A stretch of DNA of 52,735 bases, counting the filler, from Jimgerdemannia flammicorona (taxonomy: Eukaryota), in assembly GCA_003990765.1 (NCBI GenBank). It is 2 parts of 2 records of this genome, joined end to end, with 100 filler letters (N's around TTAATTAATTAA, not from the genome) between each part and the next. Parts side by side here need not be neighbours in the genome. Positions count along the whole stretch, not along the records: positions 26,421 to 52,735 come from RBNJ01000737.1; 1 more part is not named here. The stretch is one strand, 5' to 3'. The number at the start of each line of letters is the position of its first letter. The first letter of the stretch is position 1. Both the position numbers and the translations under genes were made by a program. The notes under the pieces are model-generated. The model was not told where the DNA came from. It did no database searches and was given only the letters and a program-made list of their open reading frames with translations. Positions 1 through 52,735 of this stretch are shown in pieces.

Positions 1-843
1 GCTGAACAGAATTGCCGGTAGATAGATATCCCAGTTTAGTTGATCTCTGGTTCTACTGAGACCTCGCTTGATGGTCTGGTTCATTCGTTCAGTGAGTCCA
101 TTTGCCTGTGGGTGATAGGCTGTTGTTGGTCGTAGCTTGATCTTGAAGTTGCTTGCAAAGGTCTTCATGGCTTGGTTGACAAATTCTCGGCCTTGGTCGG
201 TAATGATTTCCTTGGGCACACCATGGCGGCTGAAGATTTCATCATACAGGATACCAATAATTGTCTGGGCATCAGCAGTCTTGATGGCAAAGGCTTTGGG
301 CCATTTTGTCAGGTGGTCTTCGATGGTGAGGATGTAGCGTCTTCCTTGGCTGGTTACTGGTAGGGGTCCAATAATGTCTATTCCCAGTCTTTGAAAGGCT
401 CCAGCTAGTGCTACGATTGGTATTAATGGTGCTCTGTCAGTAGGCTTTTGTCAGTATCTTTGGCAGGTATCACATTGTTGAATGTGCATTGAAATTTGTT
501 TGCTCATCTTGGGCCACCAGTATCGCTTCTTGATTCTTGCAATTGTGGCACCAATTCCTCGGTGTGCATTTTGGTTATGATTTGTTGTCAGGATCTTCAA
601 TATTTCTTCTTCTCTTGGAACTCGGGTGTACTGCTCTCCCTCTACTCTCCAAAGTTCGCCATCACCTTCTTGGAATTTCTTGAAATTCCTTTGGATAAAC
701 AACTTGTGGGCAGGTTGAATTCCTTTCTTGAAGCTTCTATGGTGCAGGCTCCAGATGAGGGCGAGGTGCAATTCTTGGTTCATTTGGGCGAGCGGGAAGT
801 AGCCTTCTCTTGTGGGGGCTCCTTCCCTTCTTGTTGGTTTCAC
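1..843 (-). pseudogene. E1 integrase (HHCC zinc finger and DDE core, runs off window)
   Basis: HNQNAHRG...YWWPKM...CDTCQ, followed by GIDIIGPLP, ITDQGREF and AYHPQANGLTERMN. Confidence 0.93.
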
Positions 844-2030
844 GGGATTCTTGACAGGGTATCAACATTGGAATTCTTAGCATCTTTCTTGTAGACAATA
901 GTGAACTGATATTCTTGCAGAGACATGATCCATCTAGCAAAGATTCCTGAGGGCTCCGGCTTGTTGAACAACCATTGTAGAGCTTGATGGTCAGTGATGA
1001 GGGTGAATCTCTTTCCCAAGAGATAGTGTCGAAAGTGGTCTACAGCCCAAACTACTGCTAGACATTCCAACTTAGTGGCTCCGTAGTTCACTTGTGTTTC
1101 ATTCGTGGCCTTGCTAGCATATTCGATAACATGCTCCCTCTTCTGGTCATCTTGCTGAGACAGAATTGATCCAAGTCCTAAGACTGAGGCATCAGTTGCC
1201 AGGATGAATGGTTTGCCAAAGTCTGGTCGCACCAGGACAGAGGCTTCAGTAAGGGCCTTCTTGAGTAGGTTGAATGACTTTTGTTGTTCTTCTTTCCAGT
1301 AGAATGGTTGGTCCTTCTTGGAGATATCTCAGAGAGGTGCTGCCTTATCTGAAAACCTTGGGATGAATTGTCGATAGTAGGATACCAGCATAAGAAAGGA
1401 TAGGGTCTCCTTTGTTGAGGTTGGAGTTGGGTAGTTCTTGACTTTCTCCACCTTGCGGGGGTCAGCATATGTTCCTTGAGCTGAGACAACATATTTCAGA
1501 TATTTGACTTGATGTTTTCCAAAGAAGCACTTCTTGGCATTGAGTCTGAGTCCTGAATTTCGAATAGTATTGAATACTTCACAGAGGTCTTGCAAATGCT
1601 GCTTGAATGTCTCAGAGTAGATGATTACATCATCTATGTACACCAGTACATTTCTTCCAATGAGGTCCCGGTAGACATAGTTCATCATTCATTAGAATGA
1701 GGTGGATGCATTGCAGAGTCCAAAGGTCATTTGTAGGTATTCATACTGTCCTCGTCTGGTGATGAAGGTCGTCTTACAGATATCTTCTTTGGCAATGGGT
1801 ATTACTTGGAATCCTTGGAACTGGTCAGTAGTGGTCATATACTTGGCTTTTCCAAGGGCATTGATGAGGTCGTCAATTCTTGGCAGTAGGTAGGTGTCTT
1901 CTGTGGTGACTTTGTTGAGTTTTCTGAAATCCATGACTAATCTCCATCCTCCTTTCTTTGGTACTATGATTGCTGGTAAAGCCCAGGGGCTTGATGATGG
2001 TCTGATGACTCCATTTTGTAGCATTTCATC
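840..2030 (-). pseudogene. E1 reverse transcriptase and RNase H
   Basis: SSSPWALPAIIVPKKGGWRLVMDFRKLN, MTFGLCNA, LVYIDDVII; FILATDASVLGLGSILSQ, ECLAVVWA, ITDHQAL; in-frame stops. Confidence 0.95.
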
Positions 2031-2679
2031 TATGTGTTGTTGTTCAAATTCAATCAGATGATGTGGTGTTTGGTAGGGTCATTGTCGGATTGGTCTTACA
2101 TCTCTAGTATGTATAGGGTGTTCTCCGTATTGATATGGTGGGAAGTTATCATATGTAGTAGTAAATATATCTTTGTACTCCTCTATCAACTCCTGTATCT
2201 GTTGTTGCTGGTCCTTGGTCAGAGTTGTCTCGATGTCGATGGCTTTGATTGCTGAATTTGCTGAGTCTTCCTCCCTGGTACCATCAGTCTCACTGGAGAG
2301 GGCTTGCCGTTTCCTAAGAATTCGAAGACTTCTTCCTCATAGGTGTCTATCAGTGGTTCGAAATATCCCAGTGTTGTTCCCTTGGGGATAGTTATCACTT
2401 CGAAACCCAAGTTTCTGATAGGGATGTGGATCAGTGACATCTGGTCATGAATTCGTTCTTCAGCCAGGAGGATGTGGTGTTCCTTTTGAAGCTCCAGTGA
2501 TGGTACAAATATCAAGTTGTTTGTTTCTACTGGTAGGTGCACATCTAGGCCTTTTTGCTGGTAGGGCTATAGGAGGATGTCTTCTCTTGCTTGGATTGGG
2601 CAGCAGATATGGGGTCTCATTTGTCGGAATTGAGCAACTATTGCTAAATGAACCTCGATAGGTGGTGTCTGTAGATTTC

Positions 2680-3090
2680 TATTGGTGCTTCCAAAGCCTT
2701 CTTGTCCTCTGTTGGTATCTTCTAGTTGGTCTACCTCTTGGATGGTCAGCTGTGATGTCTTGATAAATAGGATTTGGCAGATGGCTTCCATAGGACTGAA
2801 GAATTGGCTGGTTTTACTAGAATTATGGATAATGGCCTTTAAGGGACCTCGGTAGTCCTGATCGATAACTCCTCCTTCTACTGTGACTCCTTTGGTTGCC
2901 CATGAGGATCTTGAGGCCAATTGTCTATAATACCCAGGTGGTATAGTGAGTGCAATCTGTAGGTCAAAAGTCCTGGTACTTCTGGGTCGGATTCTTGCTT
3001 GGTAGGGGAGGCAGAGGTCATAACCAACTGATCCTTCTGTTTGTGCAAGAGGTGGCCCTGCCCAGGGGGAAAGCAGCTTGACCTGGATAA
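2680..3090 (-). CDS. dut: dUTPase domain within E1 pol (between PR and RT)
   Basis: All five dUTPase motifs: GYDL, RSS, GVIDQDYRG, ICQ, RGQEGFGST. Confidence 0.93.
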
Positions 3091-4189
3091 TTGATTGAGC
3101 TTTGAGAAATGGTGCTTCAGCTGTTGCCATTGTAGGTGAGAAGTCTATGCACTCTAGTTTGAAGAAAGACCAGTGAGCTCCTGTCTTTGAGTTTCTTGTG
3201 TAATTGAATTCAGTCTTTCCTAGAGGGTCCAGAGCTTCCATAAGGATGAAGGCAAGGTTGACACCTTCTTTTCCTTGATGAGGGTGGCAGTACCAGCGAA
3301 TGATGGCAAGAACTTCCAATGGTAGGCCCCAGATAGAGGTCTTGCTCTTGAACTTGCAATCTCCTTCATAGTTGATTTCTTTGCACTTCTGACAGATCCA
3401 GTGAATTCGAGGTTCTTAAAGGGTGGGATCCTTTCTCTTGACTCGACTCTTGTAGACATCTTCGCTGAGGTGAACATCTCGATGTTCACACTAGTAGCAG
3501 GTAAAGGTTTTTCCGCAATCACAATGTCCCTTCTTGACAAAGTCTTCATTTCGCTGTTTGACCTCCCTACTGGTAGGAAATCTCTTCCGATACTTGTCAT
3601 AGGTGGGCTGTGTGATCTGGAAGGCCCGGGTGATAGTGTAAGAGCTGTTGCTTTCTCCTTCGATAGTAAGGGACTCGAATGTTTGGCAGGTGAGGATCTT
3701 CTGTCCTTCCTTATAGGTCTTCTTGAAGGTCTTCGGGATTGGAGGTTGTATTCGGCTGTGGGATGGTGCTTGCTTCAATTCGTCCTTGTCAACAATTTCT
3801 GGCATTGGAACCTTCTTGAGATCCAGAATTCGGCAATTGCTGCAATCATCTCTTTGTGAGTGGAAGCTGATGAAATGTTCACATATGCCTCGACGAAAGG
3901 CTCGCATGATCTGATTTTCTACCAGTGGTGGTGGTGGTTGAGCAGAAGGTCCTGCAAACTCAAGTGCTGTCCTTGCATTAATGGCTCTATCAATGCTTTC
4001 TTCCAGACCTTCAACACTAATAACTCCAATGAAAGAGTCTTCTTGTTCACTTTCTTGGTTCCTTGGGGCATCGAAATCACTTCCTAGTTCTTGTAGAAAA
4101 TTGGCCTCGCTTCCATCCTCAGTAGTGGTGGGGGTGTCACCATGTTCTTGCAATTCTGTTTCTGAGGCTTGATTTGTCCTTTTAGATGA

Positions 4190-4540
4190 TCCTTTTGAGT
4201 CAATGGGCATCTTATGCTTCTGTCCATGAATGGAGAAGACCAGGAGTTGTTTCTTGATATCTACATTGGCTCCAACTCGGCTTAACCAGTCAGTTCCCAG
4301 GATCAGGTTATAGGAGGTTGCGGGAGTCATGACGGCTTTGGGTACATTGAGGCAGGCCTTTCCGACTTGAATGGGGATGTCTCTGACAAGTCCAAGGGGT
4401 GTGGAAGCTGATCCGTCAGCCATGATAACTCTTGCTTTGGTTCCTTCATCTATTCTCCATCCAATTGCTCCAACATCCTTTAGGTGATGATGCATACTGC
4501 TGCTCCAGTATCGACAAGAATTCTGGCATTTTCACCATGC
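4190..4540 (-). pseudogene. E1 aspartic protease (frameshifted)
   Basis: ARILVDTGAAVCII at ~4495-4530, then MADGS...YNLILGTDWL in another frame. Confidence 0.88.
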
Positions 4541-5091
4541 ACTTTTCCATTGGTGAGTCTTGTATATTGATGTTCATGTCACTGGCTCTCATGGACTGTG
4601 TGGATAGTGCTAGGTTCTTGAGTGTGTGGTCCTTGGACTGGAAGTCTCTTGGTATCTTCCTTGGCTTCTTTCAGGAATTTTTGCCTGACCTCTAGTGCAT
4701 TTTTGAGGACTTGCTCAACTGTGAGACCAGCATTCTGTAGGCGGATATGTTCCCAAAGTGAGGCTGCTGCATGGGGCTTGCTGCTTCTTCAGTTTCTTGG
4801 TCCCTTGGGGTGTAGTCTCTCATTCCTGATGGGCATTTTGTCAGCTGAAGATTCTATGCTCATACGCTCATCTTCTTCAAGGTCTGGCAGAGTAGAGCTG
4901 GGGGTTGTCCTAGATGGTCTGGCTTCTGGTTCAGGAGTATCTCTTCTAACTCGCTTCTCCTGTTCTTGTGGAGTGTCTGAAGAAGAATGGCCATGTCGCG
5001 GATGCTTGCCGGTGGATACCATTACTGGCAGTTGAGGTGGGGGGTTCCTTCGTGGTCTTCCTCATCCTTGGGTCTCTGCAGGGGCAGCTTC

Positions 5092-6400
5092 CTATGTCAC
5101 CTTGGATGGAAAAGCCTCGAAGTATAGGTAGATGTCATCTTCTTGACCATGGAGCCAGGCTGCTTCTTCTTCCATTTCCTGAGTCTCCTCATCTACCTGA
5201 AAGAGGTTGACATTTCTGTCATTGGACTGGGTAGATTGGTTCCTTGGACAATTCCTCTGGATGTGGCCTTGATTTCCGCAGTTGAAGCAGGTGGGACCAT
5301 AGGAACCAGTCGCTGATGAGGCTGTAGTTGCAGCTGGTAGTGTGGGGGCAGGACCTCTGTTGTCTTGTTGCTGGTAGTCTGGTCTGTTATCATGATGGTA
5401 GTCTTGTTGTCTTCTACCTTGGTTGTTCAGCTGGGCAACTGTAATGGCCAGGTCCTTCATTTGCTTGGTGAGCATTGTCATGGGGTCTTCTTGAACTCTT
5501 GATGGTTGCTGCTGCTGTGGTTGCCTGAATGGAGTCAGATTTGTGGGTGCTGGTCTGTTCTCATAGTTGGCTATCTGGGCTCTGAGGAAGGCATTCTCTT
5601 GCTCCATGGTTGTTCCTTGGGTCCTTGGGGTTTCAGCTTGGATTGGCTTGGGATAGCCTTGTACTTGTTGTGCTGGTCTATAATCTGCTTCCCAACATCC
5701 TTGTGCTCCAGCAACTTGCTGTTCAATGTTTCGATATCCCATCCTGATAACTTGCCTTTGGAGTTCTGGGTATAAGCCATTGAGGAAGGTTGAAGCTAGA
5801 GCCAGTTGGACTACTGGTTGAAGGTTCGCCTTGATCATTTGAGCTTGAATCCGATGGTAGAAACTCTTGGGAGTTTCATTGGCAGTTTGGCTCATGTAGG
5901 TCAAAGCCTCCTGTGCTTCTTGTTGGTGCTCGAATCCATTGAACTGGGCACAGAGCCAGGCTTTGTGAATCATGTATCTTGCTACATGGTTTCTATCAGG
6001 TTGAAGGCTGTCATTTAGTTCCTCTGCATGGATTTCTCCTCTGGCTTGCTTGGCTTGATTATACCTCTGTAGGGCTGGTCCTCTCAAGAGTGACTCCACG
6101 ATTCTGAGTTTTCTTGCAGCATCCCATTGTTTGGCGGCTGCTTGAACTTCAATTTCTCCAAAGAATTCCTTGATATCTTCATTGTCTGCACCATGGAACT
6201 TCTGAAGGTAGCTTATGTCTGGCTTGTCTTTACTATCTGAGTATTGTTCAGGGGTGGGGGATCTGGCGGATCCTCGGGGTGGTGGGGAAGGTGGTGGTGC
6301 TAGTACTTGATGATCTAGTGGTGCTGGCAGAGGGTGGTGTCTTGGTGAGGGTGAGAGTAATCTGGCTCTTCTAATTAATGCTGGGGTTGAAGTCCTGGGT
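5092..6400 (-). CDS. gag: E1 gag (capsid plus CCHC knuckle); Pro/Ser-rich N-terminal extension may reach ~7050
   Basis: KFHGADNEDIKEFF...LRGPA; SQTANETPKSFYHRI; FLNGL; CFNCGNQGHIQRNC. Confidence 0.88.
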
Positions 6401-7095
6401 AGTGGTAGAGATCTTCTGATTGACTGGTGATAGTGGCGAGGTGTGAGTGACCAGGGTACTGAAGTTCGAGCAACTGATGGTGGGAGTGGACTGATATAAC
6501 TGATAGTGAGATCATCTGCCCCTTGCTGTTGTGAAGTAGTGAGGTCTTATTCATCTGGTTGCTGCTGTGGGTCAGTGTCACTGTCTGGATAATAGTATAG
6601 GTTGAATTCGTCCCTTTGATGGTCTGATCCCCAATCGTCGTCTTGCTCTGGTTGATATGGATGGTAGTCCTCTTCTCCCTCTGATGTTTCAAAGTATATC
6701 CAGTCTAGTGGAGTTACTCGAGTAACAACAGTAGTTATGTAGTCGCTTCTGTCTGAGTTCTTCCTATGGATAAGGGTCTGATACTCCTCAGGAATATCCT
6801 CTTCTTCTTCTTGGCCTAAGTTTTGGATCTGAAGGGGCGGTTCTGGTTGTCCTCTGAGTCATCTCCTTTCTCTTGAAGTCAAACCGTAATCTGGGTCACT
6901 TCTTTCTTCAGATTCGGTTTCCTGGCTACTGATGTTGAATAGGGTCCTGACAGCTGTTCTGACAAGGGTGTGGGCTTTCTTTTCTGCTGAAGAGGGCTGT
7001 TGCTGCCCCTGGTTTGGTTGCTGACTTGGTCCTGCTAAGTTCTCCACTGTAGATAGCTGGGTTCTTGAGCCAAATGGTCAAGTCTTTTGAAAACT

Positions 7096-7113
7096 TTCCC
7101 AGTTAAGCCCCCA
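7096..7113 (-). promoter_or_regulatory. Primer binding site of E1, tRNA-Pro-like
   Basis: Minus strand TGGGGGCTTAACTGGGAA 3 nt after the LTR end; resembles the tRNA-Pro PBS TGGGGGCTC..CCGGGA. Confidence 0.75.
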
Positions 7114-7655
7114 AAATGTGGCATTGGTTATGCATAATGAACTTCGACTGCACAGCTCAATGTGTGCCACTTGGTGAAGCATGCGATGTATAACTGAAGA
7201 CTTTGGTGACGTTCATGGGTCGATGGTCACGTGACAGGTCATTTGATTCATGTGGTAATTGATAACAGTGGGAAAACGGAGGTTGATGGCTCGCTCGTCC
7301 GTCTTGGTTAACTTGAAAGATTTCTGGCGGTCGCTTGGGTCTTTGGCAGTGGCCTTGTATCCTTTGGCTGGGTAACTTGGGTTTCCGGGTCTTGAATCTC
7401 GAATGGCGGTCGAATGCGCAGTCTGAATGCATGGTCTGAATCCTTGGCTGGATCCTTGGGTTTCTTGGTTTTCTGGGTCTTGAATCTCAAATGGCGGTCT
7501 GAATGCACAGTGGTCGGGTAACTTTTTCTTTCTGTGGCAAGAGAAAATTCTTTAACTCAAACTTCTGAGCGATCCATTGCTCTAGGTTGTTATCTTGTTC
7601 TTAGAATTTATCTGGTCTCTTGGAGGTGGTGTGTTTTCTCTGTAAAACTGTCTGA

Positions 7656-7710
7656 CTGAGGTTTATTTACTCTAAGAATATGGGTTATTTATACAAGTTT
7701 GCTAGCTATG
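7656..7710 (-). promoter_or_regulatory. LTR TATA box and adjacent poly(A)-signal block
   Basis: Minus strand CTTGTATAAATAACCC...TAAATAAACCTCAG; near-identical at 11317, 17528 and 25709. Confidence 0.7.
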
Positions 7711-7827
7711 GGGGAGGGGGCACGACTAAGGCTAAGGTATACTATATTGTGGCAAACTTCACTATGCTATTGGCTTGCACAATGCGAGGTGTAGGCTATT
7801 GTTTACTACGGATTGGGTTGTACGGGA

Positions 7828-8290
7828 TAGCAATGCTGGATTCGGACTTGCTGACCAAAACGGTGAAAATGGTGGTACTGGATAGTAATGCTGGAAATGG
7901 TTGTGCTGAGTAGCAATGCTGGATTCGAACTTGCTGACTTACTGACATGGATGGATATGGATACAACGATTGTTGCCAGAAATGGTTGTGGAGGGTAGCA
8001 ACGCTGGATTCGGACTTGCTGACAAAAATGCTGAAAATGGTGGCACTGGGTAGCAATGCTGGATTCGGACTTGCTGACTTGCTGACATGGACGGATACGG
8101 ATATGACGATTGTTGCCAGAAACAGTTGTGGAGGGTAGCAATGCTGGATTCGGACTTGCTGACAAAAACACTGAAAACGGTGGCACTGGGTAGCAATGCT
8201 GGATTCGGATGAGCTGACATGATACAGTGATTGTCGCCAGAAACAGTTGTGGAGGGTGGCAATGCTGAAAATGGACTTGCTGACAAAAGC
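7828..8290. repeat. Higher-order tandem repeat in LTR U3 (core TAGCAATGCTGGATTCGGACTTGCTGAC)
   Basis: About 6 full and 2 partial cores with two alternating, reused spacers (~140 bp higher-order unit). Confidence 0.9.
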
Positions 8291-8318
8291 TTGATTCTCA
8301 CAGCTGATGGGCAGTACT

Positions 8319-9289
8319 CTAGAGGGAATAGTAGTACCCTTCATCCACGGCAGACAAATCTTGCAGGGTTGCAATTTCTTCTTCATCATATCTCTCCTCA
8401 AAGGGGGGGAGTGCCGGCCAAGAGGTGAGGGGGTAGAAAAGTGGCCAGTCATCTTCAACAACATTCTCCAACCCTTGAACAGCTTGAATGCAGACAGAGG
8501 ACTGGTAGACTCTCTGTTGCTCCTCTTCTTCAAGACTCGTCAGTTTCAGTATCAGAGGGGGTTTCTTCAGAGGCAGGGTCTTGGAGTTCTTGGGCTTCTT
8601 CTTCAAAGACAGGGACCTCTTGGGCTTCTTGATTCGGTTCCCAAATGATGAGATCTGACAGGGTGGTGGGTGGTTGGAGTGGCTCCAACGGGTGCTTCTA
8701 TGGTAATGGGTGGTCCTTCAAATATCTCCATAAGACTCATTAGATGACCTTGATGGTTGTCTCAGAGTAGGGTGGTGTGGAAACCTGGCTGAGTAGGTTT
8801 GATTTGTTGGCTTCCTACAGCAACCCGGTTGCTACCAGTAGAGTTGGCTACTTCTGATTCTATCCAGTCTGCATCTTCAGTTGAGAGACGGGCAAGACTG
8901 CCAGCTGTTACTCCTTGCAAGTGTGCTATAGCCCAGGGAATATGGTGGAAGATTTGGTGGACATGGAGGGCTCTCTTGATTAGCCAGCTGGTGGTTAACA
9001 TTTTGGCAATAAGGTCTTCCCGGTCATCTTCTTGAGTCTCATTGCGAAGGCGGTGTCCAATTTCATAGTCATGCCAGAGGGTCATTCATTTGGTAGTATC
9101 TTTGAGCTGTTGGGTCATTATATACCAGTAGTTGATGAAGTGTCCAAGGTCCTCAGTGTAGAATTTCAAGTGTTCGGAAGTATCTGGGCACCAGATGACC
9201 TTCTTGATAGCTTCAAAGATCAGGGTCTTTGGGCCAGGCAAAGGGGTAGAGCAGCAGGAGGTCTGGTTGGATTGGCGAATGGGAGGCAT
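8319..9289 (-). pseudogene. Accessory ORF inside E1 LTR (unknown conserved domain plus acidic tail)
   Basis: MPPIRQ...IFEAIKKVIW...YEIGHRL...RALHVHQIF...AIAHLQGVT...; two TGA stops and probable frameshifts; homologues at 11641, ~18310, 33415 and 41945. Confidence 0.75.
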
Positions 9290-9496
9290 TGTGTGGTGGT
9301 TACTTGGTTCTTTGGTGCCGATCCCTGAGGCAGAGTATGGTTCCTTAAATAATGTGGTCTTCATTTTGGCTCAGATCATCTTGTCTTCTTTTGGGATGAT
9401 CACCTAATGGGTCAGGCTGTCTATTTGATTGTCACACCATTATGTCGTCTGATCTTAGCAGTCATCGGTACTCCATTGTCAATTGTGTACATCACA

Positions 9497-11136
9497 ATAT
9501 ATAATTTATAAGAAAAGTTTTTAGTCATAGTTATAGCTCTCAAAAAATAGTATTATTTCTTATATGATAATTTTTTATAATATCTCTTACTCTATAATAT
9601 AGTCAAATTTATCTGTATCATATTATAGAATAAGAAATATAAATTACTATACCCTTAAATATATTTAGTCAATACTAATCTATAAATAAGTATATTAAAT
9701 AAAGATCATTCTATTTTTAATATAGAGATTAAATATATATCAGATAAGATTAACTAAATAATAAATAAATTTTTAAGATATAGAAAACAAACTTATTTAT
9801 TTTATTAAAGTTATTAGTAATATTATTTAACTCATTAAAGATAATTATCAGATGAATAATCTATTTCCAAATTTTCTTTAGTACTATTAAAATCTAAACT
9901 CTGAAGTATCTAGAGTTATAAAAAGAATAATTAAGAGATTTATATATTGTGATAAACTTATTTATAGAGTTTATAAATAAGTAGTAATATCCAGAAATAA
10001 TAATCTCAGACTTAAGATTATTTATATAATATTTCAGATATAGAAAAATTTTAGTTTAATAAAATCTATAATCTTATCTCTCAAAAATATTATTAATAAA
10101 ATATTTAAAGATATTAAAATCTTTATAGTCTTCTTTAATATATATATTAAAAATTCTAAAGTAGTAATAAGCTATTAGCTAGTTTATATAACTTTTTTCA
10201 ATTTAATCTATAACTAAAAATTATATTATAATAGACTTTATTATATAACTTTTTAAAATTAGAAATAATTAGAATATTATTATTATAGTTATAGACTATC
10301 TTAGTAAATAAATCTACTTTATACTAATAAAAATTACTGCAATAGTCTTTGAAACTACTGAAATATTTTTTAACTTTATATTTAGATTATACAAATAATA
10401 TATTAAGTAGTTTAGTTTTCAATTATATAAAGTTTATAAGTAACTTTTAAAGTTATTTTTTTATTTTTTATATATCAAGTTAAAATTCTTCTATAATTTA
10501 TATATTACTCTAAATATTAATAAAACTCTAAAGCAGATACTTAGTATCTTTAGTAGATCTTAATAAAAAAAAAACTTCCTTCTTTTTAAATTATAAATAA
10601 TACTTAAGAACTTTAAGTACTATTGAAATATTGAGATAATAATTTGATATATTAATATATAATTATACTATTCTATCAGTTTTATATTATTCATTAGTAA
10701 TATATGAAATATGCAATATATAACTTTAATAAAATTAACCTTTCTTTTACAATAAAGATTATGAGCCCCACTAGTACTAAGTGACGATAATAAAAAAAAA
10801 AATACCTTTTTAATATATATTATACTAAAAATATCAAGTAATAATCAGTCTAGCAATATAAGATATACCAATTATAAATGTTCTAGTAATAATAGGAGTA
10901 GTTCTTATTAGTTTTAGTTATTAGTATAAATATGAATCCTAATATTGAGAAATATTTTATATGTATATCATTTGAGTATTCTATATATCAAATCTTATAA
11001 AAGAATATAGCTTAGCAAAGTATATAAAGCTATAAGTACAAATTCAAGATTATGATACTGTAAATAATCACTAAGTATTATATAAGATTATATTTATATA
11101 GTCAAATTTATAAAAAAAAGCTCATAATATATACAA
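9497..11136. other. Extremely AT-rich, probably heavily C->T-decayed repeat relic
   Basis: Sharp compositional boundaries, TA-rich, almost no CpG, no ORF in the track. Confidence 0.45.
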
Positions 11137-11603
11137 TATAACATAGTGGACGCTTACTCTTGAAAGTACATCAGATTTCTGTATCTTGAAAACTTGACTG
11201 TTCTGACTCTTGCAGAGTCTCTTGGGTTGCAGGAGAGGGTGGGTAAGTTCGAAGTGTATCTGCCTGCTGGCTTACTAGTTCCTTTGCTATCTCTTTGCTT
11301 TTGAACTATTTCGATCTGAGGTTTATTCACTCGAAGATACTAGGTTATTTATACAAGTTTGCTAGCTATGAGATGGTTACTGGGTTATGTGGCTAAGTTA
11401 TGAGTCATTTAACACTTTGCGAAATATTTCACCAATTGCAAAATACTATACTATATCAAGAAGCTCGATCTCGCACTTTGTGAAATATTTTGCAAGTAGT
11501 GAAATTGAGGACTGCAAACTATGTGGCTATACTACTTTGGGACTAGGTACAATCAAGTATTTGTTCCTTATTTCCTTCTTTCGAATCTGGTTATACCATC
11601 ACA
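11137..11603 (-). repeat. 3' LTR of E2
   Basis: Direct repeat of 17349-17815; preceded on the minus strand by the purine tract AAGAGGAAG (~11605-11613). Confidence 0.93.
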
Positions 11604-11640
11604 ACTTCCTCTTGAATAGATGATCTCATCCTTGAAGCAT

Positions 11641-12078
11641 CTATTCAAACTCCCAGACTTCAATGGTCTGTATGGTCTTGTATTGTGCAATTTGTTGCAT
11701 TACTGTTTCCAAATGGTGTTGCCTGACTCAGTTGAAGTCTGAGGGAGTCACTCCTCACAGGTGGGCTAGTGCTGGTTTATCCTCTTGAAATAGCTTGTGG
11801 ATTCTCTTAGCAATGGTAATCTGGAAATAGGAGAGCTGGCATTCTGCGATCCAATTTTCTTTGGTCATTTCTGGGTCTTGGTTGAGTACTTGGGCAAGTT
11901 TGAAGTACTCTTAAAATTCGTTTTGATGCTGATAGGCCTTGAAGTGTGAGATTTGAGAGAGATGAGTCTGTATAATGCTTTGGATACTATCATAAGACTC
12001 CTCTATCGTCAGAGGCTCAGTGGTATATCATTGTCTCTCGATGGCTCTTTGGGCAGCACTAGTGATCTTGAGTACCAT
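11641..12078 (-). pseudogene. E2 ORF3 (145 aa, env position), accessory protein of unknown function
   Basis: ATG about 13 nt after the pol stop; MVLKITSAAQRAIE...YFKLAQVL...IAKRIHKLF...ALAHL*GVT...; 4 internal stops, all readable as CGA/CAA->TGA/TAA. Confidence 0.8.
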
Positions 12079-12090
12079 TGCAGTACTTTT

Positions 12091-14680
12091 GTTACTGGCT
12101 ATGATATTTCTTGAGTCAGTTTCAGTGAATGGTGGTGGGGATTATTGTGCCTGAGGGCTTTTGTAATCAGAAAGTGGTCCCTTTTATATCTTGCACTAGG
12201 TAAGGTCCTTTCCACTTGGGCTTCAGTTTTCATGACCAAGAAGCTTCTACCATGTTCTGGTATATCAGGACTTCATCTCCTATCTTAATAATCTCCAGGG
12301 GCTTGTGGATCTTTTCCGCATTGCTCCATTGTAGTGCTTGTGCCTTGATTATGTAATTCTCTGCCTTTTTCCTAATTTGATGTAATCTTCATATCTCTAT
12401 GTCCACATACTTCCAGACTGCATCATTATTTGCTGACAAATTTTCACTAGAACTTTCTTCTCTGAACAGTATCTCCCAGAGAGTAAAGTGGGTACTTTGT
12501 GATCTGATGTCCTGGAGAGCGAATAATGCTATTGGCAGATAGTGATCCCAGTTTTCATAGTTATCACAGATCTTGGTGATAACATTCTTGAGGGTCTTGT
12601 TGGTTCTTTCTGCTTGTCCATTTCCTTAGGGGTGATAGGCTGTGGTCCAAATGCACTGGATCTTGTACTTCTTATAGAGAACCTCAAAGAGCTGGTTCAC
12701 AAATTCTGTTCCTCTATCTGTAGTTACTTGTGTTGGTGTCTTGAACCAGCAGATAATTTCCTTGTGGAAGAAATCAGCGATTGACTGTGTATTGGCTTCC
12801 TTGAGGAGTCCTGCTTCTATCCACTTCATAAAAAGGTCTAAGATGACAATGATATATCTGTTACCAGTCAGGTTCAAGGGTAGAGGACCGATTACATCCA
12901 TTGCTATATGGGCAAATAGTACTGGTTTTATGCATGCTGATCCTGGGGCCTGGTTTCATTGGTCTTGTTTCTGTTTCTGGTATTTATTACAGGTTCTGAC
13001 AAATTGTCTGATATCTTCTTCCATTCCAGGCCACCACATGGTTCTTCTTACTTTGTCATATGTATTTGTTTCTCCTATGTGGCCTTGTTCATGTACTTCT
13101 TTCATTACTTGATTCTTCTAGTGTTCGGAGATGACTAATTGTTGTCCTTTCTTGAGTATTTCTCCATCAGTTTTGAATTGTTTCTATGTCCGATTAATAA
13201 TTGTTTTTGTCCATTCTTCCAGATACAGGGGCATCTTTCACTGCCCCAGATAGCTGATGATTTCATAGTACAGCTCCCTATTCATGGTGATTTTATAGGG
13301 GTGAGGTCCTTCAGAGTGTCCGTAAGAGGGCATTGGCATTGGCATTGGTTCTTCTGGGGCAGTGAGTGATTGTGGCATCATATGCTTGCAGCTTCATGAA
13401 CCATCGGGCATAGATTCCTTTGGGTTCACTGGTGGTGAGCAACTAGATGAGTGCTGAGTAGTCTGTCTGGATAGTGAAGTGTCTTCCCGCTAGGTAAGAG
13501 TGGAACTTCTCTATAGCCCAGATGACTGCAAGACATTCTAGCTTGTATGACTCATAGGACTGCTCCACTCCACAAGTATCTCGGCTGAGATAGGCTACTA
13601 CATACTTGGTGCCATTCTTCTTCTGTGCAAGGACAGCTCCAAGTCCCATTGCACTGGCATCTGTCTGTAGAATAAATTCTCGTATCCAGTCAGGTCTTCT
13701 CAAGATTGGGGCCTGGGTCAGCCTGATCTTGAGTTCATCAAAGGCTAGTTGCTGTTGTTGTGTCCACTAGAACTTGATCTCTTTTCTGAACAGATTGTAG
13801 ATAGGGCTGGCAATGTGGGAGAATCTTCGAATAAATCTCCTGTAATAGGATGCTAGTCCCATGAAGGCTCAGGCTTCAGTGACACTAGTAGGTACCGGAT
13901 ATGCTGCTATTGCCTTGATCTTTGTGAGATCTGTGTGTGTTCCTTTATGGTTGATGATGTGTCCGAGGTATGCGATTTCTTCTTCTCCAAATTTGCATTT
14001 CTTGGGCTTGATGTAGAGACCATTTTTGTGAAGCATTCTGAGGATTTCCTTGATATATTCCAAGTACTCCTTGGCTGTTCGGCTGAAGATGATCATATTA
14101 TCCACATATACCATCATCTATTTTTTCATAACATCTCTGAAGATGCTATTCATTATTTGCTGGAAGCTTGATGGTGCATTGTACATTCCAAAGGGCATGT
14201 GGAGATAAACATAGGTTCCATCAGGAGTAATGAAGGTTGATCTTTTACTGGCTTCAGGTATAAGGCCAATTTGGTAGAATCCTGAGAATAGATCCAGATT
14301 GGTGTAAAATTATGATTTATTCCCCAGCATGATAAGAATGTCACCAATGTTGGGCAATGGTTGTCTATCCTTCTCTGTGACCTCATTGAGTCTTCTATAG
14401 TCTGTGTAAAGTCTTGGTGCAAATTCTCCTGGTCAGCTTCCTTTCTTTGATACAAGAACAATAAGTGAAGACCAAGGGCTGCTGGCTTCCTTGATGATAC
14501 CAGATTCCTCCATTACCTTGATTTCAGTCTTGAGCCATTCTCTGTATGCTGGCAGAATGGGGCAGGCTTTTTGATAGATTGGTTTCGCATCTCTAGTATT
14601 GATGTTATGATAGTATAAGGGTTTCTTAGTCTTGATGTCCTTGAAATCTGTAGCCAGTACATCTTCAAATGTATGCAAGA
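12091..14680 (-). pseudogene. E2 RT, RNase H and integrase with GPY/F motif
   Basis: ASSPWSS, MPFGMYNAP, VYVDN(D)MII, LQTDAS, MDVIGPLP, TDRGTEF, KWKGPY. Confidence 0.93.
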
Positions 14681-14794
14681 GGTTCTGCAACTCCTTCCTG
14701 AGGGGAAAGTTCTTTCCGATTATATAAGTATGTTTGTCTTGGCTTTCCTCCTTCTTGTGCTCCAATTCTGTAATCTTGGTTGCTATGAGGACTC

Positions 14795-15200
14795 CTCTTT
14801 CTGTAGAGCCGAATCCAGCTCTTCCTTGCTGAGTTTGTCTGATGTTTGTGACTTCCTTGATTCTTGGGTTAAGGACAGGTAGGATGAGCATTTGTGCCAG
14901 CCGATCCTTCTTCTTTACTTCAAATGGGATTGTTGGATTATGATTCCTGGTGAGGAGGAGGATTTCTCCTGTATAGTCTGAATCAATGACTCCTCCTTCT
15001 ATGGATATTTCACTTTTCGCTAAGCTGCTCCTTGTCTTGAGGATTCCGACATGACTTAGTGGGATGGTTACTTTAATTCCTGTTCCCAGCATAGTAGTGG
15101 TTTGTGGTTCGATAATTGTGTGTATTATGGTAGATAGATCCATTCCTGCTGCATTCTCCGATTTGTACTGTGGCAAGACTACATCAGGGTGGATCCTTCA
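14795..15200 (-). CDS. dut: dUTPase domain of E2 (between PR and RT)
   Basis: AAGMDL, RSSLA, GVIDSDYTGEI, RLAQM, GRAGFGST. Confidence 0.93.
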
Positions 15201-15509
15201 TATCTTGACTGTGATGTCTTCTTCATTATTGCTGTCATTCAATAGCTCTGGTGGTCCATCTTCTGGTTCCTCCTGATTCTTCTTTGGCTTGTTGGAGATC
15301 TTTTTCACTTCAATGATGCAGGAGTAGCAGCAATCCAAGTGCTGGGCACAGTACATTCTTTCACCATGGGGGCACCTTCCTAGTGGGGTGTATCCGTCTG
15401 CGATCCTTTTGTACCATTCTTCCTCTATCCACTGCTTATCTTTTCCTCTCTTTATGGTAACCATATAGGCTTCTTCTTCTTGCTCTTCCTCCATTTCTGG
15501 GCAGACTCC

Positions 15510-15880
15510 TTTGTGGACATTGATGGGAATTCTGATCTTCTTTCCCCAGTAGATGATTTGCATCTTCTGTGCACTGAGATCGATCATTGCCTTGGCTTTG
15601 TGAAGCCATTAATTGCCAATGAGGATATCATAGTTGGTTGCATTGGTGATGATGATATCTACTAGGATAATGGCTTCTCTAAACTTGATGGATATATCCC
15701 AGATCTTTCCCAGAGGTGTTGCTCGTGTTCCATTAGCTGTAACAAATACCAATTTGGTGGCTTCTTCTATCTCTCAGCCTAGGCAGTCTACTGCTTTCTT
15801 AGTGATGAGACATCCTCCTGCTCTCATATCGATGATGGCTTCAAAGACTTGGTCCTCGATCTGGCAGGTAGCATAGGCAG
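15510..15880 (-). pseudogene. E2 aspartic protease
   Basis: FEAIIDMRAGGCLIT (DTGA altered by transitions), TANGTRATPLG, YDILIGN. Confidence 0.85.
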
Positions 15881-16376
15881 AGGTTTTGTGATTGTCTTTA
15901 CTTTCTTCTCCTGAGTCCTCTTGAATGTTATTGGCCTCAGTTATCTTCCATCCTTGCTCCTTAGTTGTTTTGGCAAGTCTGAATCTTATTTGTTGTCTAA
16001 ATATTTGGATTTCTGCAAGCTGACCAAAGGTTATATTGATCTTTTGTTGGCTAAGGTCCTTGAAGATATCATACTTGAAAGTCTTGGTCTTGCAAAGTTT
16101 ATTTTCTTTCTCTCCTTTACTGGCTGGGGTAGTTTCTTGGATAATATCTTGAACTGCTTCTTCCAGTTCCATATCTTGGTCCATCTCTTCAGCTTGGCTT
16201 TCAGTGGCCGTTTCTATCTGCTTTTCTACTGGATTCTTCTTGGGTCTTCCTGGTAGTCTCTTGTAGGGTTCCTTGTGAACATCTTTCTTGATAGTCTGAG
16301 CAGGATAGGCCTCCCATTCTTCTTTGTCAGAATCTCCAATTTCCTTGAAGGTAATTGTATTGGCCTGTTTCTTGTT

Positions 16377-17234
16377 TTATATAGTATTGCTTGGTTGAGC
16401 CTTGTGCTTGGTTTCGCTCATGCATTCATAGGAGTAGTGGCCTTCTTCTCCACAAGTATAGCAGGTGCCTTTCTTCTTGTCTGAGGTGGTGGTAAACTTC
16501 TGGACAGGGTGGCAGTCTCTTCCTCTAATCTTCTTTACTACATCCCCCAAGTGGGCAGTCATTTCCATGAACCTCTTGGTAAGTTCCTCCAAAGGGTCAC
16601 TGTTCTTTTGCTGCTCTGTAGCTTTGGGCTGAGGTTTGTTTTAATTGATCATTGTGGTGGGGATCACACTGGTTGACTTAGGTGCCTCAATTCTGACTCC
16701 TGTAACTCTCTCCATTATATGGTCTTGTGGGTGTCTAGCTATCCAGTATTGCTGAGCATAGGTGACCTTTTGTAGCAGATCCAGAATCACTGGTGATGAG
16801 CGGATGGCCATGGCTATTTCTGGATAGACTCCTTTCATGAAGGTTGCTTTGGCTATTTTATCTCAGATAGCAGTAGCATAATCTGCAAGGATTATCTGAT
16901 ATTGAATTCTGGTATAGAATGTGTTTGGATCCTTGCTCATTCCTTGGCATATTGTATTGAGCTGATCCTTCAGGGCTTGCTTGATCTCGTCTGTATAATA
17001 TGTATTTCGGAGCCAGGTCTTCTGTGCTGTCAGTATAGCATTGGCATCATTTCCTGTATGGGTTGCGGCTGTGAATGCTGCTCTGGCAGGACCTCGTAGG
17101 CTGAAAAGCATGAGGGCTACTTGCTGTGCTGCTGTCAGGGTCCTTACAGTGGCATACTGCTCGAAATCATCAATGAAGGTGATGATTGATTCATCTGAGA
17201 TATATCCATGGAATACTGGTGGTCTCATATGCAT
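16377..17234 (-). pseudogene. gag: E2 gag
   Basis: PPVFHG...FIDDFE...LRGPA; CYTCGEEGHYSYEC zinc knuckle. Confidence 0.88.
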
Positions 17235-17348
17235 CTTGTCTGAGTATTGGGGCTTGGTTTGTATGATTGTTTGGGTAGGGGTGGTTGTTCATTGTTTAGC
17301 TTGAAAGTGAGGGATTCATCTTGAATGACCAGTCAATGGACATCAAGT

Positions 17349-17815
17349 TGTAATGTAGCAGACACTTACTCTTAAAAGTACATTGGATTTCAGTATCTTG
17401 AAAACTTGACTGTTCTGACTCTCACAGAGTCTCTTGAGTTACAGGGGAGAGTGGGTGAGTTCGAAGTGTATCTGCCCATAGGCTTACTAGTTCCTTTGCT
17501 ATCTCTTTGCTTTTGAACTATTTTAATCTGAGGTTTATTCACTTGAAGATACTGGGTTATTTATACAAGTTTGCTAGCTATGAGATAGTTACTGGGTTAT
17601 GTGGCTAAGTTATGAGGCATTTAACACTTTGCGAAATATTTTGCTAGTTGTGAAATGCTATACTATATTGAGAAGCTCAATCTCGCACTTTGTGAAATAT
17701 TTCACAAGTAGCGAAATTGAGGACTGCTAACTATGTGGCTATACTACTTTGAGACTGGGTATGATCAAGTGTTTATTCCCTATTTCCTTCTTCCGAATCT
17801 GGCTATACCATCACA
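17349..17815 (-). repeat. 5' LTR of E2
   Basis: tgtaa...tcaca termini; direct repeat of 11137-11603. Confidence 0.93.
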
Positions 17816-18059
17816 GCAATAATAACTTATAAGTTATATGAGACTCTATATAATAATTATATATAAGTATTTGTATCAAATTAATTTTACCTAAAATCTC
17901 AGCTATTCAATTTATGAAATAAGTCTAAGAAGAGTATCTACAAATACACTAATTATATTGATAATCTAGTGAATCAAGTAAATTTCCTCAGTATATCTGC
18001 AGATTACATTGATAATGAAGATAAGATTATAGTACTCATAAGAGAACTTCTAAATATAT

Positions 18060-20116
18060 TGTGATATATATAACTGATAATACTGAAATAAGGAATAATG
18101 ATAACAGATCTTATAATATCAGATGATAACTTCAATCTTATAATATAATAAATAGATAATACTATCTGATGACTCTTTTAACTTATCAAGTGATCTAACC
18201 AAAAGAAGCAATGATAATTCAAGCTAAAATGAAGACTAAATTATTTAAAGAATTGAGATCTAGTATATTAAGAAGAATCAGAATATATATATAAGAATAT
18301 AATATCTCCTTCCTACCTCTCTAACTAGACTTTCTACTATAATACTTCTTTATCAAAACTGAAGAGTCTTGTCCTCAAAGCCATCAAAATGGCTATCTGG
18401 TACCTAGACACCACTAAGTATCTGAACTTCTATACTGAAGATCTTGGATATTTTATTAACTACTACTATATAATAACTTTGTAATACAAGAATACTACTG
18501 ACTGAATAGACCTCTGACATAACTATGAAATTGGATACTGCCTCTGTAATAAACCACAAGAAGATGACCAAGAAGATCTTATTACCAAATTATTAACCAC
18601 CAACTGGCTGATTATGGGAGTTCTTTATATCTACCAAATCGTCTATTATGTACTTTAGGCTATAGCTTACTTATAAGGAGTTACTGATAGAAATATAGTC
18701 TACCTCACTACTGAAGAAGTCAATTGGAAAGAAGTTGAAGATGTTAATTATATTAAGAGCAACAGTATTACTGTAAGAAGTTAACAAACTGAATCTACTC
18801 TGCAAGGCTTTTATATAACTTCTCTCTGATATAACCATCAAGGCTATCTAATGAGTCTTATGGAAATCTTTGAAGGACTACTTATTACTATTGAAGTACC
18901 TACAAGAGCTACCACAACTACCCCCTACTCTGTTAGTTATATGTCATATTACATTATATAAAAACTGAACTAAGAAGTCTCAAAAACTCCTATTCAAAAA
19001 GAAAAAGAACACTAAGACTACCCAAACTGAGGAATCCCAAGAAAATAAATAAAGAATCTACCAGTCTTCAGTCTGCCTTCAAGCTATGTAAGAGTTAGAA
19101 AACATCATTAAAGATAACTGGTCACTATTCTATCCCCTCACCTCTTGGTCAGTACTTTCTCTCTTTAAAGAGTGATATGATGAAATCACAATCTCATAAG
19201 GTGATTTTCTTGTTACTGGTAAAGTATATAATGCCTTTTAAGATAGAGATCAATATTCTTTATCAGTAATACAGAATAAAGGCATTTCAGCCTTATTCAA
19301 TTTAGTTAATATCACTCTCTATATAAGTATATTATAGTTTTGCCAAATATAGAATAGCTCTCCTATTACCTAAACATTCTTTGCCAGCAGTGCAGATCAA
19401 GAGTGTTCTAATCTTACCCCATTGATATAGTCTTTACTACTGATATACTACTACTAGCAAACCAATAGTATATCCAGACCTTATCATTAGAGTATAGTAG
19501 AAATATATATATACTCCTAAAGACAAGAGTGAATATATCTCAGTCAGATAGTTTAAAGTAAAAAGAATTTACAGAGAAACACACTACCTTCAAAAGTTGA
19601 GAGATTACTCTTACCAACTCAGAAATTGATACAAAATACAAACCACTACCTCAAAAATCATTATAAAACTCAAGATACAAATTGTACTGTTATAAAAATT
19701 GCCACAAAATTTAAGATATAAGTCAGTTAAGACTGTTATAAGAAATTTAAGATACAAGGCCTTAGAAATCAGATACAAGATTCAAGAAACAATAGAACAC
19801 TATTCAGAAATATATAGAATAATCACCAATATATTAAGAAGCTCAGAAAATCTGCAAAAACAATTGCCAGAAATCTTATACTATTTTGCTATTCCAAATA
19901 TCCAATAATATGACCAATGACTTGCAATATACAAACTTCAATAATATGGGAACTTTAACTTGATACAAATGAGAAATATAAACAAATTGAATAGTAGTTG
20001 AACTGAATATTGAGCTAGAACATTATCAGATAAAAAGATAAATAATATATAAGATAACCAGTTAACTAAGTAGTATATCAAGTAGTATATTCTACGAATA
20101 AGACATATATATTATA
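18060..20116 (+). repeat. Old, decayed LTR of an E1-related subfamily in opposite orientation (right end approximate)
   Basis: Starts tgtgatatatataactgataa, matching the E1 LTR minus-strand start tgtgatgtacacaattgacaa; contains the LTR-ORF homologue. Confidence 0.7.
18310..19230 (+). pseudogene. Decayed copy of the LTR-encoded accessory ORF
   Basis: LVLKAIKMAIWYLDTTKYLNFYTEDLGYFINY...YEIG...EDDQEDLITK...IYQSSVCLQA...WSLFYPLTSW. Confidence 0.75.
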
Positions 20117-20801
20117 ATGAGCCTGGCTCAATGAAGGTAAATTACAAGGTTGGGAATTAGTATAGTTTGGCTTGAGTCCCTAGTTACTTTGTCAAAAGCA
20201 ACAAAATATTCTAAGATTCTGGTATCATGTTGGTGTTTTAGTGGTATAATAGTTATTCTGGATATAACAGTAGTTCCTTTAGTCATATAGTGGTCAATTT
20301 GTATATTGATTTTCTTATTAAGACAGTTCTCTAGATATAGTGGTAATTTGTATATATATGGTGTGGTAATCTTCAAAAGTATATGATTTCTATATGATAA
20401 TCTCTTTATATAGTATAATGATCTTGAAGTGTAATGGTTTGGCAATTGGGTAGTTTTTCTTATATAATTTTGATGTAATGACCTCTATGTAGTATTACAA
20501 TCTCCTTATATATAATAGTTGGAATAGAGGATGACATAGATCCTTCTGAATCAGATTTACTGGGAATAATACTTGGCAGTTCTTCTGAATCAGACTCACT
20601 GAGAATGGTGAATAGCTCGGATAATGCAGATAATTTAGATAACTCAGTAACTCAGATAACTCAGATATTACAGATTCTTCCTGAATCAGCAGAGTTCTGA
20701 GAAATAACTCAGATATAGATAACTCAATAACTCAGATTCTTAACAAGTTATATCAAAGCCTAGCTTCATTTACATGGGGTTACTTTGTAGACTGACTCCA
20801 C

Positions 20802-21440
20802 TGTGAAGTTGTATCAGAAGACTGGCTTATGGCAAGTTTTCTTAAGGCTCTCTGAGAATATGAGTTTTTCTTCAAAAGGTAGCAAAGTTCTTTCTTAAAC
20901 TTTGGCAGCAAATCTTCAGGCATATCTGGCAAGCAAACCATGGCTTTGTATTGGAAAGTAGACCAGAGTAAAAAGTAAGCTCACAATCTCCTAGCAGTGG
21001 TTATAGAGTTCCTCTCAAAGTAGAGAAGACAGACTTATCTTTTGCTTTGAATTTTGAACTCTTCTTTATATTAAAAAGCAAACCAGAGTTGAAATATATT
21101 CTGACTCTTATCTCTGGGGTATTTTATATATTTGTGGTTGCTATCAGATTACTATGTTGCTAATTATAAATTGTTATTTATGGCAGGTGTGCTGATTCAG
21201 TACAGGTGTACTGATTTATTACAGATGTACAGATTCGGCACAATTATACCTTATCTGGTAGTCTGGCTATTTATACAGTTTTTTATAGCAATGGTTACTG
21301 TGTCTGGTTACTATACTATGTTTTCATATCATCTGACTAGGTTATAATTTGAGTGGTATATTTTAGTTTATCAAATCAGCCCCCACTAAAAGAGGGTCTA
21401 ATAAGAGATTATAGTTGAGGCCTCATATATAATGAGTACA
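20802..21440 (-). repeat. Putative 5' LTR of another element inserted into the YR-type element; start of its internal region at ~20120-20800
   Basis: tgtg...gtaca termini; TGG 1 nt after its minus-strand end; TATA-like tatataaaatacccc at ~21116-21130; truncates the RT ORF. Confidence 0.4.
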
Positions 21441-24190
21441 ATGGCCATTGACAGAGAGACACCATGATTGAGTTGAGTTTGCTGACAGAGAGGCAAGCCT
21501 TCATTATGATAGAATTGAGTTTGATGCCTAAGAAGATGAGTGATATTGAAGTTTTATCTACTTTATGATCTTGGATAGACCAACTGAGGGCCTGGCAAAG
21601 GAATAGAAATGAATTGAGGTCAGCAGTAGCAGCCTCTGTGAGTGATAAAGAAACTAATAAATAATTATCAATATAGTATATTAGTACCTGGAGGCTATGC
21701 TGAGATATCATCCAAGCTAGTAATTTGGTAAAGAAATTGAAAAGAAATAGTAAGGATGATATACCAAATAGTGCAAAGTAGTTGAAGTAGAACTGTCCTG
21801 ACCAAGTGAATCTGAGCAACTTCCAATTGATAGGATAGATGAGAAGGTGATGATATATATTGGCTAGATTGATTTTACATAATAGACAACTTTTCTCAAA
21901 ATGTTGAACAAGATTGAGAGCATTGTTGAAGCAAACATATGAAAGATAAAATATCTCATAGTCAATGCCAGCATTAACAGAACTCCTATTGTGAGGCCAG
22001 AAAAGATCATGAATGCACCACCAGACAGTAGAAGAATTCTTCTTAGAAACAGCACTTAGAAGGAATAAGTAGAAGCTCAAAAATAGTAGAGAGAAAAAGG
22101 GGCCATATATATGACCAGCTGCAATCTTATATATGATATCAGAAGAGATAGTGTCTGGATGATCTAGAGTCAAATGATGATTATAAGTAAAGAGATAGAA
22201 CCAAGGGCCATCTAATTCCAGAGAATGTCTTGGGTGATAGCAGCAATAACAGCCAGAGAAACAGATTGGTCAGGATAGAACTGAAGTTTGCAAGCCCATA
22301 TATTAGTATAGAGCATGGTGGAAAGTGGGGGAAAATGATGTAGAATTGATGAAATGGTATTATTAAAAAGTAATGTAATCAGTTATTAAAGAAAAGAATT
22401 AGGAGTAGAAGGAGGAATGGATATGACTGAGGTGGCGGTGAGTTCTTAGAGCTAGAACAGAGAGTTGTGAGGATAGTAGAGCCACAGATGATCAGTACTA
22501 TATCAAGTGCAGATATGGGCATATAAATATTCATTCTATTGACAACTAAATTCCTTAGCTGGAGACCCATTGGCTATAATGTAGTTGAAGGTATAACAGA
22601 AGGAAGGACCCAATAAACTGTTAGATATCTGAGAAATAGAGCTGCTGGCAAAGTTAGCAAAGTATGGGGAGTTGCAAAGTTTACCAGAAGGTTTTGAGTT
22701 AGTGACTAGCATACAGAGACATTGGTATAAACTGAGTACCATAAAGAGGTCAGGGTTATGGCATGCCCACAGATGGCACCATAATAGAGAAATATCATCA
22801 TTTGTAATCTCTGCCAAATGTTAAGTGTGAAAGAAACATAGTAGTCAGGAAAAGCAGACCAAAATAAAGATATCAATAGTAAAATGAAGTCAGTGATATA
22901 GATAAAGAATGGAGTGGGTTCTGTAAGCCTGAGATATATGTTTTAAAGGATGCTAAAATAGGTGAGGAGGGCCATAAGGAAGGAGAAAATATCAGAATGT
23001 TCCTTCAAGATAGACAGAGGTTTCTGCAGGATAACTTGAGTACCAGAGTCATTGACAGACTCAATAAACTGAGCTTCAGAAGAGGATCCAGAAGATGTAA
23101 TATTGTGCTCCAGCAGATGATACAAAGATATAACTAGAAAAGAGTTATTGACAACTGATACTAATAAGCATTGGTTGATGTGAATATATTTAAGCAAAAG
23201 ATTCATTCTGCAAATAATAGTATAGAAGACAGTAGTGAAAGAGAGAGGGGTTAAAGAGAACTCACCATAAGGGATACCAGATGGACCATAGCTGCCAAAA
23301 GGGGTAGAGGTGAGGGGAAATGTCAGAAAAGTGAGCACAGATTCAATAGCAGTGGACAAAGAAATGACAGCACAATTAATGAAGGATTGGTCTATAATCA
23401 GAATGGTAGAGTGGACAGAGAAATCAGAGAGACCGGGAGTAATGACTGATGGGGCAGGAACTAGACCAAAAGAAAGGACAGAGGAATGTGAATGAAGTAG
23501 CTAAAAAAGTTCATTGAAGTAATAATCTTGAGCAGTAGAACATTTGTAAAGTAGTGTGATACTGGTCTCTATAGAAGGATTTATAGGAAGTGGTAGACTT
23601 GTAGATAGATTACAGAGAAGTCAGTGAACTACTACAAATAGAAGTCTTAGATATAGTATAGATGGAAGGGTATGTTGAATGATTGGGAGAAGTAGAGGTA
23701 ATATCATTAGGGAGGCTTTCAAGATAAAGAATAAAGGTGCTAATATTGGGGTTGTTATTATTGAGATCATCTTATAAGAAATAAAGCACTCATTCAATAA
23801 AGAGAATATTATGGCAGAAGAGACAGGCTACAGAATCTAACTCATATTGCTCTTTTGATATATTAGAAGAATCATGCTGACACAAAGAGCAGGAGTTAAT
23901 GGCAAGCACTATATGAATTAGTAATGTTTATAACAAATGTATTTGAATAAAAGCAAGTGAAAATATATATAAAGATGAGTGACTATAGAAGATCAAAGAG
24001 TAGTAATTAAAGAAGAGAAAACCAAAGAATAAAGTATATATAATCATAATTACCAAATAGGGAAATATATGTCCACTAATGAAAATCTGAGTGAAACAAG
24101 TATTACCTGAAACAAATAAGGCATTTGGTATCAGAACATTAGCACTAAGAACATTCATGCATTTATTGATCTATAGCCTTAAATAAGTCT
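21441..24190 (-). mobile_element. Truncated DIRS/Ngaro-type (tyrosine recombinase) retrotransposon: gag-like region plus RT
   Basis: RT reads GHIYGPF...AVSKK...IHDLFWP..SVNAGI...WKLLRFTWSGQFYF...FG...YYIDNYL; upstream decayed CYTFN...YAHIC finger; no YR seen. Confidence 0.8.
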
Positions 24191-24199
24191 ACTTAATAA

Positions 24200-24886
24200 T
24201 TATAGTGGACCAGTAGAGTACCAGACTGAAGGTGATCTTTGAAGCTGGAGTAGATACTATATCAGTGAGACCTTCTGATTAATATAGAGTGATTAGGTGG
24301 TAGGTGTCACTCTTGTCTACTTTTGGTAATTTATGTGATTAGGCCCCAGTTATTGGGAGTGATTGGGGGTCTGAGGCTACTTAGATTAGGTATCTTAGCT
24401 ATACTTAACTAGAACTGAGAACAGATATATGTAGTAATATAATTGAGACCCATAAGCTTGAGTAATAGAGTATTGGAGGTCACCTCCCATCTTACATATA
24501 AGTTCTCTACTCACCTCATTATAGAGAACCAGATTCTATCTACTATTCTGTACTTTGAGAGAAGGTTTTCTTTACCTATCACTCTTCTTGAAGTAGTAGG
24601 GGCTATGCAAATTGACTTAAACATAGTCTTATACATACATATGTTAGAGTTTTGGACATATATCTTTAGCATATGGTTATTACTCCCTAGTAGTAGGAAG
24701 AGCATGATATACAGAATAAGATACAGATAATTTTGCCCTACAGTATCTGATATAATTGAGCTACTGAATAATAGCTAGCCTAGGTTCAATTGAAGTAGAG
24801 TGCTCAGTGGGTAGTGGGAGAGGGTTTTGGTCTATATTGTCTAGGTTCTCTTTTAATAAAATCTGTGGGACTTTGAGTCTATTAAA
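24200..24886 (+). mobile_element. Old 5'-truncated copy of the 1.2 kb poly(A) retroposon (family R1)
   Basis: Aligns to ~28475-29160 with many transitions; ends aataaa...gagtctattaaa. Confidence 0.8.
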
Positions 24887-24897
24887 TATATATATAT

Positions 24898-26320
24898 TGT
24901 GACATTGGTTATATATAATGAACTTTGACTGCACGGCTCAATATGTCACAGATGACGCGTGCAATGTATATAACTGAAGGCATTGGTGACATTTCGCGGG
25001 TTGTTGGTCATGTAACGGGTCGTTCGATTCGTGCGATAATAATAATAGTGGGAGATCGATTGTTCGATGGGGAGGTCGTTCGGTTGTTCAATGGCTCAGG
25101 ACGTCGATGGCTCGATTGTTTAGTGGAAAAGATGTTGTTGCTAACAGAGGGCGGTTATTATGCTGGCTAAGTTTCCTGGTGGCGATTAACTTGTTGGCAA
25201 ACTCGGCGATGACGGTTTTGGCTTTAAGCGGTTTGTGGCGCAGTAGGGAATCGTTCGGGTCAATGGTTCAGTCGAACGTTCGTTCTTTAACTTGAGGGCG
25301 GGTTTACTGGGGTACTTGGCAGTTGTTCTTATATCTCGGCAGGTCCTAGGCTGCGGTCTTGTTTGGCTGGGTATCCTTGGGTTCCTTGGTTTTCTGGGTC
25401 TTGAATCTCGAATGGCGGTCTGAATGCATGGAGGTCCGAATGCATGGCGGTTGTGTCTTGAATCCTTGGCTGGGTAACTTGGGTTTCTGGGTCTTGAATC
25501 CTTGGCTTTCCGGGTCTTGAATGGCAGCGGTCGGTCTTTGGCGGTCTAGTGTGGCTTTCCTTAGCGGCGGGTCTTGAATGTTTTCTTTCTTTCCATGGCA
25601 AGAGAAAATTCTTTAACTCAAACCTCGAGCAATCGTTGCTCTAGTTATCTTGTTCTCAGAATTTATCCAGTCTCTTGAAGGCAGTGGTTATTACTCAAAA
25701 CCAGTTGACTGAGGTTTATTCACTCTAAGAATATGGGTTATTTATACAAGTTTGCTAGCTATGAGGGGGCGCGACTAAGGCTAAGGTATACTACGTTGTG
25801 GCAAACTTCGCTATGCTATTGGCTTGCATGATGTGAAGGGCTGACTTGCTGACAAGATGCTGAAAATGGTTGCACTGGATAGCAATGCTGGATTCGGTTG
25901 TGCTGGGTAGCAACGCTGGATTCGGACTTGCTGACTTGCTGACACGGACAGATATGGATGTGGTGATTGTTGCCAGAAGTGGTTGTGGAGGGTAGCAATG
26001 CTGAAAACGGACTTGCTGACAAAATGCTGAAAACGGTGGTACTGGGTAGCAATGCTGGATTCAGATGAGCTGACATGATTGCTGATTGTTGCCAGAAACG
26101 GTTGTGGGGGGTGGCAACGCTGAAAACAGATGCTGACTAAAAGCTTGGTTCTCATGGCTGATAGGTGGTACTCTAGAGGGAATAGTACCATTTGTCCGCG
26201 GTGGGCAAATCTTGCTGGGTTGCGATTTCTTCTTCATCATATCTCTCCTCAAAAGGGGGAAGCGCCGGCCAAGAGGTGAGGGGGTAGAAAAGTGGCCAGT
26301 CATCTTCAACAACATTCTCC
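24898..26320 (-). repeat. Less decayed E1-family LTR (solo or 3' LTR), truncated by the gap
   Basis: Starts tgtgacattgg like 7117; same TATA block, U3 repeats and LTR-ORF tail; many CpGs retained; no PBS on its left. Confidence 0.9.
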
Positions 26321-26420
26321 NNNNNNNNNNNNNNNNNNNNNNNNNNNNNNNNNNNNNNNNNNNNTTAATTAATTAANNNNNNNNNNNNNNNNNNNNNNNN
26401 NNNNNNNNNNNNNNNNNNNN
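26321..26420. other. Artificial assembly gap/linker (N44-TTAATTAATTAA-N44)
   Basis: Exactly 100 bp, with a central 12-mer giving stops in all six frames. Confidence 0.97.
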
Positions 26421-26644
26421 AAAAGTAAGGATTTATCTTGAATTATCAGCCAATAGACACCAAGTTATAATGTAGTAGATATAGAACTTGGTGAGTTGGT
26501 AGGATTTTGAAATGAGAAAAAAGAGTATGGGGTGGGGGGAGAGAGGAGAGGAGTCTCTAGGGGAATTGGGTAGGGGTGGGGTACTGTATATTATATAGAA
26601 GCTAGACAGGCATATTGGTTAATAAAGGATGGAGTCCAAGTGAC

Positions 26645-26678
<34 letters not shown>
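26421..26678 (+). mobile_element. 3' end of a second poly(A) retroposon family (R2)
   Basis: G-rich tail, AATAAA at 26621, ...GTCCAAGTGACTAT plus a ~31-nt A run; same terminus at 43585-43627 on the minus strand. Confidence 0.7.
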
Positions 26679-26681
<3 letters not shown>

Positions 26682-27666
26682 ATTGAGCAATGTATTTTAT
26701 CTTAAAGTTTTAAACTAAATCTTGAGAGTTCTTGAGGTTGACTAGTGGTTTCCAGATAGTATCATATTCAGAGTAACCCATCTACTTGACTAGATATTCA
26801 GGATAGCAGTAGCAAATTTATTTGTCAAGAATTTTCTCAGCTTTATACTTGATATGATCTTTAATAATCATAGAGACAGAAGGCTTAGAAATTCAACCAG
26901 GGTAGGGCAGTAACTGGTTCTAGGTCTTGAGGTGTGACATATAAAAGACTGGGTATACTCTTATGATTTCAGATAGCTTGAAGTAGTAGAAGAATGCAGA
27001 GACTTGTTCAGTAATCTCAAAAGGTTCAATATACTTGGGTTGAAACTTGTTTGAAGGGCAGTTAACTTGAGATTGTATCTTGAGGTTCTCAGTAGACAGT
27101 AGGACTTGATCTCTAACAGTATAAGTGATATTATGGCATTTCTTATCAGTATACTTGGCTTGATACTGTTGAGCTTGAAGATTTATAGTAGCAATCTTAA
27201 GTAGTTTGTCCATTTTGTCTATAAGGTTCTTGGCAGTTGGGACTTATATTTAACTGCTTTTCTTGAAAGAGAATAGACTTACAGGGGTCTCAGGATTTTA
27301 ACTATAAAGTAACCAGAAAGGGAAAATACCAGTAGATGATTGGATGGTATTGTTATATACAAACTCCACATAAGTCAGGTAGTGGTCCCAATTATCTTGC
27401 TCATAAGAAATATAGTTTCTAAGTATTTGTTCTAGAGTTCTGTTCATATGCTCAGTTTGTCCATCAGTTTGTGAGTGAAAGACAGTAGATATAGCCAATT
27501 GGGTTCCTAGGGTCTTGAAGAGAGTTTGCCAGAAGTGACTGATAAACTTAGAGTCATAATCACTAACAATTACTCATAGTAGACCATAGTGATAGAAGAT
27601 GGACTTGAAGAAAATTCTTATAATCTCAGGTACAGTAGTATTAGTAGTGGTTGGTTCAGTAACTAT

Positions 27667-27916
27667 CCCTTTGACTGTTTTGCACCTATATTTAGAAGCA
27701 AGATTTTAAAAGTTTATAACTTTTAAAATCATAATAACTTTTAAAAAAAAATTTACCAATAATTTTTTATATAATAATTCTACCTTTGGTAAAAATTTTA
27801 CAAAAAAAAAAAAAATTGTTTTTAACAGAAAAACAATGTTTCAAAAAATCTTTTTTTCAAACTTTAATTTGTCTGCTAAATGATTTTAAAAGATAATCTT
27901 ATCTACAGACAAAGAG
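27667..27916. mobile_element. ~250 bp AT-rich MITE in E4 integrase
   Basis: TIR ccctttgactgt / acagacaaagag; removing it with a 2-bp AT duplication restores a frame collinear with E7 integrase. Confidence 0.75.
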
Positions 27917-28064
27917 ATAGTCTTGGTCAGATGGTCAATGAATACAATAATAGCATTAGTACCAGATTGAGTTCATAATAGTTGAGTTACAAAGTCCATG
28001 GTAACTTGCTCAAATTTCTTAGTGAGAATTAGCAGTAGTTATAGCAAACCAGCTGACACTTAGT

Positions 28065-29194
28065 GGTAGTCTACCTCGGGTTGGTTTGCTGTGCCTGTAG
28101 GGGCATGGTGAGAGGAGGGCAATGGTGTTGGGTTGCCCCTTTATCGGTGTTGGATCGGTGCTTCCTCCATTTTTTTGCGGATTCTGGTACCTTCAGCTGC
28201 ATCTGGAGTGTACCCGTTTTGGTGCGGCGCCTTCTTCCTTTTGCTGTCACCAACAAGGTATTGTCTCGGTGTGTCTCAGGCTACGTAGGGAGTCGGCCGA
28301 CCTTGGGCATCAAATGCCCAGTGTAGGTTACCTACAGGTCTTTAGTGCCTGTGGTGGGGCCCTCTGGCTTTGGCGAGCTTCCCGGCGAGTGCAGTTCTGG
28401 CATAGGTGACTGCTTTTTGGGTGTTGTTGGGTTGGGAGGGGAGATGGCTGTCACAGATAGGAGGAAGGGCGATAACAGTGGACCAGTAGGGTGCCAGGCT
28501 AGGGACGGTCATCGGGGCTGGGGCAGGTGCTGCTTCGGTGGGGCCTTTTGATTGGTGCAGCATGGTTAGGTGGTAGGTGTCACTCTCGGCTTCTTTTGGC
28601 GGGTAGCGGGGTGAGGCCCCAGTTGTCAGGGGGGGTCGGGGGGCCCAAGGCTACCCATTTCAGGCATCTTGGCTGCACTCAACTAGAACCGGGAGCTGAC
28701 ATGGCAATGTGATCGAGGCCCACAAGCTTGAGTAGTAGGGTATTGGGGGTTTCCTCCCACCTCACGTGTAAGTTCTTTACTCACCTCAACTGGGAGAACT
28801 AGGCCCTACCCACCATGTTATGCTTTGATGAGGGTTTTTTCTTTGCCTGTCATTCTCTTTGGGGTGGCAGAGGCTATTCTATTTGGCTCGGGCATGGCCT
28901 TGTACATATGTTGGGTTCTCGGGCGTACACTTTCGGTTGTTGGCATATGGCTGGGTTTCCCCTGGTGGTAGGGAGAGCATGGTGTGCAGAATGAGGTGCG
29001 GGCTTTTTTGCCCTGTTGCACCTGGCATGGTCGAGCTGCTGGACAATAGCTAGCCTAGGTTAATGGGGGAGCAGTGCTTGGTGGGTGGTGGGGGAGAGTT
29101 TTGGCCTATACAGTCTAGGTTCCCTTCCAATAAAATTCCATGGGACATAGAGTCCGTTAAAAAAAAAAACAAAAAAAAAAAAAAAAAAAAAAAA
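28065..29194 (+). mobile_element. R1 poly(A) retroposon, slightly 5'-truncated, in E4 integrase
   Basis: TSD GACACTTAGT (28055-28064 / 29195-29204); AATAAA at 29129; A-tail 29159-29194. Confidence 0.92.
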
Positions 29195-31474
29195 GACACT
29201 TAGTTGGTAGACTTATTGCACTTATATAGATTACAGCTGGTAATATAGTTCTTGATTTTCTTGACCATACTTAGCCAATAGTAGTGGTATTGAATGTTCT
29301 TGACAGTTTTCTTGATTCCCAGGTGACTGGCAAGAGAGAAGTCATGGTGTTCTTGCAAAATCTTGTAGCATAGATTTATGTTTTCAGGTAGATAGACTTG
29401 ATCTTGATGATAGATCAGGTTGTTCTCAATAGTGTATATATGTATCCTTGAGCTTGTTTGAGAAAACTCTAGTGGCAACTATATCTTCTTTATAAGCTTG
29501 CCTGATTTGGTCTAAGAATTCTGATGCCAAGGTGATCTGTATAATTGTAGTGAGGTCTGGGTATCTTGATAAAGCATCTGGTACTACAAGTATCTTGCCA
29601 GACTTATAGATGATCATTGGGTTAAAGGTTTAAAGCTTGAGGCTCTACTTGGCTTATAGATATAATAGGGTAGGTTGGGTATTGATATACTTGAGGGATT
29701 GATGATCAATGATGACATCAAACTCAATACCTTCTAGATAGTATCACCAGTGGTCTAGTATATGTATTATTGCCAGTAGTTTCTTCTTATGAGTGGCTAG
29801 CTTTTTTTCAACTGAGGCCAACTTGTAGGACTTAAAATTAATAGGATAATGTTCTTTGCCATCATCTTATAACAGAACTACTCTAATGGCAAAATTTGAT
29901 ACATCAGTAGTAACTATGAATTTTAGGCCTTGATCTATATTATACAGGACTGGAGTATGAATCAGGTGGTTCTTGAGTTCTTGAAAGGCTTGTTGATAGA
30001 AGAGATCCAAGTATAGGGTATATAGTGGTCTGAGTGTAAGACCTTCCTCATGAGGTTAGTCAGTGGCTCAGTAATGTCAGAGAATTTTCTGACAAAGTAG
30101 CAGTAGTAGCCAGCTAGACCAAGGAAGGATCAGAGTTCTGTGAGATTTGACAGAATGGGCCATTCTTCAATTGCTTCTATCTTGTATAGGTCTACTTGAA
30201 TTTCTTGTACAGAAACAATATGGTCAAGATATTTGACTTATTTCTTGAAAAATTCACACTTCTTGAGCTTAGCATAAAGCTTGTATTTTTGCAAGATCTC
30301 CAGGACTATTTGAATATATTTGAGGTATTCTTTTTTAGTTATGCTAAAGATCAGGATATTGTCAAGATATACCAACAGGAAAATAAATAGTTAGTCCTTG
30401 AATATCTTATTCATCAGAGTCTAGAATGTGGTGAGTACATTGATGAGACCAAATACTAAGATCAAAAATTTGTAGAGTCTAAAGAGGATCATAAATACAG
30501 TCTTGAGAATATCTTCTGACTTGATTCAAATCTGGTGGTATCCTGACATGAGGTCTAACTTGGTGAAGTACTTGGCATTCTTGAGAGTATTAAAGATTTG
30601 ATCAATCAAGAGTAGTGGATAGCAGTTCTTGATAGTGAGTTTGTTGAGTGCACAATAGTCTATACACATTTACAGAGTATTATCCTTCTTTTTGACAAAT
30701 AAGACTGGTGAGCCATAAGGAGATTTACTTGGCTGAATGGCTCCTTATATAAGTAGTTCTTTTAGTTTCTTCTTAACTGCTTCAATTTTGAGTGGCAATA
30801 TACAGTATATGTTTCTTAGGTAATATAGCTCCTGGGGTCAGTTCAATTTCATGATCAACTTCTCATATAGGTGGTAGACCAGATAGCTTGTCTGGAAAGA
30901 CATCCTTGAATTCTTCTAGTAGTAACTTGATGCTTTTATTGACTAATAGTCTCTTGTCTTGTTTCTTGAGATAGACTATTACAATAAAGGCATACATTGC
31001 CTTCTTAAGTGCTCTCTTGTACTATATAGCTGACAGTATTGTAATCTGAGTCTTACTTATAGTCTTGTCTATCTTAATAGTGATATTGACTCTATCTTGA
31101 AGTAGAGTGACTTCATTCTTACATCAATTAATATCTGGATTATATTTTGTAAGCCAGGGTTTTTCTAAGATTAGGTCATAATCTCCTAGTAGTGCAATCT
31201 TGAAGTCTACTTGTTCTCAATATTTCTAGATCTTGATGAGTAGTTTGGTGACAATTGACTTGATGGGGTACAGAGTACCATCTGCAGTAACTATACTATT
31301 GTTCTTGGGTGTAGGCTTAATAAGAATCTTGAGGCTTTCAATGAGATTCTAATTGAAGAAGTTCCCTGTAGCTCCACTGTCTATGAGTACTTAAACTTCT
31401 TTTTCTTTGACTAGACCTTTGAAAATGAACATAGCTTGAGCTCAATTTTCACTAAGACTTGCTGCTTGATCAGT

Positions 31475-31860
31475 GCTACCAAAATCTTTTGATCTTATTT
31501 GGTCTCAGAGAGTTCTTAGACTTCTATAATCTTTAGTTGACTGACTTTTTCTAGAATCATTTGTATAACTTGGTCTCCTTCCTTGACTGTATAGTCTTGA
31601 TCCTTCTGATTAATAAGCAGAACTTAAACTTATCCTCAAAAGTCTAGATCAATAACACCATCTAAATGATGTTTGATACTGAGTTCTGATTGTAGTATAA
31701 TTCTGACATAATGTTTTTCAGGATATTGAACTGCAATTCCAGTAGGTACCAGAGTTCAGCCCTTGGCTGGAATAGTGATTTGTTTGACTGAGTGTAGGTC
31801 AAGACCAATGGCTCCTTTTATTTGATATTGAGAGGTCTGGGCCTTCAGATGAAGCTTCTT
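31475..31860 (-). pseudogene. dut: E4 dUTPase fused in frame to the gag C-terminus
   Basis: GAIGLDLHS...PTG...GVIDLDF...FGST directly after the decayed CCHC knuckle. Confidence 0.85.
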
Positions 31861-32937
31861 GATCTTGAGCTCAGATTGACTGATAGTGGGGTTGACAGAT
31901 GTGTCTTTGGACAATATGGTGACTTGTCTTGAGGGTTCACTAGTCTTCTTAGAACATTTGGTTGCAATGTATCCTGTTTGATAATAGAAGAAATAGGCTC
32001 CAGATTTCATCAGACAGTCCTTTTCTTCAGAGGTGAGCTTGGTGTTCTTTTTGTTTATAGTGTCTAAGTCTATTGATACTGGGCCAACTGTCTTTGGTTG
32101 GTTCTTGTGGCAGTTCTTGAAGTGGTTCTTCTTGTAGTACTCTGGTTCAAAGCAGTTACTAAAGGTGATGACATCAAACCTATTGGTAATTCTCATAGCT
32201 TCATCAAGGTTTTTGGACTCTTCTAGCTCAATCTTGACTCATGTGTTTCCCTTCAGGTCTCAGATATAGTAGGCTATCTTTTTATCCTTAGATATCACTA
32301 GTAGCTCAAGTAGGATTAATAAGAATTATATATTATAGCTTTGTACAGACTTGAGTTACTTGATGTTCACTAGCTTATCTCTGACTAGTTTGGTAGCATT
32401 AGCAGACTTGAACTACTTGTGAAGAATTCTCTTAAAAGCTTCCCAGTCCCTGATTTATACATATGAGTGTATAGATGTAACTATGATATAATTGTACTAC
32501 TAGATGACTACATTTTCTCAGAGAAGTATAGTGGCAAATTGGACTTATATATCTTCTTCTATTCTTGTAAACTCAAAGTATTGGTCCAACTAGAAGATCC
32601 ATGCATCTGTAGATAGTCTTCCTTAATAGCTGTCAAAAATATCTCGTTTGAGTGACTTGAAACTGACTAGTACTATGACAGAATATAATATACTTACAGT
32701 TCTTGTTTTCTATTATTCTAGTTGTACTTGAAGTTCTTGAATTTGGTAGGCTATAGCATTAATCATATCCTTTATGTTGAGCTGTGATCCTCTTGCTTCT
32801 TCTGTAGCAGAGGGGTCTGGCTGGTAGACTGACTCTTCATAGCTTATTTCAGATTTGTGTGACTATTTGTAACTGGTTTTTGAATTTATGTAAGATTTCT
32901 TAATAAGGCAAGGTATAATTATACTACTGTTATCAAG

Positions 32938-33392
32938 TGTAATAGTTCTAGTTTCTTTAAGAGAAAGCAGCTAAATCTGGAAGTTCTAGTTGGCCTAAAG
33001 TAGCTCAAAGAGATACTTAAAGGTTTAAGTATTCTTGAAGAATTTCTAAGAGAAAATATTCTAAGCTTTATTCAAGTAGAGAACAAGGATATTTATATAT
33101 GATCTGAAAGGAAGAATCTTGGAAAGAAAGAGAAATACCAAGAAATAGGTTTTCAGCAATATTGACTATTACTATTCTACAATGTTCCAAAAGGTTCCAT
33201 AACTAGCTAAAACAAGATACTTGATACCAAGAAAAGGTAAGAATGTTCTAATTATGTCTGGGTGCTGAGAGAAGGTTTCTAAGCAAGTAGAAAGTAGTAG
33301 AACATAGTAGAATATTCAAGAAATAACAAGAAAAGACTAACTAAAAGACATGAAAATATACTAAGACTAAATATGACTGTGAAATTATTATA
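32938..33392 (-). repeat. 5' LTR of E4 (related to the E7 LTR; right end approximate)
   Basis: Reverse complement resembles 43628-44032; decayed PBS tgataacagtag adjacent. Confidence 0.8.
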
Positions 33393-33414
33393 ACAACTAT
33401 AACTACCAAGATCT

Positions 33415-33800
33415 ATAACTACATCTGTACTGATATTTAGAATACTATTATCAACCAAGCTATATCTTTTCTACTCCTCATGAATATCCATAGCCTAGCA
33501 CCTCTCTATTTTGTAAAAGCCCAATGGAATCTCTGAACATGCTTAGTAAAGTCTACTGAATCAGATAAATCTCAAGCTACTATCAGATCAGATGCCTTCT
33601 AGAAGATATAGTTGAACACTACTATGATATAGATATTACTCAGATATCTCAACACTAGAAAATTATTGTTTGTAAATACTGAGAACTCTTTTACAAGTAC
33701 AGTACCTTTATTCCCTACCTCCAAGTTACTACTACCAAAATGATTACTACTCTATCTTATGGCTAAATTAATGACATAGTATAAGAATATAACCATAAGT
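33415..33800 (+). pseudogene. Accessory-domain ORF in E6 5' LTR
   Basis: Decayed YYQIRCLLEDIVEHYY...ELFYKYSTFIPYLQVTTTKMITTLSYG. Confidence 0.65.
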
Positions 33801-36800
33801 ATATTGAGTATATTCAAACTATAGATAGAATCTTTTCATACTCTGATAACTATATTCTGCAAATGCCCCAAGTTGAATATACTATGAAGGATATATATGA
33901 TATAATCTAGTTCAATAATAATGAAGCAGAAGATAACAATCTCTTCAATATCAATATAATCTCTAGCCAAGGATCTCTGCCAGCCCTGATCACTCTGCCA
34001 ACCTTACTGATAAACTTACAATAGTTTATAACTATCTATGAGACCTATTGGGATAATGACTACTGGTATAGTACTAACTTATATTTATGCCTAACTACTT
34101 CAACTACAATGAAGAGACTAGAGAATACAATCTATATCTCCCAACAATCTTTGAGATTGAATCAATAACCTTACTATCTAAGTATATATAATATGAAAAA
34201 TAGCCACCAGTTTACTACAACTTAGTAATATATAGTACTATAATCTATAAAAGATATACAGACAGTGAATCTGATAAAAGTGAAGATAATATATCTCTCC
34301 TTTATCCACCAACTCCTTATCTAATATATAAGACAGATGATACTATCCTGTAGAATAGTGATGAGGCTCCAATATATTATTATCTGAGTGAACAGAAAGA
34401 AGTAATCCAAGAACTACTCTTTCTAGATAACTACTTTATCAGAGATGATATAATTGATGGTGATGTCATTAAAGACTACTCAGACAGCATCTAAATCTAT
34501 AGATAGCCTAGCAGTTATTAGTATAGTTAGATTAGTCTTATATAATATAGCTGCAAACTAACTCAGCAGTTAGATGATCTCTTGACATATCAGTTCACAC
34601 TTATACTATATAACTACATTCTAACTCAGCAAGACACTAAGTGCTATATCCATATTTAGCATAGTCTAGATAGCCTCCTATTAGTATAAATATCCCCTCC
34701 CCCAGACCTCAGAATCTCAGACTTAAATAGATAAGAATAATCTGAATATAACTCCTGAATACTTCCCTACAATATTCTTTTATAACTACTCCTAATATAG
34801 CAATATCATGAATAGTAAATAAATCCATTTAATAACTCATAGACTACTCTTAAGTAAATCTGAATATTATTAGGTCCTACTCATAACCACATTATAAAAT
34901 TTCTTGATTGGGTATTATCTGTAGCAATATGCCAATTTCAACTAAGCTAGTCTTAGTTTCTTGAACTTTCTGAAATATGGAAAATCCTAAACATCTAGAA
35001 TAAGTCTGAAAAAGGACTTTGGTTAAGATATTAATCTGATCTTGAAATCAATAAGTATAGAGGATATACTCTATATAAAATTGATCTTAACTTAAAGAAA
35101 ACAGTCTTCCAGAATATTCAGAACTTCCAGAAAACTCTTCCAGAACTACATAATGATACTTTTATAAGTAACTCTCTTATAACTTGATAGTAGTGATTTA
35201 TAATCCAATTCTGCTTCAAGATGCTTCCTCACTCTACTATAAATCTCTATAAGAATTCCTATAAGTTGATATAAAGCCCAACCTCTGAACTGAAATTTAT
35301 CCTGAACTATCTAACAATCTAGAGAGAATTAAACCTGATATATAAGGACAATTTGACCTCTACAACTGTAATAAGTGAGATAGACTTCATCTACAAAAAA
35401 AGTTCTCTAATTAAATTAGCTAATAAGCAAAAACCTATATACTAAACTCCTTGCTCTACACCCTGCAAGTCAAGATAAAGAAGGTCTTATAGAAGTTGTC
35501 TTTACTCTTCTCAATAAGAGTTTTGTCAGCTCTACAAACTTAAGTAATCTAGGACAACTAGCAGCTGTCTTTCTAGCCTTAGTTTCTCACAAAGTCCAAG
35601 TCTCTATAGCCAAGTAGCTTAACTCTACTAACTACTACCATATCAGTACCAAGACCACCTTATACTATTACTTTCAGAATTGTAAGACCCACTATATTCT
35701 TAAAGAAGAAGTAAGAGAAACTCTTTATTAACAACCTGACCCCAAACCAGAAGTAGGTCTAGCTACAGCCCTATCTGAAACTGAAACCAATACTGAACCA
35801 GATCAAAATCTTGAATTAAGTATATATGAAATCCAATATATAACTAATACTATCTACTTTGATGCTGAGCAAACTCAATTATACAGAGACCAAACTGAAG
35901 AGAAAGAGGAGTATCTCAGTAAATTTGATCCTAGATATGTATACTATCAAAGGAGATATATCTCTATTAGGACAAAACACACCTACATAGCAACAGACAG
36001 TCATCTATCAAGCTCTTACTCCAGACCTATAACAGTTACTTCAGCAACTTACACAGACTCAAAGAACACTATCATACTCTATATCAGTATCTCAAGTCAT
36101 ACTAATAATCTCACTATCAGTAGTCTAACTACCTTCAGTAAATAATATAGCAAACCAACAGATTTTAGACCTTACAGTATAGATAGCAATAATGATAGCA
36201 ATCATTACTACCTTAGCCAAACAGACCTAATTAACAAAAAGTCTGAGCCTATCTATCTTCAATAGTACTATACAAGAAGTCCAAAGCTTCATTAGTATGG
36301 TTGATACTAATTTTGAAGCCAATCAATAAACCAATGAATAAGTTACTAACTGCCTTCTGACAAACAATCAAGACTACACTCTGGAATAACTCTTTGCTAC
36401 TACTATGATCTATATTCATTGAGTTGTTATATTCTTCTGAGAACCTGCCAAAGAATGGTGGCAAATCCTTTCTGAAAAACCCCTCACATAGGATACACAA
36501 CTTGTAGTTATTTCCCAGAATGTAGCAAATAATGTCTCAGAATATAGAAATCATCCTATAGCTCCTAGACTCAAACAACTCATGATTGTTTAATATTATA
36601 GCAAAACTCTGATTACCAAATCTTAAGCTAAACTCTGTAATCTCAAATTTGATATATGTATATGGTAAGGAGGAATTTAAACCCTTCTATACAAAACTTG
36701 AGTCACTCCTGAACACCATTGGTCTAGGATATATTGCCAATGATGAAGTATGAAATAGTACAAAAGCAGACTATTTATTCAATATACTACCTGAATGACT

Positions 36801-37214
36801 TACAAGAAAGATCTGAGAACAAGGATGTCTAGTTGGTTGTAATTACTAACAATAGTGCCTAGCAAGAATCAAGACTATGGTCAAGCAAATCCTGACAGCT
36901 GAACCAATTCTGCCTCAAAGACAATTCATCAATAAGGAAAAAACTTAGACTAAGAAAGAAGAACCCAAGTATAAAGCATCCTGAGCTCCCTCTACATCCA
37001 CCTTTTGGATACCCTGAAATCCTGAACCCACCCAGCTAAGTACTTTCAAGAAACTCACTAAAGGAGAAAGAAATGAACTTCAGAGAAGTAAAACATACTT
37101 CTATTGCTAAAAGACAGGATATATAGTCAGTATCTGCTCTAACCAAAAATCCCAAATAGCAACCCAAGCAACTATTACTACCCTATACTATCTCAATAAT
37201 CTAACTACTAAAAT

Positions 37215-37610
37215 ACTGGACTTCATTAAGTTAAGGCAAACTGCCAAGGCCCCAACCAAAGAAAGTCAAAAAACAGCTAGATATGACCTATATATAGCTG
37301 AAAAAGCTATAGTTTCTAACTAAGAAGTATATAGAAATCAGTATCTAAATCTCTAAAAAAAACATGTTGAAAGAATATATTGTCATAGTAGTCTAGCATT
37401 AAAAGAACTTTTAGTAGAAGAAGAAGTTATTGATGATAATTATATAGGTGAAATTATTGTCCTCATCTAAAACCATAGCTAGATACTCTTCAAAATTCCT
37501 ATTTGGTTTCTATATTGCCCAGATTCTATTTAAGAAAATTGAATCAACCCTGATAGTCAAGAAAGTCCCAGAACTACTGCCTACTATAAGAGGATCAAAA
37601 GGATTTTGAC
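37215..37610 (+). pseudogene. dut: E6 dUTPase (between gag and protease)
   Basis: ARYDLY, HSSLALK, VIDDNYIGEI, IAQI, RGSKGF; decayed. Confidence 0.82.
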
Positions 37611-38389
37611 TCATTAAACAAGGCCCCAGTCCAGCCCACTATGAATAAAGAAGAACAATTCTATAAGAAAATTGAAGATAGATTTGTACCAAGTGGCTGA
37701 TACCCCTATGGTAATGAAATGTACTTTTCCCAAATAATTGACAATTGCTTCTCTTGTATCAATAAACTGACTCAAAGAAGAACTAATAGAAGGAAAGCTC
37801 TTATAACTAAAATCACCACTATTAGATCAGACAAACTGTTTATACTGTAAGCTTTTATCAATAGAGTACTTATTAAGATTATAATAAACAGTAATACATA
37901 TCTCCAGCAACTTCATCAATGAAGAAATAGCCAACAAACTCAAGGTCCTGACCTCTTTGATACAACAGACTCAAGCAGTTGCTACAGCTGATAGAACCTC
38001 ACATATTATTAGCAAAGAAGTCTACAACCTACTCTTTTGAATTAATAACTACTAAGTATATTTTATACTTCAGATCATACTACTTCTTGACAATGAAATC
38101 ATTCTTAGGACTTTATGGTTAAAACAAGAAAACTCTATAATTGATATTGGATAAACTACTCTCTAACTATTGAAAGAATGACACAATTTCAAACTATAAG
38201 GTAAAAAGAATCCACTCAGTTCTAATAACTCTGGACTAAAAATTATCCATATCAATAAGCTACAACTTAAGAAATTAGCCAAGAAATACCCCCTCTTTAC
38301 TATCTCTATCCACCCATCCAAAGGAGAATCTGAAAACCTTGAAGAAGACTTTTCCAAAGTTAACAGTCATGTTAGACCATTACTTCAGA

Positions 38390-41285
38390 AATTCTGAGAT
38401 ATATTTCTAAAAAAACTCCCAAAAGGCCTACCATCTAAATGAGCAGTAGACTATATCATCAAGACTATTCCAGATGTCAAGTCTGCCTTCAAGTCAATCT
38501 ATTATATATCTCCTAGAGAAATTGATATACTCAAGAAAGAGATTGATAAACTCCTAGAACAAAAATTCATTAGACCTAGTATATCACCTTATGGTACATC
38601 AGTCCTCTTTGTTGTTAAGAAAGGAGAAGACTTATGAATGTATATAGACTACCATAACCTCAATGAGCAAACAATCAAGAACTGCTACCCACTATTCAGA
38701 ATTGATGAAATATTTTATAGGCTTACCAATCTACAATTTATGAGCTCTTTTGATCTGTAAAATAACTATTATCAAATTGCTATAAAAGAAGAAGATATTT
38801 ATAAGACCACCTTCTGAACTTGTTATGGATATTTTGAGTTCTTGGTTATACTCTTTGGCTTAACTAATACTCCTGCAACCTTCCAGATACTGATGAATAC
38901 TATCCTGCATCTGTATCTGGACAAATTTATTATTGTCTATATTGATGATATTCTAGTCTTCAGCAAAACTCTAGAGGAATATCTTGAACATCTTGAACTA
39001 GTACTACTGAAACTCTGAGAAAACTGACTCTTTGCAAAACTCAGCAAATGCAAATTTCTCCTAAAAGAAATTCAATTCCTTAGATACATTGTCACTCTCA
39101 ATAAAATCAAAGTAGACTCTAGCAAAATCTCTATAATCAAGAAATAGCTCAGACCTAAGAAGCTGAAGGACCTCTAGTCATTCCTAAGACTAGTAAACTA
39201 TTACTTGCAATTTGTTGCAAACTTTACCAAGATTGCTACTATCCTTATCCAAATGACCAAGTATAGTAAGAAAGAAGAATAGCTCTGGACTAAAAAATAA
39301 GAAAAAGACTTCAACAATCTTATAAATTGGAAACCTGAACAAGATATAGTCTTTCAAATATTGAAAGATACCTTAATAACCACTCTAGTACTTCAAGCAG
39401 CAAATCCTATCCTACCTTATAAAGTTATCACTAATGTCTCTGACCTAGCTCTTAGAGCAGTACTTATACAGAAAGGACACCCTATAGCCTACGACTCCTA
39501 CAAGTTCAATGATACTGAAATCAACTACATAATTTATAAGAAGAAAATATTAGTCATTGTAGATACTCTGATCAAATGGTGACTATATCTTGAAGGAGCA
39601 CACTTCACTGTATTGACTGACTACAAATCATTAGTCAATATCAAGATCTAGGCTACTCTTTCTCAAAAGTAAGCCAGATGGATGAAAGTCCTTACCAATT
39701 TTGACTATGAAATTCAGTATTACCCTAATAAAGAGAATATTATTACCAATATAATCTCCAGACCACCAATCAAAGAAGTTATCCAAACTCTCATCTTGGT
39801 CACCAACTCTATTATAAAATAAATTATTACAGTATATACTAATAATAAAGAAGCTCAAGTACTCTAAGAAATTCCAAGCAATAATAATACTGATAAGTAT
39901 ATCAGTATCATCAATACCAACTGAAGGACAATGCTATCTACTATAAGAATAAATTGTATATTCCTAATAATTGAGATCTCTGAAAGACTATCTTATTCAA
40001 ATATCATAATATCTCTATAGCTGGACATTTAGGATTTGACAAATGCTATGAAGTTATTTCCCAAAACTTCTATTGACCCTGTATGGCTAATTAGCTAAAG
40101 ACCTATATTACTTCCTATGATACCTGCTAATGTAATAAGATCTCAATACTAGTAAAACCTGGTCTACTCTATACTATCTCAGTACCATCTACTAATTAGG
40201 AACAAATCTCTATGGACTTCATTATATAACTACCCCAAACCAAGAATGAGAAAAATACAATTATTGTCTTTATGAACTATTGCAGCAAATAAGTCTATTT
40301 TGTACCAACTACTACTACCACAACAGTATTAGATATAGCCACACTCTTGTTTGATAATATCTTCTACTATCATGGTCTCTCTAAGATCATTATTAGTAAC
40401 TGTAATCTGAAGTTTATCAGTTATTTTTAAAAAGCTCTCCATGCATACCTTAGAACAAAACTTATACTATCTATAGTCTTTTACTCTGAAACTAATGGTC
40501 AAACAGGAAGAATGAACCAAACTTTAGAACAAATACTAAGGAATTATATTTTCTATAAGTAAGATGATTGGTATAAATATCTTACTACAGTTGAGTTTAC
40601 CTATAATAACAGTAAGTAAGTATCTCTGAGAATGACCCTGTTCTTTATCAATACTAGACAAAACCCAAACACCCCTCTGATACTTATTAGAACTACCAAT
40701 AAACTCTCTAATATTGAAGCTGTTGAAGAATTTCTGCTCTGAATATGCAACTTGAGTTAAATTATAATTGAGAATTTATCCTAAGCTCAAGAACAACAGT
40801 CACAGTATATCAACCAGTACCACTAAGAAGAAACTTTTGATATTAGAAAAAAAGTTCTACTAGATATCTGAGGATACCAAGTTGATAACCTCAAGTACAG
40901 ACTATCTACAAAGCTGAATAGCAAATTCATTAAACTATTTAAAGTCATTGTATAAGTCTCTCTAACTTCTTACAAATTAGTACTACTAGATACTATTAAG
41001 ATTCACTCAGTCTTTAATGTTTAACATCTCAAGCAATATAATGAAAATGAAAATGATAATAAACTATTCTCAAACCAAACTACAAAACCACCTGCTCCTG
41101 TCATTATTAATGACTAAAAAGAATACAAAGTTGAACAAATCCTCAATAAATATAGCCACAAGAACCATTCATAATACTTTGTCAAATAGAAAGATTATCT
41201 AATCTATAATATAATATAGGAACTCAAGATCAACCTCTAGAATACTACTGATCTAGTTCAAAAATATGACTCTTTGAATAACTGA
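38390..41285 (+). pseudogene. E6 RT, RNase H, integrase and chromodomain
   Basis: [47 protein letters not shown]; many stops. Confidence 0.9.
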
Positions 41286-41716
41286 AACTGAATACTGCTA
41301 TACCTACTAGTCCTATATTATATACCATCCCTCTTAAACAATAAGTACCATTATAACTATCATAAATAAAATCAAGAACTCAGCAAGTTAAGATAAAAGA
41401 ATACCAACCCTCTAGAAAAATAGCAAAACTGAAAGCCAGTCTATTCTTCCTATACCACTGGTGGGAAATGAGATATAGATATTTAAAAAGATTCTTTAGA
41501 GGAAATTCTCCAGTGGTAAATGATGTCTGATGTATGGCATTAAATATATAACTCTTTAATATATAAATCTAATATATTAGGCAACTGTACTACAAGTATA
41601 CTACTTTTTGAGAAAATTGGACTTTATTGAACTTTTGACTATCCAAATGATGTAAAAATACTAGATCAAAATTAGAAGACCTTGATGAGAACATTGAAAG
41701 CTAAAAAGGGGAAAGT

Positions 41717-42371
41717 TGTAAGCATATCCTCTAAGCCACCAAAATCATATATCACCTCTAAATAAAATTAGAAATTACATACAAGATCACAAAGTTAAGT
41801 CAAATCAAAGTTATAGAACATGAAGCTGAGTCAACTTGAAGTCACAGAATATAAGATTTATACAAACAAAATCTTATCAATAAAGACCAAATGTATATAT
41901 ACTCAATACTCAGATGTATCAAAACAGAGAACTAAAACAAATATAACTGTATCTATACTGATATTTAAAATACCATTGTCAACTAAGCCACACCTCTCCT
42001 GCCCCTCATGAATATCCATAGTCTGACATCTCTCTACTTTGTGGAAGCCTGATGGAATACCCTGAATATACTTAATGAAGTCCACTAAATTGGACAAATC
42101 TCAAGCTATTATCAAATTAGATACCTCCTAAAAAACATAGTCAAATACTACTATGATATAGATATTATCCAGATGTCTCAATATCAGAAACTCATTACTC
42201 ACAAATACCAAGAACTCTTTTATGAGTACAGTACCTTTATTCCTCACCTCTGAGTTATTACTACTAAAATGATTACTACTCTGTCCTATAGCCAAATTAA
42301 TGATATAATACAAGAACTCAACTACTAGTATATCAAGTATATTTAAACTACAGATAGAATCTTCCTATATC
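41717..42371 (+). repeat. 3' LTR of E6 (truncated), containing the accessory-domain ORF at ~41945-42330
   Basis: Follows the PPT, starts TGTAAG; ORF reads YYQIRYLL...KLITHKYQELFYEYSTFIPHL*VITTKMITTLSYSQINDII. Confidence 0.8.
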
Positions 42372-42560
42372 TAGTACTCTGATCAAGTCAGGGAAATTCA
42401 AATCTGATTCAAATTTGCTAACCACATGACTGATTCAAGCCAGTTTGAATTCATTACATAATGAATTTATTATGTGATTAGTTCAGGTCAATTTGAGCTA
42501 GCTCAAATTCATCTTAGGAGCTGAAATCCTGATAAATTCTTCAGATGATAAATCAAACTA
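42372..42560. mobile_element. Possible terminus of a DNA transposon (hAT-like) interrupting the E6 3' LTR
   Basis: Starts TAGTACTCTGATC with repeated decayed (g)attc(g)aa subterminal motifs; other end not found. Confidence 0.3.
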
Positions 42561-43149
42561 AACTAGTGCAAATTAACAGACCTATAAAAAGAACAATTCT
42601 TTAATTAAAAAAAAACCTGAAGAAAGGATACTATATCTGCCAAACTTCTATCAAATATTCAAAAACTAAGATATAATATGAAAATCAGCTACCAAATATA
42701 TAAAATATCTATAGATTTTTTTACTCTACTAAGTTTTCAAAAAATTTATTGTAGCAGCACACAGCTTTCAAGATTCTGTGATAAATACTTAAAGATAAAC
42801 TATTCAAAACTTCCTTATCTCCTATAACTGTAAAACTATATAGTTGATTTGAATAAAATACCATCATCATATTAGACTCCAGTAGAACTCCAATACCATA
42901 AGTCAAATTATAAAATAAGCCTCCAGATTTTGAGATATACTGTCCTTTATGTTTGATAATACAGAGTAAAATAGATATTATATCTTGATCAGTATGAGTA
43001 GGAGAGCTTATACATCAGCCAAAAAATATGTTGCTGACTTTTGCTATATTTTGCTCAAACTGAAATCCTCTAAGTCTAAAATGTATTCTAGATTGACCCA
43101 GATTCATCTGACCTCCATCTATTCTAGATAATTTCAAAACTGATAAGAA

Positions 43150-43310
43150 TGCTGAAGCTGGAAATGCTGAGGATATCAGGGATATCAGAGATACTGGAGA
43201 TGCTAAGAATGCTAGGAATGCTGGAGATACCAGAGATACCAGAAATGCTGAGGATACCAGAGATGCTGGGGATGTTAAGAATACTGAGGATGCTAAGGAT
43301 ACTAGGATAT
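43150..43310. repeat. 9-bp minisatellite (~GATGCTGGA), about 17 degenerate units
   Basis: gctggaaat gctgaggat atcagggat atcagagat actggagat ... Confidence 0.8.
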
Positions 43311-43583
43311 CTCCTGAAATTTCTCTAAGAGATAAATAGTAGGAAGTATTAAATTAGTTAAAAATTAGATAAAGTAGGAGAATTTGATGCCACATCTGAT
43401 AAGAAGTGTTGAAAAGAAGTAAAGCTATCTCTATAATAGCTATTTCATATTCCTCCTATTTATCTTGTTTAATTTTTAGTTTAAAATTATTGAGAGATAT
43501 GATACTGTAATATATCTCTCTAGTATAGGTCAAAGTATAGCCAGCTGATATATACATAAGATCTAGTTTCAGCTTGAGCTTTG

Positions 43584-43584
<1 letters not shown>

Positions 43585-43622
<38 letters not shown>

Positions 43623-43627
43623 GTCAC
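43585..43627 (-). mobile_element. Poly(A) tail and terminus of an R2 retroposon, separated from its body by the E7 insertion
   Basis: T35-ATAGTCAC is the reverse complement of GTGACTAT(A)n seen at 26640; continues at 52078. Confidence 0.75.
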
Positions 43628-44032
43628 TGTAACATTTTAGCATAGTTTATTTCTTTTCTCTGTCTTTCTTGAATATTCTATAACCTTCCAGCACTTTCCA
43701 TATACTTAGAAATCTCCTTCTTGATACTGAGCATTAACTAGTACTTATTTAGTTAGTCACTAAATGTCTTGGAAACTTATAGAACATTATTTGTCATCAT
43801 TTGTCAACTTTGCCAAGAACTTTCCTCTTGGTATTTTCTTTTGATTTCTCAGATTCTTCCAGATCCTTCCTTCAGATCTTGTATAAATATCCCCTTTGTT
43901 CTCATGAATAAAGCCTCAGAATATTTTCTCCCAGAAACCCTTCGAGAACACTTGAATCCTTAAGTAACTCTTTAAGTTACTTAGAACTACCAGAACTAGT
44001 TACTTCCTTATTTAGAAACTAGAACTGTTATA
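43628..44032 (+). repeat. 5' LTR of E7
   Basis: tgtaac...tgttata; direct repeat of 51673-52077. Confidence 0.95.
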
Positions 44033-44062
44033 CTTAGTAGCAGTGGTTAAGTTATACTTAGC

Positions 44063-45252
44063 TTTTTTTGTTTTTTTGTTTTACGGACTCTATGTCCCAT
44101 GGATTTTTATTGGAAGGGAACCTAGACTATATAGGCCAAAACCCTCCCCCACCACCCATCAAGTACTGCCCCCCCATTAACCTAGGCTAGCTATTGTTCA
44201 GCAGCTTGACCATACCAGGCACAGTAGGGCAAAGTAGCCTGCACCTCATTCTGCACACCATGCTCTCCCTACCACCAGGGGAAACCCAGCTATACACCAA
44301 TAACCGAAAGCGCATACCTGAGAACCCAACGTATGTATAAGGCCACGCCCAAGCCAAATAGAATAGCCCCTGTCACCCCAAAGAGAATGACAGGCAAAGA
44401 AAAAAACCCTCATCAAAGCACAACATGGTGGGTAGGGCCTGGTTCTCCCAGTCGAGGTGAGTAGAGAACTTACATGTGAGGTGGGAGGAGACCCCCAATA
44501 CCCCACTACTCAAGCCTGTAGGCCTCGATCACGTTGCCGTGTCAGCTCCTGGTTCCAGTTGAGTGCAGCCAAGATATCTAAAATGGGTAGCCTCGGGCCC
44601 CCCAACCCCCCCTGATGACTGGGGCCCAACCCCATGAATCGCCAAAAGAAGCCAAGAGTGACACCTACCACCTAACTATACTGCACCAATCAAAAGGCCC
44701 CACTGAAGCAGCACCTGCCCCAGCCCTAACAACCACCCCCAGCCTGGCACCTTACTGGTCCACTGTAATCGCCCTTCCTCCTATCTGTGATGGCCATCTC
44801 CCCTCCCATCCTGACATCACCTGAAAAACAGTCACCTATGCCAGAACCACACTCACTGGGAAGCTTGCCAAAGCCAGAGGGCCCCACCACAGGCACTGAG
44901 GACCTGCAGGTAACCTACACTGAGCACTTGATGCCCAAGGTCGGCTGACTCCCTACATAGCCCGAGACACACTGAGATAACTCCTTGTTGGCGATGGTAA
45001 AAGGAAGAAAGCACTGCACCAAAACGGGTATACCCCAGATGCAGCTAAAGGCACCAGAATCCGCAAAAAAGTGGAGAAAGCACCAATTCGACACTGACAA
45101 AGGGGCAACTCATCACCATTGCCCTCCTCCCACCATGCTCCTACAGGCACAGCAAACCAACCCGAGGTAGAGGGGGTAATATTAGGGAAAAGGGGACTCG
45201 GAAGGTCACCTACCAAACCTTGTGACTAGTAAGGTAGTGGAGAAAGGAGCTG
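44063..45252 (-). mobile_element. R1 poly(A) retroposon, apparently full length, just downstream of the E7 PBS
   Basis: TSD AAGTTA(T/C)ACTTAGC (44049-44062 / 45253-45266); T-rich tail at the left end. Confidence 0.93.
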
Positions 45253-45314
45253 AAGTTACACTTAGCCTTATCAAGACACCTCTCAAGATACCAGTCACAA
45301 TACTATAGAGAACA

Positions 45315-48300
45315 ATGAGTGAAACCCTTTATACAGTACCTATAGTCCAGACAATACCTCATATAATTAGCAAGAAGAAGAGGAATAGCAAAACCCTACT
45401 CAGTCAAATAGAGCCATTGAGAGTCTTTTGTAGACCACATTAGCTCAGATTGCTCAACTTCAAGAATGCATAGAAAGAAAGGAAAGTAAGGCCTCTACTC
45501 ATACCTCTGCACCTCTACTGATATCAATATATCCGACAGCAGTCACTATCAAGCCTCAGAAGCCTGACACCTTTAATGATCAAAGAGGAGGACTGTCTAC
45601 TGATACCTGAATTTTCCAATTGAAGCAATATAGAGAACTGACCAATTTGGAAGAAGCAATACTAGTCCAATTCACCACTACACTCCTCTGAGGGAATGCT
45701 ACTATCTGGTGGTGAAATCATGTCCAGAATACCAGATTCTCTGGCTGAATCAAGACCTGGGGTGAATTTGCTGATGCTATTTAAGGCCAATTCAAACCAG
45801 TCAATAGCATCAAGGCCACACAAGACTGTCTGGCAAATGTCAAACAACTCAAGTCTGTGCAAGTATATAATGCATAATTCCTATCAATCCTGCTAGAATT
45901 ACCACATGTCACTGAAGACAAGAAGGTCAACAAGTATATCTGAGGTCTGAAAGGTCAAACTCAAGTTTGTATTGAACTAGAAGAACTCAAGGACTTAGAT
46001 ACAGCAATGAAGATTGCTGATAGATTTGATATCATCACCTATGATCACCACTTTGAACAGAAGAGACTACCTTTCAACAACAACAACAATCACAGAAGGG
46101 AGGAACCCAAAGTCAGAACTGTTGGACCTGCCCCCATGGACCTAGACACCATCGACAAGAATAAGAAAGGCAAGCTTACACCCAAGAAAAAGGAGTACCT
46201 TAAGAAGGCTGGAGCCTGCTTCTTTTGCCATCAGCCTGGTCACATTGCAACCAAATGTTTCAAGAAAACTGCCAAACCAAAGAGGATTCTGGTCCTGTCC
46301 AAAGATACCCAAGGTCAACTAGTTGAATAAAAAGTTATACTTAATTTTATGCAAGTCAACCCCAAGGCCCAGATCCCTCAAGCACAGTTAGAAGGAGCCA
46401 TAGGTTTAGACCTTCAAGCAGTACAACAAGTCACTATTCCAGTACATGAAAGAAGGCTCATTCCAACTGGTCTTTCAGTTGAAATCCCCAAGAAATATTA
46501 TGCAAGGATTGCACCAAGATCTGGTCTTAGTTTCAAGTACTCATTGGATGTTAGTGCTGGAGTCATTGACCCTGACTTCTGAGGTAAAATACAAGTCCTG
46601 CTAGTCAACCACAAGAACCAACCATACACTGTCAATGAAGGTGACAGAATTGCACAGCTCATTCTGGAGTGAGCCACCCTACCAGTCATCAAAGAAGTCA
46701 CCAAGCTGTCTTCAACCAAGTAAAATCAGAAAGACTTTGGCAGTACTGATAAAGTTGCAAGTATAGCTAAGAACTGAGCCAATTAAATGCTCATCTTCAA
46801 AGGTCTAGTCAAGAGATAAGAGCTAGATGTTCTCATAGACAGTGGAGCTGTTGGGAACTTCATCAAGAACCTCATCAACAAGCTCAAGATTCTCACCAAA
46901 CTAGCTGGTAAGAATAGTGGAGTTGTCACTGCAGATAGCACCATCTTACCAATTGACTCAATTGCTGCTAAACTTCCCCTCAAGATCCAGAAGTACTGGG
47001 AATGTTTAGATTTCGAGATAGTACCACTAGGAAACCATGACCTGATCCTAGACAAACCCTGACTTACATGACATAACCCTCAGATCGATTGGACCAAGAA
47101 TGAAGTCACTTTGATCCAGGATGGAGCCAACATTACTATCAAGCCAGACTAGACTCAGACAAGAACCCCAATTGCTACCCTCTTAGCAATTCAGTTCAAA
47201 AAGGCCCTCAAGAAAGCTACTTATGCCTTTGTGGTACTGATCCAACCAAAGAAAGAAGACAAGAAGCTATCAATTAGTGAAAGCATCAAGTTACTACTGA
47301 ATAAGTACAAGGATGTCTTCCCAGACAAACTACCTGGTCTACCACCTTTGAGAGACCATGACCACGAAATCAAGTTGGTACCTGATGCAGCCATACCTAA
47401 GAAGAAAATGTACTACATATCTCCACTCGAAATTGAAGCAGTCAAGAAGAAACTCAATAAACTCATTGAGCAAGGAGCTATTCAGCCAAGCAAGTCACCC
47501 TTTGGCTCCCCAGTCCTATTTGTCAAGAAAAAGAATAATACTCTGCAAATGTGTATAGACTATCGAGCACTCAACAAGATCACAGTTAAGAACCATTATC
47601 TGCTACCACTCATAGATCAAATCTTTGATACTCTCAAGAATGCAAAGTACTTCACCAAGATTGATCTCACCTCTGGGTATTACCAAATTCGAATCAAGCC
47701 AGAAGACATACCCAAGACTGCCTTCATAACACCCTTTAGACTCTATGAATTTCTAGTCATAGCCTTTGGTCTCACCAATGTACTAGCAATCTTTCAAGAT
47801 CTCATGCAAACTGTCTTCAAGGACTAGCTCTATGTCTTCATACTTGTATACATTGACAACATTCTGATCTTCAGTAGTACCAAAGAAGAACACCTCAAGC
47901 ATATTGAACAAGTCCTCAAGATCCTCCATGAGAACAAGCTCTATGCAAAACTCAAGAAATGGGAATTTTTCAAGAATCAAGTCGAATACCTTGGATACAT
48001 TGTATTAGCTAAAGGAATTTAAGTAGACCCAAGGAAAATACAAACCATTGAACAGTGGCCTGTACCAGCAAACCTCACTGAACTCAGATCCTTCTTCAGT
48101 CTGACTGGATACTACTGTTGATTTGTTAAGAACTTCTCTGGTATCACAGAATCTTTGACAAACCTCCTGCAAAAGGAATCCAACTCTGACCTCTATGTCT
48201 CCTACATCTGGGATACTTTCTGTCAACAAGCTTTTCAAGAACTCAAGAACTGCCTGACCCATGTACCTGTCCTGAGAAACATGGACTCAAACTTGAAGTT

Positions 48301-50125
48301 TACAGTTACTACAGATGCATCTAACTTTGTCATTGGTGTAGTCATTTCTTAAGATGATGGTCAAGGACACCAACCTATTGCCTTTGAGTCAAGAAAATTG
48401 TCCCCAGTGGAACAAAAGCTGGCTACTTATGAAAAGGAACTCCTGGCAATCATGTATGCCCTCAAGACCTGGTGATACTATCTAGAAGGAGTTAAGTTTG
48501 ATGTGATCACTGATCACAGGTCTCTTCAGTATATTAACACTCAATCAACCCTCTCTTGCCAACAAGCTAAGTGGAGTCAACTGCTTCAGACCTTTACCCC
48601 AAACATCATCTATAAGCCTGGTAAAACTCTAGTTGTATCAGATGCACTTTCAAGGAGACCTGACCTTGCTATGATTTTACAAGTCACCATGGTACCTGAA
48701 TTTCTCAATCAGATCAAGAAGGCATATGAACAAGACTCTCTGGTTCTACAAAGAAATACCAAGGAATTCAAAAAAAAAAAAGTACACCATCAAGGACAAC
48801 CTCATGTACTATCAAGACAAAGTATATATTTTTGCCAATCCTGAACTACAATATAAGATTCTTCATAAACATCATGACTCCCCACTAGCTGGTTACCTTG
48901 GAACTGAGAAGACTATCAAGAATATCCAACAAGACTACTACTGGCCAAACATGCTCAAGAAATCAAGGTGTATGTCCAAAGCTGTGATCTTTGCCAAAGA
49001 AACAAGTCAAGTAACCAAGTACCCACCAGTCTTCTACAACCCTTGTCAATTCCGACCAAGAAGTTCAAACAAGTCACAATGGACTTCATTGTGCAACTTC
49101 CATGAACCAAAACAGGCTATGATGCTATTGTTGTGATTGTGGACCATCTCACCAAGATTACAATTGCCAAGCCAACTACAACCAATACCACTGCTCCAGA
49201 AATTGCAAGAATCTTCTTCAAGACTGTCTTCTGTCATTATGGACTTCCCTGAGTAATTATCAGCAACTATGACCCCAAGTTCACAAGCCACTTCTGGCAA
49301 GTACTCTTCAAGACTCTTGGAACCCAAATTGCTATATCTACTGTCTTCTACCCTCAAACTAATGGACAGACTGAGTGAATGAACAGAACACTTGAACAAA
49401 TGCTCAGAAACTATGTATCCTATGAGCAAGATGATTGGGACCACTATCTGACCTATGCCAAGTTCATCTATAATAATGCCAATCAATCATCAACTGGCCT
49501 TTCTCCATTTCAGCTACTTTATGGTCAAAACCCCAAGACCCCTACAAGTCTAGTCCAATTCCAGCAATCTAGTCACACACAAGTTCTCACAGCCCAGAAC
49601 CTTATCAACAAAATGGATTCCCTTCTCAAGATCGCCACTACAAATCTGCAAAAGGCTCAGTAATATTAAGCTAAGTATACAGATAAGAAGTGGTGAGATA
49701 TCATATATAACATTGGTGATATGGTTCTACTCAAAGCTGACAATATCAAGGCTCAATCTCAAGTCAACCACTAGTCAGCCAAATTCCAGCCCAAATATCT
49801 TGAACCCTTTGAGATCACCAAGTAAGTCTCTATCTGATCTTACTACCTCAACTTGCCAATAACTATTTATATACACCCAGTATTCTATGTATCACAACTC
49901 AAGGCCTGGAACCAGTCACCCCCATACCCTGACTGAATTCCGACACCATCAGTACCAGTTATAGTTGAAGACCACATCGAGTATGAAGTTGAGAAAATCT
50001 TAGACAAGTGAGTCTAATACTGTCACACAGAATACCTAGTCAAGTGGATGAGTTACTCTGAATATAATGTCACCTGAGAACCTACCGCCAATCTTAAGAA
50101 CTCCCAAGACCTCATCAAGAGTTTG
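45315..50125 (+). pseudogene. E7 gag-dUTPase-PR-RT-RH-IN-chromodomain polyprotein (decayed)
   Basis: [74 protein letters not shown]. Confidence 0.95.
46340..46750 (+). pseudogene. dut: E7 dUTPase, in frame with gag across a single TAA
   Basis: AIGLDL, APRSGL, AGVIDPDF*G, GDRIAQL, DFGST. Confidence 0.92.
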
Positions 50126-50384
50126 AGCAAAAAGGAACTCATTAACTGCCCATGAGGTTCTCCCCTTGGATAGTAGATGACCTACTGTGCTGATTAGATA
50201 CATTATATATTGGGGCTCTCTAAGGGATATAGCATCAGAAATAAGAGATATAGGAGAACCCTATAAATCCTGTAACCAACAAGGTTCAAACCAGTTCTCA
50301 TCTGATCAAGATGATACTTTGGCCCTTGCCTTATACAAGGATGGCCAATCCTTGCCAATGAGTCGATATATTTAATTTGAAGTT

Positions 50385-50386
<2 letters not shown>

Positions 50387-50419
<33 letters not shown>

Positions 50420-51587
50420 GGACTCATGTCCCGCGGAATTTTATTGGAAGAGAACCTAGACTATATAGGCCAAAATCCTCCCTCACCACCCACCAAGCAC
50501 TGCCACCCCATTAATCTAGGCTAGCTATTGTCCAGCAGCTTGACCATGCCAGGCACAGTAGGGCCAATAGACCCGCACCTCATTCTGCACACCATGCTCT
50601 CCCTACCGCTAGGGGAAACCCAACCATATACCAATGACCGAAAGTGCATGCCTGAGAACCCAACATATGTACAAGACCACGTCCGAGCCGAATAGAATAG
50701 CCCCTGCCACCCCAAAGAGAATGACAGGCAAAAAAAAAACCCTCATCAAAGTACAATACAGTGGGTAGGGCCTGGTTCTCCCAGTTGAGGTGAGTAAAGG
50801 ACTTATACGTGAGGTGGGAGGAAACCCCCAATACCCCACTACTCAAGCCTGTGGGCTTCGATCATATTGCCATGTCAGCTCCCGGTTCCAGTTGAGTGTA
50901 GCCAAGATGCCTGAAATGAGTAGCCTCAGGCCTCCTAATCCCCCCTGACAACTGGGGCCCAACCCCACTGACTGCCAAAAGAGGCCGATAGTGACACCTA
51001 CCACCTAACCATGCCACACCAATCAAAAGGCCCCACTGAAGCAGTACCTGCCCCAGCTCCGATGACTGCCCCCAGCCTAGCATCCTACTGGTTCACCATA
51101 ATCGCCCTTCCTCCTATCTGTGATGGCCATCTCCCCTCCCATCCCGACAACACCCAAAAAGCAGTCACCTATGCCAGAACCGTGCTTGCCGGGAAGCTTG
51201 CCAAAGCCAGAGAGCCCCACCACAGGCACTGAAGACCTGCAGGTAACCTACACTGAGCACTTGACACCCAAGGTCGGCTGACTCCCTACGTAGCCCGAGA
51301 CACACCGAGACAACACCTTGTTGGTGACAGCAAAAGGAAGAAGGTGCCGCACCAAAACGGGTATACCCCAGACGCAGCCGAAGGCACCAGAATCTACGAA
51401 AAAGTAGAGGAAGCACCGATCTGACACTGATAAAGGGGTAACTCATCACCATTGCCCTCCTCCCACCATGCCCCTGCAGGCACAGCAAACCAACTTGAGG
51501 TAGAGGAGGTAATAATAGGGGAAAGGGGACTCAGAAGGTTGCCTACCAAACCTTGTGACCAGTAAGGTAGTGGAGAAAAGGTTGTTG
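50387..51587 (-). mobile_element. R1 poly(A) retroposon, apparently full length, in the E7 3' UTR
   Basis: TSD AATTTGAAGTTTC (50374-50386 / 51588-51600); ~30-nt T tail; same 5' end as the 44063-45252 copy. Confidence 0.93.
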
Positions 51588-51672
51588 AATTTGAAGTTTC
51601 TTTTAGTCTTATTGTTTATTATATATAACTTTGAGAATTCAATGAGGATGTTGATTCTTAAGGAGGGGGAGA

Positions 51673-52077
51673 TGTAACATTTTAGCATAGTTTATTTCTT
51701 TTCTCTGTCTTTCTTGAATATTCTATAACCTTCCAGCACTTTTCATATACTTAGAAATCTCCTTCTTGGTGCTGAGCATTAACTAGTACTTATTTAGTTA
51801 GTCACTAAATGTCCTGGAAACTTGTAGAACTTTATTTGTCATCATTTATCATCTTTGCCAAGAACTTTCCTCTTGGCATTTTCTTTTGATTTCTCAGATC
51901 CTTCCAGATCCTTCCTTCAGATCTTGTATAAATATCCCCTTTGTTCTTATGAATAAAGCCTCAGAATATTTTCTCTCAGAAACCCTTCAAGAATATTTGA
52001 ATCTTTAAGTAACTCTTTGAGCTACTTAGAACTACCAGAACTAGTCACTTCCTCATTTAGAAACTAGAACTGTTACA
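51673..52077 (+). repeat. 3' LTR of E7
   Basis: tgtaac...tgttaca after the PPT. Confidence 0.95.
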
Positions 52078-52735
52078 GTTACTTAGACTTTGTCATTTAT
52101 TATCAATCTATTAATAAGTTTAAAGTATCACCTCCCACTAACTGATCCCCATAGAGGAGCCTCTCTCCAACAGCTTGAGCTTTGCTATACAATTCAGCTT
52201 TCTGAACTTTAAATACCTCCTTACAAATATCTATCAAAATCTGGCTTGCTTGATCTCCCAATATCTCTCTCCAAATGGTGAGAATAACTTCCTCCATATT
52301 AGTATCCAAGAGAATATAATTGTGGTGTGAATTTAGAATACCAGCTGATAAGGTGGAGGACTCCAAAAATGTCACAGTTTGAAAATTATTTTGGTATCCT
52401 TTTTCTGAAGACTTGACAGAATATTGCCATTCTACTTCTTCCAAATTTTGCATATAAAGTATTATTGTCTGACCTTCTGGAAGATCAAGCCTCAGAATTC
52501 CAGGTATTTCAAAATTCTAAAGACTTGAGATATGAAACTGAGTCTGGATAAATTTGGCCTTGAGATTTTGCTGATCTACCCAATATTAATATTGTTGATC
52601 TAAAAAATCTATTAATAATATTTTACATTGATCCTTCTTCATTTTCTAAAAATTAAAATAAAAAGCAAAATAACCTTATAAATAATTTGAACAGGTATAC
52701 TCCCACACACTCTCCAAATCCTATACCTAACTCAA
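52078..52735 (-). mobile_element. Body of an R2-like retroposon with an unrecognised ORF fragment (52103-52453)
   Basis: Minus strand ...gataataaatgacaaagtctaagtaac resembles ...gttaataaaggatggagtccaagtgac at ~26618-26644; ORF stop lies next to AATAAA. Confidence 0.55.

Follow-up and report, generated by a model that had tools for sequence, protein, structure and literature searches.

Remnant of a probable accessory gene in the U3 region of a Ty3/Gypsy LTR retrotransposon of Jimgerdemannia flammicorona

The stretch of Jimgerdemannia flammicorona DNA analyzed here (52,735 nucleotides, referred to below as the window) consists of a nest of Ty3/Gypsy elements with AT-rich spacers at 16-30% GC between them. 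Pfam analysis of the window identifies reverse transcriptase (RT), RNase H, integrase and zinc-knuckle gag domains, and three elements (E1, E2 and the element at 43628-52081) carry a Pfam dUTPase domain between protease and RT. A chromodomain was detected in the element at 43628-52081 only (the C-terminus of the E1 integrase lies beyond the window); E2 gave no chromodomain match. E1, on the minus strand, exits the window at base 1, inside its integrase, and its 3' LTR is thus off-window. The E1 gag has a zf-CCHC domain and follows a 570-nt leader. This leader adjoins a long LTR-type unit, two further copies of which are found in the window. The features of E1, of its LTR unit and of the open reading frame (ORF) that the unit contains are as follows:

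1-450, 2570-3415 and 5095-6546, minus strand: integrase core, dUTPase and gag of E1, respectively.
7117-9496, minus strand: E1 5' LTR-type unit of 2380 bp, TGTGATG...AATGCCACA.
7656-7710, minus strand: conserved LTR core of 55 bp, with TATAAATA at 7693-7686 and AATAAA at 7667-7662, 89% identical to both E2 LTRs.
7816-8288, minus strand: tandem repeats of about 140 bp, seen as self-matches and located in U3, with the ORF on one side and the TATA box on the other.
8319-9289, minus strand: pseudogene of a putative accessory ORF of about 325 codons, with ATG at 9289 and TAG at 8321-8319 (HMM E-value: 2.2e-94).
8762-8764, minus strand: in-frame TGA at codon 176 (Arg in the related protein P0004; other copies have G at 8764, giving CGA, Arg).
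9086-9088, minus strand: in-frame TGA at codon 68 (Arg in P0004, Gln in the related protein P0002).
9344-9351, minus strand: TATA-like box TATTTAAG, which starts 62 nt 5' of the ORF ATG and is a candidate promoter of the ORF.
18060 to approximately 19270, plus strand: copy 2 of the LTR unit, with heavy C>T/G>A mutation and an ORF remnant at 18302-19190 that still spans the entire ORF region but contains many stops.
24898-26320, minus strand: copy 3 of the LTR unit, truncated at its 5' end, with the last 45 or so codons of the ORF only (26319-26185).

A previous interpretation of this DNA (the sequence-only reading) had described an LTR with TG..CA ends and related copies in the window, and both parts of this description are confirmed. 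The E1 unit has short inverted ends (TGTGATG at 9496-9490 and CCACA at 7121-7117); 3' of its CACA are TTT, then TGGGGGCTTAACTGGG and then the leader. Copy 2 begins with TGTGAT at 18060, the same terminus as that of the E1 unit, and copy 3 ends at the same CACA (24898), with unrelated sequence beyond. Following transition-tolerant local alignment of the upstream flanks of E1 and copy 2, the score was 84, compared to 74±8 (maximum 99.5) for 200 shuffles. Because this similarity is at the chance level, homology between the two copies starts at the LTR terminus. The LTR unit at 7117-9496 is thus mobile and has discrete ends. Relative to E1, copy 2 has predominantly C>T (66) and G>A (38) substitutions, versus 14 T>C and 11 A>G, which is the pattern of repeat-directed C-to-T mutation.

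With the TATAAATA box and AATAAA of the conserved core taken as sequence motifs alone, the part of the unit from 9496 to approximately 7660 corresponds to a U3 of about 1.8 kb, followed by about 0.5 kb of R/U5, and the ORF would therefore lie in U3. It had been proposed previously that the frame has the same sense as gag-pol and is located in U3, and this placement stands: the frame extends from ATG 9289 to TAG 8321-8319, upstream of both motifs. Between the ORF and the core, Tandem Repeats Finder (TRF) reports a period of 140, with 2.3 copies and 90% matches, at 7887-8209.

Contigs from four public runs (X1-X4) were placed on positions 6800-9700 at a likeness of at least 85%. These contigs are drawn from two studies and are short (80-792 nt). 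X1 contains 520 related contigs, and the ORF is multi-copy together with the LTR. Across 9496 (bins 9419-9515 versus 9516-9612), the summed contig depth collapses in all four runs: X1 has 157 before this position and 2.2 after it, and X2-X4 drop to 0. Loose contig ends are present on either side of the 7656-7710 core in X1, X2 and X4. Past 9496, three X1 contigs and one X2 contig share an identical continuation of 24 nt. When read on the minus strand, this flank is purine-rich (...GCAAGGGGCAGA) and stands immediately 5' of TGTGATG. In a single 330-nt contig, the flank is joined to the beginning of the LTR and, through it, to the initial 98 nt of the ORF. Such a flank is as expected for the junction of pol, polypurine tract (PPT) and 3' LTR in full-length relatives. 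It has no match in the window at up to 3 mismatches, as would be expected if it were part of the off-window 3' end. The placement of the ORF in U3 in the E1 lineage appears to be well supported, if indirectly, by these sequence comparisons.

The translation of the E1 ORF starts with MPPIRQ and proceeds through three frames: A (9289 to approximately 8660), B (approximately 8673 to 8536) and C (8531-8319). The sequence-only reading had reported a frame of about 320 codons. A gene remnant of approximately 325 codons is indeed present, but it is not open: this copy of the ORF is dead, closed by two TGA stops and two frameshifts. The frameshifts are evident from the alignment with P0004, which is split over three frames: residues 1-225 match 9289-8621, residues 210-260 match 8673-8536 and residues 265-314 match 8531-8382, the last of these with 96% identity. 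Related public copies have insertions with respect to the window at 8531 (5 nt), 8652 (6 nt) and 8654 (11 nt), and the A>G difference at 8764 that restores codon 176 is found in one contig of X1 and two of X2. Inside the ORF, the listed differences between the window and the public contigs are all transitions and are distributed over all three codon positions, which reflects decay of the window copy rather than selection. Transversions between E1 and copy 2 (525 nt) number 10, 14 and 23 at codon positions 1, 2 and 3, respectively, a bias that is marginal and suggestive only (chi-square 5.66, 2 df, p ~0.06).

Several relatives of this ORF are intact. A word-indexed search identified P0002 and P0003 as homologues (two of 36 candidates), and one of 357 longer candidates, P0004, is an intact protein of 325 aa with 75% identity to the E1 ORF. 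The record for P0004 is labeled "hypothetical protein" (jgi) and nothing more. When P0004 was used as a phmmer query against 1.84 billion representatives, 10 proteins were found at E ≤ 1e-3 and five of these at E ≤ 1e-10. Intact distant relatives, with E-values that span 5e-15 to 5e-30, include P0007 (214 aa, 35% identity, E-value: 8.6e-21), P0008 (342 aa, 34% identity, E-value: 4.1e-20) and P0009 (247 aa, 31% identity, E-value: 5e-15). In addition, a metagenome locus (L001) has an intact ORF of 292 codons with 36% identity to P0004; this was the one confirmed case among 223 pattern matches. P0010-P0012 are short fragments and were excluded from the alignments. P0015 (1810 aa, E-value: 4.2e-4), which aligned in seven stretches with the acidic tail, was not counted, since its similarity is probably compositional. 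A profile search for fused versions of the protein (600-2000 aa) covered 7654 candidates and gave no match, which is weak evidence.

The conserved blocks of these proteins (DLGHF, WH[DE]YEIGH, AKK.HQ.FRH.P and NPDQ.LQ...FEGPPI) are found in the first 210 or so residues. That frames of 214-342 codons are still open and still align at approximately one-third identity is difficult to account for unless the protein was under selection. An HMM lacking window sequences was applied to the six-frame translation of the whole window and matched the E1 ORF (E-value: 2.2e-94), copy 2 (E-value: 1.4e-54) and ORF3 of E2 (E-value: 8.4e-6), with the next unrelated match at 3.9 bits. These comparisons show a real, previously unnamed protein family that is carried by the retrotransposons E1 and E2.

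The protein of approximately 325 aa is predicted to consist of a helical N-terminal domain of about 150 residues, followed by a linker that is conserved and a tail that is acidic and disordered. An AlphaFold model based on a nine-sequence alignment (mean pLDDT 58.9) has helices between residues 20 and 151 of the N-terminal domain (pLDDT 60-91) and a C-terminal half of low confidence; the single-sequence structure model was poor (pLDDT 43.2). The net charge of the tails ranges from -13 to -25. No hydrophobic segment was found in five proteins (maximum 19-residue Kyte-Doolittle mean 0.59-1.07), so the protein is not env-like.

Sequence and structure searches for a known domain were negative. P0004 matches no Pfam family, and the nine members together produced two single-member hits (E-values of 0.044-0.046). 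A PDB sequence profile search gave no matches at E ≤ 1. Foldseek found no match at E ≤ 0.001, the best E-values being 0.6 (PDB) and 0.32 (BFVD), and in a wide VIA-align comparison none of 48161 chains reached Z ≥ 5 (best Z 3.4). In the ESM Atlas, P0004 has no usable match and the leads for P0008 are all below 0.9. A match to an already described accessory domain would have contradicted the sequence-only reading, and none was found in Pfam, PDB, Foldseek or BFVD searches. A new fold cannot be concluded from these absences. A reading of the His/Asp/Glu motifs DLGHF, WH[DE]YEIGH and HQIFRH as those of an HD-domain or zincin protein has no Pfam or fold support and was rejected.

The sequence-only reading had aligned the E1 ORF with two other ORFs in the window, one in E2 and one in the E6 LTR. 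The features that bear on these two alignments are as follows:

11149-11603, minus strand: E2 3' LTR of 455 bp, which starts with TGTGATGG and follows the PPT AAGAGGAAGT.
11677-12075, minus strand: decayed E2 homologue, internal ORF3 (hhalign E-value: 4.7e-7; HMM E-value: 8.4e-6).
17361-17815: E2 5' LTR, partner of the 3' LTR with 90% identity.
42110-42313, plus strand: the "E6 LTR ORF", inside the 3' LTR (41942-42363) of the chromovirus-like element at 33414-42363; its homology to the family is unsupported.

The alignment with E2 holds. When ORF3 (P0005, with stops written as X) was compared to the family profile, hhalign gave a probability of 92.6% and an E-value of 4.7e-7 over 131 columns; BLASTP against P0004 gives an E-value of 4e-4, and the HMM agrees (8.4e-6). 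The pol of E2 ends at approximately 12094 and ORF3 starts at about this position in another frame. The frame continues across the polypurine tract to a TGA stop that reaches into the very start of the 3' LTR. Both E2 LTRs start with TGTGATGG, the same terminus as that of the E1 LTR. The E2 homologue is an internal ORF3 between pol and PPT, outside the LTR. Because the E2 gene is internal and the E1 gene is in the LTR, what the two have in common is a place at the end of the gene order of the genomic RNA; the LTR position is specific to the E1 lineage.

E1 and E2 are 43% identical in RNase H, 41% in integrase, 40% in RT and 24% in gag. For RNase H and integrase, each resembles the other more than it does the remaining elements of the window (which reach 26-31%); RT does not separate the pair, as other window elements reach 36-40%. 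E1 and E2 are, judging from these comparisons, distinct and deeply diverged lineages. The identity of E2 ORF3 to the family (22-33%) is of the same order as that between the two gag proteins (24%), and a gene family common to E1 and E2 would be compatible with vertical descent.

The alignment with the ORF at 42110-42313 did not hold: the BLASTP E-value is 4.1, the hhalign E-value is 0.17 (probability 0.4%) and the HMM E-value is 0.55. The element at 33414-42363 is heavily mutated and a true relation could be hidden. The proposal of a domain family shared by three retrotransposon lineages is thus retained for E1 and E2 but not for the third element, whose ORF is not significant. The related proposal of an accessory protein family kept across chromovirus and non-chromovirus lineages is likewise unsupported, since the third, chromovirus-like member is not significant and E2 lacks a chromodomain match.

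The interpretation that we favor, with a probability of roughly 0.7, takes 8319-9289 to be what mutation has left of a real accessory gene carried by a Ty3/Gypsy lineage with a dUTPase domain, the gene being the last on the genomic RNA and located in U3 in E1 and as ORF3 in E2. The starting point would be an ancestral 3'-terminal accessory gene in a Gypsy clade with a dUTPase. In E2, the primer site for the plus strand lies after this gene, which is a conventional ORF3. In the E1 lineage, the LTR boundary would lie 207 nt 5' of the ATG and enclose the whole gene within U3. With the boundary upstream of the ATG, both LTRs would receive the gene on reverse transcription and solo LTRs would retain it, and we infer that the E1 3' LTR also carries a copy of the ORF.

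Expression of the gene would most likely occur from its own TATA-like box, with each LTR acting as a separate transcription unit. Copy 2 retains TATTTAA at 18242-18248 and L001 has TATAAAAG 80 nt 5' of its ATG; it is this combination of a box in E1, its conservation in copy 2 and a counterpart in L001 that makes an own promoter the more likely route. A spliced subgenomic RNA is the alternative. With respect to function, a helical binding domain followed by an acidic tail with hydrophobic patches would suit a transcriptional activator or an adaptor to host machinery. A tentative suggestion, with the odds well against it, is that the protein is a regulator or adaptor whose helical domain binds and whose acidic tail recruits host machinery, for example to activate the LTR promoter; this guess draws on composition and position, the searches for a related fold or family having found none. 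Such a protein might have as its target the 140-bp repeats, which separate the gene from the LTR promoter. More doubtful still is a fuller scenario in which a shift of plus-strand priming moved ORF3 into U3, and in which an LTR cassette with its own TATA box (5', 3' or solo) could express a trans-acting factor that would either activate the promoter of the family by way of the neighboring 140-bp repeats or counter host silencing.

Three other explanations of the locus were considered. The ORF could be a host gene that was captured by the ancestor of E1 and E2 as a passenger, performing no service for the element and perhaps serving the host where it is intact. Capture of extra ORFs by LTR retrotransposons is reported in PMC5408684, the protein has no similarity to known retroelement proteins, and P0007-P0009 are known without their genomic context, all of which would fit such an origin. 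A passenger would not be expected, however, to occupy the same last position on the RNA in two lineages whose pol domains are only 40-43% identical, or to have diverged to the same order as gag. Moreover, the family is tiny (the 10 matches in 1.84 billion representatives), and the ORF travels in many copies along with the LTR (the 520 contigs of X1), with no single-copy host orthologue seen. We consider capture of a passenger gene to be unlikely. A chance ORF in a long LTR, representing no gene, is hardly credible: the window copy is broken and no Pfam, PDB or fold match was found, but chance does not account for an intact P0004 at 75% identity, for intact relatives of 214-342 aa at 31-36% identity (E-values of 5e-15 to 5e-30) or for blocks that are conserved across the family.

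The remaining explanation concerns the LTR boundary, which may have been misplaced. The approximately 1.2 kb 3' of the ORF would then be the true E1 LTR, with the ORF internal to a tandem or recombinant pol-ORF3-LTR-gag-pol array that is truncated at 9496. E2 has precisely such an internal layout, the 3' end of E1 is off-window and copy 3 keeps only the part past codon 280 or so. The breakpoint of copy 3 at 26320 is, however, inside the ORF and away from its end, and for this reason looks like a truncation. Furthermore, E1 and copy 2 are independent copies whose starts coincide to the base (TGTGAT), with flanks that are similar only at the chance level, the E1 terminus matches the TGTGATGG terminus of the E2 LTRs, and the multi-copy depth stops at 9496 in all four runs. 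The continuation shared past this position is a purine tract, unlike the flanks in the window. A misplaced boundary is accordingly improbable, less likely than capture of a passenger gene and more likely than a chance ORF.

Retrotransposon LTRs are usually taken as non-coding and are masked by annotation pipelines. In retroviruses, 3' accessory genes that overlap U3 include nef of HIV/SIV, sag of MMTV and bel2/bet (and the end of tas) of foamy viruses. Foamy virus Tas is a regulator with an acidic activation region and a promoter of its own. To our knowledge, a protein gene inside an LTR is otherwise known mainly from retroviruses. The E1 gene is similar to nef, sag and bel in that it is the last gene on the genomic RNA, has the sense of gag-pol and lies in U3, hence would be duplicated in both LTRs; U3 is, as in those viruses, unusually long because it is coding. 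It differs from them in that the E1 family has no sequence or fold similarity to these proteins (no Pfam family and no BFVD match at E ≤ 0.001), E1 is a Ty3/Gypsy element without env and the entire ORF is inside the LTR.

Extra genes are also found in other LTR retrotransposons. Athila/Tat elements and errantiviruses have ORF3 or env-like genes. Fungal Gypsy elements are drawn in PMC2864245 with an "add. ORF" of unknown function, whose position and appearance are not given in its Fig. 3 legend or section 5, and bdelloid rotifer LTR elements have captured extra ORFs according to PMC5408684. Like these elements with additional ORFs, including Athila/Tat and errantiviruses, E1 and E2 have an extra non-enzymatic gene after pol, and E2 is typical in this respect. 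The gene of the E1 lineage is different in that it lies beyond the PPT, inside the LTR, and encodes a protein that lacks a hydrophobic segment and is not env-like. Postia PosPlaTy3 and elements of Phanerochaete and Tuber (Tmt1) are dUTPase-bearing fungal Gypsy elements in the dUTPase section of PMC2864245. They share with E1, E2 and the element at 43628-52081 a dUTPase between protease and RT, and that section mentions no LTR-internal gene, in contrast to what is described here for E1. In a full-text literature search, with subscription journals mostly outside its scope, no description was found of a protein-coding frame within the LTR of any fungal Gypsy element. The occurrence of an extra ORF of an LTR retrotransposon in U3, with a retrovirus-like placement and belonging to an unnamed protein family, appears to be well supported indirectly.

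A real protein gene located wholly within U3 would be masked along with its LTR, as would the copies in solo LTRs. Since the protein family lacks a name, and lacks detectable relatives whose function is known, it may represent a new kind of retroelement regulator. Separately, we observed that the genome which hosts this candidate shows repeat-directed C-to-T mutation. If the scenario of an LTR cassette with its own TATA box were true, an accessory gene would persist in, and act from, solo LTRs after the coding elements have vanished, and a regulatory gene of the retroviral type would have originated independently in a fungal retrotransposon. Together, E2 (gene upstream of the PPT) and E1 (gene downstream of it) would form a natural pair in which an LTR boundary has crossed a gene, and this crossing is the step that is assumed for retroviral nef, sag and bel.

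At least three Gypsy elements in the window carry a dUTPase domain between the protease and the reverse transcriptase (Pfam E-values from 1.2e-27 to 2e-16), and a fourth match was obtained with tblastn. The order protease-dUTPase-reverse transcriptase is on record for some fungal Gypsy families (PMC2864245).

dUTPase matches in the window
2570-3415, minus strand: dUTPase domain (Pfam)
14436-15197, minus strand: dUTPase domain (Pfam)
46331-46579, plus strand: dUTPase domain (Pfam)
31486-31881, minus strand: fourth dUTPase match (tblastn)

In the element at 43628-52081 (plus strand), a chromodomain (Pfam E-value: 1.3e-8) follows the integrase SH3 domain (49400-50398, plus strand, frame 1), and this element is therefore a chromovirus. 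A chromodomain was also looked for downstream of the integrase of E2, the second Gypsy element, with no match. The terminal repeats of the element at 43628-52081 are oddly ordered, reading A-B at the left end versus B'-A' at the right.

Terminal repeat blocks of the element at 43628-52081
43628-44036, plus strand: block A, left end
44063-45245, plus strand: block B, left end, after A
50398-51578, plus strand: block B', right end
51673-52081, plus strand: block A', right end, after B'

Further copies of B lie at 28070-29192, within the integrase of a related element (26720-33145), and at 24199-24886. The LTR of the element at 43628-52081 may consist of B plus A, or else B may be a separate solo LTR.

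The LTRs of E2 and of the Ty3/Gypsy element E1 have in common a 55-bp core containing TATAAATA and AATAAA, which is 89% identical between the two, whereas their pol proteins share only 40-43% identity.

Positions of the 55-bp LTR core
7656-7710: E1
11316-11370 and 17528-17582: E2

Contigs of other families from public sequencing runs resemble this region in the 55-bp core alone, with loose ends on both sides. Ahead of the 3' LTR of E2, the purine tract (11604-11640, minus strand) encodes K-R-K-L when read in the frame of ORF3, the accessory homologue, and the frame closes at a TGA that reaches into the opening bases of that LTR, TGTGATGG. The 1535-bp metagenome contig L001, which carries an intact distant homologue, has an imperfect direct repeat (GTCAGGCGGAAC...CAGAACA...) close to both ends (168-210 and 1479-1525); this may be the repeat structure of an LTR.

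A 286-codon open frame at 21409-22269 (minus strand) shows reverse transcriptase-like motifs by eye (YIDN, FLGIKL) and had no Pfam match at E ≤ 0.001. The region has a strong GC skew (0.35-0.37) and could represent a different kind of retroelement, altered by mutation.

The sequences at 9497-11148 and 17816-18059 are very AT-rich, with GC content down to 16%. They form one stretch, split by the insertion of E2, between two E1-type LTR copies arranged head-to-head. This stretch is probably an older element that was erased through C-to-T mutation.

Follow-up and report, generated by a model that had tools for sequence, protein, structure and literature searches.

A decayed frame beside the polypurine tract of a Jimgerdemannia flammicorona retrotransposon is a very probable copy of an orphan accessory gene

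Does a reading frame that is interrupted by four stop codons, and that is located between the integrase and the 3' LTR of a retrotransposon, represent the remains of a gene? The question is raised by positions 11641–12078 of a 52,735-nucleotide stretch of Jimgerdemannia flammicorona DNA (GCA_003990765.1), referred to here as the window, in which two parts of two genome records are joined with filler between them. A preliminary description read this frame as ORF3 of an element termed E2, and connected it to reading frames in the LTRs of two further elements, E1 and E6. We sought relatives of ORF3, considered whether its protein frame is constrained, and compared the LTRs of the elements concerned.

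The E2 element and the extent of ORF3

E2 occupies the minus strand of the window. It is compared here with L001, the sole metagenome locus (1 of 317 pattern matches), which is a near-intact E2-family copy of 6479 nt. The features of E2 are as follows.

11133..11603, minus strand: 3' LTR, beginning TGTGATGG at 11603, with the far end approximate within ~5 nt
11605..11613, minus strand: polypurine tract (PPT) AAGAGGAAG, one base before the 3' LTR, the same arrangement as in L001
11641..12102, minus strand: ORF3 as delimited by the family, with 153 codons and a TAG stop, from the homologues and the gapless L001 alignment
12059..12955, minus strand: integrase core to C-terminus (rve, GPY module), with Pfam rve at 12629–12955
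12062..17345, minus strand: decayed internal region with gag (CCHC), PR, dUTPase, RT, RNase H and IN, from Pfam and tblastn
13278..13285, minus strand: RT-RNase H stop overlapping the integrase ATG, ATGAATAG, in the +1 frame and the same in L001
17346..17815, minus strand: 5' LTR, from the alignment of the LTR pair

The LTRs measure about 455–471 bp and are 90.1% identical over 455 nt, in agreement with the short LTRs (467 bp) first reported for this element. They are direct repeats of the TG...CA type, the PPT is placed before the 3' LTR, and the internal region follows the order gag(CCHC)-PR-RT-RNase H-IN. Pfam matches on the minus strand occur in the order zf-CCHC, dUTPase, RVT_1, RT_RNaseH_2 and rve, with the PR region aligned to L001; no chromodomain was found by Pfam. 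The LTRs, the PPT and the domain order together identify E2 as a Ty3/gypsy (Metaviridae) element with its dUTPase between protease and RT. When E2 is aligned to L001, stops are present at 14 of 1285 gag-pol codons, 11 of 443 integrase codons and 4 of 153 ORF3 codons. This even spread indicates that the window copy is a dead element with no special loss of ORF3; C>T / G>A decay has presumably inactivated this ORF3 copy along with the remainder of E2.

The L001 counterpart of the overlap between RNase H and integrase is ATGAATAA at about 4612–4619, and in both copies the ATG opens an integrase frame starting MN(K/R)ELYY... A stop-ATG overlap of this kind is absent from E1 and from the element at 43.6 kb. 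Judging from these two copies, the integrase of the E2 family may be a separate overlapping cistron, or may be reached by a +1 shift.

In the window copy, ORF3 can be read on the minus strand from an ATG at 12078–12076 through 145 codons to a TAG at 11643–11641. Four in-frame stops are found at codons 17, 56, 108 and 117 (numbered from that ATG), and the frame contains no frameshift, aligning gapless and codon for codon with the intact 153-codon ORF3 of L001. The plus strand of 11641–12078 contains no ATG and many stops. The frame first described, with four stops and no frameshift, is therefore correctly placed, and belongs to the minus strand. Its stops had all been ascribed to CGA/CAA codons turned into TGA/TAA; this fits three of the four, while the first corresponds to another single transition.

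The window frame read through, with X at the stops, was used as a protein query (P0001). It matches 10 of 14 candidate proteins (E 8e-68 to 3e-32, 61–80% identity), all of which are open, and P0002 (153 aa) spans its whole length (E 8e-68, 100% coverage). The contigs that bear the homologues are all 3 kb or shorter and stem from environmental or JGI assemblies; the openness of these homologues is partly a matter of ascertainment since gene callers report only open frames. The ORF3 family is taken here as P0002–P0012 together with the L001 ORF3. In L001, gag-PR-dUTPase-RT-RNase H forms one open frame of 1281 codons, the integrase contains one stop, and ORF3 is intact (153 aa) at 5795–6256, followed ~40 nt later by the PPT and an LTR starting TGTGACGG. 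The window copy shares full-length similarity with the family, as well as the same position between integrase and PPT as in L001. Openness of ORF3 in E2-family relatives, which had been put forward as a check, is hence borne out by L001 and by the ten open protein homologues.

A search of sequencing runs returned a single matching DNA run (X1, a soil metagenome; word share 0.07) and no RNA run among those listed. In X1, 462 short contig pieces match 11137–13200 with a likeness of 80% or more, distributed as 31 pieces with 99% likeness or above, 115 with 95–99%, 194 with 90–95% and 122 under 90%. The E2 family is thus abundant in at least one environmental sample.

Comparison within the family changes both ends of the integrase–ORF3 junction. 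The ATG at 12078 had been taken as the start of the gene; the family start is located eight codons upstream, at 12102–12100, where the window copy has a non-ATG codon. An ATG is present at this position in L001 (context ACCATGG) and in 7 of the 10 protein homologues, the other three beginning at an internal Met, and the 11 X1 contigs that cover position 12100 all differ in letter from the window. The integrase had been described as ending at LKKYHSQ, directly before a TAA at 12094–12092. This TAA is missing in L001 and represents a premature stop in the window copy; the integrase stop common to the window and L001 is the TAG at 12061–12059, which falls inside ORF3. Given the upstream family start and the shared TAG, the final 16 codons of the integrase are also covered by ORF3, which is read in the +1 frame. 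The distance from the ORF3 stop to the PPT is 27 nt, close to the 30 nt or so previously noted, and ORF3 of E2 is wholly outside the LTR, which sets it apart from LTR- or U3-encoded frames. In the family, ORF3 would accordingly be arranged between integrase and PPT, with its own ATG, in the +1 frame and overlapping those 16 codons.

This overlap could also be read as a C-terminal extension of the integrase, with translation passing into ORF3 through a programmed +1 frameshift in the 16 shared codons. The +1 relation to the overlapping integrase would suit such a fusion, the ORF3 frame is open for 13 codons before its ATG in both DNA copies, and another +1 shift exists in the family between RNase H and integrase. 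We nevertheless consider the extension improbable, as the ATG is kept in L001 and most homologues and the window departs from every covering X1 contig at 12100. In addition, none of the 214 longer candidate proteins scored with ORF3, in fused form or otherwise, although this constitutes weak evidence. A separate ORF3 with its own ATG is the arrangement considered below.

An orphan protein frame under constraint

The ORF3 protein is 153 aa in length and close to neutral, with a hydrophilic composition (GRAVY -0.58). In two intact homologues, neither a membrane segment nor a signal-like N-terminus was detected, the maximum 19-residue Kyte-Doolittle mean being 0.19–0.39 and the N-terminus hydrophilic, in line with the lack of an obvious signal peptide or transmembrane segment noted from the window alone. 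An AlphaFold2 model based on a 13-sequence alignment displays eight helices (mean pLDDT 52.9, pTM 0.36). The structure prediction that had been proposed as a check therefore yielded helices, but at this pLDDT the model is too poor for fold comparison. The protein is predicted to be soluble and all-helical.

Searches for relatives returned the family itself. ORF3 matches no Pfam family up to E 10, and no env family among them; no relatives were found in viral contigs (0 of 201 stretches) or prokaryote genomes (0 of 20), and the ESM Atlas gave only unrelated unnamed clusters for P0002 and P0013, with TM scores under 0.5. A profile search against PDB sequences produced a single match, an asparaginase at E 0.1, which was taken as chance. 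A profile search of 1.84 billion representatives retrieved three proteins, all of the ORF3 family. With no relative beyond its own family among these representatives, ORF3 can be considered an orphan, non-env accessory gene.

Its location in the env position does raise the possibility of an envelope gene remnant or a recently captured host gene, the more so as accessory ORFs of LTR elements are often captured genes (PMC5408684). Against an envelope origin, ORF3 has neither signal peptide nor membrane anchor, and its 153 aa compare with several hundred residues for an envelope protein. Against capture, nothing similar was found beyond the family in the 1.84 billion representatives, Pfam, PDB sequences, viral contigs or prokaryote genomes, a collection from which the host genome is perhaps missing. 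We regard either origin as very unlikely. The preliminary reading of ORF3 as a stand-alone, non-envelope gene in the env position agrees with the homologues, L001, the hydropathy and the constraint described next.

To assess constraint, the window ORF3 was compared with that of L001. The two are 68% identical at the nucleotide level, with pN 0.20 and pS 0.74 (pN/pS 0.27). The corresponding dN/dS is 0.07 (bootstrap 0.05–0.22, with no replicate at or above 1), a rough value since dS is saturated and a single pair of DNA copies is involved. As a control, reading this DNA in each of the two remaining frames gave ratios of 1.48 and 1.39. The direction of the effect is clear and points to purifying selection on the ORF3 protein frame. 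Such selection would have kept ORF3 in the family, suggesting that the element needs the protein. Amino-acid identity between the window and L001 is 76% for gag-pol, 80% for the integrase (tblastn) and 65% for ORF3; by this comparison pol has changed a little more slowly than ORF3.

The ORF3 region borders on the PPT, a site of cis signals for plus-strand priming, and conservation could in principle reflect a cis-acting RNA or DNA element there, with the frame open in relatives by chance; this is hardly credible, as substitutions are concentrated at synonymous sites of the ORF3 frame only (pN/pS 0.27 versus 1 or more) and the frame remains gapless over 153 codons despite a nucleotide identity of only 68%.

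Taken on the sequence comparisons above, the frame at 11641–12078 is very probably a pseudogenised copy of a genuine 153-aa accessory gene of one dUTPase-bearing Ty3/gypsy family.

The E1-type LTR frame and the PPT/LTR boundary

The preliminary description further held that ORF3 is the minimal form of a domain carried by E1 and E6 in LTRs of ~2–2.4 kb, and that a shift of the PPT/LTR boundary had moved the gene into or out of U3. The features that bear on E1 are as follows.

7117..9496, minus strand: putative E1 5' LTR, 2380 bp, TGTGATG...CACA, with ~140-nt tandem repeats
8762..9289, minus strand: E1-type LTR ORF, 175 codons (9289..8765) with one in-frame stop, then a stop codon
18061..19564, plus strand: C>T hypermutated copy of the E1-type LTR, with the ORF at 18302–18826 and six in-frame stops

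The E1 block is located upstream of E1 gag and begins at 9496, directly after AT-rich DNA. Its homology to a second copy (24898–26320) stops at exactly 7117, while a third E1-type copy, heavily C>T mutated, opens with the same TGTGAT at about 18061. From these ends we infer that 7117..9496 is the E1 5' LTR, the 3' LTR being outside the window. The ~140-nt tandem repeats are found at 7800–8500 and 25850–26150, and the 18-kb copy is without most of them.

The E1-type ORF starts 207 nt inside the putative LTR. An open 175-aa homologue exists (P0013, 73% identity). No hydrophobic segment was found in the E1-type ORF, and AlphaFold2 modelling from three sequences gave a helical model with a pLDDT of 36.1. 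Similarity between ORF3 and the E1-type ORF is detected by tblastn over the whole window (E 0.002) and by blastp (E 4e-6 and 0.002). In profile comparisons, ORF3 scores 8.0 against the E1-type ORF and E1 scores 3.9 against ORF3, with the matches collinear and on the strand of the element. These are reciprocal best non-self matches in the six-frame window, the next real matches scoring below -4. Among 400 block-shuffled windows, none reached the ORF3-to-E1 score and 5 reached the E1-to-ORF3 score, while reversed decoys scored 1.7 and -2.4. An hhalign comparison aligns ORF3 columns 72–126 with E1-type columns 81–135 (probability 59%, E 9e-5), a match of about 55 columns.

On these profile and alignment scores, ORF3 and the E1-type ORF are probably homologous. 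For E1, the claim that the LTR carries the ORF3 domain is hence upheld weakly, by the profiles and the hhalign probability of 59%. The notion of ORF3 as a minimal form of the domain does not follow, since only about 55 columns align.

For E6, we took the plus-strand element at 43628–52077, which has the following features.

43628..44032, plus strand: 5' LTR, 405 bp, TGTAACA...TGTTATA
44063..45245, minus strand: retroposon B in the leader of the element, 1.18 kb, with its own 14-nt flanking repeat
50398..51578, minus strand: second insertion of retroposon B, located between the integrase and the PPT and flanked by a 13-nt repeat of its own
51673..52077, plus strand: 3' LTR, 405 bp, with the PPT AAGGAGGGGGAGA directly before it

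The LTRs share 94.6% of 409 aligned bases and have TGTAACA...TGTTACA ends, and the flanks GTCAC and GTTAC correspond to a 5-bp target duplication with one mismatch. The two B copies, positioned after the 5' LTR and before the 3' LTR, are 88% alike. A third copy, inverted, lies at 28070–29192 inside the integrase of another element, and related sequence is found at 24199–24886. The poly-T start of B, its own direct repeats of 13–14 nt at each site and the third copy elsewhere identify it as an independently inserted poly(A) retroposon. B as part of a long E6 LTR was ruled out by its position inside the 405-bp LTRs, by the poly-T and by its own flanking repeats. The LTRs of ~2–2.4 kb ascribed to E6 thus measure 405 bp, a long LTR having been imitated by B inserted twice; a poly(A) retroposon near both ends of an element can mislead annotation in this way. 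Neither profile detects an ORF3-like or E1-type ORF in 43–52 kb, so the domain proposed for the LTR of E6 finds no support in this element. Should the E6 originally intended instead be the E1-type LTR copy at 18061–19564, the E1-type ORF is present there.

The elements also differ in the place of the dUTPase, which lies between protease and RT in E1 and E2 (2570–3415 and 14436–15197, respectively) and before the protease in the 43.6–52.1 kb element (46331–46579 versus 46820–47059). E1 and E2 share the PR-dUTPase-RT order. It is a reasonable inference that ORF3 and the E1-type ORF are one gene, placed before the PPT in E2 and, across the PPT/LTR boundary, in U3 in E1. The boundary shift suggested at the outset finds agreement in the long E1 LTR with an ORF inside; it does not extend to E6, and no relic of the shift was seen. 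Specifically, the 207 nt of the E1 LTR that precede the ORF showed no integrase-like remains, and neither E1 nor E2 displayed signs of a displaced PPT or LTR end. If the gene did become part of U3, it would be copied into both LTRs in each cycle, and the LTR would be five times longer.

Proteins encoded in or across U3 of the LTR are known from retroviruses, for example MMTV Sag, lentiviral Nef and foamy-virus Bel/Bet. The E1-type ORF is likened to these by position alone, as a coding frame that lies inside the LTR, lengthens it and would be 3'-terminal in the genomic RNA. Unlike the membrane glycoprotein Sag, the E1-type ORF has no hydrophobic segment, and ORF3 of E2 is not within an LTR at all. 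No description of ORFs inside retrotransposon LTRs was found in the main texts of the open-access papers searched.

The window alternates between blocks of 26–33% GC and elements of 40–48% GC. Relative to E1, C>T changes in the 18-kb LTR copy affect 56% of CpA, 65% of CpG, 34% of CpC and 23% of CpT sites. This preference for CpA and CpG, together with the AT-rich blocks, resembles the outcome of repeat-induced point mutation or of heavy decay through methylation. Along with the dUTPase-bearing type of gypsy element, the C>T pattern would suit a fungal host better than a rotifer. No pol remnants were detected by tblastn in the AT-rich stretches 9497–11132 and 17816–21400, and several of the 26–33% GC blocks (these two and 33–43 kb) are without recognisable coding remnants. 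Other observations concern separate parts of the window. Open frames of 286 and 185 codons at 21412–22269 and 22946–23500 (minus strand) have no Pfam match and lie in a stretch of unusual positive GC and AT skew. A further LTR pair at 33414–33834 and 41942–42363 (about 420 bp, 80% alike) delimits a plus-strand gypsy element with an RNase H match at 39301–39579. Two runs of 44 N, at 26321–26364 and 26377–26420, hide the junction between one copy of the E1-type LTR and another element, which meets them with its integrase end.

Expression, possible roles and known accessory genes

ORF3 would presumably be made from the 3' part of the element RNA, through re-initiation or through a message that is subgenomic or spliced. 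The protein might act in trans on the element's own RNA, as a helper of export, packaging or translation, or it might act against host silencing. By analogy with CERV of Cer1 or with retroviral Rev-type proteins, a role in RNA handling is one we put forward only tentatively; a counter-silencing role seems rather unlikely.

The analogy draws on CERV, the extra protein of the C. elegans Ty3/gypsy element Cer1, which is required for unspliced genomic RNA to leave the nucleus and is itself translated from a spliced mRNA (PMC10309623). Like ORF3, CERV is non-env, occupies the same position in the element, is confined to a narrow lineage and evolves fast (PMC10309623). The two differ in that CERV, with 517 aa, is the product of a spliced mRNA of five exons that shares exons with gag (PMC10309623), whereas ORF3 has 153 aa and its own ATG overlapping the integrase. 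The likeness is one of description, and it is purely by analogy that an RNA export role may be considered for ORF3.

Third ORFs are not confined to Cer1. The LTR retrotransposons of bdelloid rotifers (Juno, Vesta, TelKA) bear a dUTPase and family-specific third ORFs, many of them non-env and usually expressed from spliced messages (PMC5408684). The types described there comprise env-like proteins, a GDSL esterase, a DEDDy exonuclease and transmembrane or coiled-coil proteins (PMC5408684), whereas ORF3 of E2 matches no Pfam family. Gypsy elements with a dUTPase have been described in basidiomycetes, Tuber and bdelloid rotifers (PMC2864245, PMC5408684). Among the fungal ones, PosPlaTy3 (Postia), the Phanerochaete elements and Tmt1 (Tuber) resemble E2 in having the dUTPase between PR and RT, as in PosPlaTy3-5 (PMC2864245). 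Some fungal elements are marked in a figure legend with 'additional ORFs with unknown function' (PMC2864245). The fungal dUTPase elements of that source are chromoviruses (PMC2864245), whereas no chromodomain was detected in E2. The extra ORFs of plant Tat/Ogre/Retand-type elements, such as ORF0 of Retrosat2 and RIRE3/8, are likewise orphans that evolve faster than pol yet are constrained; unlike ORF3, ORF0 is located upstream of gag-pol, is much larger and occurs in plant hosts (PMC3485330). An open-access literature search for accessory ORFs downstream of the integrase near the polypurine tract gave vertebrate ERVs only. Extra ORFs of LTR retrotransposons are therefore a known kind, of which ORF3 is a new, unannotated family.

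A joint reading would combine the position of ORF3 with the organisation of E2. ORF3 and the E1-type ORF would then be one ancient gene family, situated on opposite sides of the PPT/LTR boundary in sister dUTPase-gypsy lineages, and RT-RNase H, integrase and ORF3 of E2 would form three successive +1 overlapping cistrons with their own ATGs. We offer this as a conceivable, though not the favoured, view of the frames compared. If true, the cistron overlaps of E2 would amount to translational coupling, which to our knowledge is not known in LTR retrotransposons.

Extra genes are the least understood part of LTR retrotransposons, and a source of RNA export, host counter-defence and cell-to-cell spread. 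Read-through of decayed copies, as applied here, can recover genuine genes overlooked by ORF finders. ORF3 is a small gene without known relative, clearly maintained by selection in one element family, with a probable distant cousin inside the LTR of a sister lineage. If this kinship holds, the ORF3/E1-type pair would provide a natural experiment on a gene crossing the PPT/LTR boundary and on the evolution of LTR length.

Follow-up and report, generated by a model that had tools for sequence, protein, structure and literature searches.

A conserved gene within the long terminal repeat of a Jimgerdemannia flammicorona chromovirus, with relatives in other Gypsy families

The E6 chromovirus and its long terminal repeats

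The window analysed here is a stretch of 52,735 nucleotides of Jimgerdemannia flammicorona DNA (assembly GCA_003990765.1). It joins two contigs, with an N gap at positions 26321-26420 that holds a TTAATTAATTAA spacer; the two elements of main interest, E1 and E6, may therefore not be adjacent in the genome. E6 is a decayed chromovirus with a long terminal repeat (LTR) of about 2.04 kb. Its domain order is gag-dUTPase-PR-RT-RH-IN-chromo. Between the window repeats, Pfam identifies gag, dUTPase, protease (PR), reverse transcriptase (RT), RNase H (RH), integrase (IN) and an SH3 domain, and the PR-RT-RH-IN order of Ty3/gypsy chromoviruses is present. The chromodomain of the window copy falls below the Pfam threshold, though it is the counterpart of the one found at the integrase C-terminus of a natural copy of the E6 family, L091 (PF00385, E 4.2e-18). 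In an RT tree of elements of this genome only, E6 groups with two other chromodomain elements with support of 100/99.

All internal features of E6 lie on the plus strand. The primer-binding site (PBS), at 35185-35196, is decayed in the window. Better-preserved copies have a PBS of which up to 12 nt are complementary to the 3' end of tRNA-Met(CAT), and the genome holds two tRNA-Met(CAT) genes with initiator features that pair with the E6-family PBS. The decayed gag region, with approximate bounds at 35300 and 37240, has a long N-terminal extension and a CCHC knuckle (zf-CCHC E 1.4e-4 in L090). The dUTPase, at 37243-37500 (PF00692 E 3.7e-8, and 5.5e-33 in L092), is ahead of the protease. The decayed segment from protease through RT, RNase H, integrase and SH3 domain to the chromodomain occupies 37828-41270 (Pfam; Chromo in L091), and the polypurine tract (PPT) lies at 41703-41715. 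The whole element is nearly CpG-free, with an observed/expected ratio of 0.00-0.02.

Two features of the coding region deserve mention in their own right. The gag extension of the E6 family is an in-frame segment of about 270 codons, acidic and rich in Pro, Thr and Gln, that precedes the capsid-like part (window 35300-36190; L088:3693-4493; L090:1731-2588); it matches no Pfam family and has no clear Met start. A dUTPase occurs in several Gypsy families (window 37243-37500, 14937-15053, 46478-46612, and in E1 pol). Chromodomain elements have it ahead of the protease, the others after the protease and ahead of RT.

The repeats that flank E6, at 33414-33834 and 41942-42363, are 79.9% identical over 422 nt (E 5e-104) and differ by 83 transitions and 10 transversions. 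A sequence-only reading of this DNA had placed them at 33415-33845 and 41945-42370 and had proposed, from the PPT with TGTAAG at 41717 and from CTTA(C/T)A with a PBS at about 35181, an LTR of about 2.0 kb. All of these signals are present, as follows. TGTAAG at 41717 follows the PPT, and CTTATA ends at 35181, ahead of the decayed PBS. The proposed length also agrees with the complete element L175/L176, which has two 2.04-kb LTRs, 92.9% identical, within an exact 5-bp target-site duplication (TSD). Both window LTRs are truncated. The 5' LTR remnant, 33396-35181 (+), aligns to positions ~251-2040 of the L087 LTR and lacks the first ~250 nt, and the 3' LTR remnant, 41717-42374 (+), comprises the first ~700 nt (L087 LTR 1-227 and 272-704), with a 44-nt deletion that removes the start region of the gene described below. 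Only some 430 nt are duplicated in the window because the 5' LTR starts at 33396 and the 3' LTR stops at about 42374.

The LTR of another chromovirus, at 32935-33395 (-), recognised by sequence and repeat comparison, adjoins the truncated E6 5' LTR and is a probable nested insertion. A search of the window recovered neither the missing ~250 nt of the 5' LTR nor the remainder of the 3' LTR, and the contig ends at the end of the window. In place of the remaining 3' LTR stands a segment, 42375-43627, that matches none of the fetched loci; it opens with short ttcaaatc/ttgattc repeats, and a 9-18-nt tandem repeat lies at about 43160-43310. Elsewhere, a GC-rich repeat of about 1.18 kb with a poly(A/T) end is inserted three times (28070-29192, 44063-45245 and 50398-51578), with a diverged copy at 24199-24886 and a target duplication of about 13 bp around one insertion; it looks like a SINE or a truncated LINE.

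That the repeats are LTRs of E6 and not independent insertions is borne out by copies elsewhere in the genome. A DNA search with the E6 repeat gave at least 45 matches, from the 40 candidates scored out of 5,728, and 30 loci were fetched. In nearly all of these copies the segment equivalent to 41717-41940 precedes that equivalent to 33393-35181, an order absent in the window itself and in L014. The LTR copy runs on into PBS and leader in 17 of the 30 loci (window counted) and is preceded by integrase and PPT in four. Eight further copies are solo-like, and six of these have a 5-bp TSD (three exact, three with one transition). Thus TG...CA ends, PPT, PBS and 5-bp TSD, the hallmarks of an LTR, are all found in the E6 family.

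A gene of 365 codons in U3

The E6 LTR carries a conserved sense gene of 365 codons, wholly in U3. To our knowledge, Ty3/gypsy LTRs are regarded as control regions that encode no protein, and genes within them are not sought by annotation tools. In the 5' LTR of the window, the gene extends over 33399-34494 (+) and is broken by 13 premature stops, by 1-nt losses near 33530 and 34070, and by a decayed start. A second, partial copy at 41942-42374 (+) covers codons ~6-149 with seven stops and is recognised by a profile of proteins from outside this genome (E 1.4e-4); the same profile gives no score over 5 bits for the 5' copy, which is more broken.

The frame becomes clear when copies are compared. 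Among 30 decayed copies selected by DNA match and read column by column, one plus-strand frame has no stop common to at least 90% of them from about 33250 to 34492. In the 21 less-decayed LTRs, it is the sole plus-strand frame without a fixed stop between LTR positions 91 and 1350. Third-position variability is raised across the gene frame and gone past the stop in both sets. The gene is fully open from its Met, with 365 codons, in nine of the 17 loci inspected. It ends at a stop at 34492-34494, short of the ~34750 to which coding sequence had been thought to continue. A second frame in U5 was considered and rejected, as its stops are common to the copies and codon periodicity is absent.

Among the nine open copies, the gene has a pN/pS of 0.24 (transitions) and 0.08 (transversions), or of 0.20 and 0.06 in its 3' part, the tail, compared with 1.8-3.3 in shifted frames; these copies were picked for openness, and their 36 pairs are mutually dependent. 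Judged by this substitution pattern, the gene is under purifying selection.

Signals downstream of the gene fix its position in the LTR. TATAAATA, the putative main LTR promoter, at 34685-34692 (+), and AATAAA, the putative poly(A) signal in R, at 34818-34823 (+), both follow the gene in 21 of 21 less-decayed LTRs, and hence the gene lies within U3. It follows that the gene is duplicated with the LTR and kept in solo LTRs. Sites that we take to be AP-1/Gcn4-like stand on both sides of it. The 3' site, TGA(C/G)TCA, at 34559-34565 (+), is present in 20 of the 21 LTRs and decayed in the window. The 5' site, TGAGTCA, at 41827-41833 (+) in the 3' LTR, has a partner in most copies, and one or both of the two sites are present in all 21. 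Nine of the 21 copies have, ahead of the gene, a TATA-like box that fits the search pattern.

A domain shared among Gypsy families

Related genes occur in four families of this genome: A (E6), B (E1), C, of which L174 is a complete element, and D, the element at 11.1-17.8 kb of the window. The labels E1 and E2 used in the sequence-only reading were assigned to elements by inference. That reading had held that LTRs of both element types encode the gene. This is so for E6 and for E1, whose ~2.3-kb LTR has the domain at 8828-9289 (-) by profile match, and family C likewise has it inside a 1.5-kb LTR. In family D, the homologous gene, at 11653-12093 (-) by profile, lies between integrase and PPT, outside the 455-bp LTRs, and its frames are short, at 166 codons, without a long acidic tail. 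A decayed copy of the E1-type domain was found by sequence comparison at 18344-18787 (+). The different domain order that had been claimed for E6 stands: E6 has a dUTPase before the protease and a chromodomain, and the non-chromodomain families have the order PR-dUTPase-RT and no chromodomain.

A short motif had been the basis for linking the E6 gene to that of E1. A tblastn search of the window with the E6 LTR frames gave no E1 match, and hhalign of the family alignments gave E 0.27 for E6 against E1 and E 0.064 for E6 against family C, neither significant. The shared short motif alone is therefore no proof. The homology is recovered by profiles, as follows. A profile of families B, C and D matches five held-out family A loci across most of the domain (iE 1.7e-5 to 6.9e-3; best reversed-frame control 0.61). 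A search of 1.84 billion representatives returned 21 matches, of which three repeat proteins (P0023, P0024 and P0026) were dropped as artefacts. A profile of nine distant outside proteins, which had originally been found by a profile containing family A rows, matches all four families, with values of 2e-16 for A, 3e-13 for B and C, and 3e-25 for D (best reversed-frame control 0.35). A single outside protein, P0030, retrieves both E6-type and pre-PPT-type frames; a single-sequence homolog search gave one match. By these profile comparisons, the N-terminal domain of about 135 amino acids is homologous among E6, E1, family D, family C and the metagenome proteins.

These data bear on the suggestion that the gene is a functionless captured passenger, or that the likeness among families is convergence on a short motif. 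The non-significant pairwise comparisons of E6 with E1 and family C and the broken state of both window copies would fit such a reading. However, pN/pS well under 1, about 365 codons without a fixed stop, and an outside-only profile match that spans the whole domain argue against it, and we consider it highly improbable.

Some further members and LTR features were seen. Diverged copies of the domain in L011 (frame +2, residues 1240-1376), L179 and L089 are 24% identical to family D and 38-43% to family C, so that more than four families have the gene. E1 and the 11-18 kb element have in common an LTR promoter core of about 57 nt at the TATA box, 89-91% identical (window 7644-7714, 11304-11374, 17516-17586 and 25697-25767; L171, L172); their LTRs differ outside this core, and the core motif also occurs in both outside metagenome elements. 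The E1 U3 (window 7790-8290 and 25850-26150) contains tandem 55-85-nt repeats with GTCAGCA/TGCTGAC, like the TGACTCAGCA sites of the E6 U3. A bZIP input from the host, common to both elements, is possible.

The histories of gene and backbone differ among the non-chromodomain families. By RT, family C is closer to D (64-72% identity) than to B (39-43%). By the gene, the order is reversed, with 10-14% identity to D and 26% to B, and the B and C genes align over 201 columns with probability 98.4. An AU test rejects a C+D gene clade (p 0.022), under one model, on a long-branched gene tree and for a grouping picked with knowledge of an earlier tree. Since C and D are close in RT and distant in the gene, and given the AU result, the gene/LTR module was probably exchanged among non-chromodomain Gypsy backbones. 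The gene tree and the RT tree thus conflict among these families.

The sequence-only reading had offered two histories for E6, an ancient gene or one exchanged between lineages, and for E6 itself the comparisons do not support a recent exchange. The E6 gene is 13-17% identical to those of all other families (RT 31-38%) and forms a deep, long branch without a close donor. Two other chromoviruses in the window, 48-54% identical to the E6 family in RT, have short LTRs, and no match to the gene was found in their window copies, one of which is without its 3' end. We think it fairly likely that the E6 lineage gained the gene by an old swap, the more parsimonious account; inheritance within the lineage, with losses in the sister chromoviruses, is favoured less. 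The first position of the gene was most likely between pol and PPT, as it is in the 11-18 kb element and in both outside loci with context, the longer of which is a non-chromodomain Gypsy element with a dUTPase. It would then have entered the LTR through an upstream shift of the PPT/U3 boundary, and would travel between pol backbones with the 3' end/LTR module.

Proposed function of the U3 product and comparison with known systems

The predicted protein has two parts. Codons ~1-140 (33399-33820, +) encode the shared domain, which AlphaFold2, given the 27-row cross-family alignment and a natural E6 copy, models as all-helical (pLDDT 89, pTM 0.81); from a single sequence, the model was unusable (pLDDT 44). 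The conserved core contains a basic helix (R/K-x-x-A-x-R..LF), and the domain overall is net acidic (-5). Residues 141-364 (33821-34494, +) form a tail with a net charge of -41 over 224 amino acids in L085 and with many aromatics and prolines.

Searches with the protein gave little. Pfam matched no family in the proteins of the four families, and none was common to the 27 members; no Pfam helix-turn-helix (HTH) family matches the E6 domain. PHROGs gave single weak matches only, and the best PDB sequence match (E 0.027) is unrelated. Among 48,161 chains, the DNA-binding domains of SopB (3mkw/3mky) and VirB (3vwb) ranked 3, 4 and 9 against the model, aligning 83-84 residues within ~55-140 at Z 3.4-3.7 and rmsd 4.4-5.1, values inside the tool's noise. 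The best Foldseek E-values were 1.0 (PDB) and 0.15 (viral), the latter for DUF3102, below significance. Residues 73-83, where the first HTH helix would be expected, are a loop in the model. A structure-atlas search gave no usable match for E6 and unnamed clusters for P0027, for which one HTH_3 cluster (15% share) and a ParB-cluster model (TM 0.38) are leads only. ParB-type HTH domains and phage DUF3102 are thus the best interpretable fold neighbours, below significance, without a sequence match and as a lead.

An acidic, aromatic-rich make-up is typical of acidic activation domains. Because the tail has this make-up, we favour a self-encoded transcriptional regulator, with a probability of roughly 45%, over roles in anti-silencing or on RNA and particles. 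We propose that the product acts in the nucleus as a regulator of its own element. Through its basic helix, the helical domain would contact either LTR DNA itself or a factor bound there, and activation of the LTR promoter, about 190 nt beyond the stop codon, would fall to the acidic tail. A second promoter near the 5' end of U3, with the paired TGAGTCA sites and the variable TATA-like box, probably drives the gene itself, and the transcript would end at AATAAA in R. With such signals, every LTR, solo ones included, could express the gene. Several observations count against a regulator of this kind: the weak fold matches, the lack of a Pfam HTH match, the net acidic charge of the helical domain, the loop at residues 73-83, the short family D frames that have no long acidic tail, and the TATA-like box seen in only nine of 21 copies.

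The proposal can be extended to the Gypsy elements of this host group, which would resemble complex retroviruses in their behaviour and share an undescribed family of self-encoded, HTH-like, acidic-activator transcription factors in U3 with their own promoter; the module would have been swapped even between chromoviruses and non-chromodomain elements, and many solo LTRs would be stand-alone regulator genes. We hold this wider proposal to be doubtful.

Plant VANC proteins offer a parallel for an anti-silencing factor, which would bind DNA of its own family and counter methylation or heterochromatin rather than act by classical activation. The near absence of CpG and the C-to-T decay over E6, from which heavy host silencing can be inferred, fit this reading, as does the combination of fast divergence across families (10-26%) with strong constraint within the family, as in an arms race. 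However, no similarity to a known suppressor was found by the Pfam, PHROG and PDB searches, and the acidic, aromatic tail and the site just upstream of the TATA box suit an activator equally. An anti-silencing role is, on this evidence, somewhat unlikely.

A factor acting on RNA or on particles is unlikely. It would be an export factor of the Rev, Rem or CERV kind, a Gag chaperone or an agent of copy-number control, and the small size, helical fold and conserved basic helix of the protein would suit it. Export factors have been reported in LTR elements: CERV of Cer1 (PMC10309623) and Rem of mouse mammary tumour virus (MMTV; PMC9412291). However, the E6 protein has no arginine-rich motif and a net negative charge, and its gene, being in U3, occurs in genomic RNA at the 3' end only.

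The position of the family D gene, 3' of pol, is that of env, and would suit a protein of env or membrane type that serves spread from cell to cell. Such a protein is scarcely credible here: the E6 protein has no membrane-spanning stretch (maximum 19-residue hydropathy, KD19, 0.86), the model is of a soluble, all-helical protein, and a Pfam match is absent.

A search of the literature, with subscription papers mostly outside its scope, found no account of this family, nor of any gene lying entirely inside a Ty3/gypsy LTR. On the sequence evidence, the undescribed, selected gene inside these chromovirus LTRs is real. A selected gene without a Pfam, PHROG or PDB match takes up about half of a 2-kb LTR. 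The gene is common to one chromovirus and three non-chromodomain families, with a tree at odds with that of RT, and it offers a case in which modular exchange of LTRs across distant lineages can be tested. If the product is a regulator, retrotransposons would have evolved, independently, self-regulation in the style of complex retroviruses, and solo LTRs left by recombination would retain the whole regulatory gene.

Several known systems invite comparison. Bdelloid retroelements, as far as the available text goes (PMC5408684), have ORF3 types common to distant elements, many with a dUTPase, for which independent acquisitions were inferred. Unlike the E6 product, those ORF3 proteins are known enzymes or env, transmembrane or coiled-coil proteins, in elements with LTRs of 159-551 bp and, in that text, without a chromodomain. 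Extra ORFs between pol and the 3' LTR are described for Ty3/gypsy elements (PMC7264820; PMC2864245, in the portions available). Like the E6 gene, they are conserved in most copies, with a regulatory role proposed, and gene23 of Grande is described there as having its own promoter and a nuclear product. In contrast, those ORFs lie in the internal region and are env-like or antisense, and the E6-type genes are sense, non-membrane and, in three families, inside U3.

The closest analogy in position is MMTV, a betaretrovirus. According to the available text (PMC9412291), its U3 contains the sag/naf ORF, a second U3 promoter has been reported, and the virus has a dUTPase. Like E6, MMTV thus combines a protein gene in U3 with a dUTPase, an analogy of position only: it is a retrovirus and not a Ty3/gypsy element, and its Sag is a superantigen, whereas the E6 protein is without a membrane segment. 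For the proposed mode of action, the parallel is foamy-virus Tas/Bel, described in the accessible text as the product of a 3'-end gene with an internal promoter and as a transcription regulator (PMC7828637). The tas/bel gene differs in belonging to a retrovirus, where it is sited between env and the LTR region, and the sequence and fold searches with the E6 protein gave no match to its product. By analogy, however, the E6 product would act much as that text describes for Tas, combining a promoter of its own with self-regulation of transcription.
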